Source: Candidatus Moanibacter sp. (GTDB taxonomy: Bacteria > Verrucomicrobiota > Verrucomicrobiia > Opitutales > UBA2987). Taken from it: a stretch of DNA of 64,000 nucleotides. A program made the translations under genes and the position numbers. The DNA is taken from assembly GCA_965215885.1 (NCBI GenBank), contig CBDCEW010000104.1:160001-224000 (forward strand). The letters run 5' to 3'. This document shows, in pieces, positions 1 to 64,000 of the stretch (within the stretch, counting starts at the first letter, position 1; the number at the start of each line of letters is the position of its first letter). The notes beneath the pieces are model-generated. The model was given only the letters and a program-made list of their open reading frames with translations, had not been told where the DNA came from and searched no databases.

Positions 1-236
1 AGGATATCTACACAGTCGAAAAGACCGGCACGAAACAGGGTTGGCAGTTTACTTCGGTGGACGAGGATTTCTTCACCGGCTACCCGCAGGAAATGGAGGC
101 CTTCTACAAGACCATTGATGAGGGAAGCGATCCGGAATCGGGAATGGAGCTGGGGGCGGATACGATTTCGGCAATTTACAGCGGCTACTTTTCGGCGGAG
201 CGAAAAGGAGCGGAGGTCGAGATTGAGCATGTATAG
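1..236 (+). CDS. 3' end of a probable Gfo/Idh/MocA-family oxidoreductase (partial)
   Basis: Frame from nt 3 reads DIYTVEKTGTKQGWQFTSVDEDFFTGYPQEMEAFY...SAIYSGYFSAERKGAEVEIEHV-TAG(234-236), resembling Gfo/Idh/MocA C-termini. Confidence 0.6.
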   Translation, partial: DIYTVEKTGTKQGWQFTSVDEDFFTGYPQEMEAFYKTIDEGSDPESGMELGADTISAIYSGYFSAERKGAEVEIEHV

Positions 237-413
237 CCCAAACATATCACAAACCTTCTACTACTACGACGGATTTCACCGCGTGTCAAAGCCTACCCTT
301 GCCCGGCGACCTCAGAGGGTCATTACACACTTTCGTCCGCCGTGCTACGGAAAGGCAATGACACGCAGCGATCTACGCCGTCTCGCTACGAAGTGTGTGA
401 AATGTCCGGGCAA
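234..413. mobile_element. ~180-bp MITE, copy 1
   Basis: Close copy at 61411-61590; imperfect terminal inverted repeats TAGCCC..AYWTCACA / TGTGAAATGTCCGGGC(T/A)A; no credible ORF. Confidence 0.8.
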
Positions 414-564
414 GGAATCTGTCGGTTATGGCGTTTGGAATTCGCGGATTCTCCCAGTTATTCAGATGTGAATTTACATTGCGGCGGGTTCGACCACCGA
501 CATCTTCCTAGTCGCTCTGCCAGAGGGCAGAGCGGGTAATCGAATCGAAGATAAGCTCCTTCCA

Positions 565-1575
565 GTGATGAAAATCAAGCAGCTTGTTTTCCCTGAGAAA
601 TTGACCGTTGAGGTCGAGGAGTCCGAACTGCCGGACGAACCGGGCCGCAATGAAGTTCTTCTCGAAAATAGCCATAGCCTGATCTCTCCGGGCACGGAAT
701 TGGCGATGTTCACTGAAACGCACATCGGTTTTCCCGATCCCGATTTCGCTTACGCCAAGTTTCCTTTTCGTCCGGGGTATGCTGCGGTGGGCCGCGCCGT
801 CCGGGTGGGCGAGGATGTCGAAGGAGTAGAGGAAGGTGATATCATTTTCCATCGAGGTAAACATGCCTCTCATTCTCTCGTTTCAACAGGACATCCGCTC
901 ATCAGATTGCCGGAGGGCCTTTCCCCTCAACATGCTCCGTTCGCCTCTTTACTCCAGATCGCTCTCACTTCGGTGCGGCTTTCAGAGGTTCGGCTCGGGC
1001 ACACTGTAGTCGTGTTTGGTTTGGGGGTAATTGGCAATTTTGCCGCCCAGTTGATGCGCGTTTCCGGGGCGCTGCGCGTCATCGGGGTGGATACCGTTAC
1101 CGAGCGGCTGGACATCGCCTGCGCATGCGACGTTGATATACAAATCAACACGGCGGAAGAAGATGCAGTCCAATGTATCATGGAGATCACCGGCGGAAAG
1201 GGCGCACAGGTTGTCGTGGAAGCGACGGGCAATCCGCAAGTCGCTTCTTCTGCCATGCGCTCCGCCGCTCAGATGGGCAAGGTGATTCTACTGGGTTCAC
1301 CTCGGAGCACAGCCGAGGTCAACCTCTACTTCGACCTTCACCGCCCCGGCGTCTCCCTGATCGGCGCTCACGCCGGGCGACAGGAAAATGCCGCGCAATA
1401 TGGCGACCCGGATCCGTATGAACTCGCTCTCGAATTCATGGCGCGGAATCGCATCGAAGTCTCGCCTGTGCACACCCACACCCTCCCTGTATTCGAAGCG
1501 GACCGCGCCTATCGCGGGCTACTCGAAGAAAAGCAGAACTACATGGGGGTGCTGTTTGATCTGAAGCAGTGGTGA
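565..1575 (+). CDS. Zinc-binding alcohol dehydrogenase (MDR) family protein
   Basis: SLISPGTE, PGYAAVG, Rossmann motif GLGVIG, VVVEATG; likely ATG start at 568. Confidence 0.9.
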   Translation: MMKIKQLVFPEKLTVEVEESELPDEPGRNEVLLENSHSLISPGTELAMFTETHIGFPDPDFAYAKFPFRPGYAAVGRAVRVGEDVEGVEEGDIIFHRGKHASHSLVSTGHPLIRLPEGLSPQHAPFASLLQIALTSVRLSEVRLGHTVVVFGLGVIGNFAAQLMRVSGALRVIGVDTVTERLDIACACDVDIQINTAEEDAVQCIMEITGGKGAQVVVEATGNPQVASSAMRSAAQMGKVILLGSPRSTAEVNLYFDLHRPGVSLIGAHAGRQENAAQYGDPDPYELALEFMARNRIEVSPVHTHTLPVFEADRAYRGLLEEKQNYMGVLFDLKQW

Positions 1576-1761
1576 TTCCTGCGTGTCTCTACTGTTGTTT
1601 ATTCGCGGAATTCCGGCAGTATGCTGCATGTCGCCTATTACAATATTGACGACATGTTGCATATGACCTGCCGTTAAACGCTGTTTTAAACGGGTTAACG
1701 ATCAGATAGTCAAAGGCTTACAACTCATCGGGTCCATCGGCCGTTCAGTAAAAAGCAACTG

Positions 1762-2524
1762 GTGTACGATTGTATGTTCGCCATATACATGAGACTTCGA
1801 AAAATCGCATATGCCGGAATAATGTTGGCGATGATAGTTTGGCTCACATTAAAGTGTGCCATACCCGCCGTTCATGATAGGTGCCAGAATTTGTCTTTCT
1901 GCTACTATCAGAAGATCGCGAAACAGATTAAAGATGCGACCGGTCTCGTACTCTATGAAGGATTGCCCCACCCGACTTTCAAATCGGGGCTGTATGAGGT
2001 TGAGAGCAGTCGATCAGACATTGTCGAAATGGATGGAGAGCTGTTCTACAAACAAATTTTACCGCTTACCACTAGTAATGTGGATTCGTTAAAAGAAGTG
2101 CTATTGAAGTCGGAGAATCTCAAAACATTTGGTGGCCTGAATGTGTGCGGATGATACTACCCGGATTTTTCTATTTTGTGATTCGTCGGTAAACGAGAAT
2201 TCCGAACGCAGCTGAGTTTCGGTTGTAACGAAATGAAAGGCTTTGGTACCGGATCTAATGATCCAGAAATATGCTATTGACTGCGACTCGAATAAACCAG
2301 GATTAATTCTATCCCCCCGCCCTCATCGTAGAGTGCTGCGTGTAAATATCTATTACTGCGACTCGAATAAACCAGGATTAATTCGATTTGAGAAGATCCT
2401 ATCAAAGTATCGCCAGGAGAAGCCCGAATTCGAGCTCGAATCTCCGCCACTCCCACCTCTGCATTTACACTACGAATCGGCGCACAATGGCCTTCACACA
2501 ACTCCGCTACCGCTCCGTACGTGA
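1762..2524 (+). pseudogene. Disrupted hypothetical protein gene (LYEGLPH...CGxYYPD...FGCNE), possibly a decayed integron cassette
   Basis: Frame continues through in-frame TGA codons at 2152-2154 and 2179-2181 (CG*YYPDFSIL*FVGKREFRTQLSFGCNEMKGFG), then a ~42-bp local duplication shifts the frame; AT-rich. Confidence 0.6.
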
Positions 2525-2539
2525 GGCCTAGCATTAGGT
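2479..2539 (+). other. Degenerate attC-like site
   Basis: GGCCTTCAC (2489-2497) pairs with GTGAGGCC (2521-2528) with one extrahelical base; terminal ATTAGGT is one change from GTTRRRY; lies at the 3' end of an AT-rich gene. Confidence 0.4.
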
Positions 2540-2665
2540 AGTTTGATATGAATGGAAAGTAAACTTTCGCAGGATAAATCGGAGGAAGAATAAAATACCA
2601 CTATTTTTCGGTAAAAACCTGATAAGTCGGATATAAGCTACTTTATTTTGCGGTAAAAGTTGGTC

Positions 2666-3879
2666 TAGTACCTTGTATCTTTCATAATTTCGGATATAAC
2701 CGTCTTAGTTTTATCCGTGCATCCTGAGTGGTAGACTGCCAATCAACCTTGGCATTTCGGTTATTTCGATCGTGTTGCCAAGCTGCCACTTCGTTACCCA
2801 TCTGTTTGATTTCCGGGATTCTGTGATTGAGGCATTGGATTTGGAGTGTGCTTAGTTCAATCTCTGCGATATTGAGCCAGCTTCCGTGTTTTGGGGTGTA
2901 GTGGATCTCTAGACGCTCAGCCAATCTTCTCGCTTCGGATGGTTCGAAGGTTTCGTAAAATGAGGCCACACTATGAGTATTGAGGTTGTCCATGACCAGC
3001 TTGATCCTGGTTGCTTGAGGATATTCTTCTTCGAGCAGGTACTTGATAAATTGAGCCCATTCGCATCGTCTTCGCCGTTTTGTGATGAGCACATAGCGTT
3101 TGCCCCCGAGCGGTTCGACGGCCATGAAAATTTCGGCTACTCCTTTGCGCACGTATTCATGATCGACGAGTTGAACTCGCCCAAGGGCAGCCGCAACAGC
3201 CTGATGGACTTCTCCAACCAGCTGCTTGCACGATTCATCCATGCAGACCAGAGGATACTCCGCATCATAGGGCAGATGGTAGAGTTCCAGAATGTCTTCC
3301 ATGCAAGCCACAAAAGCCGCATTGTGCTTAGGAGGTATCTTCCAATATTTGCTCAGGTGAGGCTTAAATTCGTTTTTTTAGCGTTCGTTGAACGGTCATC
3401 GCCGAAACTTTCGGTGCAATCTTTAGTTCGACCACTTTTTCAGCCAGGAGCCGCACCGTCCATCGGCTCCTGCCTTTAGGGGGCGCAGAGCACGCCAGTG
3501 CCGTAAGGCGCGCCTCAAAGGCTCCGTCGAAGGTGACTTTGGGTGGTCTCGATCTGGGCCTCGGACCCAGCGCAGCCTCCAGGCCCTCTTCTACAAAATG
3601 CTTCTTGATGTGCTCAATGCTTCGCGATGTCACCCCAAGGCCCTGGGCTACATCGGCTACTCTCCAGGGGGATCGCTCCCCGACGCTGTCGCATAAAAGC
3701 AATGCTCGCGCGTGAATATACTTGCGCGCGGTACCTTTGCCCTTTTTCGTCAAAGTCTCCAGCTCCTCACGCTCCTGATCAGTTAAGGTTACTCGATATC
3801 GATTTGCCATCCCAATAAGATGGAAAAACACAATTGGAACGTCAACTAGATACGAAATACTTTCTGTTACAAGATACTA
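2666..3879 (-). mobile_element. IS630-family insertion sequence
   Basis: Terminal IRs CTAGTACCTTGTA / TACAAGATACTAG with CTAG (TA target) at both ends; two-ORF transposase. Confidence 0.9.
2682..3810 (-). CDS. IS630 transposase: orfA HTH (3364-3810) plus orfB DDE (2682-~3370), probably joined by a frameshift at A7 (3373-3379)
   Basis: orfB has CMDES, VMDNLNTH and YTPKHGSWLNIAEIE; orfA has RARALLL-like and RWTVRLLA motifs. Confidence 0.9.
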
Positions 3880-3883
3880 GCTT

Positions 3884-5800
3884 GACCTTATCCGAAAAGC
3901 TACTGATTGGCCGCAAAGAGGCGCAAAAGGCGCAAGAAAAACTTGAGAAAAATCATTTTTTGGCTTGATAAAAAGTGTCGCAACATGCTAGTGTTTAACA
4001 ACCTAAGATTAAGAAAGGAGTTAAACATGCCAACATGTGCGACAGAGGAGAACAAAAGCGATAAGACGCCCCTTAGCAACCTCATTCTGCCGGTTCCAGA
4101 CACGGATTTCCGTGATTTTCTGGATGAAGTTGAAGAATTGGCCGGGTTCGCGGCGCAAATCATCGAGGCGATCGAGAAGGATCTGGACGCCCATGCGCGT
4201 GAGAAGAAGAAACTTCGATTGGAAGATCGCAGGTTCTTTGAAGGGCGCACAGCGGAGCTGCCGGAGCTGGACATCGAGGAGGAGAATATTCTGGCTGCTG
4301 AATTGAATCTTGGGGCAGGCCGGCCGCGGATGCCGGCTTATGCGGTATACGTGTTCGTGATGATTCGAGGGTTTCTGGGTTCGTTGACCACGAAACCGGC
4401 ACGGCGGTTTGTGCGCGAGTCGATGAGCTTGTACGGATTTTTGCAGAGCGGGGGACTGAGAATGCCGGCGGTGACGACGATTCTGGAGAACGTGAACCTG
4501 GTCAGCCATACGACCCGCGAGTTGATCTTTGATAAACAGATTGGGTTTATCCTCCAGGAGCAATGGGACGATTTCGGGAAGCTGACGATCGACAGCACCT
4601 CGGTGAAAGCAAACAGCTGCTGGCCCACCGATGGGAAGATTCTGAGCGGTCTTTTGATGCGGGCCAATCGTTTGGGTCAGAAGTTGCATGTCTTCGGGCT
4701 GGAGGATTTTCGCAAGGGATGGGTTGGGCGTTGGCTGGAGGAAATGGACAAGCTGGAGTTTCAGATTTGTCTGGCCGCGGGCAAACCGAAGTCGAAGGGC
4801 AAGCTGAAGAAACACTACCGGCGGTTGCTCAAGCGGGGCCGCAAGGCGGCCGACTCACTAACGGGGGAACTGAGCCATCTTGAAGAGGGCCTGTCGATGG
4901 ATTCACTGCCTCCCACTCGCCGGGAGCTTCTGGAGCGGGCATTGAGCCAGATCAGGGGTGATATTGCCGACGCCAAGCGGGTTGTTGAGTATGCTCATGA
5001 TCGGGTGTTTCACGAAAAGAAGCTACCGTCCACACAGAAGGTCCTGAGCCTCTCGGACGGATCGGCGGCCTACATCAAGAAGGGCAGCCGCAATCCAGTG
5101 ATCGGGTACAAGCCACAACTGGTTCGCAGCGAAAACGGTTTTGTCACCAGCCTGATCGTACCGCAAGGCAACGCGGCAGACTCCATTGAGCTGGCGCCGG
5201 CCATCGGCGATTCGATCAAGCGCACCGGTGTCATTGCTGAACTGGTCAGCACCGATGACGGATATGCTTCGGCGAAGGGACGCAAGGAGGTGCTGAGCAT
5301 GGGGGTAAAGCAGATCAGTATCAGTGGGGCGAAGGGCAAGAAGTTGACCACCCCCGAGGACTGGGAGAGCGAGGCGTATCGCGAGGCACGCCGCGATCGC
5401 TCCGCAGTGGAGTCGCTGATGTTCACGATTAAAGATGGATTTGCCTTTGGCGAACTCGGCCGCCGCGGCATCGATGCGGTAGGCGATGAACTGCTCGAGA
5501 AGGTTCTGGCCTACAACTTCTGCCGCATCATACTGATGAAGAAACGCCGAGGGGAGGAACTGGAACAGGCAGCCTGAATCTGACCGCTTTGAAGCTCAGA
5601 GAAAAAAGCACCACGGGATGAGTATGCCTCCAGACAGCGGCAAATATACGTATTGTGCAGCAAGCCACGCCGATGGCCGCTCAATACCTGCTCATCGGCA
5701 GCGCCGGCAGCCTAAAACCCGAAACCTGCCAGCCATAGGCTGGTCCGCCCGTGGCGGAGAACCTTAAACCGCCCGCTCGAAAGGCTTTTCGAATGGGGTC
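3884..5800 (+). mobile_element. ISNCY/IS5-like insertion sequence
   Basis: Terminal IRs GACCTTATCCGAAAAGC / GCTTTTCGAATGGGGTC enclose one transposase. Confidence 0.85.
4027..5577 (+). CDS. DDE transposase (ISNCY/IS5-like)
   Basis: IDSTSVKANSCWPTD, STDDGY, RSAVES; AAGGAG ribosome-binding site before ATG 4027 (ORF track starts at 3907). Confidence 0.85.
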   Translation: MPTCATEENKSDKTPLSNLILPVPDTDFRDFLDEVEELAGFAAQIIEAIEKDLDAHAREKKKLRLEDRRFFEGRTAELPELDIEEENILAAELNLGAGRPRMPAYAVYVFVMIRGFLGSLTTKPARRFVRESMSLYGFLQSGGLRMPAVTTILENVNLVSHTTRELIFDKQIGFILQEQWDDFGKLTIDSTSVKANSCWPTDGKILSGLLMRANRLGQKLHVFGLEDFRKGWVGRWLEEMDKLEFQICLAAGKPKSKGKLKKHYRRLLKRGRKAADSLTGELSHLEEGLSMDSLPPTRRELLERALSQIRGDIADAKRVVEYAHDRVFHEKKLPSTQKVLSLSDGSAAYIKKGSRNPVIGYKPQLVRSENGFVTSLIVPQGNAADSIELAPAIGDSIKRTGVIAELVSTDDGYASAKGRKEVLSMGVKQISISGAKGKKLTTPEDWESEAYREARRDRSAVESLMFTIKDGFAFGELGRRGIDAVGDELLEKVLAYNFCRIILMKKRRGEELEQAA

Positions 5801-5924
5801 TAGATACTGGATTTAGCTTTCGTGCTTCAACTGTTAATCACCGTAGGAAACAGTGGTATGGCTGTACGCATCAGCGAGGCCAAGCATACTTTCCTGATGT
5901 TTGAATCTCGCTGGGTTCAATTCC

Positions 5925-6446
5925 CCGAAGCTTGCTTCGGCTTTAGTGGTATATGATGATAGGGGATGGGAAGTCGTTACATCCACAAAAGTCACAATGT
6001 ATCGGTGCTGATGTATCATCTGGTGTGCGCAGCGAAGTATCGTCGAGTTGTGATGAGTGAGCGTGTGGACGAGGTTCTGAGGGCAGCCTGCATCGAGATT
6101 GAAAAGCGCTGGGAGATTGTCTTCTTGGAAATAGGATTAGATCGAGACCATGCACACTTTCTGATCCAGTCGGTGCCGGCTTACAGTCCGACGAGGATCG
6201 TTACGACGGGGAAGAGTGTAACTGCGCGCGAAGTGTTTGCGAAAGCACCGGAGGTGAAGAAGCAACTGTGGGGCGGAGAGTTCTGGGGAAAAGGGTACTT
6301 CGTAAACACGGTGGGGCAACACAGCAGCGAGAGCGTGATCGCGGCCTATATCGCGAATCAAGGTGAGGAGGCAAATTACCAGCGATTGCATAAAGGGCAG
6401 TTGGAGTTGGGATTATTTTGAAAATGCCTCGGGGCTTGCCCCGAGG
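5925..6446 (+). mobile_element. IS200-type element (tnpA only) with subterminal hairpins
   Basis: Hairpins CCGAAGCTTGCTTCGG (5925-5940) and CCTCGGGGCTTGCCCCGAGG (6427-6446) flank tnpA; no tnpB. Confidence 0.8.
5966..6421 (+). CDS. tnpA: IS200/IS605 Y1 (HUH) transposase
   Basis: YHLVCAAKYRR, HUH motif DHAHFL, FWGKGYFVNTVG, catalytic YIANQ. Confidence 0.95.
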   Translation: MGSRYIHKSHNVSVLMYHLVCAAKYRRVVMSERVDEVLRAACIEIEKRWEIVFLEIGLDRDHAHFLIQSVPAYSPTRIVTTGKSVTAREVFAKAPEVKKQLWGGEFWGKGYFVNTVGQHSSESVIAAYIANQGEEANYQRLHKGQLELGLF

Positions 6447-6495
6447 ATCTTTACTACTTGATGTATCGCGGCAGCCAGCCGAATTCTAATCGGGG

Positions 6496-6776
6496 AAGTA
6501 TGATCTGGTCATAATCGGATCGGGTCCGGCCGGTGAAAAGGAAGCTTCCGTCGACCATTTTCGGTGAGGATTATCATCGCCACCGGGTCCTATCCCTTCC
6601 ATCCGCCCGAGGGACCTTTGACATCGGGCAGAGATAGTCCACGACTCGGATACGATCCATTGACTTACCTGGTCCATCTGTGTGGTCGGACGGCCGGTGA
6701 AATCTGGAGGGCGAAAGCTGACGAATTTTCGACATCACGATTGGAACTGGATGACTGCCTGCCCTTTGGGATTTAG
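6496..6776 (+). pseudogene. sthA: Remnant of a soluble pyridine nucleotide transhydrogenase-like flavoprotein gene
   Basis: Ordered fragments in shifting frames: KYDLVIIGSGPAGEK, IIIATGSYPFHPP, VHDSDTI, ICVVG; large internal parts are missing. Confidence 0.6.
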
Positions 6777-7023
6777 ACAGTTCCCGAGTTATCAATGGTT
6801 GGACCGAGCGAGCCGCCAGGGAGAAGAACGATTATTGTACTGGCAGGGCTCAAGATCAAGGAATGAGAGCTTTAATTGTCTTCAAGCAGGAACGCAGGAA
6901 AAGAGATTATCTAATTCCTCACCTGTAATGTGTGTAGAAGATAGCTGTGTGAGTTTTCGTAGAGTAGGAGGGAATTTCATCGAATTCGGGGAAGAGATCT
7001 GATCACCTGCGCTTACCTCGATA

Positions 7024-7185
7024 GAGTCGACTTCGCCTGGCGCGGAGCGCGCTTGTAACGCAATGATGAACATTCCCAAGAGCACTTCTAGCGGACGGCG
7101 TAGTGCGGTATGCGGCGCTTTTGGGAATACTCATCTATGCGTTACTCCACTCTGCCGATACGGCAGAGCGGGGCGAAGTGGACTT
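7024..7185 (+). repeat. Structured ~160-nt four-way-junction repeat, copy A
   Basis: Outer IR GAGTCGACTTCGCC / GGCGAAGTGGACT with three internal hairpins. Confidence 0.75.
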
Positions 7186-7862
7186 TACCAACGCCCAGCT
7201 TTCAAGTTCCAATTCTCCGTGGTTCTCTGTTCTAACTCGAAGAGGCTTGAGCCTTAAGAAGGAATTTCTCTACCTGCGTATAGAACCCGTTGATGCTCAA
7301 ACAATTTCGGTGATCTTCAGAAAGCAATGTCTAACTGCGAGTTCTAATTATCACTTCCTTCTGGTCCGTTTTCTGACGGCTCCTAATCCGATGTACTGCC
7401 GAGTCCCTGCGTGCCGGGATGGGAATCCCTGGCTTCATTCAATCCGCGGTTTTCTCGGATCAGCGGGAAACTGCCTCTTCATCCGTGGTACTGCGGAGCC
7501 ATCCTGGGCTATTCTCCCTCTTCATCCGTCTCCGTTCCTGATCCGTTGCTTTCAATGCTCTCACAGTCCCCATTCGTTGTACATGCTCCATAGCTTTAGC
7601 GTAGGAGGGCCCTTCATTTCCCGGCCTGCCGGGAAACTCATTCTTTTGGTTGCGACTACGCTGCGCTAGGTGGCTCTGTGGCCCCTCTTTCCGTTTCATC
7701 TGTCAGCATTCCAGTTTGGTTTTGGCCGAAAGCTGCTGTAGTAAGAAATCATTCCTGCTTTCCTTTACATCCTGAGCAGCGTCGAAGGGCCTTCCTTATT
7801 CAAGAAAATCTTCAATCTCTTCTCCGTTTCTCTCCGTTACCTTCTGTTCAATTCTCTATTCA

Positions 7863-8540
7863 ATGACCTCAGAAACCAAGGAGGCTCTTTGTGCGCATCT
7901 CGCTCAGTTTGTGACGGAGAATAAACTCGCGCGTATGGAACGGGTAATCGGGTCGCGGACGAGAGCGGTGACGGTTGTCTGGAGGACCTGTTTCAACCTC
8001 ACAATGCGAGTGCTGCGATTCGTACCTGTGAATGCTTCGGCGTGCAGGATGTGCACATCATTGAGAATCGTTTCGCCTATCAGTTGGAATCCCGATGTGG
8101 TGATGGGGGCGAGCAAGTGGGTCGACCTTTACCGCTACAGCGGCGAAGGTGAGGAACACACCACGGCATGCTTTGAAGGGTTGAAGCGGAGTGGTTACAG
8201 GATTGTGGCGACTTCCCTCAGGGACGATTCAATTCCCCTCGAGGAGTTACCCGTCGAACAGGATATCGCGCTCTGTTTCGGCACTGAAGAAGAGGGCCTA
8301 AGTGAAAGAGCGGAGCGCCTCGCCGATGTATCCGTGAAGATCCCGATGCACGGATTCACCCAGAGTCTGAATATCTCGGTGAGTGTGGCCGTATGCCTCT
8401 ACGAACTCTGCCGGCGAATTCGGCGAGCGCGACGACTGGCAATTATCCCGGAAGGAGCGTCTCGACGTTCAGCTCTCCTGGTTGAGAAGCGCGGTGAGGA
8501 ATGCCAAGCTTGTCGAAAGGAGGTTTCTTGTGAGAGAATA
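7863..8540 (+). pseudogene. trmH: TrmH/SpoU-family RNA methyltransferase with frameshifts (pseudogene or sequence errors)
   Basis: EDLFQPHNASAAIRTCECFG lies in a shifted frame (~7980-8085); CFGTEEEG and IPMHGFTQSLNISV are in the main frame; a further shift occurs near 8430. Confidence 0.8.
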
Positions 8541-8692
8541 ATCCTACCACGGATGGGCACGGATAAGAGAGAGAGAGTTTCCCGCTAAACACGCGAACTT
8601 GAGGTAACGACTGGATTTTTGGCCACAGAGCGACACAGAGAACCACGGAGCGGCACAGAGAGCGCTGACGCGGAGTATACGGGAAAACAGGT

Positions 8693-8851
8693 GAGTCGCC
8701 TTCGCCTGTCACTTCTGTACGGCAGAGTGAAAAACACTCCCGTATTTACGAGAGCGTTTTCAATTGGCTCGAGGCTCAATTTCAGGTCGGGCTCTCGCAA
8801 ATGCTGCTTTGAGCGTTTTATCCGCGCTCCGCGCGAGGCGATGGCGACTTC
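8693..8851 (-). repeat. Structured four-way-junction repeat, copy B (inverted, more divergent)
   Basis: GAGTCGCCTTCGCC ... GGCGATGGCGACTTC with the CGCGCGGAGCGCG and CACTCTGCCGTAC hairpins in reverse order. Confidence 0.65.
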
Positions 8852-8966
8852 CTTTTTTCCCTCCCGTGACCACGGTATCTGCTTTTTCCGTTCATCCGTT
8901 GCCCTCTTATGATCCGCTGGTAATCTCCTCATCCGTGCCCATCCGTACTATAATCCGGCAGAACCT

Positions 8967-11340
8967 CAGAACTCGCTATCATGCGGGTTGGCGGGCAGGG
9001 GGCAATCGCAGATACAATTCCCGGCTTTTAAGAGCTAAAGAAAACGGTAGGCTTCATCTTCGAACCATCAAATTCGAAGAAAAATGGAGAAACCTACCGT
9101 CAAAGAAGAGACCTTCTTACAGTGCATCCTTGGAGTGGACAAGGGTAATCCCTCGATCACGGTCTATCGGGATCTGAGGGAAGGCAAACTGCACGTCTAT
9201 TACGGGCATGAGCTTTTTGAAGTCGTAGAGGACGATCGGGAGCAAGTTGAATTCAAGCTATTGGAGGGGCGCCTCTACAATGCGGGGTTGAAGAAAGGGC
9301 GCTTAGAGAAGCAATTTGAGGTTGACCCCAAAACGATGAAGCGGTGGGGGGAGGCGCTTCAAAGCGGAGATGCCGAGACCTTAGCGCGAGTGCTGGCGGG
9401 ACGCAGCGCTCATCGCAAATTGACGAGGGAAATCCGGAGTTTTGTGCGGGTGCGCTTCGGGCAGATCTATGGGGAGAGTCGGTATGGCTACAGCAAGAAG
9501 ATACGGGGGGAGATCGAGGAGGTGTTCGGAGTTAACCTCAGTGGGGAAACTTTGCGCCCTGTCTTTAAGGAGCTTAAAGAGGCCCGGGCAAAGGAGGCCG
9601 AAGCCGAGAGGGCGCAAAATCGGGAGACTCCCTGGGATTGCCCGGAGGACTCGGGGAGGGACGAACAGGAGCAAGAAGCAGAAAATAGCCCCGAAAGCGA
9701 AGGGGACAATCGCAAGGGGTCTCCCGATTTTTCGAGGGAGAGCTCCGAAGCGGTGCAATGGTATCGGCACCTGGGAGTACTTCTGTTCAGTGCCGCGCTC
9801 AGAGAAGTCGCTCAGATTGATCGCGAAGAGGGCTGGCTTTTGAAACAATGGGTGGCTTGCGGGTTGTTGGCCGCGGTCAATATCGAGCAGAGCAAACTGC
9901 TCGATCTCGAAGACCTGCAAAAACTCATCGGGCGAGTCCTGTATACCCCCTATCTGCAACGCCAAAGCCTTAGCGCCCTGGCCGATGAAGGGCTTTTAAG
10001 AGAGATCCTCAGAGTGAACGCGAGGGGCCTGAATGCTTCGGATGAAGAGAGCTTTTATTATGATCCGCACACCAAACATTACACCGGAATGAGCAAGGTG
10101 CTGGCGGGATGGTGTCCGGGTATCCGTCTGGCCGACAAAGCGCTCCACAGCGATTTTATTCATACCCTCAAGGGCTATCCGGTCTATTTTGCGAGCACTG
10201 ACAACTATGAGGATATAAGGGAACGGTTTATCCCCAACTGCGAAGCGATGCTCGAGCTGGTGCAGCTGCCGGCTGATAAAAAGGTGAGTATTTACGTGGA
10301 CCGGGCGATCGCCGCGGAGTGGTTTTACGAAGCCATCGTGGAGCACCCTCAACTCGAAATCATTACCTGGGAAAAAGGTTACAAGGCCAGCGCCCAGCCC
10401 CTCCAACGGATCGACGGGCAGTTGCGCCTGCAGCGCGCGCGCAACCATGCCGAAGATCTCCAGGAGTATCATCTTCGCTATCAGCGGGGCCCCTGGAAGA
10501 AAAATCCTCAACTGGTGCAGTGGATCGTGGAGGCGACCAATCCAAAAAATCGAACCATTACCGTGAGCATCCTGGCGACCGATCAGCAGGCCCGAAATGA
10601 AGAGGTAATCAAAGGGATGTTCAGTCGCTGGATTCAGGAGAATGACTTCAAATACCTCGATAAGCACTTTGGGATTAATCAGATCACCTCTTATCGCACC
10701 GTCCACTACAAGCGATTAGCCCAACACCTTGAGGACAAGCAGGAGAAAAGCGGTGCCGCCAAAGCCCTCCTGAAGCAAAAACAGCAATGCACCGAAGAAT
10801 TGAAAAGACTGCTCCTGGCCGAGCATGCCCACCCGGGCAAAAGCGCCTCAAGGGGCGAAAAGATCCGTCGACTCGATCAGGCCCTCAAAGCCCTCCAACT
10901 CGAACTGGAGCAAATCGACACCGAATGCTCGAGGCTGCAGCGCCTCATTGATGAAAACTATGTCCGCCTGGACACCGCTAACAAGTCCCTCATGGATGCC
11001 TTGAAAATCTTCGCCCGTAACAGCTTCTACAAGCAGCTCGAACCCTTTAAAGCTCGCTACAACAACTATCGTGACGACCACGATCTGTTTCGCAATTTGA
11101 CTCACAGTGACGGCGTTCTTATAGAGAGGGGCTGTGCGGTCGAAGCGCATTTATTCCCCACCGCAACTTATCCCCCTCGGGTGCAGGCGGTGGTGCTTGA
11201 GTATCTGCAAACTCTCAATCAGAAGCCCTTACTGATGCCCGACGGTTCAGGCCGAAGAATCATCTTCCGACTGGGCAAAAAATCGGGATTTAAACTTGCG
11301 ATTGCATAGTGCCTTTAGAGGGGCAATATAGTGAGGTCTG
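8967..11340 (+). mobile_element. 2.37-kb IS-like element with atypical transposase and 5-bp target duplication AACCT
   Basis: Imperfect IRs CAGAACTCGCTATCATGC / GCAATATAGTGAGGTCTG; AACCT at 8962-8966 and 11341-11345; empty site in the paralogous repeat near 15121-15140. Confidence 0.85.
9084..11309 (+). CDS. Large putative transposase (741 aa)
   Basis: N-terminal HTH-like segment; FYYDPHTKHYTG, IYVDRA and RWIQENDFKY as a candidate DDE triad; coiled coil; fills the IR-bounded element. Confidence 0.75.
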   Translation: MEKPTVKEETFLQCILGVDKGNPSITVYRDLREGKLHVYYGHELFEVVEDDREQVEFKLLEGRLYNAGLKKGRLEKQFEVDPKTMKRWGEALQSGDAETLARVLAGRSAHRKLTREIRSFVRVRFGQIYGESRYGYSKKIRGEIEEVFGVNLSGETLRPVFKELKEARAKEAEAERAQNRETPWDCPEDSGRDEQEQEAENSPESEGDNRKGSPDFSRESSEAVQWYRHLGVLLFSAALREVAQIDREEGWLLKQWVACGLLAAVNIEQSKLLDLEDLQKLIGRVLYTPYLQRQSLSALADEGLLREILRVNARGLNASDEESFYYDPHTKHYTGMSKVLAGWCPGIRLADKALHSDFIHTLKGYPVYFASTDNYEDIRERFIPNCEAMLELVQLPADKKVSIYVDRAIAAEWFYEAIVEHPQLEIITWEKGYKASAQPLQRIDGQLRLQRARNHAEDLQEYHLRYQRGPWKKNPQLVQWIVEATNPKNRTITVSILATDQQARNEEVIKGMFSRWIQENDFKYLDKHFGINQITSYRTVHYKRLAQHLEDKQEKSGAAKALLKQKQQCTEELKRLLLAEHAHPGKSASRGEKIRRLDQALKALQLELEQIDTECSRLQRLIDENYVRLDTANKSLMDALKIFARNSFYKQLEPFKARYNNYRDDHDLFRNLTHSDGVLIERGCAVEAHLFPTATYPPRVQAVVLEYLQTLNQKPLLMPDGSGRRIIFRLGKKSGFKLAIA

Positions 11341-11577
11341 AACCTTGTTTTTCTAGCAAGTTTTTGCGTAGAAGAGGTTGTTGGTATTCAATAAACTGCA
11401 GTCGACCCGTCGTCGCTTCGCTTTGCCGAGGCAGGCAAGGTTTGGGACAAGGTTCGCGACCCGTCGTCGCACTGCTTTGCCGAGGCAGGCGAGGTTACCC
11501 AAGGGAAGTAGGAGTTTCCTTCTGCATTCGCGTCCATCTGCGTTCATCTGCGGTTCTCTTCTTCTTTTTTGGTTGCG
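11341..11577 (-). repeat. Composite intergenic repeat (paralog of 15110-15302, related to 26941-27306 and 36951-37288) carrying two 30-nt micro-insertions
   Basis: Direct alignment to 15131-15302. Confidence 0.8.
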
Positions 11578-12219
11578 CTAGGTCATCCGTGGTAGATTCA
11601 TTCTCTGTTTTTCTTCTTCCATAGCGGGATGCTCTGCGATCATCCCTAACGCTTTTCTCAGGAGGGTTTTTCCCGGTTCCACGCGGGGCCATGGAGAGGC
11701 CCCGGAGGGGTGGGGGAGGGGAATCGTGTCGAAAAGATGCTTGTCGTAGGTGCATCGGAAACTGCGGCCGACGATTGCATCGAGACTCGAGTATTTCATA
11801 AATTGCGTAATGGCCAGTCTGCCGACTGGAATGACTAATTCCGGTCGCAGAATTTCCATCTCGGCTTTCAGCCAGCGGGAGCAGTTGGAAATCTCTGTCC
11901 GATCCGGAACGCGGTCACCGCCCTTCGGCTTCTTGCCGGGGAAGCAGCGGCAGACAGCTGCCATGTAAATGCTGGAACGAAAATCTTCCTCACTGAGTCC
12001 ACATGATTCCTTGAACCACTGGAAGAGCGTCTTCCCCGCGGTCCAGGCAAACGGGCGTTGCAACCGGGGTTCCTTTTCACCCGGCGCCTGCCCCACCAGC
12101 AGCACCTTGCTCACGATGGCCCGTCCCGTCACCACCGGGCTCTGCATATTCGGGCATAAGGCACAGGCACGGAGGGCACTGGTGTGTTGAAGGATAGATT
12201 CTCGGCGATTCATGAACAT
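11578..12219 (-). CDS. Uracil-DNA glycosylase family protein
   Basis: CALC Fe-S ligands, LVGQAPG, RCFPG, PLPHPSGAS. Confidence 0.9.
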   Translation of the reverse strand: MFMNRRESILQHTSALRACALCPNMQSPVVTGRAIVSKVLLVGQAPGEKEPRLQRPFAWTAGKTLFQWFKESCGLSEEDFRSSIYMAAVCRCFPGKKPKGGDRVPDRTEISNCSRWLKAEMEILRPELVIPVGRLAITQFMKYSSLDAIVGRSFRCTYDKHLFDTIPLPHPSGASPWPRVEPGKTLLRKALGMIAEHPAMEEEKQRMNLPRMT

Positions 12220-12505
12220 AAGTTAGGAAAAGGGTTCAATCATGACTGAATCGGGGCCACAGAGCGACACAGAGATGCACGGAGGCACCTAGCGCAGCAA
12301 ATCCGCAACCAAACTGGTAGGTGCTTCCGTGGAGAAGAGAATTGAACAGAAGGAAACAAAGAGAACGGAGAGGGATGATGGGTATACAATGTCTGTTTAA
12401 AACTACGTTTTCTCTCTACGTCGCTAGGGGCGTTCTCAGTCGAGTGGCAGGAACGGTTGCATCGATCGCGAAAATAGGAGTTCGAACATACGATAGAACG
12501 AATTA

Positions 12506-12662
12506 GGAGTCGACTTCGCCTCGCGCGCAGCGCGTCTGAAACGCCAAGAAGAGAATTCCCCAAAGCGCCCCCTTTCGGCGCAGAATGCAGGTGCGCTTTT
12601 GGGAATTCTCTTCTTGGCGTTTCTCCATTCTGCCAAACGGCAGATTTGGCGAAGTCGACTCC
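12506..12662 (+). repeat. Structured four-way-junction repeat, copy C
   Basis: Perfect 15-bp IR GGAGTCGACTTCGCC / GGCGAAGTCGACTCC; ~30-bp near-perfect central stem. Confidence 0.85.
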
Positions 12663-12752
12663 TTCCGACTTTCAGTCTGTGTAACTTAAGTTCTCCGTGG
12701 TCCTCTGTGGTGCTCTGTGACCCCTCTTTTGCCTTTCTACTTTCCTTATTTC

Positions 12753-13334
12753 TTATTCGTTAAATGAAAAGAAGGCTTCCTCGGTATACTGCGCTCCTTC
12801 AGAAGAGAGTTTGCTCGAGAAGAGGGTGAATCCTTCCACCTTGAACGGCGCTGTTTCGAAATTCCGGTTATCCCGAACAAACTGTTTCACCGCGCCCGGT
12901 TTTGCGCGTGCCGTCCGCGCAATCGTCACATGCGGGTGATAGGCCCGCGTCTCAGCTTCGACGCCAAGAGCTACCAGGGTGTCTTCGATCTGTTTTTGCA
13001 ATTGAAAGAGGCGAGGATGCCCCTTATCGTGTCCAACCCAAACGATTCCAGGACGGCCACGGCGCGGGAAGCAACCGACCTCCTTCACCGGCAGGATGAA
13101 GAGCTCAACTCGAATTGGCGAGAGGAGCTCAACGATTCGCTCAGCCAATTCCGCATCGACGTCGCCGATGAACCGCAGAGTGAGGTGGAGGTTATCCTCC
13201 GGAACCCAGCGAAACTCGGGAAGCTGGTGCCGTATGCGTCGGATGGACGATTTCACGTGGTTGGGGGCGGAAATCCCGATGAAGAGGCGTTTCTCTTCCC
13301 GCTCTCTTGTAACTTGGATTTTGTCGTCTGTCAT
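12753..13334 (-). CDS. thpR: RNA 2',3'-cyclic phosphodiesterase (2H family)
   Basis: RLFIGI, two HxT motifs (HLTL, HVTI), FTLFSSKL. Confidence 0.92.
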   Translation of the reverse strand: MTDDKIQVTREREEKRLFIGISAPNHVKSSIRRIRHQLPEFRWVPEDNLHLTLRFIGDVDAELAERIVELLSPIRVELFILPVKEVGCFPRRGRPGIVWVGHDKGHPRLFQLQKQIEDTLVALGVEAETRAYHPHVTIARTARAKPGAVKQFVRDNRNFETAPFKVEGFTLFSSKLSSEGAQYTEEAFFSFNE

Positions 13335-13500
13335 GGCTTCCTGGTTTTAGAACACAGAGATTGAGCTGAATAAGGAAGGCAGGAAAGCAGGAAAAGAGAA
13401 TTGAAGTCCGGCGAGCCGGGAGAAACAGAGAGCAAGGGCACGCGCAATGTTATCTGTAAGATTGCGCCCGGCCTTCTGACTCCTTTTACTCTTCTGAGCT

Positions 13501-14444
13501 ATGCTTAAGGAACTCATCGATACACCCAAAGGTTGGGATGCGAACTCGATTGATGCGCCTGAATGCTGGATTTATTCCCTCTCGCAGGAGGTTTTGTCGG
13601 AGCTTGATTCGGCCTTAGCACCGGGCACTGGAAAGGTTACTCCGATTGAAGATTTAGCATTGTCCAAGTCCAGTGCGCGGTGCTGCCACAGGAATTTTGC
13701 CCCGGTAACGGAAGCACTGGATTCCGGCCGAGGTTTCGCCATCATTGATCGTGTTCCGGTCGACCGCTATACGCTTGATGAGGCCAAAGCGGCCTACTGG
13801 CTAATCGGTCAATCGGTCGGGTTTCCGATGAAACAGAACATGCGCGGGACACTTCTGTATGACGTCCGTGATACCGGCGCCGATGTCCGAAAGGGCGTCC
13901 GATTCTCGGTTACCAACTCCGAATCGACTTTTCATAATGACAATGCATTCGGTGCGACTATTCCCGACGTCGTGGGTTTGCTCTGTATACGGACAGCCCG
14001 GTCGGGAGGCAGGAGCCAACTGGTCAGCGCTTACGCAATTCATAACGAATTGCTGAAAAATCATCTCGAGGTTCTCGAAACTCTTTACGAGGATTTCTGC
14101 TTCGACTGTCGAGGAGAACATGCTCCCGATGAACCTCCCGTTTCGCAGACACAGGTTTTCACTGGGACGGACAGGATTTGACCAACCGATACCTCCACTA
14201 CTACATCCAAATCGGTCATGAAAAGATGAAACTGCCTCTCGATTCGAGGCAGGAATATGCCTTGGAGGTACTGGAGGAATTGCTGCGTCGCCCGGAATTC
14301 TGGGTGGAGTTCGATCTTAGACCCGGCCAGATCCTGTTTGTGAACAACCGAAGAATTTTGCATAATCGGACAGCGTTTCAGGACTTTCCGGATCCCGAAC
14401 GCCGTCGCCATTACGTTCGCCTGTGGCTTAACTGGCGGCAGTGA
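13501..14444 (+). pseudogene. TauD/TfdA-family dioxygenase split by one frameshift near 14160
   Basis: FHND motif, GLLC and GGRS in the first ORF; NNRRILHNRTAF and RHYVRLWL in the second; adding one base restores VFHWDGQDLTNRY. Confidence 0.8.
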
Positions 14445-14910
14445 TTCCGTTTGGCGGACTCTACGAGATTGAGAGATGAATAAGGAAGGAACCGCAGATG
14501 GACGCGAATGGACCCGTCTCCGTCCTCCGGGCTTCGCCGTGGCATGCGCGAATTTGGGAGGAAGACCCCGCGGATTCGAGGACACAGCGGGTTAATTCGA
14601 GAGGGAGTAACTAACGGATCAGGAAAACAACGGATTGTGAACAATTGGACCACAATTCTTTGAATACCATCCTCTTAAAATTCACCAAACAAAATACGTG
14701 TTCAGTCAACCAAGTTCTGATGGATAGTAGTGCAAATTGCTTTTGAAAAAAGAGGGCGGCAAGAAGATGCGATAGTTAAATTTCCGTGGAAACGGCGCCA
14801 GCCAGATAGTCATCGGCGTCCCGGATCGGGGAGTGAGAAGTAACCGCGGAATGAGGTTTTAATAAGGAAGGCAGGAAAGCAGGAAACTGCCCATACTATA
14901 GGCCGAGGTA

Positions 14911-15068
14911 GGAGTCGACTTCGCCTCTCCGCCATACGGGAGAGCCTGAAACGCGATGAGGAGCTTTCCCAAGATCGCGACTGCATTTTAGTCCACGAAT
15001 AGCGCTCTTGGGAAAGTTCCTCTTCGCGTTTCTCGACTCGCATAAGCGAGTTTGCGAAGTCGACACCC
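14911..15068 (+). repeat. Structured four-way-junction repeat, copy D (preceded by GTAG)
   Basis: GGAGTCGACTTCGC ... GCGAAGTCGAC with covarying internal stems. Confidence 0.8.
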
Positions 15069-15109
15069 TATTCTCCATCCTGCGACTGTGAGACCTGACT
15101 CCTCTATCT

Positions 15110-15302
15110 ATCCGTGCCACAATCCGGCAGAACCGTGTTTTCCGAGCTATTTTTTGCGCAGAAGAGGTTGGTATTCAATAAACTGCAGTCGACAAGGTTT
15201 GGGACAAGGTTCGCGACGAGGTTACCCAAGGGAAGTAGGAGTTTCCTTCTACATTCGCGTCCATCTGCGTGCATCTGCGGTTCTCTTCTTCTTTTTTGGT
15301 TG
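15110..15302 (-). repeat. Composite intergenic repeat; empty-site paralog of 8941-8966 plus 11346-11577
   Basis: Colinear alignment lacking the IS and both micro-insertions. Confidence 0.8.
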
Positions 15303-15716
15303 CCCGTTCGAGAGCCTCAGGGCCCCGAGCCTGTCGCGGGGCGGCTCTGCCACGCTAGGCCATCCGTCAAATCTCGCAGAGTCTGCTGTAAGGCAGATCC
15401 GCGGTCACGCTGATCCCGATTGACCTCAGGTCGAAAGATGTTTCCAGGTTGCGGCGCGCCGGGAGGAATCGAATTCTCTTCTCCATGTAAGGACCTACCA
15501 GTTTCCTGCTTTCCTTATTAATTCATCCCGGTACCGCGAGATCTTCAACGAACGCACCCGGATCCACCCTCCCGCAACTCGCATCCCCTCTTCCCACTGT
15601 CCACTGTTTACTGCTGAGCGCAGCGAAGTCCCGGTTTGCCGGGGTTCACTGTTTACTGACCACTGTTCACTAATTCTTCCTTCCTAACCATTTTTCTCTT
15701 GCCGGTTCGAAGTGTA

Positions 15717-15734
15717 GTGATAATTCTCTATCAC
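15717..15734. promoter_or_regulatory. Palindromic operator-like site GTGATA-N6-TATCAC
   Basis: Perfect 6-6-6 palindrome ~70 bp upstream of the AraC-type gene. Confidence 0.35.
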
Positions 15735-15804
15735 GACGGGAGTCATTGCGTGTGAAAGGTCCTTTCGAGCGCTTGATTCCGGTCATCGACAAGCACTCTC
15801 TCTC

Positions 15805-16185
15805 ATGCAGTTTCGGTATTACCTGACCGATCGGCCGCGCTTCGAACATTGGATCGAAATGGCGGAATTCTCCGGTTACAAGGCCCGGAAAATGGCTGAA
15901 ATATACGGCGTCAGTCTCCGCACCCTGGAGCGCTATTTCGAGGAAGACCTCGCCCGAAAGCCCCAGGAATGGCTCAACGAACAGCGCATGATCACGGCCC
16001 GGGAAATGCTCGAATCCGGGAGATCAATCAAGGAGACAGCCGCTGACCTCGGCTTTAAGCAGACAACTCACTTTCACCGCGAATATAAGCGGGTGCATGG
16101 GGTAACGCCGTCGATCTTCCAAAGGCATACCGCAGTCGGTGAGCGGAGTAGGAAAAGAAGAGGAACCGCAGATGAACGCGAATGA
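15805..16185 (+). CDS. AraC-family HTH transcriptional regulator (DNA-binding domain only)
   Basis: SLRTLERYF, PQEWL, SIKETAADLGFKQTTHFHREYKRVHGVTP. Confidence 0.9.
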   Translation: MQFRYYLTDRPRFEHWIEMAEFSGYKARKMAEIYGVSLRTLERYFEEDLARKPQEWLNEQRMITAREMLESGRSIKETAADLGFKQTTHFHREYKRVHGVTPSIFQRHTAVGERSRKRRGTADERE

Positions 16186-16284
16186 ACGCGAAGCGATATT
16201 ACCGTCTATTCGCTGTTCCTACCCCATCCGAACCGCTAATGAAACCAAATTGACGCCAATACTTCTGTGTTTGTGATTTCGCGT

Positions 16285-16692
16285 TCATTCGTGTCCATTC
16301 GCCGTTCCTTCCAGCACCACTCTTTTCCACTCCAATTTTGCTCGTTTGAAATTTAGGATCAATCCGACTTTCAGCCCCGTAATCTTCAGATAATTGAGCA
16401 TTTGTCCCATTTCGTGATCTCCGATTTGCTCAAAAACTTTGGTGTCTACCACGATCTGGTCATACACGATGAGATCGGGGATGTACTCGCCGACGCTCAC
16501 GCCCTTATAAAGCACATCGTATGTCTGTTGTTGGCTGACTGGTATATCCCTGAATCCAAACTCCACAACGAGCGCATTCTCATAAGGTTTCTCCAACAAC
16601 CCATGACCGAGCTCATTTAGCACCTCCATGGCGCATCCTACAATCTGGAATGCTTCCTCCTTTAAGGGATATCCGCGTTCATTTGCGTCCAT
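16285..16692 (-). CDS. GxxExxY protein (PD-(D/E)XK-like nuclease fold), copy 1
   Basis: GHGLLEKPY, YIPDLIV, VDTK, QMLNYLKITGLKVGLILNF. Confidence 0.95.
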   Translation of the reverse strand: MDANERGYPLKEEAFQIVGCAMEVLNELGHGLLEKPYENALVVEFGFRDIPVSQQQTYDVLYKGVSVGEYIPDLIVYDQIVVDTKVFEQIGDHEMGQMLNYLKITGLKVGLILNFKRAKLEWKRVVLEGTANGHE

Positions 16693-16832
16693 TCGCGGTT
16701 CCTTCCCCTTCCGAAACGCTAATCAACGCTATTCGACGCAAATATTTCTGTGCCTCTGCGTTCGCGTTCATTTGCGTTCCTTCGCGGTTCTCTTCTGTAG
16801 TGCGATCCCCAGCCCGGGCTCATACCAGGGGC

Positions 16833-17876
16833 TCAGGGGCTGAGTATTGGCCCGGTATACTGGTATCCCCCTGAGTCGAAGGGATCTTCTGCCATAAGCA
16901 GCGGTGTATCGAGATCAAGGATACTGATTCCGCCAAGCCCCAGCACCAGAGAAAACGAGCAGCCCATTGCTACTCGGGTCTCGATCATTCCACCGATCAT
17001 CAGACCGATGCCGTGCGCCTTACAGAGAGTCGCAATGTCTATCGTTTCAAACAGACCGCTCTTGGTGACCTTCAGATTTATTATATCCGCTGCCCCTTTC
17101 TGAATAACTCGCAACGCATCTTCCAGAGAAAAGACAGACTCGTCCGCTGCGACCGGAAAAGCGGAGTTTTCACGAACCTTTTTTAATCCTTTGATATCAA
17201 ACCGATCGACCGGTTGCTCGAAAGCTTCCACAGTCAGATCGATCGCCTCGATCTTTCTGGCGAATGCAATCGCCTCTGTTGGTGTATAACCTTGGTTCGC
17301 GTCGATAATCAGGGATATTCCGGGATAACGCTCCGCCAAAGCGATGACGCGAGCGGCATCCTCCTCAACATCTAATCCAACCTTTAATTTTCGAAACCCC
17401 TTTTTAGCGATCTCTAGTGATTCTTCGACGCCTCTAATCGGTATTGTGATGTCAGTCTCATAATTTCTGACATCAGCGCCACCCCAGAGCGCCCACAATG
17501 GAATCCCGCTCCCGCGACTGAACGCATCGACAATTGCTGTCTCGAACCCACAACGTACTGCCGCGAGATGAGGAATCCGGGATCGAATCTCCTTCGAAAT
17601 CTTTCGAAAGTTTGTTACCGAGCTTCCAATTACGAATTCCGCAAGGTCCTTCGCGGCGCTGAGGCTGTCCTCTCGGGTCTCTTTGGTCAGTTCGGGAAAG
17701 GGCGCTATCTCACCGTACCCGATGCACCCGTTCTCCAGTATCAAGGTAACTATTAGACTCCTCGCTACCGTTACTTCCCCTTTAGCGATTGTAAAGGCAT
17801 CGATTAGCGGCACTTCGATCGGTGAAATCTCAACATCGGCGATCGCAAATCCGCTGTCTGTACTGCGTTGTTTCAA
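16833..17876 (-). CDS. Dipeptide (L-Ala-D/L-Glu) epimerase family, copy 1; small deletions near the KxK motif and a truncated C-terminus, possibly pseudogenizing
   Basis: GYGE, KLKVG, IDANQGY, EQPV, ADES, NLK, DLD; shorter than copy 2 at EIAKKGFRKLK. Confidence 0.85.
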   Translation of the reverse strand: MKQRSTDSGFAIADVEISPIEVPLIDAFTIAKGEVTVARSLIVTLILENGCIGYGEIAPFPELTKETREDSLSAAKDLAEFVIGSSVTNFRKISKEIRSRIPHLAAVRCGFETAIVDAFSRGSGIPLWALWGGADVRNYETDITIPIRGVEESLEIAKKGFRKLKVGLDVEEDAARVIALAERYPGISLIIDANQGYTPTEAIAFARKIEAIDLTVEAFEQPVDRFDIKGLKKVRENSAFPVAADESVFSLEDALRVIQKGAADIINLKVTKSGLFETIDIATLCKAHGIGLMIGGMIETRVAMGCSFSLVLGLGGISILDLDTPLLMAEDPFDSGGYQYTGPILSP

Positions 17877-18384
17877 AACGAAATCGTCATGGAAGAAAGA
17901 GCCAATGAAAAACGGAACCGAGATTACCAGAGCGTGAACGCAATGCCAACCAGATCCTCATCGAGGTCCTGCGTGGGAGCTTGAGAGAACCAGAAATGTG
18001 AGCTGAATAAGGAAAGCAGGAATGCAGGAAAAGAGGGTGTCCCGGAGCGGAGCCATTTGGAGAATAGGGGTCGACTCTGTTGTAATCCCGCTCAGGTTCC
18101 AATTGTATCAGGTCAAATTGTAACGATTGATTCCGTTGCAAATTCCTTCTCGTCCGTAATTGCCCTGTGAAGTTGAAAGCTTTCCTGCCTTCCTGCTTTC
18201 CTTATTCATCAATCTTCTGTTCATCGATCCTCGCGTCTCGACAATATTCTTCGAACTGAAACCAGACTCATCATTCCAGAGTTCTATCATCATGTCACGG
18301 CGGAGATCCGCATCGGCGGAGAGCAGACGAATCATTCACTCACTTCCCCTCACTTTGCGTCTTAGCCGCTTTGCGTGAGGCCTC

Positions 18385-18736
18385 TATCACGTTACGGCGC
18401 AGTTCCGCATCGCCTAAACGGAGACAGATCCACTCTTTTCCGCCGTCAGCTTTCCGCACTCTCGAGCGCCGTTTTCAGGAGGCCTCGCCCGAAAACCCCA
18501 GGAATGGCTCAACGAGACAGATCCACTCTTTTCCGCCGTCGCCTCCGCATCTCGAGCGCCGTTTTCAGGAGGGCCTCGCCCGAAAACCCCAGGAATGGCT
18601 CAACGAACAGCGCATTATGCCGGCCCGGGTGATGCTCGAAAGCGGGAAGTCAATCAAGGAGACCGCAGCCGACCTAGGTTTTAAGCAGACGACCCACTTT
18701 CACCGGGAATATAAGCGGATGCATGGGGTGACGTAG
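18385..18736 (+). pseudogene. Degraded AraC HTH paralog
   Basis: Homologous to 15805-16185; N-terminus lost, ~93-bp internal tandem duplication, premature TAG. Confidence 0.8.
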
Positions 18737-19011
18737 TCGATCTTCCAAAGGCATACCGCAGTCCGTGAGCGGAGCCGTTATAGAAGAGGAACCGCAGATG
18801 CACGCAAATGAACGCGGATTGCTTCTAAGAGAGGAGGACGAGCACAATGGAATCTCGGAAACGTGAAAAAATAGGGATGGAACCGCAAATGGACGCAGAT
18901 GAACGCGAATGAACGCGAAGCGATATTACTGTCTATTCGCTGTTCCTTCCCCATCCGAACCGCTAATGAACGCAAATTGAAGCCAATACTTCTGTGTTTC
19001 TGATTTCGCGT

Positions 19012-19419
19012 TCATTCGTGTCCATTCGCGGTTCCTTCCAATACCACTCTTTTCCACTCCAATTTTGCTCGTTTGAAATTTAGGATCAATCCGACTTTCA
19101 GCCCCGTAATCTTCAGATAATTGAGCATTTGCCCCATTTCGTGATCTCCGATCTGCTCAACAACTTTGGTGTCTACCACGATCTGGTCATACACGATGAG
19201 ATCGGGGATGTACTCGCCGACGCACACGCCCTTATAAAGCACATCGTATGTCTGTTGTTGGCTGACTGGTATATCCTTGAATCCAAACTCCACAACGAGC
19301 GCATTCTCATAAGGTTTCTCCAACAACCCATGACCGAGCTCATTTAGCACCTCCATGGCGCATCCTACAATCTGGAATGCTTCCTCCTTTAAGGGATATT
19401 CGCGTTCATTTGCGTTAAT
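19012..19419 (-). CDS. GxxExxY protein, copy 2 (equivalent start codon is ATT; start uncertain)
   Basis: About 6 aa differences from copy 1; start region overlaps the epimerase stop codon. Confidence 0.85.
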   Translation of the reverse strand: MNANEREYPLKEEAFQIVGCAMEVLNELGHGLLEKPYENALVVEFGFKDIPVSQQQTYDVLYKGVCVGEYIPDLIVYDQIVVDTKVVEQIGDHEMGQMLNYLKITGLKVGLILNFKRAKLEWKRVVLEGTANGHE

Positions 19420-20797
19420 CTGCGGTTCTCTTATGGAGTCCCAGTCCGGGCTCATACCATGGGCTGAGTATTGGCCCAGTATACTGATATCCCCTTGAGT
19501 CGAAGGGATCTTCTGCCAGAAGCAGCGGTGTATCCAGATCCAGGATACTGATTCCACCAAGCCCGAGAACGAGAGAGAACGAACAGCCCATCGCCACCCG
19601 GGTCTCGATCATTCCACCGATCATCAGACCGATGCCATGCGCCTTACAGAGAGTCGCAATGTCTATCGTTTCAAATAGACCGCTCTTGGTGATCTTCAGA
19701 TTGATGATATCCGCTGCCCCTTGCTCAATAACCCGCAATGCATCTTCCAGAGAAGACACAGACTCGTCGGCTGCGATTGGAAAGGCGGAGTTCTCACGAA
19801 CCTTTCTTAGCCCGTCGATATCGTAACGATCGACCGGTTGTTCGAAGGCCTCCACAGTTAAATCGATCGTCTCCAATCTTTTCGTAAAAGCAATTGCCTC
19901 GGTGGAAGTATATCCCTGGTTCGCGTCAATAATCAGGGATACGCCAGGATAACGTTCCGCCAAAGCGATGACGCGAGCGGCATCCTTCTCGATATCCAAT
20001 CCCACTTTTAACTTAAATTTGCGAAACCCCTTTTCGTGCCACTTTTCAGCGATCTGGAGTGAATCGCCAACATCCCTGATCGGAATAGTGATGTCGGTCT
20101 CGTGATCCCTGACATCAGCGCCACCCCAGAGCGCCCACAGTGGCAGCCCGCACCCGCGACTGAACGCATCAACAATTGCCGTTTCAAATCCACAGCGTAC
20201 CGCCGCAAATCGCGGAATCCGTGATCGGATCTCAGTCGAAATATTTCGAAAATAAGCTGCAATGTTCCCGATTACGAAATCCGCGATGTCGTTGGCGGCG
20301 TTGAGGCTGTCTTCCAGGGTCTCACCGGTCAGTTCGGGAAACGGCGCTATCTCACCGTACCCGATGCACCCGTTCTCCAGTTTCAGGTTAACGATTAAAT
20401 TCCGCGCCACGGTTACTTCCCCTTTTGCAACGGTAAAGGCATCCATTAGCGGCAGATCGATCGGTGATACCTCAACATTGGCGATCGTGAAGTCACGAAT
20501 CGCCGCAGATTCCCCGAATTCCGCCCTGTCTGGAGGGGAAGTTAGCTTTTTACGGGTGTCGCTCAAATTGTCCCCCACTACATCGAATTCATCATTGAAG
20601 AAAGAGCCAACCAAAAACGGGACTGAGATTGTGAGAGCGTCGTGTAAAGCTAAATGAACGTCCTGAATTTTCTGAAGGAGTCGGGCGAGGGTCATGCCGT
20701 CGATTTCGATTCTGGTGCAAAACCGCTCGATTTGAATACCGCGACTACGTTCTTGCGAACGCGGAGGGTTTTTCACCAGAATCCAATTTTTGGACAA
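19415..20797 (-). CDS. Dipeptide epimerase family, copy 2, with N-terminal extension (probable start ATG 20695 or later)
   Basis: Full enolase-superfamily motifs KFKLKVG, DANQGY, EQPV, DES, DLD, PGLG. Confidence 0.88.
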   Translation of the reverse strand: MSKNWILVKNPPRSQERSRGIQIERFCTRIEIDGMTLARLLQKIQDVHLALHDALTISVPFLVGSFFNDEFDVVGDNLSDTRKKLTSPPDRAEFGESAAIRDFTIANVEVSPIDLPLMDAFTVAKGEVTVARNLIVNLKLENGCIGYGEIAPFPELTGETLEDSLNAANDIADFVIGNIAAYFRNISTEIRSRIPRFAAVRCGFETAIVDAFSRGCGLPLWALWGGADVRDHETDITIPIRDVGDSLQIAEKWHEKGFRKFKLKVGLDIEKDAARVIALAERYPGVSLIIDANQGYTSTEAIAFTKRLETIDLTVEAFEQPVDRYDIDGLRKVRENSAFPIAADESVSSLEDALRVIEQGAADIINLKITKSGLFETIDIATLCKAHGIGLMIGGMIETRVAMGCSFSLVLGLGGISILDLDTPLLLAEDPFDSRGYQYTGPILSPWYEPGLGLHKRTAD

Positions 20798-21045
20798 ATA
20801 CAGCGGCCGGTTTGCCGAAGTAGGGCGGCAGTAGGCGGCAAATGATCGTACCGATTGCTGCTTTTTCGTCGAGACTTTCAGCTACGAGTGTCAGGTGTCG
20901 CTATACGATAGTATTTGTCGCCGATAGATACTGAATTCATGTTGTGTGGCTGGGAAATTCAGGATTCGATATCTGGATCTAAACCAGTATTCTTGGCTAC
21001 TTGAGGCCGTGGGAATGGAAAAATAGAAGCAATTAGGAAAAGGTC

Positions 21046-21876
21046 ATGGCGCGTCCAACAATGAATTGGATTCTCATAAGTACGATCAACGTGATGATCC
21101 TTGGAATCGTGTTGTTGCAGGGTGGTTGCAGGTCAATCGACAAAGTTACACCAGAACGCAGCATTCAAAAAGCCTGGCTAAAAGAGGGTCAGATCGATGC
21201 TTTTAATAAGGCTCTTCACGATGCTTTCGATGAATGGAAGAATGAGGGAGAGAATAAAAGAGAGTTCTTTGAATATGAGATTCTTGGGCCGCGCACGATC
21301 TACTCAGGGAATGATAGCGACGAATATCATTGGGAGATTTCCCACCCGGAGTATGTAAACGTGGTTTTGGCTGCACCAAGCGCAGTTGAGCCAGTAAACG
21401 AAACACTTACAAAGGTGAAGGTTGTTTCAAAAGACGTAGAAAATATCCGGCAATTCTCAATACGATTAGTTTGGACTTATGAAGTTGAAAAAAGGTTTTT
21501 TTCAGAAGTAATTCAGGTTAAGAGCGGGGAAAGGCCAGAACAAAGTGGTGATATTGAAGCTTGGTTTCAAGTGGAAGACTTTGCGAATGCAAGAAAGCAT
21601 TTTGGCTTAGTCTTTGCTGAGACGTTTTACTGTATCAAAGTCTTCCTGAAAAATGGATATGATGTCCCAGTGCGCGTTGATGCGGGTTCAATTGAGCTGC
21701 CGATATTTTATATCTCCAAAATGAGCGAGGAAACTAAGGATCCATATTCTTATCAATTCGGTTATTATCGGCAGTTTCGGAGAGGAGTATTTGCTTTTGA
21801 GTATGATAATATCATTTACAGGGTGGAGTCCGCATTTCGTGTACCTATGAATTTCACAGCAATTATTAATACATTT
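21046..21876 (+). pseudogene. Putative lipoprotein truncated by ISL3
   Basis: Hydrophobic leader ending LQGG-C; AT-rich; the frame runs into the IS at 21877. Confidence 0.6.
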
Positions 21877-23359
21877 GCCTCGTCAGCAGAATCTGTGGGT
21901 TATTTCGGGTTCAGGCAAGTCGCCCATGGTATGAAATAGGGCGATCTTAAGCACTTCGAAGCTCTTAAAGCCGTATGCTTTTCTGATAGTGAGATTTATA
22001 TTGCGGTTAAAGCCCTCCACAATGCCGCAGGAAAAGGCCTTTTTGGCCCGAAACCAGTTGAGGATGAGCGGCTCGTGTTTGCGCACCGAGCGCACGAACC
22101 TTTTGATCGGTTTGAGGCGCGAACGCATGGCGCGCGTGCACCATTTTTTCAGATACCATTGGGCCCAGTAGGGACTTTTATAATGCCACAAGAGCTGAAA
22201 GCTCTCCTTTAGTAGATAGGCCCGCACGCTCTTCAGATCGTATTGGAGCACCTCCTTGAGGCGGATCTGTTGGGTGGGGGTGAGATTTTGCGGATTTTTC
22301 AAGAAACAGTATTTGCTTTTGACCAGCACGTTGATGTAGCCGTCCCGTTGCAATCGCCTGGCTTCCGCAGCACGAATCTCATTGAGGGCCTTGTTCAGGT
22401 TGGCTACCAAGTGGAAGCGATCGAGGATGTGCAGCGCCTGGGGTGCCTTTTTCTTGATCACTTTGAGGTAAGGCTTCCACAGATCCGAGCAGACGTAGAG
22501 GATCTGGCTGCTCTTTTGCGCTCCCAATTCCCAGAAAAAACGCAAGAGCGATTTTACGTTGCGCTTATTGAATACGCCCAATAGCCGCCGCCGCCCCTCG
22601 TCAAGCTGGTAGACCACGGTGAGATAGTGATGGCCTCGATGATACTGCACCTCATCGACTCCGATCGCCTCAATCCCGCTCATATCGCGCCGTTTGAGCC
22701 CCCAACGCACCATCGCCTCGACCGACTCGAAGACGTTGCGCCAGTTCGTGCGAAAAACCCTTGCCGTCTCTTCCCAGCTCAAGCGCCTCGCCCACTGGGC
22801 CAGAAACCATTGCATTGGCCAACTCAGATGACTCTTGCCCTTGGCCCAGGGCACCTCTTCGACCTTCACCCCGCACCGCCGGCAATTGACCCGCCGCATG
22901 CGGTAACGAAAATACACCTTCATCCCCCACAAGGGCACAAATTCAAAATGCCTCGCCTCGCTCATGTGGTCGTAGCCGCTGGCCGTCCGGCCACACCCCG
23001 AACAGCACACCCGACTATTCTTGCGCGGCTCAATCTGCACCACAATCGCCTCCTCCGATTTCACCATTTCCATACTCGCCTTTGCGTAAACAAAGCTCTT
23101 GAGCCAATAGCACCGATTCAGTAGCGTTTTGATGAGCACTGGGTCCTCCGTGTTCAGGATGTATTTTCGGTACTACTTTCATCCTCGGAACGGCCCGGTG
23201 CTTCAACCTTTCAATCCCATATGCAAAGAAAACACCGACCAGCCCCTCCGGCTGTGGAGGAGCGGGATTCAGGGCAGCGCCCTGACTTCTCCTTGTGCTC
23301 ACCGACTCTATTTCCTCTTGTAAGCGACGTTACCCACCCACAGATTCTGCTGTAGACCC
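21877..23359 (-). mobile_element. ISL3-family element, copy 1 (1483 bp, no target duplication)
   Basis: IRs GCCTCGTCAGCAGAATCTGTGGGT / ACCCACAGATTCTGCTGTAGACCC; appears identical to 32330-33812. Confidence 0.95.
21883..23139 (-). CDS. ISL3 transposase
   Basis: Zn-finger CSGC/CRRC, IGVDE, CSDLW, LDRFH, VEGFN, RKAYGF. Confidence 0.95.
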   Translation of the reverse strand: MLIKTLLNRCYWLKSFVYAKASMEMVKSEEAIVVQIEPRKNSRVCCSGCGRTASGYDHMSEARHFEFVPLWGMKVYFRYRMRRVNCRRCGVKVEEVPWAKGKSHLSWPMQWFLAQWARRLSWEETARVFRTNWRNVFESVEAMVRWGLKRRDMSGIEAIGVDEVQYHRGHHYLTVVYQLDEGRRRLLGVFNKRNVKSLLRFFWELGAQKSSQILYVCSDLWKPYLKVIKKKAPQALHILDRFHLVANLNKALNEIRAAEARRLQRDGYINVLVKSKYCFLKNPQNLTPTQQIRLKEVLQYDLKSVRAYLLKESFQLLWHYKSPYWAQWYLKKWCTRAMRSRLKPIKRFVRSVRKHEPLILNWFRAKKAFSCGIVEGFNRNINLTIRKAYGFKSFEVLKIALFHTMGDLPEPEITHRFC

Positions 23360-23422
23360 AAAAAATTAAGTTCTGATGGATTGTAGTTCAAACAGTCCCA
23401 AACATCTACATGATTTGCTTGT

Positions 23423-23899
23423 ATGTCAGAGGATGATAAGTGTAGCGAAGTAGAGTATTTCGATCCCGCCGCAACGGTCGCCGCTGTGATGTTTGAGGAG
23501 ATGGATGGACTGACTCATGTGCTGTTAACTCGAAGGGAGGGAGAGCCTTTTCGAGACATGTGGTGTTTCCCAGGCGGCCATATCGACAAATTCGAACAGT
23601 CTGATCAAGCGATCGATCGGGAGGTCCGGGAGGAAACCGGGCTCAGTTTTAGCGGGGAAACCTTCGGATCATTTGATGAGATTTTCCCGAGTCTTGGTAT
23701 TCACAACGTGGTTATTGCCTACGCGGGGAGAGGAACCGGTGAGCTTGTTGCGCAAGAAACAGAAGTTAGTGAAATCAAATGGGTTCCGCTGTCAAAGGCG
23801 CTTGAGATGGATTTGGCGTTTACACACAAAAAGGTGCTGGATGCGTTTATTCGTTGGCACATTCAAACTGCAACGCCCTCACATGGAGAAGAGAATTGA
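23423..23899 (+). CDS. NUDIX hydrolase
   Basis: Nudix box PGGHIDKFEQSDQAIDREVREETGL; LAFTH. Confidence 0.92.
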   Translation: MSEDDKCSEVEYFDPAATVAAVMFEEMDGLTHVLLTRREGEPFRDMWCFPGGHIDKFEQSDQAIDREVREETGLSFSGETFGSFDEIFPSLGIHNVVIAYAGRGTGELVAQETEVSEIKWVPLSKALEMDLAFTHKKVLDAFIRWHIQTATPSHGEEN

Positions 23900-24240
23900 T
23901 TAGCGTGAGAATATTCAGCCGAATGTGAAAGGAACTCAGGAAAGCGTGACAATACGGAGGGATGAAGAAAGATAGCCCTTCGACGGTTCGACAAGCTCAC
24001 CGCAGGCAGAGCTCAGGACAGGCCGCAAAAATGCGCAAGAAAAACGCAAAAACCTGACGGTATTGTTTTGCGCCTCTTTGTGGCAAAAATGAATCCAGCC
24101 GTGGTAAACTTCAACAGTGCGAATGTGAGGTTAACGCAGCGAAACAACGGAAACTGTGAACAATTCTGCTCTACACAAGCCGGCCTGCCTGCCTCCTTTG
24201 TGAGTGCGGTGATTATCTGCGAATAGGAAATTTGGCCGGA

Positions 24241-24660
24241 ATGGGAAAAATTGAAAACCCTGAGGTTGCTGCAGTATTCGATAACTACCCGGAGCGGATG
24301 CGTGAGAGACTGATGCTCCTTCGGCGGTTGGTTATTGATACAGCATCAGAGACGGAGGGCGTCGGCAGCCTCGAGGAAACGCTGAGATGGGGTGAACCGA
24401 GTTATCTGTCTAAGGGTGGTAGCACAATCCGAATGGACTGGAAGGAGTCCAAACCGGATCAATATGCCCTGTATTTTCATTGTAGAACAAGGCTGGTTGA
24501 AACGTTCAGGGAACTCTATGGTGGCATGTTCCGGTTTGAGGACAACCGGGCAATTGTATTTGATGAAGACGAGGAGATCCCAGTTAAGGAATTGAAGCAC
24601 TGTATTTCGTTGTCCCTCACTTACCATCGTAGAAAGCACCTGCCAATGTTAGGCGTATGA
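24241..24660 (+). CDS. DUF1801 (YdhG-like) domain protein
   Basis: ETLRWGEPSY, GSTIRMDW, YFHCRT, NRAI, LTYH. Confidence 0.8.
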   Translation: MGKIENPEVAAVFDNYPERMRERLMLLRRLVIDTASETEGVGSLEETLRWGEPSYLSKGGSTIRMDWKESKPDQYALYFHCRTRLVETFRELYGGMFRFEDNRAIVFDEDEEIPVKELKHCISLSLTYHRRKHLPMLGV

Positions 24661-24663
24661 ATC

Positions 24664-25209
24664 ATGCGAACACTGGAGGTTCGAAGACATACCATGAGGA
24701 GTAAGCCGGGTGCGCATCTATCCCAGGACGGAATAGAGCTTGCCAGGCTCGTTGGCAGCACATCCGGTCCATTCAGCCTGGTGGTAACAAGCACGATCCC
24801 ACGGGCGGTAGAAACGGCAATCTCGATGGGGTTCGAAGTCCATGAGACTCTCGACGCCCTCGGACATCCCCTTAAAGATGAAGTCTTTGATGAAGTAGGC
24901 TGGCCAAGTCCCTTCGCTCTGGTTGCGCAGGCTGTAGCCTCGGGGGGGCAAGTTGCGAATTTCGCCGAAGAGCAAGCGAGGCTGTGGTGGAGTGTGGTGG
25001 AACGGATCCCGGATTCCCAACAAGCGCTTATTGTCACCCACGGATGTTTTGTGGAGCTAGGGGCGGTGGCAAGCGCGCCCGAGGCTGACCACGGAGCGTG
25101 GGGAGACGCAATCGGATACTGCGAGGGCGTACGGCTGAGCTATGATGGCGATTCTCGACACGGCCAGATTCTACGTGTGCCCGAGGAGTATCACCTGATT
25201 GAGAATTGA
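24664..25209 (+). CDS. Histidine phosphatase / phosphoglycerate mutase-like protein
   Basis: RRH motif, LSQDG, SxxPRAVETA, LIVTHG. Confidence 0.8.
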   Translation: MRTLEVRRHTMRSKPGAHLSQDGIELARLVGSTSGPFSLVVTSTIPRAVETAISMGFEVHETLDALGHPLKDEVFDEVGWPSPFALVAQAVASGGQVANFAEEQARLWWSVVERIPDSQQALIVTHGCFVELGAVASAPEADHGAWGDAIGYCEGVRLSYDGDSRHGQILRVPEEYHLIEN

Positions 25210-25248
25210 ATCCATAGTCTCAATCGCCTTCGAAAGGGCGGAAATAAA

Positions 25249-25935
25249 ATGATCCGCGAAATCTGCTACTTCATTCGATACGGTCCGAGGATCAAAAGAC
25301 TGCAGGTAGAATTGGGTCTTGCTGAGTTCCTGAAGAGAGTTTCGAAGGAACTCGACGCCGATGGTTTCGACGAGCTCCGGACGAGCCTCGTGGGCGATCT
25401 CGAAGGGGATATTCTGGAAATCGGAACAGGTACCGGGGCGACGTTTCCCTATTACAAAGAGAATGCCAGGGTCACTGCGATGGAACCGGATGAGGAACTC
25501 TGTGCTGCGGCAGAGGAGGCCGCGAAGAGCGGTGTCGCCCAGATAGAGGTCATTTCCGGAGTGGGGGAAGACCTCCCTTTTGAAGAGGGAACCTTCGATG
25601 TGGTATGCGCTTCGAACGTCCTCTGCAGTGTCGACTCACCATCAAAGACCCTGGAGGAGTTTAAACGGGTCCTTCGACCAGGAGGGGAAGTCCGTTTGAT
25701 CGAACACGTCCGCAGTGAACATTGGCTGGCTGGGCCGCTGATGGATCTTTCTAACCCGGTTTGGCTCCGTTTAAACAAAATAGGCTGCAATCTGAATCGC
25801 AGGACGGTGGAATATGTTGAGACCGCGGGCTTCAAGATCAGATCGGTCGAGCCGTTCAAGATATATTCCAAGGCTGCGCCGGCGGCGTTCCCGGGGCGAC
25901 TCATTAAGGCTGAGCGACCGGGAGAAGAAAACTGA
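25249..25935 (+). CDS. Class I SAM-dependent methyltransferase
   Basis: ILEIGTGTG, LPFEEGTFDVV, RVLRPGG. Confidence 0.92.
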   Translation: MIREICYFIRYGPRIKRLQVELGLAEFLKRVSKELDADGFDELRTSLVGDLEGDILEIGTGTGATFPYYKENARVTAMEPDEELCAAAEEAAKSGVAQIEVISGVGEDLPFEEGTFDVVCASNVLCSVDSPSKTLEEFKRVLRPGGEVRLIEHVRSEHWLAGPLMDLSNPVWLRLNKIGCNLNRRTVEYVETAGFKIRSVEPFKIYSKAAPAAFPGRLIKAERPGEEN

Positions 25936-26190
25936 ATCCCGGCGCGCCGGGAGAAACAGAGGGAAACGGAGAGGAATGAGCGAAGAAAAATATGCCCACG
26001 GATGGCTCCGCAGTACCACGGATCTGCCGTAGAGCAGACTCTACGAGATTTAACTTGGTAATTCCCCGTTAGATGTGTGAAGTTTGCGGGTTAACGCCCC
26101 GCTTGACGGCGATAATTGAGTTCTGCATAACAGTAGACGCTCAAACTGACCATTATTCGTCTGTGCTCCATAGCGGCAGGTGACTCGTTC

Positions 26191-26691
26191 ATGGAGAAGA
26201 GAAACGTGAAAGAGAAAGCAGAACCCTCAGGAATCGGAGGATGGCTTATCCTGCCGATGTTGGGATTGATAATCACGCCGATACGCCTGGGACGGTTGTT
26301 GCTGACTATTTATGTCCCAATCTTCACTGATGGGTCTTGGGAGGTTTTGACGACTCCAGGAAGCGAGGCATACCACCATCTTTGGGCGCCCCTGTTGATA
26401 TTTGAAGTCGCCGGGAATATAGCATTTTCACTTTTTGCGGTAATCCTTCTCATCCTTCTATTTCGGAAGCACTATACACTTCCGAAATGGATGATCGTTT
26501 TCTACGCGACGAATCTTGCATTCGTTGGGATTGATTTGTTTGCGGCTAACTTCATTCCTGTTGTTGCAGCCGCACAGGATCCTGAATCATGGAGGGATTT
26601 GTTTGGAGGGTTAGTTGCGGCCGCTATTTGGATACCCTACTTTAAGAAATCGGTCAGGGTGCGGAATACTTTTACGAAAGGAATGGAATGA
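26191..26691 (+). CDS. DUF2569-like membrane protein
   Basis: GIGGWLILP, four hydrophobic segments, IWIPYFKKSVRVRNTF. Confidence 0.8.
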   Translation: MEKRNVKEKAEPSGIGGWLILPMLGLIITPIRLGRLLLTIYVPIFTDGSWEVLTTPGSEAYHHLWAPLLIFEVAGNIAFSLFAVILLILLFRKHYTLPKWMIVFYATNLAFVGIDLFAANFIPVVAAAQDPESWRDLFGGLVAAAIWIPYFKKSVRVRNTFTKGME

Positions 26692-26891
26692 TTGCGCCCC
26701 GAAAACGACGGGAGTCGATGGAATTTATCCTGGCTGGGCGATCGTTATATACGGAACGTGGGAAGTGTGATTTCTGCGGCAGGACTAACGCTCGCGTAAG
26801 AAGAGAAATCGAGACTGAGATTCCTTCAGTGGAGGGCTCTCGACTTGCCATGATTTGTGAAAGCTGCGACAAAGTGGCGGCCGCGGGTTAA
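26688..26891 (+). CDS. Small putative zinc-finger protein
   Basis: CDFC...CESC; ATGA overlap with the upstream gene. Confidence 0.45.
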   Translation: MIAPRKRRESMEFILAGRSLYTERGKCDFCGRTNARVRREIETEIPSVEGSRLAMICESCDKVAAAG

Positions 26892-26940
26892 GTAACGAAA
26901 CTGCGGGACAGAAGAGGGCTGCAGAGGGTCCTCGCGCAGC

Positions 26941-27306
26941 AGAGCCGCAACCAAGAAAGAAAAAGAGAACCGCAAATGGACGCAAATGAACGCGAATAAA
27001 GAGGAAGGCACCACGGATTCGAGCCGTCTTCGCTGCGCTGCGCCGTGCGATGGAAAACCGCAGATTTGATGAAGAGGGATTCCCAACGGTTCGACAGGCT
27101 CACCCGAACTCATAAACAGTGAGGAGATTCTTGATCGAATCGAGAAGGTAACTCGGAATACTCTGGTAACCTTGCATGCCTCGGCAAAGCAGAGCGACGA
27201 CGGGTCCCGAACCTCGCCCCGAACCTTGTCGGCCCCACAACTTGGAATACCAACATGTTACACTCCAAAACGTGTTCAAAAAACTAAGTTCTGACGGATA
27301 GTAATA
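26941..27306 (+). repeat. ~340-365-bp composite intergenic repeat
   Basis: Near-identical to 36951-37288. Confidence 0.85.
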
Positions 27307-27620
27307 CAGAGCGACACTGAGAACTACCGAGGCACACTGAGCAGACCAAGGTGGACGAAGTGGAAAGGTTGCGGTGACCAGTAATCTTTTGGGGCCGTGG
27401 GCCTATGGAAGAGAAGAGGGCCCTTGTGCAGCGTAGCCGCCCTGCGACCCGTGGAGCGGGATCAGGGCCCTAAGCCTGCCGAACGTGCAACCAAAAAGAA
27501 GAAGAGAACCGCAAAATGCATAGAAGCTACGGGAAAAGAATCTGTTCCACCCTCCAAAGGATCCAAGGACCCAAAAAATACCATAGACAGGAGGCGGCAA
27601 TTGGTTAATCGTATTGCCTC

Positions 27621-28430
27621 ATGAAAACAGTCATCATCAATGCCGTAATTTCTATAGTCGTAGTTCTGCTGGCCGTATTTTCGGTGCTCGCCCATATTGA
27701 AGGCACCTATGCGACGAAAGATGAGTTGGTGCCTTTTGCGGAGAAGGAAGGGCTCACTCAATTTCTCACGGAGAGGGCGCTGGAGCCCTATGCCCGGAAG
27801 GAACAGCTGAAAGGATTGGCGCTCGATACGAACATTGCGGAAACGCGCGAGGATCTCAATGAGGTGATTGACGCGTTTAGTCAGTTGAAGGGTGAAGTGG
27901 CCGGCCTGAAGGCGCTTGAAGAGGAGATGGCTGTTCTGGAGAAGGCGCAGGGAGCGTTAGCGGGGAAGTTTGAGCGTCTCCCGGGCGCGGAGACGTATCA
28001 ACCTCCGGTTGGGGCAGTGATCGCTTCGCTCTTTTCGGAGAAGGAATTTCAATCGCAGTACGGTGAAGGTTGGGTAACGGCCGACGGGCGCGCCGTGGAA
28101 GGGAGTCGGTATGAGAAACTCTCCGGGAAGGCAAACATTCCGGATTTACGTGGAGTCTTTCTTCGGGGCAAGAACTACGACCGCGCCAAAGACAGCGGGA
28201 ATCCGGACGGGGATCTCACAGTGGGCACGTTTCAAACCGACATGTTCCAGCAGCATACCCACAGCTTTAATCGAGGTAAGGGCAGAGAGGGACCGTTGCC
28301 GTCCGTAGGCGAGGATGTCGGTATCGACGTCGGGAAGACACTCGGGGTGGATAGGACGAAAGGCATTCGTGTCGGCTTTGAAAACCGTCCGAGGAATGTG
28401 ACGGTGAATTTCTTTGTTCGGATAAACTGA
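27621..28430 (+). CDS. Membrane-anchored coiled-coil protein with C-terminal phage tail-collar-like domain
   Basis: N-terminal TM helix; PVGAVI, GWVTADG, PDLRGVFLRG, QQHTH, ENRPRNVTVNFFVRIN. Confidence 0.75.
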   Translation: MKTVIINAVISIVVVLLAVFSVLAHIEGTYATKDELVPFAEKEGLTQFLTERALEPYARKEQLKGLALDTNIAETREDLNEVIDAFSQLKGEVAGLKALEEEMAVLEKAQGALAGKFERLPGAETYQPPVGAVIASLFSEKEFQSQYGEGWVTADGRAVEGSRYEKLSGKANIPDLRGVFLRGKNYDRAKDSGNPDGDLTVGTFQTDMFQQHTHSFNRGKGREGPLPSVGEDVGIDVGKTLGVDRTKGIRVGFENRPRNVTVNFFVRIN

Positions 28431-28651
28431 CCGCGGATGACGCGGATTTACACGTATGAGAGAGGGGAGCTTGTTCAAACTTCCCATCGTGACGCATAAT
28501 CCATTCGGCAAGCTCATGGCAGGCTGTGATCTAAATTCGAAAGAGGAAAAGATCGACTGGAGATCACGATTGAGAGGCACGATAGGAAAGGTTCTCATTT
28601 TCTCTGTGCCCCTCTGTGCTTCTCGGTGTGCTCTGTGGCCTCTCTTCTGTC

Positions 28652-28921
28652 CTATTGCTCTGCCTCGTCGAGTTTGCGTTCGATCGCCTCTTTGAACCGG
28701 TAGAGGTTGCGGTCGGATTGCGTTTTTGAAATTCGGTAGTGGATGGCGAGGAAGAGGGTGAAGATCCACAAGAGCAGGAGGGCGTGATAGGGGAGAATTC
28801 GCTCGACCGGTGCGAAGAAATCGGGAGAGAGGAAATAGGGGAAGGCGGCAATGCCGAGGATAAAGATCGCGACTGCGATGGTGAAGATGATTCGGCGGTT
28901 GTCTTGTTCGGGCATAGTCAA
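28652..28921 (-). CDS. Small two-TM hypothetical membrane protein
   Basis: Two hydrophobic helices; directly downstream of the SDR gene. Confidence 0.6.
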   Translation of the reverse strand: MTMPEQDNRRIIFTIAVAIFILGIAAFPYFLSPDFFAPVERILPYHALLLLWIFTLFLAIHYRISKTQSDRNLYRFKEAIERKLDEAEQ

Positions 28922-28930
28922 TAATAGTGG

Positions 28931-29689
28931 TCAACCGGCGGTGAGCCCACCTTCGACGGGATAGAGGCTGCCGGTGACAAAGCTGGAGGCTTCGGAAGCG
29001 AGAAAGTAAACTACCTCGGCGACTTCCTCCGGTTGGCCCACGCGTTGCAAGGGGTAGCGTGCCGATTCCTCTTTCCAAAGTTCGTCGACATCGATGCCGA
29101 GCATCTCTGAAAATCGATCCACCGCGGCGACCGAGAGCGGAGTATGAATGGTTCCGGGGCAGACGGTGTTTACCCGAATATTGTGCTCGCCCAGATCGAG
29201 TGCGAGACTCTTTGTAATCTGGCCAATGGCCCCCTTGCTGGCGCCATAGGCCAGACTTATCGGCTTTCCAATAAGGGATTGGTCGGAGCCCATCAGCACA
29301 ATCGATCCGCCACCGTTTTCGACCAGTTTCGGGACGGCCTCCATGAGACTGAAGAGGGTGCCTTTAAGGTTAATGTTCATGACTTCGTCCCACTGTTCCT
29401 CAGTTATGTCGAGGATGGAATTGCTCCTGTGAATGCCGGCGCAGCTGAAGAGGATGTCGAGTTTGCCGAACTTCTCAACCGTCCTATCGACTCCATTCCT
29501 GATGTCTTCCCTCTTTGCCACATCTCCGGGCACAAAGAGGACCTTGTCAGCGCCTTGATCCTCCACGGCACTTTGACCTTGTGCGGTGTTATTGTCGAGG
29601 AAACCGACTTTAATTCCTTCGCGAACGAACTTGTCGACCGTCGCCCTGCCGATACCGGTGGCGCCGCCTGTAATGAATGCTACTTTCAT
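28931..29689 (-). CDS. SDR-family NAD(P)-dependent oxidoreductase
   Basis: TGGATGIG, YGASK, NTVCPG; ATG 29689 (ORF track starts at 29716). Confidence 0.93.
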   Translation of the reverse strand: MKVAFITGGATGIGRATVDKFVREGIKVGFLDNNTAQGQSAVEDQGADKVLFVPGDVAKREDIRNGVDRTVEKFGKLDILFSCAGIHRSNSILDITEEQWDEVMNINLKGTLFSLMEAVPKLVENGGGSIVLMGSDQSLIGKPISLAYGASKGAIGQITKSLALDLGEHNIRVNTVCPGTIHTPLSVAAVDRFSEMLGIDVDELWKEESARYPLQRVGQPEEVAEVVYFLASEASSFVTGSLYPVEGGLTAG

Positions 29690-30211
29690 ATTGAACCCTA
29701 AGATTGATGATACCAAAGATTACCCGACGCAGAAGAGCAGACAACCAAAATTGAATAGAGAGACCGTGGGACGGAAGAGGGGGTCACAGAGCGTCACAGA
29801 GAAGCATCCCGGCTCGCCGGGACACAGAGATGAATAAGGAAAGCAGGGAAAACAGCGGATTGATTGAAGAGGAAGTTCCCAACGGGTCCGACGAGGCTCA
29901 CTGCGGGCGAATGGAGAACATAGCTTCCAACATCGAAGACTGAATCCCGGCAAGCACCGTGGTATTGGGCGAAGCCCGCAGTGGGTAAAATGGCGTGTGA
30001 TTAATAATTAATTGGGGAACTGTCGAATTTGTGAATTGTTAATGAACGCTGGGATCGTCGACTGGAGATCACGATTGAGAGCCACGATGGGAGAGTGGGA
30101 ACGGGTATGATTGATACTCGGCGCTCCTTTGTGCACCTCTATGAGTCGATTTAGTTTTGAATGGACCATCTGTGGCCAGCTCGTTTCTCAGATAATCAGA
30201 CCAGACTATTG

Positions 30212-31854
30212 ATGGAGATTCAGAGGATTCTTCTCACCGCGATAGTAGCGCTCTTGCACTGGCCCGCGCTTGGGGAGCAGTTTCCCATTATCATTGACGG
30301 TCTCTTCAATGATTGGGAAGGGGTGCCGACGGCCTACGAGGACTCAGCTGATGAGGGAGGGAGCGGCGTCGATTTTCGACGTCTCTGGATCGCCGATGAT
30401 GATCGCTTCCTGTTTCTTCGTGTGGAATTTGGAGACGAAATCGACGCGAGCGAAAACAACCAGGTACGCCTCTGCTTATCATAAATGTTCACCCTCCCTC
30501 CGGTTCAAATGATACGGGGCGCCAGTTTGAGATCGATGAGATAATGGCTTTCATGCGGGATGCTCAGAATCCGGGCGGTGGGCTCGATCTGGAGCGGAAT
30601 ACGCCCATGGTAATCACGGGCGACATGAACCTTGTGGGGCGATCTCAGCAGCTCACTTCGCTTCTTACGGGTGACATCGTCAATGAGGTGAGTTTCGGGG
30701 CTGATTTTCCCCCGGATTGGGATGGAACCGCATTCACGGATCTCATTTCCCGGCATACCGATCAACGGATGGGTTATACGTGGAGGAGTGACAGCGAGGC
30801 GAATTTCTGGCCCGGACACCTCGATTACTTCATCTATTCGGATAGTGTTCTTCGCGCTGCGAGCCATTTCATACTATATACTCCGGCGATGTCCGTAGGG
30901 CGTTTGTCAAACTACGGGCTCCAAAGTGGCGATTCTCAGGCTTCGGATCACTTTCTCATTGCAGCCGATTTTCGAGCCGCCAAGGCGGATCTGGTCGTTG
31001 CGGGAGTGGCCGAGCTGGTAGACAACGGTACGTCCTTTATGGGAAATACCTACAATGGCTTCGAACTGAGCGGGCAAAGCGCCACCTTCTCTTCAATCGC
31101 CGGTGAGATCACGCGAATTTCGTTTCTCGATCCAGGGGGTGACCTGGTGTTTGCGGAGTTTGGAAGCGATGAAGCGGCGACTACTTTGACGATAATTCTG
31201 GAGGCCTTTCAAACCGCGGTGCCATCTCCCTACAATCAGCCGACTACGAATTATGTGCAGGGTCTAGCCTCGTTTGTGATCGAGAACGCGACGGCGGGAT
31301 CATTCCTATCCCTATTTACGTTGGGCAACGATCCGACGCGTATTGATTTAGCGCTGATTAGAGATGATACATTTTCCGATGGAGTGGATGGGATAGCGGA
31401 TATCCGATCGATCACTGTGAACGCTTTGGATGGAGGCGGGGGCAGTATCGGGGGCATCAATGCGGCGAACGCGAATTTTGCGGCAGATTCGGGAGTGATC
31501 GGGATCGAAGCGGAGGATATTTCAGTGCGGCGCTTCCTTTTTGTGGGGGATTTGACGCCGTCGGGCTCGGCGCAACCCAGGCTCAGTATAAGTGGTGACT
31601 CGCCTCTGATGGAGGTCCTTATTTCGGGAGGCGATCTGGCGGAGGCGACGGGCGACTTCCAAATCGACACTAACGGAGTGGTCTACCCCTTCGACATTAC
31701 AGCCACCACCGGACAGCGTTCGATCAGCGACAGCACTCTAAGGCCGGATCTTGGCGACGGGTCGCTGGCGCCAGTCACCGATACCTTTGCGGCGGATCCG
31801 GATGCGTATTTTGTGACGGATGGGCAGAGGGGAAGAGTATCCAGTCACCAGTGA
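30212..31854 (+). pseudogene. Secreted endonuclease/exonuclease/phosphatase (EEP)-family protein with internal deletion and shared ~288-aa C-terminal domain
   Basis: Signal peptide plus IIIDGLFNDW fragment (to 30484) joined out of frame to LLIINVHPP...ITGDMN...YTW...HLDY...SDH (EEP C-half); the N-half of the EEP domain is absent. Confidence 0.75.
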
Positions 31855-32329
31855 GTAGTGGTCGGTGGAAAAGTTGCAGAGTTTAAGAGAAGAGAGATGG
31901 CCACAAAAGAACGCAAAGAACACAAAGGGAGTCCCGGCCTGCCGGGAGGGAAAGGGACAAAGAGATGCCTAGCGTAGCCGCAACTACTTCGTTTCATGGA
32001 ATTTGTAGCGGAAATCGGGAGATTTTCGGAGAAGTGAATGAGAGAATGGAAATGGTGAAATCAAGGATGAAGGGGTTCAGGGTTCCCGTTTTCGTCCTTC
32101 GGGCACTTCCGAAGTAGGCAGAGTACAGATTACAGTTCCGGAAAGTCGGGATAAGAAGGGCATTCCCACGGGTGCAGTAGCAAAACCACTGTTCCCTGCG
32201 GTGATCGATCGATGAAGGAGGAAAGCCAAACCGAGGCATTAGTCGATGAAGAGAGCGATGGTCACTGGTAGGCACAGTGGTATTGGGCGAAGCCCGCAGT
32301 GGGTAAAATGGCATGTGATTAATAATTAA

Positions 32330-33812
32330 GCCTCGTCAGCAGAATCTGTGGGTTATTTCGGGTTCAGGCAAGTCGCCCATGGTATGAAATAGGGCGATCT
32401 TAAGCACTTCGAAGCTCTTAAAGCCGTATGCTTTTCTGATAGTGAGATTTATATTGCGGTTAAAGCCCTCCACAATGCCGCAGGAAAAGGCCTTTTTGGC
32501 CCGAAACCAGTTGAGGATGAGCGGCTCGTGTTTGCGCACCGAGCGCACGAACCTTTTGATCGGTTTGAGGCGCGAACGCATGGCGCGCGTGCACCATTTT
32601 TTCAGATACCATTGGGCCCAGTAGGGACTTTTATAATGCCACAAGAGCTGAAAGCTCTCCTTTAGTAGATAGGCCCGCACGCTCTTCAGATCGTATTGGA
32701 GCACCTCCTTGAGGCGGATCTGTTGGGTGGGGGTGAGATTTTGCGGATTTTTCAAGAAACAGTATTTGCTTTTGACCAGCACGTTGATGTAGCCGTCCCG
32801 TTGCAATCGCCTGGCTTCCGCAGCACGAATCTCATTGAGGGCCTTGTTCAGGTTGGCTACCAAGTGGAAGCGATCGAGGATGTGCAGCGCCTGGGGTGCC
32901 TTTTTCTTGATCACTTTGAGGTAAGGCTTCCACAGATCCGAGCAGACGTAGAGGATCTGGCTGCTCTTTTGCGCTCCCAATTCCCAGAAAAAACGCAAGA
33001 GCGATTTTACGTTGCGCTTATTGAATACGCCCAATAGCCGCCGCCGCCCCTCGTCAAGCTGGTAGACCACGGTGAGATAGTGATGGCCTCGATGATACTG
33101 CACCTCATCGACTCCGATCGCCTCAATCCCGCTCATATCGCGCCGTTTGAGCCCCCAACGCACCATCGCCTCGACCGACTCGAAGACGTTGCGCCAGTTC
33201 GTGCGAAAAACCCTTGCCGTCTCTTCCCAGCTCAAGCGCCTCGCCCACTGGGCCAGAAACCATTGCATTGGCCAACTCAGATGACTCTTGCCCTTGGCCC
33301 AGGGCACCTCTTCGACCTTCACCCCGCACCGCCGGCAATTGACCCGCCGCATGCGGTAACGAAAATACACCTTCATCCCCCACAAGGGCACAAATTCAAA
33401 ATGCCTCGCCTCGCTCATGTGGTCGTAGCCGCTGGCCGTCCGGCCACACCCCGAACAGCACACCCGACTATTCTTGCGCGGCTCAATCTGCACCACAATC
33501 GCCTCCTCCGATTTCACCATTTCCATACTCGCCTTTGCGTAAACAAAGCTCTTGAGCCAATAGCACCGATTCAGTAGCGTTTTGATGAGCACTGGGTCCT
33601 CCGTGTTCAGGATGTATTTTCGGTACTACTTTCATCCTCGGAACGGCCCGGTGCTTCAACCTTTCAATCCCATATGCAAAGAAAACACCGACCAGCCCCT
33701 CCGGCTGTGGAGGAGCGGGATTCAGGGCAGCGCCCTGACTTCTCCTTGTGCTCACCGACTCTATTTCCTCTTGTAAGCGACGTTACCCACCCACAGATTC
33801 TGCTGTAGACCC
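32330..33812 (-). mobile_element. ISL3-family element, copy 2, with TAATTAA target duplication
   Basis: Flanks ATAATTAA / TTAATTAA; empty-site paralog near 30000-30015. Confidence 0.95.
32336..33592 (-). CDS. ISL3 transposase
   Basis: Protein identical to 21883-23139. Confidence 0.95.
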   Translation of the reverse strand: MLIKTLLNRCYWLKSFVYAKASMEMVKSEEAIVVQIEPRKNSRVCCSGCGRTASGYDHMSEARHFEFVPLWGMKVYFRYRMRRVNCRRCGVKVEEVPWAKGKSHLSWPMQWFLAQWARRLSWEETARVFRTNWRNVFESVEAMVRWGLKRRDMSGIEAIGVDEVQYHRGHHYLTVVYQLDEGRRRLLGVFNKRNVKSLLRFFWELGAQKSSQILYVCSDLWKPYLKVIKKKAPQALHILDRFHLVANLNKALNEIRAAEARRLQRDGYINVLVKSKYCFLKNPQNLTPTQQIRLKEVLQYDLKSVRAYLLKESFQLLWHYKSPYWAQWYLKKWCTRAMRSRLKPIKRFVRSVRKHEPLILNWFRAKKAFSCGIVEGFNRNINLTIRKAYGFKSFEVLKIALFHTMGDLPEPEITHRFC

Positions 33813-33895
33813 TTAATTAATTGGTGAACTGTTGAATTTGTGAATTGTTAATGAACGATGGATCCGTCTTCGCTCCACTCTTCGCCGCGGCAGGC

Positions 33896-34078
33896 AGAAT
33901 ACAGGTGGCAGCGGATAAAAGAGGGCAACAGATTACTGCGGAAACGGCAATTGCTCTTGCGGCATTTTTTCGCGTTGAACCTGAGTTCTGGGCAAACCTG
34001 CAGACTGAATACGATCTACGCAGGGAAGAGATTAATCATGGTGCAGAACACCGTCAACGGGTCACGCCTTTGCCGTAG
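33896..34078 (+). pseudogene. higA: HigA-family antitoxin C-terminal fragment
   Basis: ITAETAIALAAFFRVEPEFWANLQTEYDL; N-terminal HTH part and toxin partner missing. Confidence 0.7.
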
Positions 34079-34229
34079 ACCCCTAAATCGGCTGTAATTA
34101 TCAGATCAGGCGTTTCGAGCCTCGTCCCCGCCTTCTTGCGAAGCCGGCTACATCGTCCGTTTTCGGGCGAAACGGGCTAAAAAGAGCGTACACTCTGCAG
34201 AGGAATACGGGAACAGTGGGAAGTTTACT

Positions 34230-34665
34230 CGCAGGTCGTAGTCGTAATCGTCGTCGATGGTCGGTTAGCGGTTTTCGACTTTCGACTACGATTATGACTA
34301 CGACAGAAGATCGCACAGGATTACACTCTTCCATCGTGACTCTCAATCGTGATTTCCAGTCGAGTTTCGACTACGATTACGACTACGAATTTCGATTGTT
34401 GCCCCACCGTGTTTACGAACGGTTCAAATTCCACTCGAATGTCGTAGTCATAATCGTAGTCGTTGGTCGGAAGTTTGGGCAGTACAGAACCGGCAGTTTT
34501 CTGATCCGGTTCAAATTCCACTCGAATGTCGTAGTCATAATCGTAGTCGTTGGTCGGAAGTTTGGGCAGTGCCCCCGTCGTTGCCGACGCGGCTACCAGA
34601 ATTGCTCTTTGTCGTAAGCCTCGTCGTAAACTTTGTCGAATTCCCGAACACTCTCATCGTGACTC
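34230..34665. repeat. Low-complexity 6-nt-period inverted repeat cluster (CGACTA/CGATTA) including a perfect 64-bp direct repeat
   Basis: GTCGTAGTCGTAATCGTCG versus CGACTACGATTACGACTACG; 34420-34483 equals 34507-34570. Confidence 0.75.
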
Positions 34666-34734
34666 CTAACCCGCGTATTCTATTTGTGCTGTTTGCGGAA
34701 TAGGATATATTCCTGGCCTTCTCATTCCTAAAGT

Positions 34735-36783
34735 ATGGCGAATCGTTTACTTGCACCATTGCTCTTCGGGCTTGCGTTTTTCCTTGTCCACTTCCTCTCG
34801 GGGCAGGAGGAAGGGCCGGATTTGCGATTTCTTGAGGTGGCGGAGGGGTTGGAGAGGCCGGTCGATATTCAGGATCCACAGGACGGTTCCAACCGGCTAT
34901 TCATTGTTGAACAGGCGGGCCGCATACAGATCATCAAAGAGGGCGCCGTCCTTCCCGAACCCTTTCTCGATATCGCGGACCGTGTTCGCGATGCATTTAA
35001 TGAGGAAGGGCTCCTCGGGTTGGCCTTTTCGCCTAATTTCCCCGCCGACGGTATTTTCTATGTCAATTATACTAACGGCGCCACGAGTAATAGCCGAAGG
35101 ACGCGAATTTCGCGTTTTTCCGTGGACGCGAACGACCCCGACCTGGCCGATCCGGATTCGGAAGACATCATATTTACGGAAAGCCAGCCTTTCGCAAACC
35201 ACAATGCCGGGCAACTGCAATTTGGGCCGGATGGATTCCTGTATATAGGGTTGGGAGACGGTGGCAGTGCAAACGATCCGGGAAACAGGGCCCAGAATCC
35301 GCAACAGTTTCTCGGAAAGATGCTGCGTGTGGATGTTTCGGGCGACGATTTTGCGAGTGATTTGGAACGCGACTATTCCATACCGGACTCCAATCCCTTC
35401 GTGGGAAATGCGGGGACTCTGGATGAGATCTGGGCCTTGGGTCTACGCAACCCATGGAGATACTCTTTTGACCGTTTGACCGGTGACTTCTATATCGCCG
35501 ATGTGGGGCAGGATACCTGGGAGGAAATCGATTTTCAGCCTGCGGATAGTGGCGGCGGTGAGAACTACGGATGGCGCGTTAGAGAGGGAGCGAACAATTT
35601 CATCGTTCCAGGAGGGGGGGTGCCCGTTGGTTTGAGTGATCCGGTATTCGAATATCGTCACAGCAACGGAAATTTATCAGTGACAGGAGGCTACGTCTAT
35701 CGCGGCGCCAACTACCCGCGCATGGATGGGCTCTATCTTTACGGAGACTTTGGCTCCGGTCGAATCTGGGGGCTGAGGCGCGACGGCCAGAATGAATGGG
35801 TCAACCAGGAACTCGTGAATACAAGCTTCGGAATCTCCAGCTTTGGCGAGGACGAAGCGGGAGATCTCTATGTGGCGGACCTCTTCTCGGGTCGGATTTT
35901 CCTTCTTACGGATTTAGGCCTGCTCGTAGGTGGTGCGGCCAAACTGGTAAACACCGGCACGCTTTTTATGGAGAACTTTTATAATGGTTATGAACTCCTG
36001 GAGAGTTCCGGCTCCTTCTCCTCGATCGCGGGTGAGATCACCCGTATCTCGTTTCTCGATCTCGGGGGCGACCTGGTGTTTGCGGAATTTGGGAGCGAGG
36101 ATCCGGATACCATCCTGACGATAGTGCTGGAAGACTTTCAGGGATCCCAGGCGTCGCCCTACAATCAACCGACCACGACCTATGTGCAGGGACTTGCTTC
36201 GTTTATGATCGAGAATGCCACCGCCGGGACATTCTTTTCCGTGTTTACACTGGGCAACGATCCGACGCGTGTCGATTTGACCCTGATCAATAGCGAGACA
36301 TTCGCAGGTGAAGTAGACGGGATAGCGGATATACGATCGATAACGGTGAACGCCGCGGGAGAAGGTGGGGGCAGTATTGGGGGTATCAATGCTGCCGATG
36401 CCAATTTTGCGGCGGATTCGGGGGTGATCGGAATCGAAGCGGAGGATATTTCGGTGCGGCAGTTCCTTTTCGTTGGGGACATTACACCTTTTGGCTCGGC
36501 GCAGCCGAGGCTCAGGATAAGTGGTGACTCGCCGTTGATGGAGGTCCTTATCACAGGAGGGGATTTGGCGGAGGCGACGGGCAACTTCCAGATCGACACC
36601 AACGGAGTGGTCTACCCCTTCGACATTACGGCGACGACCGGACAGCGTTCGATCAGCGACAGCAATCTGAGGCCGGATCTTGGCGACGGAATTCGGGCGC
36701 CGGTTGCCGATACCTTTGCGGCGGATGCGGATGCGTATTTTGCAACCGATGGGCAGAGAGGGAGAGTGGAAAGTGACGAGTGA
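34735..36783 (+). CDS. Secreted PQQ-dependent sugar dehydrogenase (glucose/sorbosone type) plus shared ~288-aa C-terminal domain
   Basis: Signal peptide; EEGLLGLAF, NHNAGQLQFGPDG, GDGG, GLRNPWR, ADVGQ, NYGW, SVTGG, ISSFGED. Confidence 0.92.
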   Translation: MANRLLAPLLFGLAFFLVHFLSGQEEGPDLRFLEVAEGLERPVDIQDPQDGSNRLFIVEQAGRIQIIKEGAVLPEPFLDIADRVRDAFNEEGLLGLAFSPNFPADGIFYVNYTNGATSNSRRTRISRFSVDANDPDLADPDSEDIIFTESQPFANHNAGQLQFGPDGFLYIGLGDGGSANDPGNRAQNPQQFLGKMLRVDVSGDDFASDLERDYSIPDSNPFVGNAGTLDEIWALGLRNPWRYSFDRLTGDFYIADVGQDTWEEIDFQPADSGGGENYGWRVREGANNFIVPGGGVPVGLSDPVFEYRHSNGNLSVTGGYVYRGANYPRMDGLYLYGDFGSGRIWGLRRDGQNEWVNQELVNTSFGISSFGEDEAGDLYVADLFSGRIFLLTDLGLLVGGAAKLVNTGTLFMENFYNGYELLESSGSFSSIAGEITRISFLDLGGDLVFAEFGSEDPDTILTIVLEDFQGSQASPYNQPTTTYVQGLASFMIENATAGTFFSVFTLGNDPTRVDLTLINSETFAGEVDGIADIRSITVNAAGEGGGSIGGINAADANFAADSGVIGIEAEDISVRQFLFVGDITPFGSAQPRLRISGDSPLMEVLITGGDLAEATGNFQIDTNGVVYPFDITATTGQRSISDSNLRPDLGDGIRAPVADTFAADADAYFATDGQRGRVESDE

Positions 36784-36950
36784 GCGGTAAAGAGAATTGA
36801 ACAGAAGGAAACAGAGAAAATAGAGAGAATGAGGAAAGAATTCTCACGCAACGGTCTTCGACCCGCAAGCGTCACTACGCCCTGTCGAGAAGCCGGAAAG
36901 AACGCAAAGGGAGCAGCTCTGCCGTACGGCAGAGAGGTACCACAGAGATG

Positions 36951-37288
36951 CAGAGCCGCAACCAAAAATGGAAAATAGAACCGCAAATGGACGCAAATGA
37001 ACGCGAATTAAGAGGAAAGCACCACGGATTCGAGAAAACCGAAGATTCGATGAAGAGGGATTCCCAACGGTTCGACAGGCTCGCACCGAACTCATAAACA
37101 GTGAGGAGATTCTTGATCGAATCGAGAAGGTAACTCGGAATACCCTGGTAACCTTGCATGCCTCGGCAAAGCAGAGCGACGACGGGTCCCGAACCTTTGT
37201 CGCGAACCTTGTCGACCCCACAACTTTGAATACCAATATGTTACACTCCAAAACGTGTTCAAACCTAAGTTTTGACGGATTGTAATAC
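36951..37288 (+). repeat. Composite intergenic repeat, paralog of 26941-27306
   Basis: Direct alignment. Confidence 0.85.
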
Positions 37289-37572
37289 GGAGGAGACACA
37301 GCCAAAAGTGAGGAGGGGGAGAAACGGAGACGGGGAGACGCAAGCGAACCTTTGTCGTATGCTTCGTCGTCAACTTAGTCGCCCGATTCGGTCATTCAGT
37401 CGATGAAGCTTACGATAAAGCTTGCGACGAAGTTTGGAGAAGGTTTACACGCCGTAAGGAATCCTTTGTCGTCAACTTCGTCGCGAGCTTTGTCGCTGTT
37501 TATCGGCTGATATCTCGAGTAAGTTTACGATAAAGCTTACGATGAAGTAGAGAAGAGATGGGTCCCCCGGAA

Positions 37573-38766
37573 ATGAAGGCGGTATTGATTGTTATTGATA
37601 GTTTCGGAATCGGGTACCTGCCGGACGCCGGGGACTATGGCGACGTGGGCGCGAATACAGCTCTTCATCTTTGTGAAAGCATCGAGGATGTAAACCTGCC
37701 GAACCTGATGCAGCTCGGGTTGGGTAATTGTTCAGAACTCTTGAAAAACCCTCTGCCGGGCATGCCAGCGGCAAAGAAACCTCTGGCTGACTTCGGTGTG
37801 ATGAAGGAGCTTTCTCCGGGGAAGGATACAATGACCGGCCATTGGGAACTGGGCGGCATAATTCTGGACAAACCATTCCCGACTTTTCCGAGGGAGGCGC
37901 CTTCGTTTCCCGACGAGATTATCGAGCCGTTTTGTCGAGCGATTGGAACTGATATTCTCGGAAATGAAGCGGCCTCCGGCACGGAGATAATAAAACGGCT
38001 GGGAGAAGAGCATATACGAACGGGTAAACCGATCGTCTATACATCGGCCGATTCCGTTTTTCAATTGGCGGCCCATGAATCAGTCATACCGGTGGACCGG
38101 AACTATGAAATGTGCCGGATTGCGCGCAGGATCTGTGATCCGTTTCGAGTCGGTCGGGTTATCGCGCGGCCTTTCGTTGGGGAAGAGGGAAAATTTACCC
38201 GCACTGATCGGCGCAAGGATTTCAGCATAGCACTACCTGAGTCGACGATTCTGGACCACCTGCAGGAAAACGAAATTAAGACGATAGCGGTGGGTAAGAT
38301 TGGGAATATCTTCAAAGAGCAGGGAATCGCGGAGAGTCACGCCGATAAAGGTAACACGAAATGTATTGAGCGCATCCTGAAAGTGCTCGAAAAAGAAAGG
38401 GATGAGAGATTTTTCATGTTCGTGAATCTGGTCGATACGGATATGATTTACGGGCACCGGAGGGACGTTTCGGGCTACTATAGCGCTCTCACGGAAATCG
38501 ATGCGGCATTGTCCAACATGATCGACCTTTTGAATGATGGCGATCTTCTCACGATCAGCGCGGATCACGGCTGTGATCCCACCTTTCGAGGGAATGACCA
38601 CACACGTGAGTATGTTCCACTTCTTGCCTACCGCAAAGGCCTCTTTGGTAAGTCCGTAGGAATAAGAGATTCTTTTGCCGATGCTGCGCAAAGCGTGGCC
38701 GGTTACTTCGGTATTCCGGCGATAAAGAATGGGAGGAGTTTCTGGGGATGTGGAGAAGAGGATTGA
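37573..38766 (+). CDS. deoB: Phosphopentomutase
   Basis: DSFGIG, GKDTMTGHWE, YTSADSVFQ, RVIARPF, YGHRRD, ADHGCDP, HTREYVP. Confidence 0.97.
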   Translation: MKAVLIVIDSFGIGYLPDAGDYGDVGANTALHLCESIEDVNLPNLMQLGLGNCSELLKNPLPGMPAAKKPLADFGVMKELSPGKDTMTGHWELGGIILDKPFPTFPREAPSFPDEIIEPFCRAIGTDILGNEAASGTEIIKRLGEEHIRTGKPIVYTSADSVFQLAAHESVIPVDRNYEMCRIARRICDPFRVGRVIARPFVGEEGKFTRTDRRKDFSIALPESTILDHLQENEIKTIAVGKIGNIFKEQGIAESHADKGNTKCIERILKVLEKERDERFFMFVNLVDTDMIYGHRRDVSGYYSALTEIDAALSNMIDLLNDGDLLTISADHGCDPTFRGNDHTREYVPLLAYRKGLFGKSVGIRDSFADAAQSVAGYFGIPAIKNGRSFWGCGEED

Positions 38767-39119
38767 ACAGAAGGAAACAAAGAGAACGGAGAGGGAAAGA
38801 GAGGAACCGCGAATGAACGCGAATGGACGCGAATTTGGGAGAAAGAGCCCGCGGATTCGAGGACACCGCGGAATTGTTCAAGAGGGATTTCTCAACGGAT
38901 TCGAGAATACAACGGTGTCCAGTCCTGATTAAAAGTGGACACGAGTTTAATCGGTTTCGGGAGAATCTTCGTCGTAAGCCTCGTCGTCAGCTTTGTCGAA
39001 ACATCGAACGTCGAAATCAGCACTTTCCTCCTTCGTTCCCGCTCCTGACCACTGAGGACTGGGCGGTGTTCGATTTTCGAAGCCGGATTAGGAGCACAAT
39101 GCCAGAAGGACATCCTAGT

Positions 39120-39200
39120 GTAGCCGCGGCCGCTAAGGACGCGGTCGATTGGAACATAGTCGCTGGTCCTTCCGTCCGCGTCCTTAGCGGCCGCGGCTAC
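39120..39200. repeat. GTAG-type REP doublet (REPIN-like)
   Basis: Perfect 25-bp IR GTAGCCGCGGCCGCTAAGGACGCGG / CCGCGTCCTTAGCGGCCGCGGCTAC. Confidence 0.8.
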
Positions 39201-39505
39201 GCAACGTCCAACATCGAACGTCCAAGACCTTCCTCCTTCGTTCCCGCTTCGCTCCTGATTTCGGAGGACGGGTCGGTGTTCGAAGTTTCCCGACAAGCCG
39301 GCGCAAAGGGGGAGAGGAAGACCCGACCCTTCCGTTCGGCAGGGTAACCAGTAACCAGTGTCCAGTATCCAGCGCCCAGTAGGCTTCGTGTTTCATCAAT
39401 CGACTTTTTGAGATTGTTTCGAAATTCGAAATTCGGTATTCGGATCTTCCATGACACCATTATTCCACCTTCTACACACATGAGAATTCCTGACTGCTTC
39501 CGACA

Positions 39506-40312
39506 ATGTTACAAGCAACCCAGTACTTAAGGAGCGCTATCGGCGACTTCAGTCCAGAAATCGGGCTCGTGCTGGGATCCGGTCTCGGTTTTTTTGCGGA
39601 CGAACGCCTGCAGCTCTACAAGACGATACTTTACGATGATATTCCAGGATTCCATAAATCGACGGTGGAGGGCCACAAGGGTTGCCTGGTATTTGGGGAG
39701 GTAGGCGATCGCCGGGTGGTTTGCATGCAGGGCCGGTTTCATTATTATGAAGGCCATCCCATGAGCGAGGTGGTGACGCCCATCCGGGTGATGGCTGAAT
39801 TGGGTGTGGGAGTGTTGATCGTGACTAACGCAGCAGGGGGAATAAACCCCGATTTTCCGCCCGGCACGCTTATGCTCATAACCGATCACATAAATCACCT
39901 CGGCACCAATCCGTTGATGGGCGAAAATTACGATGAACTGGGGCCCCGGTTTCCGGATATGTCGACGGTCTACGATGCCGATCTGAGGGAAATAGCGAAA
40001 GAGATCGGTAAAGCGCTCGCTATCGATATTCGCCAAGGGGTCTATCTTGCAACGACGGGGCCTTCCTATGAAACGCCGGCGGAAATCCGAGCTTTTAGGA
40101 CGTTAGGTGCGGATGCTGTGGGAATGTCGACGGTGCCCGAGGCGATCGTGGCCAATCACGCGGGGATAAGAGTATGCGGAATTTCCTGCATCACAAATCC
40201 AGCGGCCGGTTTGTCTAAGCAGCCCCTTTCGCACGACGACGTTACGGAGACGGCCAACCGTGTAAAGGGCGAGTTTGCCGATCTGGTGGAAGAGCTCGTG
40301 AAGAGGTGTTGA
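39506..40312 (+). CDS. punA: Purine-nucleoside phosphorylase (trimeric type)
   Basis: LGSGLG, GRFHYYEG, TNAAGG, GPSYETPAE, VGMSTVPE, ITN. Confidence 0.95.
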   Translation: MLQATQYLRSAIGDFSPEIGLVLGSGLGFFADERLQLYKTILYDDIPGFHKSTVEGHKGCLVFGEVGDRRVVCMQGRFHYYEGHPMSEVVTPIRVMAELGVGVLIVTNAAGGINPDFPPGTLMLITDHINHLGTNPLMGENYDELGPRFPDMSTVYDADLREIAKEIGKALAIDIRQGVYLATTGPSYETPAEIRAFRTLGADAVGMSTVPEAIVANHAGIRVCGISCITNPAAGLSKQPLSHDDVTETANRVKGEFADLVEELVKRC

Positions 40313-40773
40313 GAGCAATCTGTCGGTCAGCCCAAACTTAATCGTAAGCTTCGTCGCAAACTTGATCGAGGGATGATCGAGTGAAGCCGGCGACAAAGTT
40401 GACGAGGAAGGATCCCTGGCGGGTAGGTGAAAATCTCCGAGTGAGACAGGAAGAAGGGTGTGGCAACGGATGAGCTGTGGTCAGAGGCAGAGTGGCACCC
40501 CTCGTGGTTGATGGTCGGAATCATCGATCGTAAGCTTACTCGTAAACCTCGTCGTAAGCTTGGTCGAGAGAGAAAAAACGTCCATGACGGCCTGGATTGC
40601 CTCGTCATGCTTCCTCGCAATGACAGGTTAGATCTTTTGAGGAGAATAACCATGATTGTCATCGCGAACTTAATCGTAAGCTTTGACGTAAGCTTGATCG
40701 GGGGATCGCCCGGAAAAGGCGACAAAGTTGACGACAAAGCTCGCGACAAAGTTTGGGCAACGATGATCGACGT

Positions 40774-41763
40774 TTAGGCGCTCCAATCGAGCATACGTTT
40801 TATGGGTTGATAGGCAGCGCTACGGATTTCCTCGGATAGTTCGATGCATGGCTGGAGGTTCTTCAAAGCATCGCGGGCCTTTTCGATGGTGTTCATTTTC
40901 ATAAACCTACATTCGTTGCAGGCGCAGCGATCGGTGGGTCCGGCAATGAAGGTCTTTTCCGGAATCTCACGCTGAAGGCGATGGAGCATTCCCGTCTCTG
41001 TTGCTACGATGATCGTGTCAGCTGGATGATTTCTCGAGAAACCAATCATCTTTTCGGTGCTACAGACTTCGTCGGCCAGGTCCCTCACTACCTCGGTGCA
41101 TTCGGGATGAGCGACAATTGGTGCGTCGGGGTATCGCATCTTAACCAACTCGAGCGTGCGAACGGTAAAGAGTATGTGGACATAGCAACTTCCCGGCCAA
41201 AGACGCATGAAACGCCCTGACTGCCGGGAGACCCACTGTCCGAGATTCTGGTCCGGCACAAAAAGGATCTCACGATGAGAGGGAATCCTTTCGATGATTT
41301 TGACGGCGTTACCACTCGTACAAATGACGTCGCTAAGAGCTTTGACTTCGGCCGAACAGTTGATGTAAGCGACGATGTAGATCTCGGGATTGGCCTCTTT
41401 GTAGGCCGCCAATTTCGCGGCGGGGCACGAATCGGAAAGGGAGCATCCGGCCTCGAGGTCCGGTAAGACGACGGTTTTTTCGGGGTTTACGATCTTGGCC
41501 GTTTCGGCCATGAAATGTACGCCGCAAAAAAGAATCACATCCGCATTCACTTTCGAAGCCTGATAGGAGAGCCCAAGTGAATCTCCTACGTAATCAGCGA
41601 CCCTTTGAATCGGCTCGATCTGGTAATTGTGCGCGAGAATGACGGCGTTCCGCTCCTCTTTCAGGGCCAGGATCTCCTCTTCTACGGTGGAATGAGGTGC
41701 CTCTTTTTCTTCTCCCTTTGGGGCGAAGACGGCCGGCTCAAAATCCAGAACTTCAATAGGCAT
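40774..41763 (-). CDS. nadA: Quinolinate synthase
   Basis: LAHNYQ, GDSL, CGVHFMAETA, AGCS, YIN, AHPEC, CRFMK. Confidence 0.97.
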   Translation of the reverse strand: MPIEVLDFEPAVFAPKGEEKEAPHSTVEEEILALKEERNAVILAHNYQIEPIQRVADYVGDSLGLSYQASKVNADVILFCGVHFMAETAKIVNPEKTVVLPDLEAGCSLSDSCPAAKLAAYKEANPEIYIVAYINCSAEVKALSDVICTSGNAVKIIERIPSHREILFVPDQNLGQWVSRQSGRFMRLWPGSCYVHILFTVRTLELVKMRYPDAPIVAHPECTEVVRDLADEVCSTEKMIGFSRNHPADTIIVATETGMLHRLQREIPEKTFIAGPTDRCACNECRFMKMNTIEKARDALKNLQPCIELSEEIRSAAYQPIKRMLDWSA

Positions 41764-41769
41764 GGCTTC

Positions 41770-42135
41770 TCAAATCTGAATACTGTTTTCCGCGAGGAGC
41801 GTTTTGAATTTCGGATAGTCGTGGAGATTTTTGAGGTCCGGGTCTCTCACCAACCATTCCCAATCCCGGTAATAGTTTTCAATGGCGGTGCGCAACGATT
41901 TGACCGCCTCCGCTTTGCGATTCTTGAGGGCGAGGCTACATGCCAGATTGTAGTGTGCAACCGGATTCTCGGGTCGGAGGCGGACCATTTTTCGATCCAT
42001 TTTGAGACCTTCATCGATGCGGCCCGTTTTCGTGTAAAGATTTGCCAGCAGCTCGATTACTGAAGTGTCCCTCGGGTCACGCTTCAAGATGCTTTCGAAG
42101 AATCCGATTTCAAAATCGTGATCAACCGTTTTCAT
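41770..42135 (-). CDS. TPR-repeat protein
   Basis: LANLYTKTG, PVAHYNLACSLAL, DPDL. Confidence 0.8.
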   Translation of the reverse strand: MKTVDHDFEIGFFESILKRDPRDTSVIELLANLYTKTGRIDEGLKMDRKMVRLRPENPVAHYNLACSLALKNRKAEAVKSLRTAIENYYRDWEWLVRDPDLKNLHDYPKFKTLLAENSIQI

Positions 42136-42160
42136 CTTACTTGCTTAGCATCGAGTAATA

Positions 42161-42655
42161 TCACCCGCGAGAATCGCGCTTCGCGCAGATTCCTCCTTCC
42201 CGCAAGGTCGAACAGTGCGCATGTACCTGGAGGCGCTGATTCTCCGGCTCCAACCCGACCTTCTGAGATATGGAGCGCGCATACCATTCCATGAAAGGGG
42301 CATCTATCTCAAAAATCTTATCGCAGTCCAGACACACGACCTGGGCCTGCTCCGTTTTCTGACCTTGAGATGCCAGATAGAATTTATAGTCGCGCCCAAC
42401 GTCAATTTCCTTTAGAAATCCACATTGTGTAAGTATGGGCAAAGTCCGGTAGACCGTGGCGCGCGATACGGAACTGTCGATTGCACGCGAGTAATCCAAC
42501 AACTCTTCCGCCGTGAAATGATCGGCATGATTGAAGGCGGCGTCAAAGATTGCTTTGCGCTGGTGCGTCATCCGCAGTCCCTTGCGCGATAGGAACTCTT
42601 TGAATGTCGCACTCGACTTATCCCGATGGTCGGATTGTATCTCTTTTAGCGGCAC
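42161..42655 (-). CDS. Fur-family transcriptional regulator
   Basis: [27 protein letters not shown]. Confidence 0.88.
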
Positions 42656-42727
42656 AGCTTATTTGTAATGAGACTAAATTGACAATAAGAGGGTTCTGAG
42701 AAATAAAGCAAGTCATAAAGGGAAAGA

Positions 42728-44980
42728 ATGGGAAAATGGGCGCCGAGTGGAGTGACGGTGATACCGCTCCTGGGATTAAAGAAATCGTTAGGATATCGGG
42801 TGCCGGAATCATTGCGGGAACGGGTTGCGGTGGGATCACTGGTTCGGGTACCGGTGATGAGGCGCAAGGAACTGGCGGTGGTTTGCGCGCTTGAGGCGCC
42901 GAAGGATTATCCCCGGGAGAGATTAAAGTATATCGTAGAAGTTCTCCACGCCTATCCGGTACTAGGAGAAGACCTGCTCAGGCTGGCAGAGTGGATGCAG
43001 GGGTATTACGGATCGGGTATGGACACAGTCATTGAAGCGATGGTACCCGCGGCGGTGAGAAAGGGTATGCGAGCGAAGAAGCGATCGCTTCTCAGGTTGG
43101 ACGCGCGATTGAGCGCTGAGGAACTCTCCCGAATGCGCCGGAGAGCGCCGAAGCAGGCGGCGCTGTATAATTTTCTGGCTGACCAGATAAGACCGGTTCC
43201 AAAAGGGTTGGTGCTCAAGCGGCTGAAGATCGGCTACGCCAGTTGTCTCGCTCTCAAGGAAAAGGGAATATTGTCGGAATCAGAGGAGCGCGTTGAAAGG
43301 GAGAGCTACCGCGATGAGTTGGGGCTACTTGAGCAATCCATGACCGGAAGAGTAGACCTGAATGAGGAACAATCACGTGCCGGGGCGAGTTTAGTAGGGA
43401 GTCTTAATGAAAGGAAGTTCCTGGTGCATCTCCTTCACGGCGTGACAGGTTCGGGAAAGACGGAAGTCTACATTCACGCGATTGAGCATGCCCTATCTGA
43501 GGGAGGCGGAGCGATTTATCTGGTTCCGGAAGTGGCACTTACTCCACAAACAGTAGGTCGATTGCGATCGCATTTAGAAGAGGCGATCAGTTGCAAGACG
43601 GTCGTCTGGCACAGTCACCTCACGGAGGGGGAACGTCTAGACGCGTGGGAAGCGCTCGCATCCGGTGAGGCGCGGGTAGTGGTAGGGGCACGATCGGCGG
43701 TGTTTGCCCCGGTTCGGGAACTCCGACTTATAATCGTTGATGAGGAGCATGAACCAGCCTACAAACAAGCGGACTCTCCACATTATCATGGACGCGATGT
43801 CGCGGTCTACCGAGCCAAACTCTGCGATGCACTTTGTGTCTTGGGCTCCGCCACTCCATCACTGGAGTCGCTCCACAATGTGGAAAGCGGCAAATATCGG
43901 GTAGACCGACTTCGCCTGCGTGTGGATGGAAGGGAGCTTCCCGTGATTCACCTCGTGGACATGAAACGCGAGCTGATCAGTCGCAAAGGCGCCGTCACGG
44001 TTTCGACACTACTGGCAGAGAAGATGCGGGAGCGCTATGAAAAAAGAGAACAGAGTATTCTCTTTATCAATCGCCGTGGATACTCTTCCAGAATGTTGTG
44101 TTCTGAGTGCGGATACGTAGCGCAATGTGAGCACTGCAGCATAACACTAACTTACCATCGTGTGGGCGAGATTTTACGCTGTCACATATGCGGGTCCGAG
44201 CAGCCGGCTCCCCGTTGTTGTCCTCAATGCGACTCGCTTGAAATCCGATGGCGCGGGCAGGGGACGCAGAGAGTCGTGGAATCGGCGCAGCGGCTTCTCC
44301 CTGGAGCGCGAATAGTGAGAATGGATACCGATGCCATGCAGAAGCGGAATTTGTTTCGCCGAGTTCTTGCCGATTTCCGTATTGGTAAAATCGATGTTTT
44401 AGTGGGGACTCAGATGATTGCAAAGGGATTGGACTTTCCCAACGTGACGCTGGTTGGTATTATCGATGCCGATCTTTCTCTCCAGATTCCTGATTTTCGA
44501 GCGGCCGAGAGGTGCTTCCAGCTAATCGTCCAGGTAGCGGGAAGAGCCGGGCGGGGTGATCGTTCAGGTGAGGTAGTCGTGCAGAGCTTTCTACCCTTCA
44601 GTTCTCCGATCCAGTTTGCGCGGCATGGAGACTTTGAAGGGTTCAGCAGCGAAGAGCTCTCACATCGGCGCGAGTACCGTTATCCGCCTTTCCGCCACTT
44701 GATCCACCATGTTTTTCGCGGGAGGAATCCTGACAAAGTCGAATTCTACGCGGAACAATGGGCGCGGCGAGTGGAATCGGAGATTGGGAGCGCCCTGGAG
44801 ATTCGCGGCCCGGCCCCCTCTCCGCGAGAAAAGATCAAGGACAACTATCGGTTCCAGATCTGGTATTTTGTGCGAAACGTGTCCAAGGCCGTTTCTTCTC
44901 TAACCGCGTTGAGAGAGAAATTCAAGATGGATAAAGACGTTGTCGACGTCATCGATGTCGATCCGGTGCAGCTTGTCTAA
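42728..44980 (+). CDS. priA: Primosomal protein N' helicase
   Basis: GVTGSGKTEVY, DEEHE, SATP, Zn-finger Cys pairs, GTQMIAKGLDFP, QVAGRAGR. Confidence 0.97.
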   Translation: MGKWAPSGVTVIPLLGLKKSLGYRVPESLRERVAVGSLVRVPVMRRKELAVVCALEAPKDYPRERLKYIVEVLHAYPVLGEDLLRLAEWMQGYYGSGMDTVIEAMVPAAVRKGMRAKKRSLLRLDARLSAEELSRMRRRAPKQAALYNFLADQIRPVPKGLVLKRLKIGYASCLALKEKGILSESEERVERESYRDELGLLEQSMTGRVDLNEEQSRAGASLVGSLNERKFLVHLLHGVTGSGKTEVYIHAIEHALSEGGGAIYLVPEVALTPQTVGRLRSHLEEAISCKTVVWHSHLTEGERLDAWEALASGEARVVVGARSAVFAPVRELRLIIVDEEHEPAYKQADSPHYHGRDVAVYRAKLCDALCVLGSATPSLESLHNVESGKYRVDRLRLRVDGRELPVIHLVDMKRELISRKGAVTVSTLLAEKMRERYEKREQSILFINRRGYSSRMLCSECGYVAQCEHCSITLTYHRVGEILRCHICGSEQPAPRCCPQCDSLEIRWRGQGTQRVVESAQRLLPGARIVRMDTDAMQKRNLFRRVLADFRIGKIDVLVGTQMIAKGLDFPNVTLVGIIDADLSLQIPDFRAAERCFQLIVQVAGRAGRGDRSGEVVVQSFLPFSSPIQFARHGDFEGFSSEELSHRREYRYPPFRHLIHHVFRGRNPDKVEFYAEQWARRVESEIGSALEIRGPAPSPREKIKDNYRFQIWYFVRNVSKAVSSLTALREKFKMDKDVVDVIDVDPVQLV

Positions 44981-44981
44981 A

Positions 44982-45659
44982 TTATTCAGAGGGTTCTTCT
45001 TCGAGCACTCTGGCAAAGACGAGAAATCCTAACGTCGCACCGACGATGGGGCCGATCCAATAAATCCATATATTTTCAAAATAACCGGACGCAACCGCTG
45101 TGCCGAAATGGCGGGCGGGATTCATGGCTGCGCCGGTGAGCGGACCGATCGCGAGGATAAGAAAAGTAATCGTCAAACCGATCGCGAAACCCGCCATACC
45201 CTGGGGCGCTCTGCTTCCTACGGCGGTACCGTATATGGCCATGGCGAGAAGAAAAGTAGCGATAATTTCAAGAGTGAGGCCGACACCTGCGCTTATGTCG
45301 GCACCAAGGGCGGGAGTTCCCAGATGAGTGGCCTCACCGGCCGCCGCCGGGAAGAGGGTCTTAAGCAGGATACCCGCGATAACAGCGCCAATGAGCTGTG
45401 CGGCTATATTGGCGACACCTTGTGGAACCTTCTCCTTTCCTGCAATGATTAGGCCGATAGTGACTGCCGGGTTAATCTGACCACCTGAAATATTCATGGT
45501 AGCGGAGACGGCAACAGAGAGTGCCAGGCCATGCGCCAGCGCAATCCCGAGAAGGCCGACTCCGCCGTTTGTATGGGAATCAACGATGATCGATCCGGCA
45601 CCGATAAAACAGAGAGTGAAGGTGCCGATGAGCTCGGCAATAGATGGTTTAATTTTCAT
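44982..45659 (-). CDS. MIP-family aquaporin
   Basis: SGGQINPAVT and MNPAR (two NPA motifs), YWIGP. Confidence 0.95.
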   Translation of the reverse strand: MKIKPSIAELIGTFTLCFIGAGSIIVDSHTNGGVGLLGIALAHGLALSVAVSATMNISGGQINPAVTIGLIIAGKEKVPQGVANIAAQLIGAVIAGILLKTLFPAAAGEATHLGTPALGADISAGVGLTLEIIATFLLAMAIYGTAVGSRAPQGMAGFAIGLTITFLILAIGPLTGAAMNPARHFGTAVASGYFENIWIYWIGPIVGATLGFLVFARVLEEEPSE

Positions 45660-45776
45660 GGTGGAGAAATTGATCCCACCAATAGTACAATGCGCTTGGC
45701 GCTTGTCCAGCCTTTGTGACAGAGAGAGGGAAATTTCACCTGGTAAGTCCCCGTCTCGGCGTGCCGGAACGGATCG

Positions 45777-46343
45777 TTATCCTTCCTGGTCCTCGTCGAG
45801 AAAAGGGCTTCGGGGACTGTTTACTCTGGCCGAATTTTGGAGCTGGCCGTCAAACACAAGTTTGAGCTGACCTATTTGCGCTCGCAAAAACACCTTCTTC
45901 GAGCCGGGGATGTCCCTGACGAGAATTGAGAGATTAACCGGAAGGAGTTTCGAACTCGCCGTTATGGTGGCGCTCTTCAGGTCAGCGTGGTGAAGGTCCG
46001 CCATCTCAAGAAGCGACAGAGAAACATTCTCCGCAAATTTTGAGTCTTTCAAGCCGGCCTGCAATGCTGCCTGACGCGAGAGTACGTTGTAGAAGAAGTA
46101 CTCGGAAATATCGAGTTCATCCGGGTCTTTCGTGACGGCATCAAAGAGACGACGACTGTCGAGGAGGGAATCACGCAGTGTCTCGTCGCTCAGGATGGTA
46201 TTTAAATCGTCGCAGGTGAGAATATCGTGTCCGAATGTGCATTGAATAAAGGCAATGTCATTCTCTGATAAGGGAATGCCGCTGTAATATTGGTGTTCGT
46301 CCTGATTTTTTGAATTCATTCCTTTTCCAGCAGAATAGCTCAT
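45777..46343 (-). CDS. Hypothetical protein (start uncertain; ORF track extends to 46565)
   Basis: Open frame with LRDSLLDS...ISEYFFYNVLSRQA. Confidence 0.6.
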   Translation of the reverse strand: MSYSAGKGMNSKNQDEHQYYSGIPLSENDIAFIQCTFGHDILTCDDLNTILSDETLRDSLLDSRRLFDAVTKDPDELDISEYFFYNVLSRQAALQAGLKDSKFAENVSLSLLEMADLHHADLKSATITASSKLLPVNLSILVRDIPGSKKVFLRAQIGQLKLVFDGQLQNSARVNSPRSPFLDEDQEG

Positions 46344-46399
46344 GATTGTGCGATGTAAGTCGGATATTGGAGGGAGGTCTTTAACCCGCATGTATCCAC

Positions 46400-46504
46400 A
46401 AGCGCGGCGTGGCTGCCCCGCTGAGCGGGACAGAAATCCCGCGCGGTTACGCACAGTAGTGCGCGCCCGCAGGTGATTTCGCCTGGGCCTTGCCATCCAC
46501 GCTT
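46400..46504 (-). ncRNA. Candidate multi-stem structured RNA (unassigned)
   Basis: Closing stem AAGCGTGG/CCGCGCTT plus three internal hairpins in a GC-rich intergenic island. Confidence 0.3.
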
Positions 46505-46527
46505 CTGAAAAGTGTGAAATAGGCGGG

Positions 46528-47586
46528 TTAAAGGAGATGGGCGAATCTGCTAATATCAACCTCACGGTCGATCTCGTAGCGCTGTGCGAGGGAGGAGGCG
46601 AATTGGGCTGCGAAATAGGGTGCCATTAGCGCACCCTTGGCTCCCAGCCCATTGAGAATGCCGATATGGGGATGTTTCGGGTGCATTCCGAGGATGGGGC
46701 GAAGATCTTTCATGGTCGGCCTCACTCCGGCCGCATGTCCCACGACATCCAAAGGTACTTTAATGAAGCTGTTCAATTCGCTCAGGATTTCGGCTTTGCC
46801 CTCCTCGGTCGGTTCACAGTTGATTGGATCCCAAGTGAACGTAGATCCTGCTTTGAATCGGCCCTCTCCTAAAGGCAAGAGCCACTTGCCCCGGTTGATT
46901 ATAACCTCAGGCAGTTCACCCTTGGCTGCGATCACTTCTAAAACTTCCCCTTTGGAGGATTTAAATGGAAGGTAGTTGAAATAGGGATTATTAATAGCCT
47001 GATAACCTTCGCAGAAAATCAGTTGCCTGGCTTCCCAGTCTTTCCATTTTACCCCTGTCGACGTTAATGCGAGGTGGTCATATTGAAAGGATGCTTCTAC
47101 GAGGCTCTCGTCGTTTTTCAGCCATTCCCTGATTCGGACAAGGAGTTCGGCGATTCTTAGATAGCCGCTCCCGCCAGGTGTAAAGCTGCCGAAGGGATCA
47201 TCAATTATTCCAGGTTTCCATCCCGGGGTTCTCATTGCACCGAGATATTTCGCCGTTCCAGATTGCGTGCGTTTATGCATCCAGAGATGCTGCTCCTCTT
47301 CATTTCTAAATAGCCGGACAAGCTGGCATTCCGTAAGAAAGCGTCTATCAAATTCCTCAGAAAGCCTCCCGTAGGCATGACGCGCTTCGGCCAGGAGCAA
47401 CTCCAGCTGCCAACAGGGCGTGAGTCGTGGACCGGTGATGGGATTCACAATCCCCGCCGCTACCATCGAGGCCGATTCTTCGTGGTACTTATCGACTACA
47501 AGAACGCGGTTGCCGAGCCGCTTGAGGTTCCAGGCTAACAGGCTCCCCGCCAACCCCTGACCTACGATGATGGTGTCTACTCTCAC
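46528..47586 (-). CDS. FAD-dependent oxidoreductase (DAO / glycine oxidase-like)
   Basis: GQGLAG, ASMVAAG, KGE, AGVRP, NGLGAKG. Confidence 0.9.
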   Translation of the reverse strand: MRVDTIIVGQGLAGSLLAWNLKRLGNRVLVVDKYHEESASMVAAGIVNPITGPRLTPCWQLELLLAEARHAYGRLSEEFDRRFLTECQLVRLFRNEEEQHLWMHKRTQSGTAKYLGAMRTPGWKPGIIDDPFGSFTPGGSGYLRIAELLVRIREWLKNDESLVEASFQYDHLALTSTGVKWKDWEARQLIFCEGYQAINNPYFNYLPFKSSKGEVLEVIAAKGELPEVIINRGKWLLPLGEGRFKAGSTFTWDPINCEPTEEGKAEILSELNSFIKVPLDVVGHAAGVRPTMKDLRPILGMHPKHPHIGILNGLGAKGALMAPYFAAQFASSLAQRYEIDREVDISRFAHLL

Positions 47587-47862
47587 GCCATTGTCTCAAT
47601 CGCCTTCGATAGGGCGGAATGTTTGTTCGTATATAGACGAATAACGAACACTTCGGATGAGGGAAAGATAGAAAGACCCACGGATGCAGTAGCCATACCA
47701 CTGTTCCTGGCAGTTATCGGTCGGTGAAGGATGAAAGTTCAACCGAGTCTCTATTCCATGAGTGGAGCGAAGGATACTGGCAAGTACCGTGGGATGGGGC
47801 GAAGCCCACCGTGGGGAAAATTCCCAAGAAATCTACGTGTCAATTATGCGGGCTGGGACGAG

Positions 47863-49482
47863 TCAGGCTTCGGTGCCTGCGGTTTCCGTAAGTTCCGGTT
47901 CGTAGGGGCGAGCGACAAATCTGACGGACATGGCGACAACGAAGAGTCCGAGGAGGAACATGAGGAGTGCGATGGCTCTGAGAGGAGTAGCTGTCTGATC
48001 ATTGGTGAACATGAGGACAAGGGCAGCCATCGGCATCAGCACCATGAAGATAGCAGGGATGACGACGAAGCCGAACTTTATGCGTCTGGCCTTGAGAAAT
48101 ACAATAAAAGTGACGAGGGCGAGCGCAGCGAGAAGCTGATTGGTAGAACCAAAAAGCGGCCAGATGGCCTTCCAGGCCGGTTCACCATTGAAAGTCTGGA
48201 AGGCGAATATTCCGGGTAGGATAAGGACGAGAAAAGTTCCCAGGTAGCGGCTGGTGGCACTTCGCCAATTGAGAAGTTCTTCGACGAGGAAGCGAGTCAG
48301 ACGGGTGCAGGTGTCCAGAGTGGTGAGGAGAAAAGTGCTGACGGCAAGAAAGGTGAATTCCTGCCCGTAATCCTGGGGGATACCGAGAGAACTCATAAAG
48401 AGAGCGGATCCTTCGGCGAAAATTGCGGGAGGAGTCTTACCCTGGACGCTGCCGGCGGATAGTGCGGCCACACAGGCGAGAGCGAAAGTAGCGAGGACGC
48501 CTTCAACGAGCATGGCCCCGTAGCTTATGCGGCGAATATCGGTCTCGACTTTGATTTGCTTGGCAGTGGTGCCGCTGGCCACGATGCTGTGGAATCCACT
48601 GCAGGCGCCGCAGGCCACGGTGATAAAAAGGATGGGGATGAGCATTCCTGCCTTCTCATGATTCCAGCCGATATAGAAATCGAGCTGAATGGGTTTGTTG
48701 GCAAAGAGGAGACCGACAATTCCAAGAATGAGCATGGCGTAGAGAAAAGTGGAGCTCAGAAAATCCCGCGGCTGCAGGAGGACCTGGATAGGCAGAATAG
48801 CGGCCACATAGCAGTAGCCGAGGACGACCACGATCCAGAAATTCTTGCCCATCTCGGGAACTGGAAAGGCATGACCCACCCATAAACCCAGGAACGTCAA
48901 AGGGACAAAAACGAGGACAGTGCTCTTAAGAGAAAACCTGGTTCGCGCGATAGCGAAGCCGAAAGCGAGCGCGGCGAGAACGAACCATGCCGAAGCGGTG
49001 GCGACTGCCCCCTTGGTGGTGAAAGTCAGGGCGGTGAGATCGAGGAAGACAATTATGACATATATGAGGGCGAGGATGACGAAAACCATAAAGAGTTTTC
49101 CCGTTCCTTCACCGACGGTATTGCGCATCGTCTCGGCGATGGAACGACCACGCGAGCGCACAGACATGAAGGAGCTGCCGAAATCGTGGACCCCCCCTAC
49201 GAATATTGCGCCAATCAGGATCCATATCCAGGTGGGACCCCAGCCGAAATAAATCCCGGCGAGGATCGGCCCAACGATAGGACCGGCGCCGGCAATGGAA
49301 GAGAAATGATGCCCAAAGAGAACGGAAGTGCGCGTTGGGACATAGTCGACACCGTCTTGCATGGAACAGGCCGGAGTTTCGATGTTGTCGTCAAGTCCAC
49401 AGCGTTTGACGAGAAAATCGCCGTAAAATCTGTAAGCGACATAACAGAAGACACAGCTGCCCAGGAGAATCGCGATAAGCAT
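47863..49482 (-). CDS. cstA: Carbon starvation protein A family transporter
   Basis: [56 protein letters not shown]. Confidence 0.95.
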
Positions 49483-49790
49483 GTCTCAAAAGGTAACTCG
49501 ATCCAAAATGCGGTCAATCTCGATTAGTTTCCGGACCCTCGAAGCTTGGGAATTTGTCAGACTTTTTATGGAAGAGAAATAATACGAACCAGCTGAGCGG
49601 GAGGTACAAACAAACACTTCATCCCTCCTGGCGGGATGAAGTGTGCTGCACGGAAGAGCGAGGCAATTCCAAATTCCTCAAGGCCAAATCCCTGGATTGC
49701 TTCGTCATCCTTCCTCGCAATGACATTCTCCTCATGGTGTGGCAACCGGATTAATTATGAATTGAATATGATTCTAAATCCGACTGATTT

Positions 49791-50108
49791 CTACATCAGG
49801 TAGAGAAAAAGTGCGATAATTAGGATTACAATGATGAGGCAGGAGAATAGCTGTTTAAAATCAAGTTTCGGAGGCGCGCCCGAATCCTCCCCAAACTCGC
49901 GTTGTACAAATTCCTCATAATCGAAAGAGTCATCGTCGCCGTAACCGGAAGGGACTTCGGTGGACCAGGTTTCTGCCTCCTTACTCCACCCGGTCCGATC
50001 ATCCGAACCACAGTCAGGACATGAGGAGGCGCCCACGCGCACTTCGGAGCCGCAATTGGGGCATATGAAATATTCGGGTTGTTCTTTCTGTATGGTGTCC
50101 GGCATCAC
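49791..50108 (-). CDS. Zinc-ribbon protein with C-terminal TM helix
   Basis: CPNCG...CPDCG, FDYEEF. Confidence 0.75.
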   Translation of the reverse strand: MMPDTIQKEQPEYFICPNCGSEVRVGASSCPDCGSDDRTGWSKEAETWSTEVPSGYGDDDSFDYEEFVQREFGEDSGAPPKLDFKQLFSCLIIVILIIALFLYLM

Positions 50109-51079
50109 TCCAGCATCTTCATGACGCCGCCGAGGTATTGGCTGTAGAAGGCGATAATCTTATAGCCCGCGTAAAATGCCAGAACAAGAAAGATGAGTTT
50201 GGGGTACCAGAAACTCGCCTGGGCGAGGCTCTTGGTAGCATTTCCCTGATATTGACGGTTAAGGAGTGCGAGGTTGGCATCCAGTTGACCGGTCTGCTCG
50301 CCGGTAGTGTAGAGGGCGGCGAAGTCACTTGGAAAGACGGAGTAATCGGAGATGTATTTCCCCGGAGCCTGACCTGCCTTGATCTTTTCGGTCATCGATA
50401 GGGCAGCTTTTTCCGTGGCGGGGTCACCCGACACCAAGCCGGCGGCAAACCAGGTTTCAACCATGGGTGTGCCGGCGTTTATAAACGACTCGAGCGAGAA
50501 AGCGAAATCGGCAAGAGCCTGGTTCTTTCGATATCCGCGCAGCCCCGGGAGGATAAGCATGAGTCTAGGGATGACGGGGTTGTTCGTCTTGGTCAGAATG
50601 ATAAGAACCGCCATGAAAGCCCAGACCGGCAAGAGAAATACGAGGACGTTCCGAGCGTAGGCGTCGAAATGAAACTGCATCCCGGCATCGGCATCGAATT
50701 CAACCAGGTTAAAGACAGGAAAAAGAAAGATCCCGAAGTGCAAGACGGCCAATGGATAAAGCGTGGCGACAATGACCTTATAGAGATTCTCTGCCGATTG
50801 CTTGTGCTTGACGCTCAGTTTGCGGAAGGCATCCGGCATGCGCCCACTGTTGCTGGCCGCGGACAGGAGATAACAGTCGGCCTTATGCAACCAGCGTGGC
50901 GCTTCCTGGAGAACAGAGTCGATCGAGAGGCCGGCCTGAAGTTTTCCGACCAAGTGAGCGACATCGGATTTAGGTGGACCTTTGGCTAAGCTCAACGCCT
51001 CGGGTAATGGTAGACCGGCGTCAAGGTTCTGCGCGATCTGGAGGTACCATCCCGAAAGTTTTCTGTGTGATACTGCCAT
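50105..51079 (-). CDS. Type II secretion / type IV pilus F-family (PilC/GspF) protein
   Basis: Two T2SSF repeats (AGLPL..AL, TLYP; GEQTGQLD). Confidence 0.85.
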   Translation of the reverse strand: MAVSHRKLSGWYLQIAQNLDAGLPLPEALSLAKGPPKSDVAHLVGKLQAGLSIDSVLQEAPRWLHKADCYLLSAASNSGRMPDAFRKLSVKHKQSAENLYKVIVATLYPLAVLHFGIFLFPVFNLVEFDADAGMQFHFDAYARNVLVFLLPVWAFMAVLIILTKTNNPVIPRLMLILPGLRGYRKNQALADFAFSLESFINAGTPMVETWFAAGLVSGDPATEKAALSMTEKIKAGQAPGKYISDYSVFPSDFAALYTTGEQTGQLDANLALLNRQYQGNATKSLAQASFWYPKLIFLVLAFYAGYKIIAFYSQYLGGVMKMLE

Positions 51080-51094
51080 AAACTTTTTTCCGGA

Positions 51095-51763
51095 CTAAAG
51101 GACTTTTTCGTCATAGTAGTCCAGTTTATGAACCGGCATGGATACGGAGGTTGATATATTACCGAGGTGACTGATCACCCTTTTAAAAAACCGTGAGATG
51201 AGCACGTAAGAAACGGCGGTGGGCACATCCAAGTCCCCGCTGGAATATATTCGCAGAATAAAGTCTTCGCAGTCCTTACCAAGGCTCGTCTTCATGTGGT
51301 GCACGGAATTTGCGATTTCCACGCTGTCGTTGCGGAAGCAGTCAGCGGTCTTCGCGAACATCTCCTCGACTTGAGATTGAATGTTCTTCAAGGCTTCCAC
51401 ATAGCTGTCCTCTGGGAAAGGTTTTCCGTAATGTACGGCAACTTCCAGCAGATTCTTGCAATAATCACCGATGCGTTCGGCATCCTTGGTGATACTCATA
51501 AAGACGAGACACTGATTTGTTGAGTCTCCCGGTTGTATACTGAGGTGTTCAACGAGCCGCTTTCGAATGCGCCGTTCCGTCTTGTTTATTGATATGTCTT
51601 TTTTATAGATGTCCTCTGAGGATTTGCCTTCTTCGTAATTCCAAACGTAGTCCATCGACCAGCCGAACATGGAGTGAAGCGATTCGAGCATCTCGTTGAA
51701 TTGATCTACCGATTGGGAGAGGAGGTCGTGTTGCCGCCAGATAGAGAATAGTTGTTTGAGCAT
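51095..51763 (-). CDS. PhoU-domain protein
   Basis: DAERIGDYCKN, KRVISHLGNI; adjacent to the Na/Pi transporter. Confidence 0.85.
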   Translation of the reverse strand: MLKQLFSIWRQHDLLSQSVDQFNEMLESLHSMFGWSMDYVWNYEEGKSSEDIYKKDISINKTERRIRKRLVEHLSIQPGDSTNQCLVFMSITKDAERIGDYCKNLLEVAVHYGKPFPEDSYVEALKNIQSQVEEMFAKTADCFRNDSVEIANSVHHMKTSLGKDCEDFILRIYSSGDLDVPTAVSYVLISRFFKRVISHLGNISTSVSMPVHKLDYYDEKVL

Positions 51764-51778
51764 GATTTCGAATCCTTC

Positions 51779-52897
51779 CTAAAACAGTTTCACAGTCACG
51801 AAGACAAGCAAGCCGGGCACGACAAAGAATACGCCAAGGAGGTAAATTACCACAACTCTCTTCGATTTGACAGCGATTTCAGCCAGTGACTCAGCAGCCT
51901 TTATGGGTATATTGCGAATAGCGGGAATGGGATAGATGATGAGGATGCCGAGGAGATTAAAGAGAAGATGACAGAGGGCGATGGTGAGGGCAGCCTCCGG
52001 ACGCCCCGTTGTGCCGAGCGTTGCGAGGAGAGCGGTAATGGTGGTGCCAATGTTGGCGCCAAGGGTAACCGGAAAAATCTGACGCAGTCCGACGATGCCC
52101 GCCCCTGCCATGGGGACGATCAGGGACGTCGTTATGGATGAAGATTGGACGAGGACTGTGATGAACATTCCGAGTGCGATTCCAATGAAAAAACTCTTGC
52201 CGATTAACCGATCGAAGAAGACCTCCAATCGAGAGAGCATCATGCTCTTGAGGGTTTTGGTGAGGAGTATGAGGCAGCCGAACAAAAGGAGACAGGAGAG
52301 AGTAAGCAGAATCCAGGCCGTCACAAGTTCGCTGTTTGTGACACTTTCAAGGAAATCGCGAAGGCAGTCTATTATGGGCTTCGTTATCACCTTTACAGGG
52401 CTCGAAAATTTGAAACCACCTGCTTCCTGTATGAATGAAGTCACGAGGGTGGCAGTCTCTTCGATAAAATGCGTCGCGATCTCAAGCGGAAGGAGTAAAG
52501 CGACTGCGAAGAGGTTGAAGAAGTCGTGTACGGTGGCGGCAGAGAAAGCTCTTCTAAACTCGTGACCCTGGGTGATATGGCCAAGGGAGACGAGGGTATT
52601 GGTAACGGTGGTGCCGATATTGGCGCCCATAATGATCGGAACGGCGGCGGTGACACTGAGACTACCGCTCGCGACGATGGCCACGACCATGGAGGTCACG
52701 GTGGAAGACGATTGAACTAGACTGGTGGCGAGAACGCCTATGAACAGTCCAACAAACGGGTTAGCAGTAGCGACTTGCAACATGCCCTGAGAAGAATCAC
52801 CTCCCAGCATTTTGAAGGCCGTCCCCATCATCCCGATGCTGAGGAGAAAGAAATAGAGCAGAATCAGAAGGAACGCAGGCTTGACTGGAATTCTCAA
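51779..52897 (-). CDS. Na+/phosphate cotransporter (NptA-like)
   Basis: Two QSSS motifs, two GANIGTT motifs, ATVHDFFN. Confidence 0.93.
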   Translation of the reverse strand: MRIPVKPAFLLILLYFFLLSIGMMGTAFKMLGGDSSQGMLQVATANPFVGLFIGVLATSLVQSSSTVTSMVVAIVASGSLSVTAAVPIIMGANIGTTVTNTLVSLGHITQGHEFRRAFSAATVHDFFNLFAVALLLPLEIATHFIEETATLVTSFIQEAGGFKFSSPVKVITKPIIDCLRDFLESVTNSELVTAWILLTLSCLLLFGCLILLTKTLKSMMLSRLEVFFDRLIGKSFFIGIALGMFITVLVQSSSITTSLIVPMAGAGIVGLRQIFPVTLGANIGTTITALLATLGTTGRPEAALTIALCHLLFNLLGILIIYPIPAIRNIPIKAAESLAEIAVKSKRVVVIYLLGVFFVVPGLLVFVTVKLF

Positions 52898-53073
52898 AGG
52901 CTGTCTTCGATACGTCGATTCGACGAGAAGTCCTTCGGCTGATTCGAATGGGAAGTCAAGCGAGGACTTAGGAATCTGTCGGACTTAGAATTCCTAACAT
53001 CCCCCTACTGTCGCAGGCCTGTTTTGATGAATTTTCTGGACAGAATTGAAGTGAATTTTACTATGGGCGCGCC

Positions 53074-53673
53074 ATGGAGGATTGCTTGTCACAACGCGTT
53101 CTGGTGCTCAACCGCCTATGGCAGGCGGTAAATATTGTGGGAGCGAGACGAGCGTTTGCCATCCTCTTTCAAGACCATGCGAAAGTGATTCATTCCTCGG
53201 AGGGAGACTTTCAGGTGTTGAATTCGAGTGAATGGATCGAGTATTCGATTGCCCAACCGAAATCGAAATGGCGAGATACTGTCCACACCGTCAATTTAAA
53301 TATTCGAATACCGAAGATTCTCCTCTTGAATTATTACGACCGGCTTCCGATGAAGGAGATGAAATTCACCCGCCAGAACCTCTTTGACCGGGATGCCTAC
53401 ACGTGCCAGTATTGCAGTCGCATATTTCCGCACCGAAACTTGAACCTCGATCATGTAATTCCGCGTGATCGCGGAGGTCGAACGACTTGGGAAAATATCG
53501 TGACATCCTGCCACCGCTGTAACACCCGCAAGGGAAACCGCTATCCCCATGAGGCGGGAATGCGTTTGCGGCGAAAGCCCTTTCGGCCAAAATTTCGTCC
53601 TTTCATAAACTTCGTCCTGGGTTCCGACATCGACCAGTCCTGGGCCACTTTTCTGAACGTGGCAGGAAACTGA
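53074..53673 (+). CDS. HNH endonuclease
   Basis: VLVLN, RDAYTCQYC, DHVIPRDRGG, WENIVTSCHRCNTRK. Confidence 0.93.
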   Translation: MEDCLSQRVLVLNRLWQAVNIVGARRAFAILFQDHAKVIHSSEGDFQVLNSSEWIEYSIAQPKSKWRDTVHTVNLNIRIPKILLLNYYDRLPMKEMKFTRQNLFDRDAYTCQYCSRIFPHRNLNLDHVIPRDRGGRTTWENIVTSCHRCNTRKGNRYPHEAGMRLRRKPFRPKFRPFINFVLGSDIDQSWATFLNVAGN

Positions 53674-53818
53674 AGGCCGAAGAGAGAGAGAGAAGAGGGG
53701 TCACCCCTTCGACGGGGCTCAGGGCAGGAGAGATCACCGAGCCGTCTCCGCTCCGCTGCGCCGTGCCAGGGGAAGCACAGAGGACCACGGAGAGTTTAAG
53801 CCCGAGGAAATGAAGAGG

Positions 53819-56629
53819 CTACTTGGGGGAATCGAGGACTATAGCCTTAAGGCTTTCCTCGAGTGCGGCCAGGTCGGGTTTGTTATCCATTATTGTTTTG
53901 TCGATATTATCGAGGTGGAAGGAATCTACGGCGATGCCGCTCTCCGTCAGGATACGCGCGAATTTTATATCAAAGCCGTGGTCATAAATTGCTTTTGCGA
54001 TTCGATAGAGTATTCCGATTCGATCAGCTGTTTGGATTTCAACGATATCCTGGTCAATGGAGGGCTCGAAGTAGAGATCGACTTTGGGCGGAATAGGTGC
54101 GTGCAAGGTCTTCTTGCGGTTGAGATAGTTGGGACGACGAAGCTTTTTCGCCTGAGCGTGTATTCTGGGGAGCAGGTCTTTTTCTTTGAGTAGAGCGATT
54201 TCAAGACTCTCCTGGAAGATCTTCCTGACCGATTTTTCACGGACTGCCCCACCTCCCGGTTCGCAGACATAAAAGGTGTCGAGTGTGATGTTGTCGGCCC
54301 GGCTGAGGGCTCGACTGCTCAATATATTCACACCCGCGACGCTGAAAGCGCCAGCCAGTTTGAAAAACAGCCCGGGCCGGTCCCAGGTAACGATGTTGAC
54401 AACCGTCATGCTCAGATTGAGGTCGTCCTGCCAGTCCACGATGGGTACGAGGGTTTCCCATTTATCGGCTTCGTTGAGATGATTCAGGAATCGGTTTACC
54501 ATGTGTAAGTGGTAAGCGATCTCATTGACGCTTTTGTCCGCGAAATAGCTCTCCGGCAGATGCTTATAGTGCGCCTCGATTTCCTGAGTGGAAAGACCCG
54601 GAACCTTATTTTTGATCTGCTCCTTTGAGACTTTCTGTTTTTGCCTGCGCCTTTTTGATCGAGCCGCTCTGTTACCCAATTGTCTAAGAGTATTGTGAAA
54701 GAGCTGGCTGTGGAGCATATGCTTGTACCCGTTCCAAAGGCTGTTGGCGGTTCCGCGGGTGTCGCAGAAGGTAAGGACGTAGAGATAGCGGAGCGACTCC
54801 TCATTTCCTACAATCCTGGCGAAGGCTTTGCCTGTCTTCGGATCCTCACTATCGAATCTTTGCCAATAGCGGGCCATTTCCAGGTGGTTTCTTACAATAA
54901 AGACGACTTGTTCTTTGAAATTGGGTGCGAGTTGCATGCGGCTGAGGGCAATCTCCGCCAAACCGGCGCCGGTTTCGGCATGACCCGGTATGGTGGCGCC
55001 CTTTCCGATATCATGTAGCAGCAACATTGTGTAAAGCAGGCTCGGATAACGTGTTTCATGAATCTCGCGGCTATACGCTTCAAAGTAATCCGATTGACCC
55101 GTAAAGATTCGATCCAGCTCACGGATTGTATTCAGAGTGTGAATATCCGCGGTATACCGGTGATAATATTCGTGCTGAACAAGACAATTGAGGCCGGCAA
55201 ACTCTGGAAGAATGCGCTGCAGTACTCCCAGTTCATGCATCTTGTTCAGGGAAGGGTAGACCTCGCCAACCGTTTGGAGAATAGCACGGAAACTCATATT
55301 CGCGGAGGGGGAGTTTACAACTTTTCGAGTTAGGAGGGGAAGAGACTCGGTTATGAGGCTACTCAACTTCAGGTCCGGTTCAGCATGCAACTGCTGACTA
55401 TGGCGGAAGACGCGGATGAGGCGTTCCGGGTCAGCATTAAACACTTCGCTATCCTGATAGGTTAGGGTTTCACCCTGTTGGATAAATCCGTCGATTCTGT
55501 TCTTCCGTATGAAGACGGAAGGGCGAATTTTCCATCTTTTGGGTTCGGAATGATCTTCTGTGAAGGTGAGTTTCTTTCCGAGAATCTTCGAGATCTGATG
55601 AATGTCTTTTGCATGGGTGTAATAATCCCGCATAAACGCTTCCACACGCTTGAAAACATCTCTCTGTCTGTAACCCATGCCCCAGGCTACCTGTGGTTGC
55701 TTTTCGAGGTTGAGAAGATCCGTAGGACGTTCGCTTCGAAAATGAAGCTCGTGACGCACCTTGAGGAGAAAATCGTAACCGTTTACGAGTTTGCGATATT
55801 CCTCTTTGCGCAGAAACTTTCGGTGGAATAGTTTCTCCATGGTATCGATCCCCAGTTTAATCTGAGCCATCCAGAGAACATTGTGGTATTCTCTCAGCCC
55901 ACCGACACCTTTCTTAATCTCGGGCTCCTGTAGAAACACGGTGTCTTCGTACTTCTGACGACGGGCAGTCTGATCATCGATTCGCGCCTTGAGATAGGCC
56001 TTTGGTTTATCTTCCCGAGAGAACTTTTTGTATCTGCGTTTGAACTCCTGGAAGAGCGTCTTATGTCCAGTCAAAAAGCGAGCTTCCAGAAGCCCGGTTT
56101 TGGTCTCAATATCCTTTCTCGCATCCTCAATAGTATGGGAGAGATTGCGAGTGGAATGCCCAACCTTCAGCTTAAGATCCCATAGCATGTAGAGCATTGT
56201 CTCTGTAAGTGCTCTTTGCAGCGGGGCCAACTTTCGTTTTCTCACCCCGTCCGGATAAAGGAACATTATATCGACATCGCTATGAGGGCACAGTTCGGCT
56301 CGACCATATCCCCCAAGGGCCACGACTGCCACGGAACATGGTGGTTTACCATTTTCCCGACGAAATGTCCCGATGGCGTGCGAAAAGAGATTTTGGATCA
56401 AGACATCGATAACGCAGGAGCGTGCGAAGGCCACCCGCGATCCGCTGTCTCCTTTGCGATGATACCTCAGAATCATCTGATTCTCCAGTCTCAGAAAATC
56501 CTTGTAGGCGCCAAAAATCCGAGCCCTTTTTGTTTCCGGCTCAAATTTCAGTCTACGCTCCGCATGAAGGCGAAGCCTGGGAAAGAGAGGATCTTCCATT
56601 AATTGGTTATTCTTTAACTTGGCGCACAT
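53819..56629 (-). CDS. glnD: [Protein-PII] uridylyltransferase
   Basis: ALGGYGR, SDVD, HRYTADIH, LLHDIGKG, two ACT domains (DRPGLF, DRIGIL). Confidence 0.96.
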   Translation of the reverse strand: MCAKLKNNQLMEDPLFPRLRLHAERRLKFEPETKRARIFGAYKDFLRLENQMILRYHRKGDSGSRVAFARSCVIDVLIQNLFSHAIGTFRRENGKPPCSVAVVALGGYGRAELCPHSDVDIMFLYPDGVRKRKLAPLQRALTETMLYMLWDLKLKVGHSTRNLSHTIEDARKDIETKTGLLEARFLTGHKTLFQEFKRRYKKFSREDKPKAYLKARIDDQTARRQKYEDTVFLQEPEIKKGVGGLREYHNVLWMAQIKLGIDTMEKLFHRKFLRKEEYRKLVNGYDFLLKVRHELHFRSERPTDLLNLEKQPQVAWGMGYRQRDVFKRVEAFMRDYYTHAKDIHQISKILGKKLTFTEDHSEPKRWKIRPSVFIRKNRIDGFIQQGETLTYQDSEVFNADPERLIRVFRHSQQLHAEPDLKLSSLITESLPLLTRKVVNSPSANMSFRAILQTVGEVYPSLNKMHELGVLQRILPEFAGLNCLVQHEYYHRYTADIHTLNTIRELDRIFTGQSDYFEAYSREIHETRYPSLLYTMLLLHDIGKGATIPGHAETGAGLAEIALSRMQLAPNFKEQVVFIVRNHLEMARYWQRFDSEDPKTGKAFARIVGNEESLRYLYVLTFCDTRGTANSLWNGYKHMLHSQLFHNTLRQLGNRAARSKRRRQKQKVSKEQIKNKVPGLSTQEIEAHYKHLPESYFADKSVNEIAYHLHMVNRFLNHLNEADKWETLVPIVDWQDDLNLSMTVVNIVTWDRPGLFFKLAGAFSVAGVNILSSRALSRADNITLDTFYVCEPGGGAVREKSVRKIFQESLEIALLKEKDLLPRIHAQAKKLRRPNYLNRKKTLHAPIPPKVDLYFEPSIDQDIVEIQTADRIGILYRIAKAIYDHGFDIKFARILTESGIAVDSFHLDNIDKTIMDNKPDLAALEESLKAIVLDSPK

Positions 56630-56635
56630 TGGCCC

Positions 56636-56672
56636 AGGAATCTGTCGGACTTAGGGTCCGACAGGCTCCTAG
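56636..56672. repeat. Short hairpin made of two IS/MITE-like ends
   Basis: AGGAATCTGTCGGAC-TTAGG-GTCCGACAGGCTCCTAG; same left end at 52968-52997 and 413-425. Confidence 0.6.
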
Positions 56673-56745
56673 CGTCCAAGGTCTTTTCCTTGACAGCGAG
56701 AGGTAAGCCATTTCGTTGGATACCTTCGATTATTCAATTGGACGT

Positions 56746-59451
56746 ATGGCGGAAATTGGCAAAGCTTACGACCCTAAACAGGTCGAACCGAAATGGTATC
56801 GGGAATGGCTCGACAAACGCGCCTTTGCCGGTCGCGTGGATTCGAGCAGGGAACACTATAGTATTGTAATTCCACCACCAAACGTGACGGGCGTTCTGAC
56901 TATGGGGCATGTCCTGGTCAATACGCTTCAGGACTTATTCATCCGGAGGGCCCGTTTGGAGGGTAAATCTGTCGTCTGGATGCCGGGCACGGACCACGCC
57001 AGTATCGCGACGCACGCAAAAGTTGAACAGGCTTTGCGAGAAGAGGGGCTCTCCAGGCGCGATCTTGGGCGTGAGGCATTTATCGAGCGGTGTTGGGATT
57101 GGAGTGAGGAGCATGGAGGAATCATACTCGAACAGTTGCGCAAATTGGGAGCCTCCTGCGATTGGGACCGCACGGTCTTCACGATGGACGAAAGTTACCA
57201 AAAATCCGTCCTCCATTCTTTCGTCGAGTTCTTCAAGCGGGGCTACATCTACCGCGGAAAGTACATGACAAACTGGTGTCCGGACAGTCAGACCTCCCTG
57301 AGCAACGAAGAAGTGATCATGACCCCACTGAAGGATATTCTGTATAAGATTCGCTACGAGATTGCGGAAGAGCCCGGCAATTACCTCGAAATTTCAACGA
57401 CACGCCCGGAAACGCTCATGGGCGACACAGGAGTAGCAGTGCATCCTGACGATGAACGTTATCGGCATCTTGTGGGCAAACATGCCTGGCGACCCTTCCC
57501 GCGCGAAAAGATACCCATCGTAGCCGATGATTCTGTCGACAGAGAGTTTGGCACAGGTGTCCTCAAAGTTACGCCGGCACATGATCCGGTTGACTACGAG
57601 ATCGGTCAACGGCACAAGTTGCCGGTGGTCGACATAATGAACCCCGACGGCACCCTCAACGATCTCGCGGGTGAGCCTTTCGCCGACATGGATCGCTTTG
57701 AGGCGCGCGAGGTGGCGGCGAATAAACTCCGCGAGATGGGGCTGCTTGTGGCGGAAGAATCCTACGAGCATAACGTCGGGATTAAAGAACGCACTAATGT
57801 GATTATTGAACCCCGCTTGACCGATCAGTGGTGGCTCAGGTATCCCAAAGTGGAGGAGGCAAAGAGGGCCATTGAGATGGGCTTTATCCAGTTTCATCCC
57901 AAACGTTGGGAAAAGGTCTACCTGCATTGGCTGAATAACATAAAAGACTGGTGTATCAGCCGGCAGCTTTGGTGGGGTCAGCGCATTCCCGTCTGGTATA
58001 GAAAGGGATCCGATCGTAACGACCCGAAAAGCTGGCACGTTTCAGTGGATGGCCCGGATGATCCCGAGAATTGGGAGCAGGATGAGGATGTTCTCGATAC
58101 CTGGGCCTCCTCTAATCTTTGGCCCTTCGCCACATTCGGTTGGCCGAACCCCAGCGAAAAGGAGAGCGAGGAACTCCACTACTACTATCCGACGGACGTG
58201 CTCGTTACCGCTTTTGACATAATTTTTCTCTGGGTGGCGCGGATGATTATGTCTGGTCTCGAGATCTACGGTGGGGAAAAGGAAAAGCTGACCGATGATG
58301 AGATTCGGGAGCGCATACCCTTTCGCCATGTGTATATGCATGGGCTTCTTCGTGACAAGGAGGGTAAGAAGTTTCAGAAATCCTTGGGAAACTCACCGAA
58401 TCCATTTGAGATATTCGATAAGTTTGGCGCCGATGGAACACGCTTCGGTATTCTCAATATCGCTCCTTCCGGTCAGGATATTATTTTTGCCGAACAGCGG
58501 TTGGAGATCGGGCGCAATTTTTGCAACAAACTGTGGAATGCGTGCCGATTTCGCCAATTGTCCGGCCCCGTCTTGGACAACAGTTCTTTGGAATCCATCC
58601 TCGGACGTCTCCATTGGGACCTCTGCGATAGCTTCGACCACTGGATCCTGGCCGCAACGGTCAAGACGATGAGGGAAGTGGAGCGGCAATTCACTCAATT
58701 CGAAGTTCAACAGATAACTCAGGCCCTTCACACTTTCTTCTGGGGGGACTTCTGCGACTGGTATCTGGAAGCTTCCAAGGAAAAAATGCAGAGTGAGGAT
58801 CTGAAGGATAACTGCCTGGCGATCCAGGACCTGGTGATCCGGCAGGTGCTTCTCCTGGCCCATCCCGTTGTGCCCCATATCAGTGAAGAACTGTGGTGCG
58901 GCTTGGGCTATAAAGGAAAGAGGGACTTTCTACAGGAGACGATCCTGGAGCGGGCCGATGATCTTCAAGCCCTTCTCAGGATCGATGGCTCCATGGTCAA
59001 TCATGTTGAGCGGGTCAAGGATATGATATCGAAAGCACGCGCCCTGAAGGCGGATCATGACCTTTCGAATCGTCGGGACGTAACGTTTTACTACGTTGTG
59101 GACGGAAAGGATGTTCTGGAGGAGGATATCAATATAGTCAAACGACTGGCCGGAGCGGTGGTTTTTCGCCGAATCGATTCGCAACCTCAGAGCGCGCCCG
59201 CCGTGGTAACCGAGTTGGCTACAATCTACCTGGATCTTGCCAGCGCTGTGGACGTGGAGGCCGAGAAAGAGCGGCTAAACAGGGAACTCTCAAAAGTTGA
59301 GAAGATCATTTCCGGAGCTGAATCTCGCCTCAAAAATGAGGCTTTTCTTTCTAAAGCGCCAAAGGATGTGGTGGAGGGAGCGCGAAATCAGATGGCGGCA
59401 AATTGTGAAAAACGCGCTGAAATCGAGCGCCTCCTGGCCGCTCTCGAATGA
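56746..59451 (+). CDS. valS: Valine--tRNA ligase
   Basis: PPPNVTG..TMGH, TTRPET, KVTPAHD, DWCISRQLWWG, KFQKS; C-terminal coiled coil. Confidence 0.97.
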   Translation: MAEIGKAYDPKQVEPKWYREWLDKRAFAGRVDSSREHYSIVIPPPNVTGVLTMGHVLVNTLQDLFIRRARLEGKSVVWMPGTDHASIATHAKVEQALREEGLSRRDLGREAFIERCWDWSEEHGGIILEQLRKLGASCDWDRTVFTMDESYQKSVLHSFVEFFKRGYIYRGKYMTNWCPDSQTSLSNEEVIMTPLKDILYKIRYEIAEEPGNYLEISTTRPETLMGDTGVAVHPDDERYRHLVGKHAWRPFPREKIPIVADDSVDREFGTGVLKVTPAHDPVDYEIGQRHKLPVVDIMNPDGTLNDLAGEPFADMDRFEAREVAANKLREMGLLVAEESYEHNVGIKERTNVIIEPRLTDQWWLRYPKVEEAKRAIEMGFIQFHPKRWEKVYLHWLNNIKDWCISRQLWWGQRIPVWYRKGSDRNDPKSWHVSVDGPDDPENWEQDEDVLDTWASSNLWPFATFGWPNPSEKESEELHYYYPTDVLVTAFDIIFLWVARMIMSGLEIYGGEKEKLTDDEIRERIPFRHVYMHGLLRDKEGKKFQKSLGNSPNPFEIFDKFGADGTRFGILNIAPSGQDIIFAEQRLEIGRNFCNKLWNACRFRQLSGPVLDNSSLESILGRLHWDLCDSFDHWILAATVKTMREVERQFTQFEVQQITQALHTFFWGDFCDWYLEASKEKMQSEDLKDNCLAIQDLVIRQVLLLAHPVVPHISEELWCGLGYKGKRDFLQETILERADDLQALLRIDGSMVNHVERVKDMISKARALKADHDLSNRRDVTFYYVVDGKDVLEEDINIVKRLAGAVVFRRIDSQPQSAPAVVTELATIYLDLASAVDVEAEKERLNRELSKVEKIISGAESRLKNEAFLSKAPKDVVEGARNQMAANCEKRAEIERLLAALE

Positions 59452-59732
59452 TGCTGGTTGAGTAGCGGTTGTGAGTGGAGGATGAATTGACCGCGGATGG
59501 CGCTGATGAAAGCGGGAAGTATATCGGAAATAGATAGCGATTGATCCACAGATTCAGCGCAATTGTATTGTGTGGATGCACGCTGATGAGAAGGAATATG
59601 CGGTATGCGATACGGAGGTAGAAGATAGAGGATAGATTCCGGTGAAGAAGTCGCCGTCGCGGAATGCGGGACCACGTTCTTGCGAACGCGGTGATTTTTT
59701 AGCCGAATCAGGATAATTTCTTCTCCCTGCAG

Positions 59733-60110
59733 TCATCTCAAGGAGCGAATTTCTCCCGCGAGGGGACCAAAGCCGATGGGAAACTGTTTTTCTAGGAGAT
59801 CGATTTTGGTAGCGAGTGTTCTCGCGGCTTCAGTCATCTTTTCGGTTTCGAGTACCAGTGTTGGCCTTTCCGTCCCGTAGAGTCTCTTTTTCAATCGCCT
59901 CCTCCAATACGGATCACGTTTGCCTTTGAGGTCTTTGAGCCATGTTGCTTCCGGTATAGATTTGGATGAGGAACATAGCAGCCAACTTTCAATTGCAGGT
60001 GCAGCTACACCGATGGCGATCTTGAGTAAGGAACGCCCCTTCCGCTTCGAGAGACTCTTTCTGGCACGATCGGCGAATAAATCTGCAAGAACCTTAAAAC
60101 CATAAGCCAT
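59733..60110 (-). pseudogene. C-terminal fragment of a hypothetical protein
   Basis: IAIGVAAPAIESWLLC...LYGTERP...FPIGF looks protein-like; no credible 5' end. Confidence 0.4.
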
Positions 60111-60154
60111 CACGCTAAATACGCACCGAGAGTCCCTCTCAAATCTCCACAAAA

Positions 60155-60595
60155 TTACATGGGACCTTCGCCCCAGGGAATTTGCCATTCGATAAGCTCG
60201 ATGCGGTTGCCGTCGGGATCTTGGATGAAAAATCGATCAGCTCCAGGAATATCTACGGTTTCCTCGATAGCGACACCTTTGCTGGCAAGGGCAACACGGG
60301 CGGCTTTGGCATCTTTCAGAAAGAGGGCGATATGGCGGGGCGATTGGGTATCCGGCTCGTCTTTCAGCATCAGATGAAGCTGTTGATCTCCCAGTTTATA
60401 CCAGGCAACTTCAAAATCGAAAGTAGACGGATAGGGAACCTCCTCCATCTCGAGGATATCCGCGTAAAATCGACGCGCTCTTTCAAGATCGGTGGTACCG
60501 ACGGAATGGTGATGGATGCCGGTAATCCCGACCCCGCTGAATTGAAGAGTGTCCATGGGGCCATCCCCGGATGTGGATTCGGGCTCAGTTTTCAT
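60155..60595 (-). CDS. VOC (glyoxalase) family protein
   Basis: IHHHS, RFYADIL, QLHL, HIAL, DPDGNRIEL. Confidence 0.9.
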   Translation of the reverse strand: MKTEPESTSGDGPMDTLQFSGVGITGIHHHSVGTTDLERARRFYADILEMEEVPYPSTFDFEVAWYKLGDQQLHLMLKDEPDTQSPRHIALFLKDAKAARVALASKGVAIEETVDIPGADRFFIQDPDGNRIELIEWQIPWGEGPM

Positions 60596-61308
60596 TGCAA
60601 GGTGGTAACATCCTTAGCATAGGAATCTGTGTCCTCTTTGTTTTCGACCAGGCTGAATCGTATCGGCTGACGCATTTTAAATTTTACATTCCTTCCTGCC
60701 ACTCTGCCGGGAACGAATCGCCATTTTAAGAGCGCCTCCAGAACACTGTGGGAGAAGAGGGGATTGTCTGAATTTTCGATCTCAACCTTGTAGACCTGTC
60801 CTGCCTCATCGACTGAGATGAGGGCGACGACACTGCCTTCGATCCATTCTGATTTGAGTTCAAAAGGATATCTCAGGTTATAGCGAACGATAGGAAACGG
60901 CGAAGTGTCAAGTTTGCTGGAATCATATACAAATTCCTCCAATTCCTTTCTTGAGAGACCGGTTCTGCGAGACAACGCCAATTCGGGAATTGTTATTTTA
61001 ATTTTCTTTGCCCGATCTCGCTCATGCACCACCGATCCCGGTGTGCGGACTTTGAGTCGCGCAAAATTTATCCTCGTTTTACTTGCCTCTAGATCACTGG
61101 AAACAATCGCCCCGGGAACCCCGGAGCTGATCTTTATCGTATCTTCTCTTAAGAACAGAGCTAAAAGTCTCTTCCCGGAGACAACATTTATGGAAGCGAG
61201 GCATAAGAAGACAGTGGCGGTCAATGCAAAGGATGCGCTGGCGAAGGCGATCGAGTCCTTTCTCTTAAAGCTGCTCGGCCTGTACATGATACGATGTCTC
61301 CGCTGCAA
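60592..61308 (-). CDS. TonB-family energy transducer
   Basis: N-terminal TM helix; YP..L, EGSV, VDEAG, KWRFVPG, QPIRF. Confidence 0.85.
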   Translation of the reverse strand: MQRRHRIMYRPSSFKRKDSIAFASASFALTATVFLCLASINVVSGKRLLALFLREDTIKISSGVPGAIVSSDLEASKTRINFARLKVRTPGSVVHERDRAKKIKITIPELALSRRTGLSRKELEEFVYDSSKLDTSPFPIVRYNLRYPFELKSEWIEGSVVALISVDEAGQVYKVEIENSDNPLFSHSVLEALLKWRFVPGRVAGRNVKFKMRQPIRFSLVENKEDTDSYAKDVTTLQ

Positions 61309-61410
61309 TATCGCGCCTTGCGGATGCGCGGCGAAAGATGTGTCAGTAAATCTACATATTTATCAGTTTTTCTCAAATCCAAACTGGAGGTTGTTCGAAC
61401 AGCCTCAAAC

Positions 61411-61590
61411 TAGCCCGAAAATTTCACAAACCTTCTACTACTACGACGGATCTCACCGCGCGTCAATGCCTTCCCTTGCCCGGCGACCTCAGAGGGTCTC
61501 AACACACTGTCGCCCGCCGTGCTGCGGAAAGGCATTGACAGGCAGCAATCTACGCCGTCTCGCTACGAAGTGTGTGAAATGTCCGGGCTA
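61411..61590. mobile_element. ~180-bp MITE, copy 2
   Basis: IRs TAGCCCGAAAATTTCACA / TGTGAAATGTCCGGGCTA with CTAG at both ends. Confidence 0.85.
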
Positions 61591-61681
61591 GCCGCTTTTC
61601 CCGGCCGACCAGTAACTGCGTGTCGAAGAGGAACGTTGTGTCGTGATAGTGTTCTCGGAAATTTGTGAGAAAAGCGGGCTA
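61589..61681. mobile_element. ~93-bp MITE-like element
   Basis: TAGCCGCTTTTC ... GAAAAGCGGGCTA; shares its CTAG with the adjacent MITE. Confidence 0.6.
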
Positions 61682-61958
61682 GCGATCGTCCGGCCCATTC
61701 AAGAGCTGTTTTGTGAGCCAGCCGGTTCCATCGTTAGGTGCGGGATCGATATTCAAAAGGTGGCACATGAATTCATAGATCTCCACATTGGGAAAGGCGG
61801 GTAGATTTGAGGTCGAGGGGATCGCCGGTCCATGGGCGATAAAGACGCCCTGCATACCGTTAAACCGCAATTGATCGAGATTTGGGGTGGGCGCTTTTTC
61901 AAAATAATCGTAACGAAACCCATCGATGGAAATGAGTAAGAGTGGGGATTTTCGCCCC
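61679..61958 (-). pseudogene. Nucleotide pyrophosphatase/phosphodiesterase (alkaline phosphatase superfamily) remnant with large in-frame internal deletion
   Basis: LLLISIDGFRYDY...TPNLDQL fused directly to MQGVFIAHGPA...NVEIY.FMC.LL.I.PAPNDG. Confidence 0.75.
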
Positions 61959-62021
61959 TAGGAAACGTCTCCGACGAGAGGTAGATGAGAAACGCTAAAC
62001 AGGTACCCCGGCTTGCCGGGA

Positions 62022-63029
62022 CTAGCGGGAAGTATCGGCGAAACTCTCCCAATTATCCAATATCTCATTGATTACCGTGCTTCCGACTCTCTCTAATGCC
62101 CTCAAGCTTGAAATGTAACCCGGAAACATCGTTTCGCCTCCACCGCCTTCTCCTCTGAAACTCTCGAGAACTGTTTGGCCGTCCGGCGCTTGCATTGTGT
62201 AGTTGCTGCCGCTGCGCAGGAGGAGGACTCGATTCCAGTCGATCTTTTCCGCGTTTGAGAGATTCTTGAGAGCGCGCAAGGTGCCGTTATCCTCCATCGT
62301 GGAGGTAACGAAACGACCTTTCCCTTCGGTCCAGTAGTCAACCCATTTTTCCGCCCACTCGTTAGGAATTCTACCGTGCCAGTATCGTGTCACTCCGAGA
62401 TTATCGCCTTTAAGAATGAAAGGTGGTTTCTGAGCCTCGGGCGTACCAGAGTAACGCTTCCGGTAAGCCGCCATATTGGGAGTATCGAGATCGCCTAGAT
62501 CGATACTCTTTGTCAGTTGGTAGGCCCAGTCACACAAATCACTATTGAGGCAGTAGAGTTCGTCCTGAAGAAAGAGGAATTCCTCCCCTCGCTGGCTGGG
62601 AGCGTAAGGAGCGAATGTTCCGAGCGGTATAATGCCGGTATCCCAATCTTGAGGCATTTCTCTGGGGTCGAATTCGTGCGCGAGGTCGCCATCCACACAG
62701 TAGTCGCCCCATACCACGCTCCCGATTGAGCAGTAGCGCGGATTCACTCCACAGATACCGGCAATCATAAAGTAGGCTCTCGTGAGATCGAAACGCGGAT
62801 CGAGACCGAGAGCGATTGTAGAGGCACTGGCTTTGGCCGCTCCCACCCCTACGACGAGTCCGATCAATCCCTTATCGTTGGCCCAGATATCGAAAGCTCC
62901 GGCAGGTAACGGATAGACTTTCTTTAAGCCGTGGGATTCGCAGAAAAACTGGAACTCGCCGGGCTGATCGTCGGGGGCGAGCTCATACATGGTAATGAGG
63001 ACGAACTTTACAGGGATAGGAGAGTTCAT
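62022..63029 (-). CDS. Purine nucleoside permease (NUP family)
   Basis: DPRFDLTRAYFMIAGICGVNP, HEFDPRE, YWHG, TMEDNG, LRSGSNY. Confidence 0.88.
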   Translation of the reverse strand: MNSPIPVKFVLITMYELAPDDQPGEFQFFCESHGLKKVYPLPAGAFDIWANDKGLIGLVVGVGAAKASASTIALGLDPRFDLTRAYFMIAGICGVNPRYCSIGSVVWGDYCVDGDLAHEFDPREMPQDWDTGIIPLGTFAPYAPSQRGEEFLFLQDELYCLNSDLCDWAYQLTKSIDLGDLDTPNMAAYRKRYSGTPEAQKPPFILKGDNLGVTRYWHGRIPNEWAEKWVDYWTEGKGRFVTSTMEDNGTLRALKNLSNAEKIDWNRVLLLRSGSNYTMQAPDGQTVLESFRGEGGGGETMFPGYISSLRALERVGSTVINEILDNWESFADTSR

Positions 63030-63347
63030 GATGTTTCGTGAGAAATTGCCGCAATAATATTCCCCGAATCCGCAAGAACTTTAAGACCATGAGCCATGAC
63101 GCTAAGCATGGATAAGCCCGGGACTAAATGCCCTTTTCAGGAGGTCGAATTAAATGCCAGGAAACGTTATTAAGCGAATTGAGAGATAACTGCTTGATTC
63201 GACTACACGTTTGTTTTACTCTCGAAATTGATTCTAGGGTATCAATTGGGGAACTAACGGAGGGAAAACCCCATTCCTTTTTTTGTGAATGTGTTATAAT
63301 GAGGCGGACATAAGGAAGGGATCTAAAAGCAGCGAGGGTATTGAGAG

Positions 63348-63809
63348 ATGATTCCAAAACCGGTTAGAAGGTTAATCTATATTTTCATCGCGATAGTGGT
63401 AGGCTACTACCTCTATACTATGGTGAGTGCACACACCGCGCAGGAGGTTATTGTTCTGAAACAATACACCAAGGCGGTAATGGATGGGGAAAGGATGGTG
63501 GGACGAAAACTGAGTTTGGATCCGAAGAATCTGGATCCCTTCATGAAGCGCAAGAAGCGTGGCGAGGCGTTGTGAGGTGATGTACGCTTTACCTACTACA
63601 AAATCAAAAACATTCGGCGCAGTGGGGATAAGAGGACCGCGAATATCTCGATGCAGCAGGTGTTCCGGCTGAACCCACCGGGAATGGATTCGTTTTGGGG
63701 CGTCGAGGAAGTGAAGAACAACATCCAGGCAGTACTCGTGTTATCAAAATCGGCGTGGAAGATCCAATCATTCACTGATAACTATTATACGCCTGGTATG
63801 AAGGAATAG
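63348..63809 (+). pseudogene. Hypothetical membrane-anchored protein interrupted by in-frame TGA (63573-63575)
   Basis: The same frame continues GDVRFTYYKI...WKIQSFTDNYYTPGMKE to TAG at 63807-63809. Confidence 0.6.
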
Positions 63810-63915
63810 GAAGCAGTCGGATTTAACCTTTGGACGGTTTCGCGGAAGAAGTACGGTGCACCGAAAAGCGTCTCCGGTGGCATAGACGTGGTATTCCGTT
63901 TATTGCGCCGGTCTG

Positions 63916-64000
63916 ATGAATCGGTCCTTGAAAGTTGGTCTGATTGCCGGTGCCGTGGCGGCGGTATCGTTCGTCGTAGTCTTTCCTGGATTCGGAGGAG
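63916..64000 (+). CDS. 5' end of a secreted or membrane protein (partial)
   Basis: MNRSLKVGLIAGAVAAVSFVVVFPGFGG resembles a signal anchor. Confidence 0.4.
   Translation, partial: MNRSLKVGLIAGAVAAVSFVVVFPGFGG

Follow-up and report, generated by a model that had tools for sequence, protein, structure and literature searches.

A widespread 30-nucleotide mobile element with a proposed one-base targeting rule, and its association with a small GIY-YIG nuclease gene

The window considered here (the whole stretch of DNA analysed, 64 kb) belongs to a genome of 6.36 Mb in 105 contigs, referred to below as G000. It contains two ISL3 copies with 99.8% identity over 1496 bases (21865-23359 and 32318-33812) and a diverged tandem duplication (15805-17876 and 18371-20797, with pieces 83-96% identical) carrying an AraC-type gene, a PD-(D/E)XK (PF13366) gene region and an enolase-superfamily gene. 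The hosts of the short insertions studied here (26939-27317, 36950-37299, 11380-11576 and 15170-15303) are composite, multicopy intergenic repeats of 200-350 bases made of short tandem units. An earlier note on this DNA had listed eight copies of the insertion and four empty paralogous sites; all eight copies were found where it had placed them, and the sites at 15193, 15217, 38828 and 37034 read as it had described. A strict pattern matched 7 times in the window, at 6 loci of which one was counted twice, whereas 100 shuffles gave 0; it misses two G-type variants, those at 27024 and 53742. Copies and empty sites are the following:

11406..11436, forward strand: C-type copy, with junction C at 11406, 29-nt motif at 11407-11435, internal partner G at 11431 and junction C at 11436 (one of the two junction Cs is the host base); empty paralogue at 15193
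11460..11490, forward strand: C-type copy with another hairpin loop, located in the following unit of the host repeat that holds the 11406 copy; empty paralogue at 15217
14513..14547, forward strand: C-type copy whose inner hairpin is longer (insert of 34 nt); empty paralogue at 38828
15170..15240, forward strand: empty paralogue of the host sites at 11407 and 11461; the junction bases are 15193 and 15217
27023..27053, forward strand: G-type copy with junction G, internal C and a decayed tail; empty paralogue at 37034
27174..27204, reverse strand: C-type copy
33863..33895, forward strand: variant copy in which a left junction T faces internal G as a wobble pair, with C as the right junction base and a decayed inner hairpin; a search for its empty paralogue found none
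37020..37050, forward strand: empty paralogue of the host site at 27024; the junction base is G (37034)
37156..37186, reverse strand: C-type copy at the same host site as the 27174 copy (host duplication)
38815..38845, forward strand: empty paralogue of the host site at 14514; the junction base is C (38828)
53741..53771, forward strand: G-type copy whose empty paralogues imply two extra bases, not one

Since the copies at 27174 and 37156 lie within one duplicated host repeat (27053-27317 versus 37034-37299), they probably represent a single insertion.

Read on the strand used in the earlier note, the consensus of the element is N-CCGTC, three bases (TTC, GTC, TCC or GCC), an inner hairpin, three bases (TTT, TAC, TGC or TTC), GCCGWG-N' and a CRNG tail. 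The number of pairs in the inner hairpin ranges from 2 to at least 7, its sequence changes being compensated, and covariation indicates an outer stem of 6 bp closed by the N:N' pair. Both arms of this stem change together in sister families, e.g. CCGCC/GGCGG, CCACC/GGTGG, CCTCC/GGAGG and CAGCC/GGCTG. The fold structure rests on covariation, because thermodynamic folding of single copies gave 0 of 8 strands better than their own shuffles; it probably needs non-standard pairs or a protein. No curated Rfam model matched in the window, and a search with 8 loci returned tRNAs only. Sister families of the CCGCC, CCACC, CCCCC and CCTCC types coexist in G000 (for example at C11:4565, C41:25743, C88:7301, C97:154171 and C96:107418), and the copies listed follow the same terminal-pair pattern, having been pre-selected for that pair.

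The genome-wide motif search proposed in the earlier note returned 85 strict copies in G000 and, with the junction bases and the fifth-last motif base left free, 162 relaxed matches, compared with 7, 6 and 5 in three shuffled genomes. Four of the 162 were removed by eye as chance matches, leaving 158 copies. An empty paralogue (at most 3 mismatches across 28 flank bases) was located for 99 of these, and its flanks are one base apart in 88 cases, zero bases apart in 7 and 3-5 bases apart in 4. As the flanks are exactly one base apart in 88 of 99 sites, the insert corresponds to the motif plus one base, which gives 30 nt for the common form. The informative cases on the owner of this extra base (an element that starts with N, one that ends with N, or a one-base duplication) point both ways. 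The claim of precise boundaries, which the earlier note had staked on their constancy over more copies, thus holds to one base in 88 of 99, and the observation of precise insertions of about 30 nt is confirmed. Deletion between direct repeats, which that note had named as the competing explanation, cannot account for the empty sites, because the flanking repeat is one base only. The copies occupy at least 39 unrelated flank contexts, the largest flank cluster holding 81 of the 158, and some copies have clearly been multiplied along with their host; empty sites outnumber filled ones in 6 of the 7 host motifs counted. The idea of a very small, oriented and precisely inserting mobile element, residing mostly in other intergenic repeats, is supported. 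The features of a MITE (DDE-mobilised) are absent, in that the copies have no TIRs and no target duplication of 2 bases or more; their ends are asymmetric, with a 4-nt tail, and at most one base is shared in 88 of 99 sites. As to strain-level polymorphism, no locus was seen both with and without a copy: among the matches listed between contigs of 4 runs and window positions 9100-29000, none has a 30-nt gap at a copy, the contigs being fragmented at repeats.

Five of the 158 copies lie inside ORFs of at least 200 codons. One of them (C102:173622, gene 172752-174530) adds 10 codons in frame to the DNA polymerase/3'-5' exonuclease PolX, in a variable loop which is shorter in all 5 readable relatives (of 11 fetched). 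Copies also nest inside one another at the same loop position, and there are tandem runs. A general preference for hairpin loops as targets was considered and is not supported, the junctions in predicted loops (14/48, 33/93 and 24/85) being compared with fractions of 0.27, 0.27 and 0.24 in shuffles. Copies at C2:22584, C80:63024 and C105:319395 of G000, and at C1:405445 of the related genome G006, occupy one site of a shared host repeat, of which C105:323300 and C105:323856 are empty copies. We take this host repeat to resemble group II intron domain V, and Rfam gave no intron match for it at the three G000 loci.

The junction follows a base-pair rule, which is new and was missed by the earlier note. 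In 155 of 162 G000 copies (72 expected from the margins), the base preceding CCGTC and N' are Watson-Crick complements, and all four combinations of left junction and N' are found (C:G 99, G:C 29, T:A 18 and A:T 9). The right junction base is complementary to N' in 143 of 162 (72 expected), and N5 equals N3 in 140 of 162. Counted over the 39 flank clusters, the left rule is followed in 37 and the right rule in 29, while the best of 20000 permutations reached 23 and 22, respectively. Matches from other genomes and from phage contigs were filtered on the inner hairpin only (135 of 143 and 83 of 123 kept); the first phage scan consisted mostly of chance matches in GC-rich contigs, and its 24 filtered matches are excluded from the counts. 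The left junction is complementary in 123 of 135 copies from other genomes (57 expected) and in 73 of 83 copies of the CCGCC type in phage contigs (36 expected). The right rule is weak outside G000, with 77 of 135 (46 expected) and 40 of 83 (28 expected). One junction base therefore obeys N' almost always, while the other tends to. The statement in the earlier note that every copy follows GAN is correct within the window and fails genome-wide, where CAT, CTT, GTC, TAA and CAA are also present, the base preceding the junction base being A in 30 of the 39 flank clusters. The target is thus not a fixed GAN motif, but has a base which varies with an internal base of the element.

The orientation of the copies is not random with respect to replication, for whose direction the local GC skew was used as a proxy. 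In G000 the strand on which the element is written is the G-rich strand in 61 of 88 scorable copies (61:27, p=0.0004), and at the host sites the ratio is 31:9 for filled and 122:93 for empty sites (Fisher p=0.014). The bias relative to the direction of flanking genes is weaker (36:21 in G000). In G006 the skew was taken from 40 sampled 20-kb stretches; among the first 100 of 119 matches, 32 were ambiguous and dropped, the others giving 51:17. One amplified host family, which accounts for 13 scorable copies, gives 7:6 by itself, and the ratio without it is 44:11. The G-rich strand is the lagging-strand template. Insertion into the lagging-strand template is described for IS200/IS605 elements (PMC6006769), and the same bias is seen here in both G000 and G006, with the G-rich strand taken as the template. 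Orientation to this strand is what is expected for single-strand insertion at replication forks, and the replication-strand bias together with the junction base-pair rule supports the suggestion, made from the window alone, that the element moves as single-stranded DNA.

The element family spans many phyla. Among 30 relatives of G000, G006 is the only one rich in copies of the CCGTC type (64, versus 0-4 in the others), while a scan of one genome per species gave at least 118 loci. The 80 loci with titles belong mostly to Verrucomicrobia, Lentisphaerae, Kiritimatiellae and Planctomycetes, and also to Desulfobacterota, Nitrospirae, Acidobacteria, Alphaproteobacteria, Chlorobi and one Peribacteraceae genome. 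No tRNA adjoins the free copies in 31 loci, and no Pfam family recurs among 173 ORFs adjoining sampled copies (80 from phage contigs and 93 from genome loci, a subset of 193), which include one GIY-YIG and no Y1 protein.

The search for genes flanked by the motif, for which the earlier note had listed GIY-YIG among its candidates, points to a stand-alone SLX1-like GIY-YIG gene of about 83-84 aa, located behind tRNA or tmRNA 3' ends and carrying the fold of the element in its leader. In the phage contig L060, several element variants lie directly upstream of an 83-aa GIY-YIG gene, and the intact nuclease gene of G000 (C95:78565-78819), 54% identical to it, follows a displaced tmRNA 3' end and carries a T-type variant in its leader. 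Among 75 usable metagenome loci of this nuclease subfamily, the strict fold occurs within 300 nt upstream in 24 and downstream in 4, with 0-4 in shuffled sequences; the control, 1500 random G000 windows, gave 41. At the level of the class, the fold lies upstream of 22 of 32 core nuclease genes, one of them in G000, when a relaxed tail is allowed, and of 6 of 32 if the strict tail is required; the relaxation followed the reading of the leaders, the controls being treated alike, and at least one of the 22 matches (L508) looks spurious. None of 8 distant GIY-YIG genes of the same class has the fold upstream. Across 150 genomes of the class, scored for at least two copies and for the core nuclease, 22 have both, 10 the element only, 9 the gene only and 109 neither (odds ratio 26.6), with the core subfamily delimited at E<=1e-26, a cut placed afterwards at the gap seen in the scores, and related genomes not being independent.

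The leaders follow a common plan. The tRNA CCA end provides the first bases of fold copy 1, copy 2 comes next in the opposite orientation, and the 3' half of copy 1 closes the leader ahead of the start codon. In 115 leaders picked by protein alone, the anchored second copy is present in 47, its terminal pair being Watson-Crick in 44, and the closing 3' half in 69, while shuffles give 0. The ends of a tRNA or tmRNA are found just upstream in 41 of 59 nuclease loci scanned. In G000 the nuclease gene follows a duplicated tmRNA 3' end (C95:43038-43392 and C95:78426-78819) 35 kb downstream of the intact tmRNA, and therefore marks the far end of a probable island in the tmRNA. In 10 of 100 nuclease loci (L335, L355, L358, L360, L366, L367, L389, L585, L588 and L590) the stop codon is directly followed by a repeat of part of the leader; most of these repeats begin 0-7 bases past the tRNA CCA. 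The genome G124 has three nuclease genes with a 364-nt period. The unit of nuclease gene and leader seems to duplicate with imprecise ends.

The protein belongs to PF01541, and its nearest solved relatives by sequence are UPF0213 BH0048 and SLX1 (1zg2 matched at E 1.4e-12, in addition to SLX1 chains). Its predicted model has a pLDDT of 91.8, with SLX1 as top Foldseek match, and the Tyr, Gly, Arg, His, Asn and Glu columns vary little or not at all among 12 nuclease sequences. The protein resembles the SLX1/UPF0213 branch of GIY-YIG proteins in both sequence and fold. It differs from that branch in consisting of one domain of 83 aa, with a helix pair of the form ExYLK(S/T)(G/H)SG at the C-terminus, and in having its gene behind tRNA ends and preceded by a structured leader. 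NCBIfam contains no model of this nuclease. In the literature found, no role is assigned to small stand-alone UPF0213-like GIY-YIG proteins, and no mobility role is described for SLX1/UPF0213-like ones; SLX1 is described as cutting 1-3 nt from a branch point (PMC6902002).

Taken together, these results lead us to favour, with somewhat more belief than doubt, a non-autonomous element of about 30 nt which would move as folded single-stranded DNA, would depend on the small stand-alone GIY-YIG nuclease and would have its target picked by one base pair. The fold would form on the exposed single-stranded lagging-strand template, where the SLX1-like nuclease would bind it and cleave it at the foot of the outer stem. 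The base N' would pair either with the end base of the element itself or with the incoming target base, resulting in a one-base target selection, and the ends would be rejoined via strand transfer by the nuclease or by host ligase and repair. The free copies would be derivatives of the leader module, moved in trans. The link between nuclease and element is strong but correlative, being drawn from gene neighbourhoods and co-occurrence, and makes the nuclease the likely enzyme. Several observations count against this reading: the leader copy in G000 has a variant stem (GCCGG), which differs from that of the CCGTC family, 10 of the 32 genomes with at least two copies have no core-subfamily match, and two extra bases are implied at 7 of the 99 empty sites. 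GIY-YIG nucleases work by hydrolysis, and we know of none that joins DNA. The broader proposal, that this protein of about 83 residues acts as, or in place of, the transposase of a 30-nt single-stranded DNA element, is accordingly offered more tentatively, as a possibility about which we remain slightly more doubtful than convinced: it would open a new class of single-strand transposition guided by DNA, comparable to HUH/REP systems though built on another enzyme fold, with one internal nucleotide setting the target base, anchored at tRNA 3' ends and present in many bacterial phyla and in their phages. A guide logic based on pairing is known for the IS608 guides and for GTAG in REPs (PMC8266576), and that of the element would be similar but reduced to one base.

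The hydrolytic chemistry of the family would also suit a nuclease which only nicks. The element would then never be excised as a unit, host repair or leader RNA/cDNA would patch the nick, and the match at the junction would be a one-base microhomology or duplication. This is in agreement with the imprecise leader duplications after the stop codon (10 of 100 loci), with the position of the leader on tRNA read-through transcripts, where it pairs with the CCA end, and with N5 being equal to N3 in 140 of 162 G000 copies. We nevertheless regard it as unlikely, since the boundaries of the insert are constant to one base in 88 of 99, microhomology alone leaves the tracking between junction and internal base in all four combinations unexplained, and orientation follows the GC skew (61:27) more clearly than the direction of flanking genes (36:21).

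A slightly lower probability is given to the HUH enzyme that the earlier note had proposed, according to which a Y1 protein (IS200-type TnpA or RAYT-like) would move the element in trans by peel-and-paste, the GIY-YIG link being secondary. Y1 chemistry fits the lack of a real target duplication, the complementary guide base and the lagging-strand bias (PMC8266576, PMC6006769), and Y1 genes are at hand, with 29 matches in G000 and at least one gene in 30 of the 32 element-rich genomes. They are, however, present in 116 of the 150 class genomes, including 86 of the 118 with fewer than two copies (30 with both, 2 with the element only, 86 with the gene only and 32 with neither; odds ratio 5.6), and a physical link to the element is missing. 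The fold is found upstream of 1 of 28 RAYT-like genes, the Y1 genes of G000 lie at chance distance (3 of 28 matches are within 300 nt of a copy or descriptor match, about as expected by chance), and none of the 173 adjoining ORFs encodes a Y1 protein. The GTAG tetranucleotide is absent from the element consensus on either strand. The window itself carries an IS200-like TnpA gene (Y1_Tnp, 5966-6421), one of nine near-identical copies in G000, with no element within 5 kb. None of the nine has an element within 1.8 kb, and the element does not share its ends with these TnpA-encoding IS. An HUH enzyme as the mover is thus not borne out by the gene neighbourhoods.

It is improbable that the GIY-YIG leaders are merely favoured landing sites, with the elements as passengers relying on some other host enzyme. 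Elements do nest in each other and in leaders (L155, L208, L292, L366 and L389), and GIY-YIG accounts for only 1 of 173 ORFs beside randomly sampled copies. The leader copies are, however, fixed in position and orientation, and their outer stem has been re-written to pair with the tRNA CCA end, which makes them an ancestral part of the unit rather than a random accumulation; distant GIY-YIG genes behind tRNAs, furthermore, lack the fold (0 of 8). That there is no mobility at all, with empty sites arising by deletion between direct repeats and copies spreading only with their host repeats, is hardly credible given the one-base flanking repeat, the 39 or more unrelated contexts, the excess of empty sites in 6 of 7 host motifs, the spread over many phyla and the in-frame polX copy in a loop that is shorter in the 5 readable relatives, even if one flank cluster makes up 81 of 158 copies and some were multiplied with the host.

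Several known systems share part of these features. Small dispersed repeats (SDRs) are 21-27 nt in size, with nesting and a shared structure; they were reported from cyanobacteria and are not known to have an enzyme. Like those of Nostoc and its relatives (Elhai et al. 2008, PMID 18599681), the 30-nt family is a very small dispersed mobile repeat with precise filled and empty sites; it is set apart, as judged from SDR descriptions only, by its presence in PVC bacteria, Desulfobacterota, CPR and others, by the junction base-pair rule and by the linked nuclease. Precision of this kind is cited in PMC4390886 for SDR5, which inserts between two bases of HIP1. The REP/REPIN sequences with their RAYTs are also short, structured, non-autonomous repeats, with a small nuclease gene flanked by master copies, and their cleavage site is described as being chosen by base complementarity with a guide (PMC8266576), to which the one-base complementarity seen here by covariation can be compared. 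The 30-nt element differs in having no GTAG tag, in not being a simple palindrome, in having no RAYT beside it but a GIY-YIG partner, and in a partner base that naturally varies among four classes. With IS200/IS605 elements (IS608, ISDra2) it has in common the oriented insertion without multi-base duplication, the preference for the lagging-strand template and, as proposed for the 30-nt element, the guide-target pairing (PMC6006769, PMC8266576), its own insertion being both oriented and precise, although the single shared base could be a one-base duplication; it is unlike them in being 30 nt long with one hairpin unit, in its one-base rather than tetranucleotide guide and in having no HUH transposase linked to it. 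The element thus works like REP/RAYT and IS200/IS605 systems, but carries neither their tag nor their enzyme. CGTC-tagged palindromic repeats are small dispersed hairpins for which no dedicated transposase is described (Di Nocera et al. 2013, PMC3733652), and the 30-nt motif also has CGTC near its 5' end. According to that description, CGTC is there an unpaired tag, followed by an 8-9-bp stem and a CCA-type tail, whereas in the 30-nt element it belongs to the outer stem and varies together with the partner strand in the sister families (CCGCC, CCACC, CCTCC and CAGCC). No prior description of the element or of the nuclease-leader unit was found in the titles and abstract openings searched.

The element is a real and widespread 30-nt mobile element with a proposed one-base targeting rule. 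In kind it is a short structured repeat with a partner nuclease; should the nuclease turn out to perform the move, it would be new as a category. What moves repeats of 20-40 bases without a coding partner has been an open question since the SDRs and the CGTC repeats, and the present finding pairs one small UPF0213-like protein with one element of this size. Switching one internal base is predicted to switch the target base. If the proposal is true, the system would be among the smallest transposition systems, would reshape intergenic DNA and protein loops (as by the 10-codon insertion in polX) in many phyla, and could serve as a compact tool for precise short insertions.

Two micro-palindromes of the window, CCCGCTSAGCGGG (46417-46429) and CTGCCGTACGGCAG (36919-36932), have 228 and 214 matches, respectively, counted on both strands, which corresponds to about 110 sites each. 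The first also makes up the inner hairpin in long variants of the 30-nt element. Partial tRNA copies next to a second GIY-YIG subfamily (G000 C36:37805, L343 and L349) contain these palindromes or similar ones, and the micro-palindromes are possibly parallel systems.

Follow-up and report, generated by a model that had tools for sequence, protein, structure and literature searches.

In systems of the RAYT/REP/REPIN/BIME kind a small nuclease gene is tied to a cognate inverted repeat (Bertels and Rainey 2011, PMC3116915; Bertels et al. 2017, PMC5581495). The function of the PDDEXK_3/GxxExxY protein family is listed as unknown (PMC3424549), and our literature search found no description of a link between GxxExxY genes and repeats. 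Intergenic repeats of the TAACTGA heptamer lie near start codons, supply stops in all three frames, occur across phyla and have no known mechanism (MacGregor 2015, PMC4679880).

Here we analyze a window, i.e., the whole presented stretch of 64,000 nucleotides, that carries two GxxExxY genes (TIGR04256/PF13366), both on the minus strand, between short periodic repeats called arms. We read the locus best as a RAYT/REPIN-like system whose enzyme is a nuclease of the Cas4/RecB type; judging from sequence comparison, this protein probably binds to the DNA of the arms and sets off copying between them. Like RAYT, GxxExxY has a cognate inverted repeat, of which numerous copies lie in intergenic DNA with no gene attached. 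A genome can contain several such pairs of gene and repeat, the genes are seldom duplicated and almost never found on plasmids, and the repeats form mosaic clusters. Abundant gene-less repeats, cognate to the flanks of GxxExxY genes, are confined to gene-bearing genomes. The differences are as follows: GxxExxY is a PD-(D/E)XK protein whereas RAYT is an HUH Y1 tyrosine transposase; the arms are built from 2-4 words in phase, joined by linkers that are uncompensated, whereas REPs are self-folding; start and stop codons lie inside GxxExxY arms; and the GxxExxY gene is itself copied arm-to-arm and crosses phyla.

GxxExxY shares the PD-(D/E)XK core and the E, D, (D/E)xK and QxxxY motifs with Cas4, lambda exonuclease and RecB. 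Unlike these nucleases, it has 125 aa and is apparently specific for the sequence of its own flanks; the four Fe-S cysteines and cas/CRISPR context of Cas4 are lacking, with no conserved cysteines in the alignment and no CRISPR array or cas1 nearby. Free-standing homing endonucleases are also nuclease genes located between host genes, and they spread by cut-and-repair gene conversion, as is proposed below for GxxExxY. However, GxxExxY has dozens of unrelated sites, which argue against a single target; it apparently recognizes its own repeats and is far outnumbered by gene-less copies. The TAACTGA repeats are likewise short-period and intergenic, near start codons, but they are mostly direct 7-mers, and a nuclease link is unreported in the part of that paper available to us.

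Two further kinds of element were considered. Integron attC sites, which have RYYYAAC...GTTRRRY ends with bottom-strand asymmetry and depend on an IntI integrase, are imperfect hairpins just after stop codons and form hairpin-gene-hairpin layouts. The arm family of the window resembles them in its AAC...GTT ends, in hairpins right behind stop codons and in such layouts, but AAC/GTT ends are present in some arm families only, the mismatches have no strand asymmetry, and no integrase was found among the 43 window proteins scanned; the attC reading was rejected. As to an insertion sequence or MITE of the DDE type, profile matching found no DDE transposase (the gene is PF13366), and no target-site duplication is seen at locus L035 or, by eye, at the gatA-gatB junction.

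Two GxxExxY genes and their arms

The features of the two gene loci are listed below.

15805..16185, plus strand: AraC-type HTH host gene, duplicate A, ending inside an anti-arm
16163..16190, plus: outer anti-arm of copy A, which gives the convergent AraC gene its stop codon
16167..16701, minus: arm-bounded segment, homogenized with 18894-19428 (96.4% identical; flanks 82-86%)
16230..16257, plus: inner anti-arm of copy A
16280..16307, minus: 3' direct arm with the TGA of copy A
16285..16692, minus: GxxExxY copy A, 135 aa (residues A14, F15, V18; E34, D73, D83, K85, Q97, Y101)
16674..16701, minus: 5' arm with the ATG of copy A
16713..16742, plus: degenerate anti-arm (by sequence and fold) in the upstream unit of copy A
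16763..16790, minus: arm in the additional hairpin unit (89 nt) that lies upstream of copy A
16833..17876, minus: L-Ala-D/L-Glu epimerase-like host gene, duplicate A
18371..18736, plus: AraC-type HTH fragment, duplicate B
18789..18816, plus: outer anti-arm of copy B
18880..18917, plus: anti-arm of copy B with four units, of which a contig of run X3 lacks one (10 nt)
18957..18984, plus: inner anti-arm of copy B
19007..19034, minus: 3' direct arm with the TGA of copy B
19012..19419, minus: GxxExxY copy B; the first in-arm codon is ATT, and the frame is open upstream to 19560
19401..19428, minus: 5' arm of copy B, which gives epimerase B its stop (TAA)
19415..20797, minus: epimerase-like host gene, duplicate B (ORF), ending inside the arm

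The original prediction, made from the letters of the window, described arms of 10-nt period around the GxxExxY genes, with complementary arms closing the locus. A mismatch scan found them, at 16163, 16230, 18789, 18880 and 18957 on the plus strand and 16280, 16674, 16763, 19007 and 19401 on the minus strand. Together with the six orphan arms listed below, the scan gave 17 matches at no more than 8 mismatches (one of them a 10-nt-shifted repeat of 18880) compared with 0-1 in 10 dinucleotide-model shuffles. The predicted direct-repeat units flanking copy A were recovered as well (16690-16790 and 16207-16307 are identical at 78 of 101 nt), and the paralogs do differ by whole units of about 100 nt, copy A having 89 nt more upstream and copy B 101 nt more downstream. 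The hairpin nature of these units held for the 3' cluster (16160-16309 folds as DNA, z -5.5), while the 5' unit is weak (z -1.9/-2.4). Start and stop codons had been described inside arms. This is true of the ATG of copy A (16692) and of both TGA stops, but in copy B the start position in the arm reads ATT instead of ATG because the TAA of the epimerase overlaps there. A scan of positions 11000-40000 against Rfam gave nothing at the gathering score and only three sub-threshold miRNA matches (12537-12624).

Both copies lie in one old tandem duplication of the block epimerase-GxxExxY-AraC and are not separate insertions at unrelated sites. An 8-nt duplication introduces an early stop into epimerase duplicate A and is absent in contigs of runs X3 and X7; X7 is an RNA run whose contigs cover parts of the locus and carry no strand, ends or level. 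Epimerase orthologues of three relatives (L081, L082 and L083; 64-68% aa identity) occur without GxxExxY; they may not be syntenic and are not counted as empty sites; in L081, the one whose downstream DNA was read, the epimerase is followed by another gene and no arm.

The protein scores 131 bits with TIGR04256 (cut-off 35) and 120.6 with PF13366 (cut-off 22). Its PD-(D/E)XK-like nature was borne out by the core fold of the structural model (pLDDT 90) and by the core residues E, D and (D/E)xK, conserved in 218-219 of 219 sequences; E34, D73, D/E83, K85, Q97 and Y101 are conserved in 213-219 of 219. The nearest folds are Cas4 (SSO0001, Z 7.7, rmsd 3.1, 98 residues aligned) and lambda-type exonucleases, every match being below Z 8. 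By this model, GxxExxY is a small protein of nuclease fold. A sequence search returned no solved homologues, PADLOC did not match the window protein, and one relative has weak Cas4b matches (E 2.5e-4).

Gene-less arms and their distribution

An arm word is C-R-C-N-R-A-N, 7 bp long, and arms are arrays of 2-4 such words in phase. The arms of the window are a mixture of A and G words. Purine positions of the word agree between the arms of one locus (100% and 89%), and linker positions are uncompensated (0.41 vs null 0.42). No terminal or target sequence common to the arm families was found. Variant families had been reported in other intergenic gaps. The words CACAGAG/CACGGAG, CAGAAGG, CGCAAAG and CACGGAT are each matched by a GxxExxY gene elsewhere in this genome; the AGGAAAGCAGGAA family is not, as no gene with that word was found among 11 matches in the same genome or among 236 loci.

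Arms and repeats without a gene in the window are the following.

11529..11556, minus: solitary arm in a composite repeat
12257..12725, no strand: paired hairpin of the CACAGAG/CACGGAG family; inside it lie a second hairpin and half-arms that belong to other families
14489..14516, plus: gene-less arm, inverted relative to 15256, 770 nt apart
15256..15283, minus: gene-less arm in a composite repeat
26917..27314, plus: composite repeat with a solitary arm (26967-26994); 7 further copies of 365-421 nt, 73-87%
36950..37292, plus: composite repeat with a solitary arm (36978-37005), within a polar train of several arm families
38804..38831, plus: solitary arm behind a CAGAAGG-type arm

All six orphan arms of the original prediction are thus present. 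Orphan arms in this genome are mostly solitary half-arms in mosaics and not two-ended non-autonomous elements. Among the 91 arms of the whole genome, a partner lies within 300 nt for 10 and within 1 kb for 14, mostly at the two gene loci, and 37 sit behind a different motif within longer composite repeats. Inverted doublets (the REPIN type) are not the main form here, with 14 of 91 arms paired; listings for other genomes show many close pairs. The arms do not follow a three-frame stop rule: within 29 nt, zero, one and two frames are stopped in 6, 20 and 21 of 47 arms, and three never.

GxxExxY was found in 131 of 251 sampled genomes of the host phylum, often in several copies. Neither of the conditions named as refuting the original prediction was borne out. 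Arms are far from equally abundant in genomes without the gene: at least 4 copies occur in 1 of 120 gene-less and 80 of 130 gene-bearing genomes, and at least 10 in 0 of 120, 59 of 130 and, for genomes with the close clade, 32 of 35. Empty orthologous sites exist. The gatA-gatB junction is empty, hairpin-only or gene-filled across 28 syntenic genomes; gene and arm type are exchanged together there, orthologous sites flip between arm families within one genus, and different families stop at the same position, followed by a shared right flank.

Residue 14, base 5 and arm-bounded copying

Residue 14 of GxxExxY predicts base 5 of the arm word in the far (3') anti-arm. In the held-out set Thr14 occurs in 43 of 62 G-arm loci and in none of 46 A-arm loci, and the rule is correct in 73 of 75 held-out cases. 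For every one of three held-out clades this residue comes out on top among 118 columns. The rule succeeds in 140 of 144 cases, compared with 109 of 144 for nearest-neighbour prediction, and in 33 of 35 rows where the neighbour is discordant. Ser14 is found with both bases (16 and 16 loci), Thr14 in two A loci of the discovery set, and CGTYAAT arms in 3 of 4 Ile14 loci. The purine that comes second in the word (CAC vs CGC) has no clear partner residue; the highest excess MI is 0.19.

Physical linkage was rejected as the cause of the rule: codons 9-22 carry no synonymous signal, and codons 23-45 have a weak scattered one (5/23 at p<0.05). Thr14 is encoded by all four Thr codons. The arm type switches 15-18 times on a tree built from codon 23 onwards. 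In an independent-pairs test too few pairs lie on branches with good support (3-4; median p 0.25), and none of them runs the opposite way. One residue predicts one base of the flanking repeats; therefore GxxExxY likely recognizes its own repeats. Val, Ala or Ile goes with A-T and Thr with G-C, which by general protein-DNA codes fits reading of the thymine methyl group. The first helix of GxxExxY is likely to read the 7-bp arm word, as far as such covariation can tell. The protein variant predicts the orphan word of the same genome in part: the match is loose for Thr proteins, G exceeding A in 6 of 10.

After the tandem duplication the arm-bounded segment was homogenized (4/118 synonymous differences vs 79/281). 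At L035 two arm-to-arm copies are identical at 430 of 431 positions with unrelated flanks, and the right flank of copy 1 is the flank of a neighbouring gene-less hairpin. Identity ends at the arms in L072/L075 and extends about 110 nt past the 5' arm in L055/L066, while in L008/L016 and L045/L050 the copies moved along with flanking genes. Gene and arms do move as a unit, but "autonomous unit" overstates the case. Duplication is rare (1 of 118 within-genome pairs is at least 90% identical, with exact duplicates collapsed beforehand and one exact pair found), the gene has long been inherited vertically at some sites including gatA-gatB, and it matches none of 50,697 phage records and 8 of 72,556 plasmids. 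Logan contigs of 6 runs, which are fragmented by these repeats, gave no credible excision or circle joint; a 19400-to-16763 joint is accounted for by paralog mapping.

Possible mechanisms and meaning

We propose that the first helix of GxxExxY would read the 7-bp word, which recurs in phase at a spacing of roughly one helical turn within the inverted arms around the gene. The protein would bind the arms directly, and the residue-14 base pattern suggests DNA rather than RNA as the substrate. It may then cut at arms, and host repair by gene conversion or crossover would leave gene-less hairpins, solitary arms, direct-repeat units and, rarely, new gene copies. Targets would be arm-bearing gene junctions, and the first colonization of an arm-free site lies outside the model. 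Since the 10-nt period supplies stop and ATG codons in shifting frames, arms located at operon junctions probably do no harm. On this comparative evidence we see the case as evenly balanced for the prediction that a word-reading nuclease cuts at arms and that the host, through repair, copies or exchanges the DNA bounded by arms from junction to junction.

It is possible, although unlikely, that GxxExxY is instead a transposase: it would cut the hairpin out of a cruciform or of single-stranded DNA, and the hairpin would pass through a free intermediate (a circle or a hairpin) to a new site, with no need for a pre-existing arm. REPINs have reportedly been proposed to move through such free intermediates. 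The L035 copies, which differ in their flanks and lack a target duplication, the arm-limited identity of L072/L075, the common end point of gatA-gatB families before the shared right flank, and the paired gene-less hairpins common in other genomes all agree with transposition. However, we know of no strand-transfer chemistry for a metal-dependent PD-(D/E)XK site, the families share neither a terminal nor a target sequence, no more than 14 of the 91 arms here have a partner, and the right flank of L035 copy 1 fits recombination at an existing arm.

A domesticated host factor that binds its arms (an operator-like repressor, a chromosome-organizing protein or a defense accessory), its gene hitchhiking on repeats dispersed by host recombination or other transposases, appears improbable. 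It would account for the long residence at gatA-gatB, the absence from phages and rarity on plasmids, the many R-M or BREX genes among GxxExxY neighbours, and the amplification of composite repeats as larger units. Against it, 120 of 250 relatives have neither the gene nor arms, the neighbours at these dozens of unrelated sites are functionally unrelated, sites flip arm family within a genus, PADLOC has no match for the window protein, and of the 29 Y1_Tnp matches in the genome, one of 20 loci checked has an arm nearby.

Least probable is an RNA system, in which the target of binding or cleavage would be the arm duplex of the operon mRNA, for autoregulation or for processing of the kind known from rRNA intervening sequences, while the DNA spreads otherwise. 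In 58 of 69 loci GxxExxY has the orientation of its upstream gene, the upstream ORF terminates within the arm in 20 of 58, 45 of 67 orphan arms lie on the same strand as the gene upstream of them, and in a 651-nt transcript fold (z -4.5) the distal anti-arm is paired with the 5' arm and a purine pad, but the arms show no G-U excess (G-U vs A-C mismatches 49 vs 56), their variable positions are uncompensated, the Thr versus Val/Ala base reading suits DNA better, and arm-to-arm DNA copying and solitary arms are left unexplained.

Returning to the RAYT/REPIN-like reading, we lean slightly towards regarding GxxExxY proteins as the enzymes of an undescribed, very widespread kind of mobile DNA, Cas4/RecB-type nucleases with a one-residue switch that may move hairpin-ended cassettes, with or without the gene, into operon junctions. 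The rule linking residue 14 to base 5 points to the likely substrate of this family. If true, this reading would account for a large part of the repeats between genes in GxxExxY-bearing genomes and would provide a second RAYT/REPIN-like system, chemically unrelated to the first. It would also mean a new mobilization chemistry, and few sequence-specific nucleases with a readable, re-programmable code would be as small as GxxExxY.

Genes and arms in the window

Two GxxExxY genes lie in the window. They belong to one tandem duplication of an epimerase gene, GxxExxY and a convergent AraC gene:

16285-16692, minus strand, GxxExxY copy A (TIGR04256 and PF13366 matches)
19012-19419, minus strand, GxxExxY copy B (TIGR04256 and PF13366 matches)

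Profile searches score them at 131 bits (TIGR04256) and 121 bits (PF13366). Both are set among arms, 10-nt-period repeats of the word C-R-C-N-R-A-N, whose inverted partners we call anti-arms. A 28-nt arm query (16674-16701) has 17 matches in the window at ≤8 mismatches, against 0-1 in shuffled sequences (n=10), and 123 in the whole genome at ≤7. The window search recovered all six orphan (gene-less) arms listed in the original prediction. The start and stop codons, noted as lying inside arms, do so in copy A (ATG, TGA); the first codon of copy B is ATT. The two 101-nt stretches proposed as direct repeats around copy A agree at 78/101 nt, and the paralogs do differ by units of about 100 nt, with an extra 89-nt unit upstream of copy A and an extra 101 nt downstream of copy B. 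Arms also provide the stop codons of epimerase B and AraC A. Orphans had been taken for non-autonomous derivatives. In this genome they are mostly solitary: 14/91 arms are paired within 1 kb, and 37/91 stand behind another motif, inside composites.

Segment 16167-16701 is 96.4% identical between the duplicates, and its flanks are 82% and 86% identical. Synonymous differences affect 4/118 codons of the GxxExxY core, 79/281 of the epimerase (25/106 in its last third) and 12/55 of AraC (Fisher tests against the core: 9e-10, 5e-6 and 2.5e-4 for the epimerase, its last third and AraC). As read from these comparisons, the locus carries the record of a recent transfer bounded by arms. An assembly artefact is less likely, because in Logan contigs of sequencing runs X1 (possibly the source sample) and X4 the core is a single 357-nt unitig at ~1.6-2x the depth of its flanks, and contigs spanning the copy A junctions are present. 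At 18450-18550, contigs of runs X1 and X3 have 8 nt in place of a 99-nt AraC-fragment stretch.

Other repeats accompany the arms. Intergenic gaps (36760-37550, 38750-39400, 26917-27520, 14450-15700) are polar trains of 5' half-arms of many families, with one strand purine-rich and the 3' halves missing, and 300-400-nt composites recur about eight times at 73-87% identity. A motif ending in CCGCAACCAAA (e.g. 26940-26960) has 86 matches genome-wide, stands before 37/91 arms and is linked to no gene in this genome. The AGGAAAGCAGGAA family (7752, 13381, 14873, 15503, 18010, 18190; 35 matches genome-wide) had no cognate GxxExxY gene among 236 loci. Elsewhere in the genome there are a CGCAAAG-arm GxxExxY gene interrupted by a ~150-nt insert (G000:C96:15509-16037) and a 268-aa tandem two-domain GxxExxY-like protein lacking recognisable arms (G000:C105:17712-18461). 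TIGR02436 four-helix-bundle genes (13 matches) have 7-nt-period flanking repeats, noted by eye at G000:C80:2031, C94:27983, C103:182873 and C70:19426. Ordinary multi-copy insertion sequences occupy 21865-23369, 32318-33820, 5900-6456, 3874-5815 and 8958-11605 (two ISL3, IS200/IS605, DDE_Tnp_1 and Transposase_29-like).

Distribution, architecture and the moving unit

TIGR04256, the arm pattern and the window protein served as queries against 250 genomes from this phylum, each ≥90% complete. Arms are not equally abundant in genomes lacking GxxExxY: at least 10 arms were found in 0/120 such genomes, eight of which had 1-5 matches, and in 59/130 genomes with any GxxExxY gene. The latter include 32/35 with close-clade genes (minimum 6 arms) and 27/95 with other clades only. 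Inside the 16 families having both states, arms were more numerous with the gene in 11, fewer in 2 and tied in 3, related genomes not being independent.

Empty sites, as expected of a mobile unit, exist as well. The gatA-gatB junction, examined in 30 genomes, is syntenic in 28; 15 of these are gene-less and 13 hold GxxExxY (one with an internal deletion); the arms around the gene are of four types, linked to protein subtypes. Among the gene-less genomes, five have spacers of ≤11 nt, and the rest have short spacers, remnants or hairpins that belong to several families and enclose no gene. Genus g40 shows three states and genus g37 two gene types. Residence at this site can last long, since two subtypes are common to several genera.

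Of 79 related loci (from the best 80 of 372), 76 show an arm or anti-arm in the upstream 220 nt and 71 a downstream anti-arm, against 40/935 control windows. An in-frame ATG lies within the arm in 46/79. Layouts vary (arm-gene-antiarm 34, arm-gene-hairpin 16, plus others). In 76% of 54 loci the 5' arm and the anti-arm have the same outer word (shuffled 25%, maximum 43%), and an inverted repeat joins both flanks in 213/236 loci of several subfamilies (mismatched pairs 57-59, shuffled letters 6). Arm families track protein clades. By crude ORF calls, the upstream ORF ends at -32 to +30 nt from the arm start in 47/58 loci, inside the arm in 20. Neighbouring genes are of mixed function: R-M, BREX and housekeeping operons (89/147 flanking ORFs scanned). 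Elements recur at BREX junctions (pglZ-brxL in L043 and L050; after brxC in L048 and L053) and at type I R-M operon junctions (L015, L072, L075).

Gene duplication is rare, with ≥90% identity in 1/118 within-genome pairs. Locus L035 has two copies, 430/431 nt identical and 1676 nt apart; identity starts 4 nt beyond the 5' arm and stops 1 nt beyond the anti-arm, the flanks are unrelated, and these copies have no target duplication. Such copying fits recombination at a pre-existing arm, because one flank is part of an adjacent gene-less hairpin, though an assembly mis-join is possible there. The same island has a tRNA-like sequence just before one gene copy (1890-1962) and a duplicated arm-bounded 138-nt segment (2613-2903, 4854-5091). 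Between L072 and L075 (different phyla, 88% core) identity is lost at the arms; L008/L016 and L045/L050 retain flanks, and in L055/L066 identity runs ~110 nt further. A ~50-nt imperfect direct repeat, possibly a recombination site, brackets the L055 element (2870-2930, 3430-3480), its upstream copy occurring also in L066. Tandem arrays in which an arm is repeated together with the first 30-60 gene codons (L071:2221-4422; also L062, L049, L032; periods 112-194 nt) suggest amplification starting at the arm. In collections that under-represent the hosts, GxxExxY was absent from 50,697 phage records and present in 8/72,556 plasmids, all non-mobilizable and <40% identical.

Correspondence between residue 14 and base 5

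Arms of one locus agree in their purines (base 5 100%, base 2 89%), their linker positions agree at chance level (0.41 vs 0.42), and mismatches are balanced (G-U 49, A-C 56). For these reasons the arms look like arrays of putative binding words rather than a duplex under selection to pair.

Residues 14, 15 and 18 followed base 5 in the discovery set. They lie in helix 1 (11-28 in the model), past the arm-coded residues 1-7. Another 120 loci were added for a held-out test, giving 236 proteins (219 anchored, 179 with a typed 3' anti-arm); the held-out set came to 108 loci once the window's own 2 genes and 3 exact repeats of discovery genes had been taken out. Thr14 occurs in 43/62 loci with G at base 5 and 0/46 with A, Val/Ala/Gly in 2/62 and 30/46, and Ser in 16 loci of either kind. 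The rule holds for 73/75 loci. Residue 14 is the top of 118 columns separately in the clades with T, G or A at base 7 (47, 51 and 8 loci). It is correct in 140 of 144 loci, against 109 for the nearest neighbour on the remaining protein, and in 33/35 where that neighbour differs. Synonymous sites of codons 9-22 carry no signal for base 5. By eye, CAGGAT-arm loci have Thr14 in 7/7, and three Ile14 loci bear CGTYAAT arms (exception, L223). Weighing against the rule, well-supported branches yield no more than 3-4 independent pairs, with none in the opposite direction (p 0.25), although the tree requires arm type to change 15-18 times. Among genomes with close-clade proteins, counted with part of each GxxExxY set, A-type arms exceed G-type in 14/16 Val/Ala genomes, and G-type lead in only 6/10 Thr genomes. 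Across the 219 proteins, residue 25, on the helix face of 14 and 18, varies with base 7 (Leu/His/Tyr with T/G/A), confounded with clade.

Enzyme, mechanism and known systems

The AlphaFold2 model (pLDDT 90) best matches PD-(D/E)XK proteins, namely lambda-type exonucleases and Cas4 SSO0001 (Z 7.7), with every match below Z 8; our search found no solved sequence homologue. Catalysis is probably under selection, as E34, D73, D/E83, K85, Q97 and Y101 are retained in 213-219/219 proteins.

The association of GxxExxY genes with arms is real, and from it we infer a mechanism. Helix 1 would quite probably bind phased words in DNA. The enzyme would then cut at arms, and host repair would convert or cross over there, copying arm-bounded DNA; the whole chain we believe about as much as we doubt. 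Direct REPIN-like transposition is an unlikely alternative route for such copying. Less likely still is a domesticated host factor with passively spreading repeats, and least of all action on RNA: Val, Ala and Ile contact the thymine methyl and Thr can hydrogen-bond a G-C pair, so DNA is the more probable substrate.

In its way of working the system resembles RAYT/REPIN, a small HUH Y1 tyrosine transposase gene with cognate inverted repeats (PMC3116915, PMC5581495). It nevertheless falls outside that group: the GxxExxY enzyme is unrelated to RAYT and its arms are word arrays. The tested features of DDE insertion sequences with MITEs and of Cas4 were not found in the GxxExxY system, nor those of attC in its arms (attC and homing endonuclease features being general knowledge). 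Rfam gave no family matches over 11000-40000 of the window. The name GxxExxY occurs in three papers of the literature searched. In the parts available, PMC3424549 describes PDDEXK_3 as of unknown function with multiple transfers, 10.1101/2021.01.26.428298 names GxxExxY in connection with a gene taken for cas4, PMC12085832 contains the term, and PMC4679880 reports similar heptamer repeats without a nuclease. Within the literature searched, main texts of open journals, this is an undescribed nuclease-plus-repeat system. The single-residue difference gives the GxxExxY mechanism a direct test.
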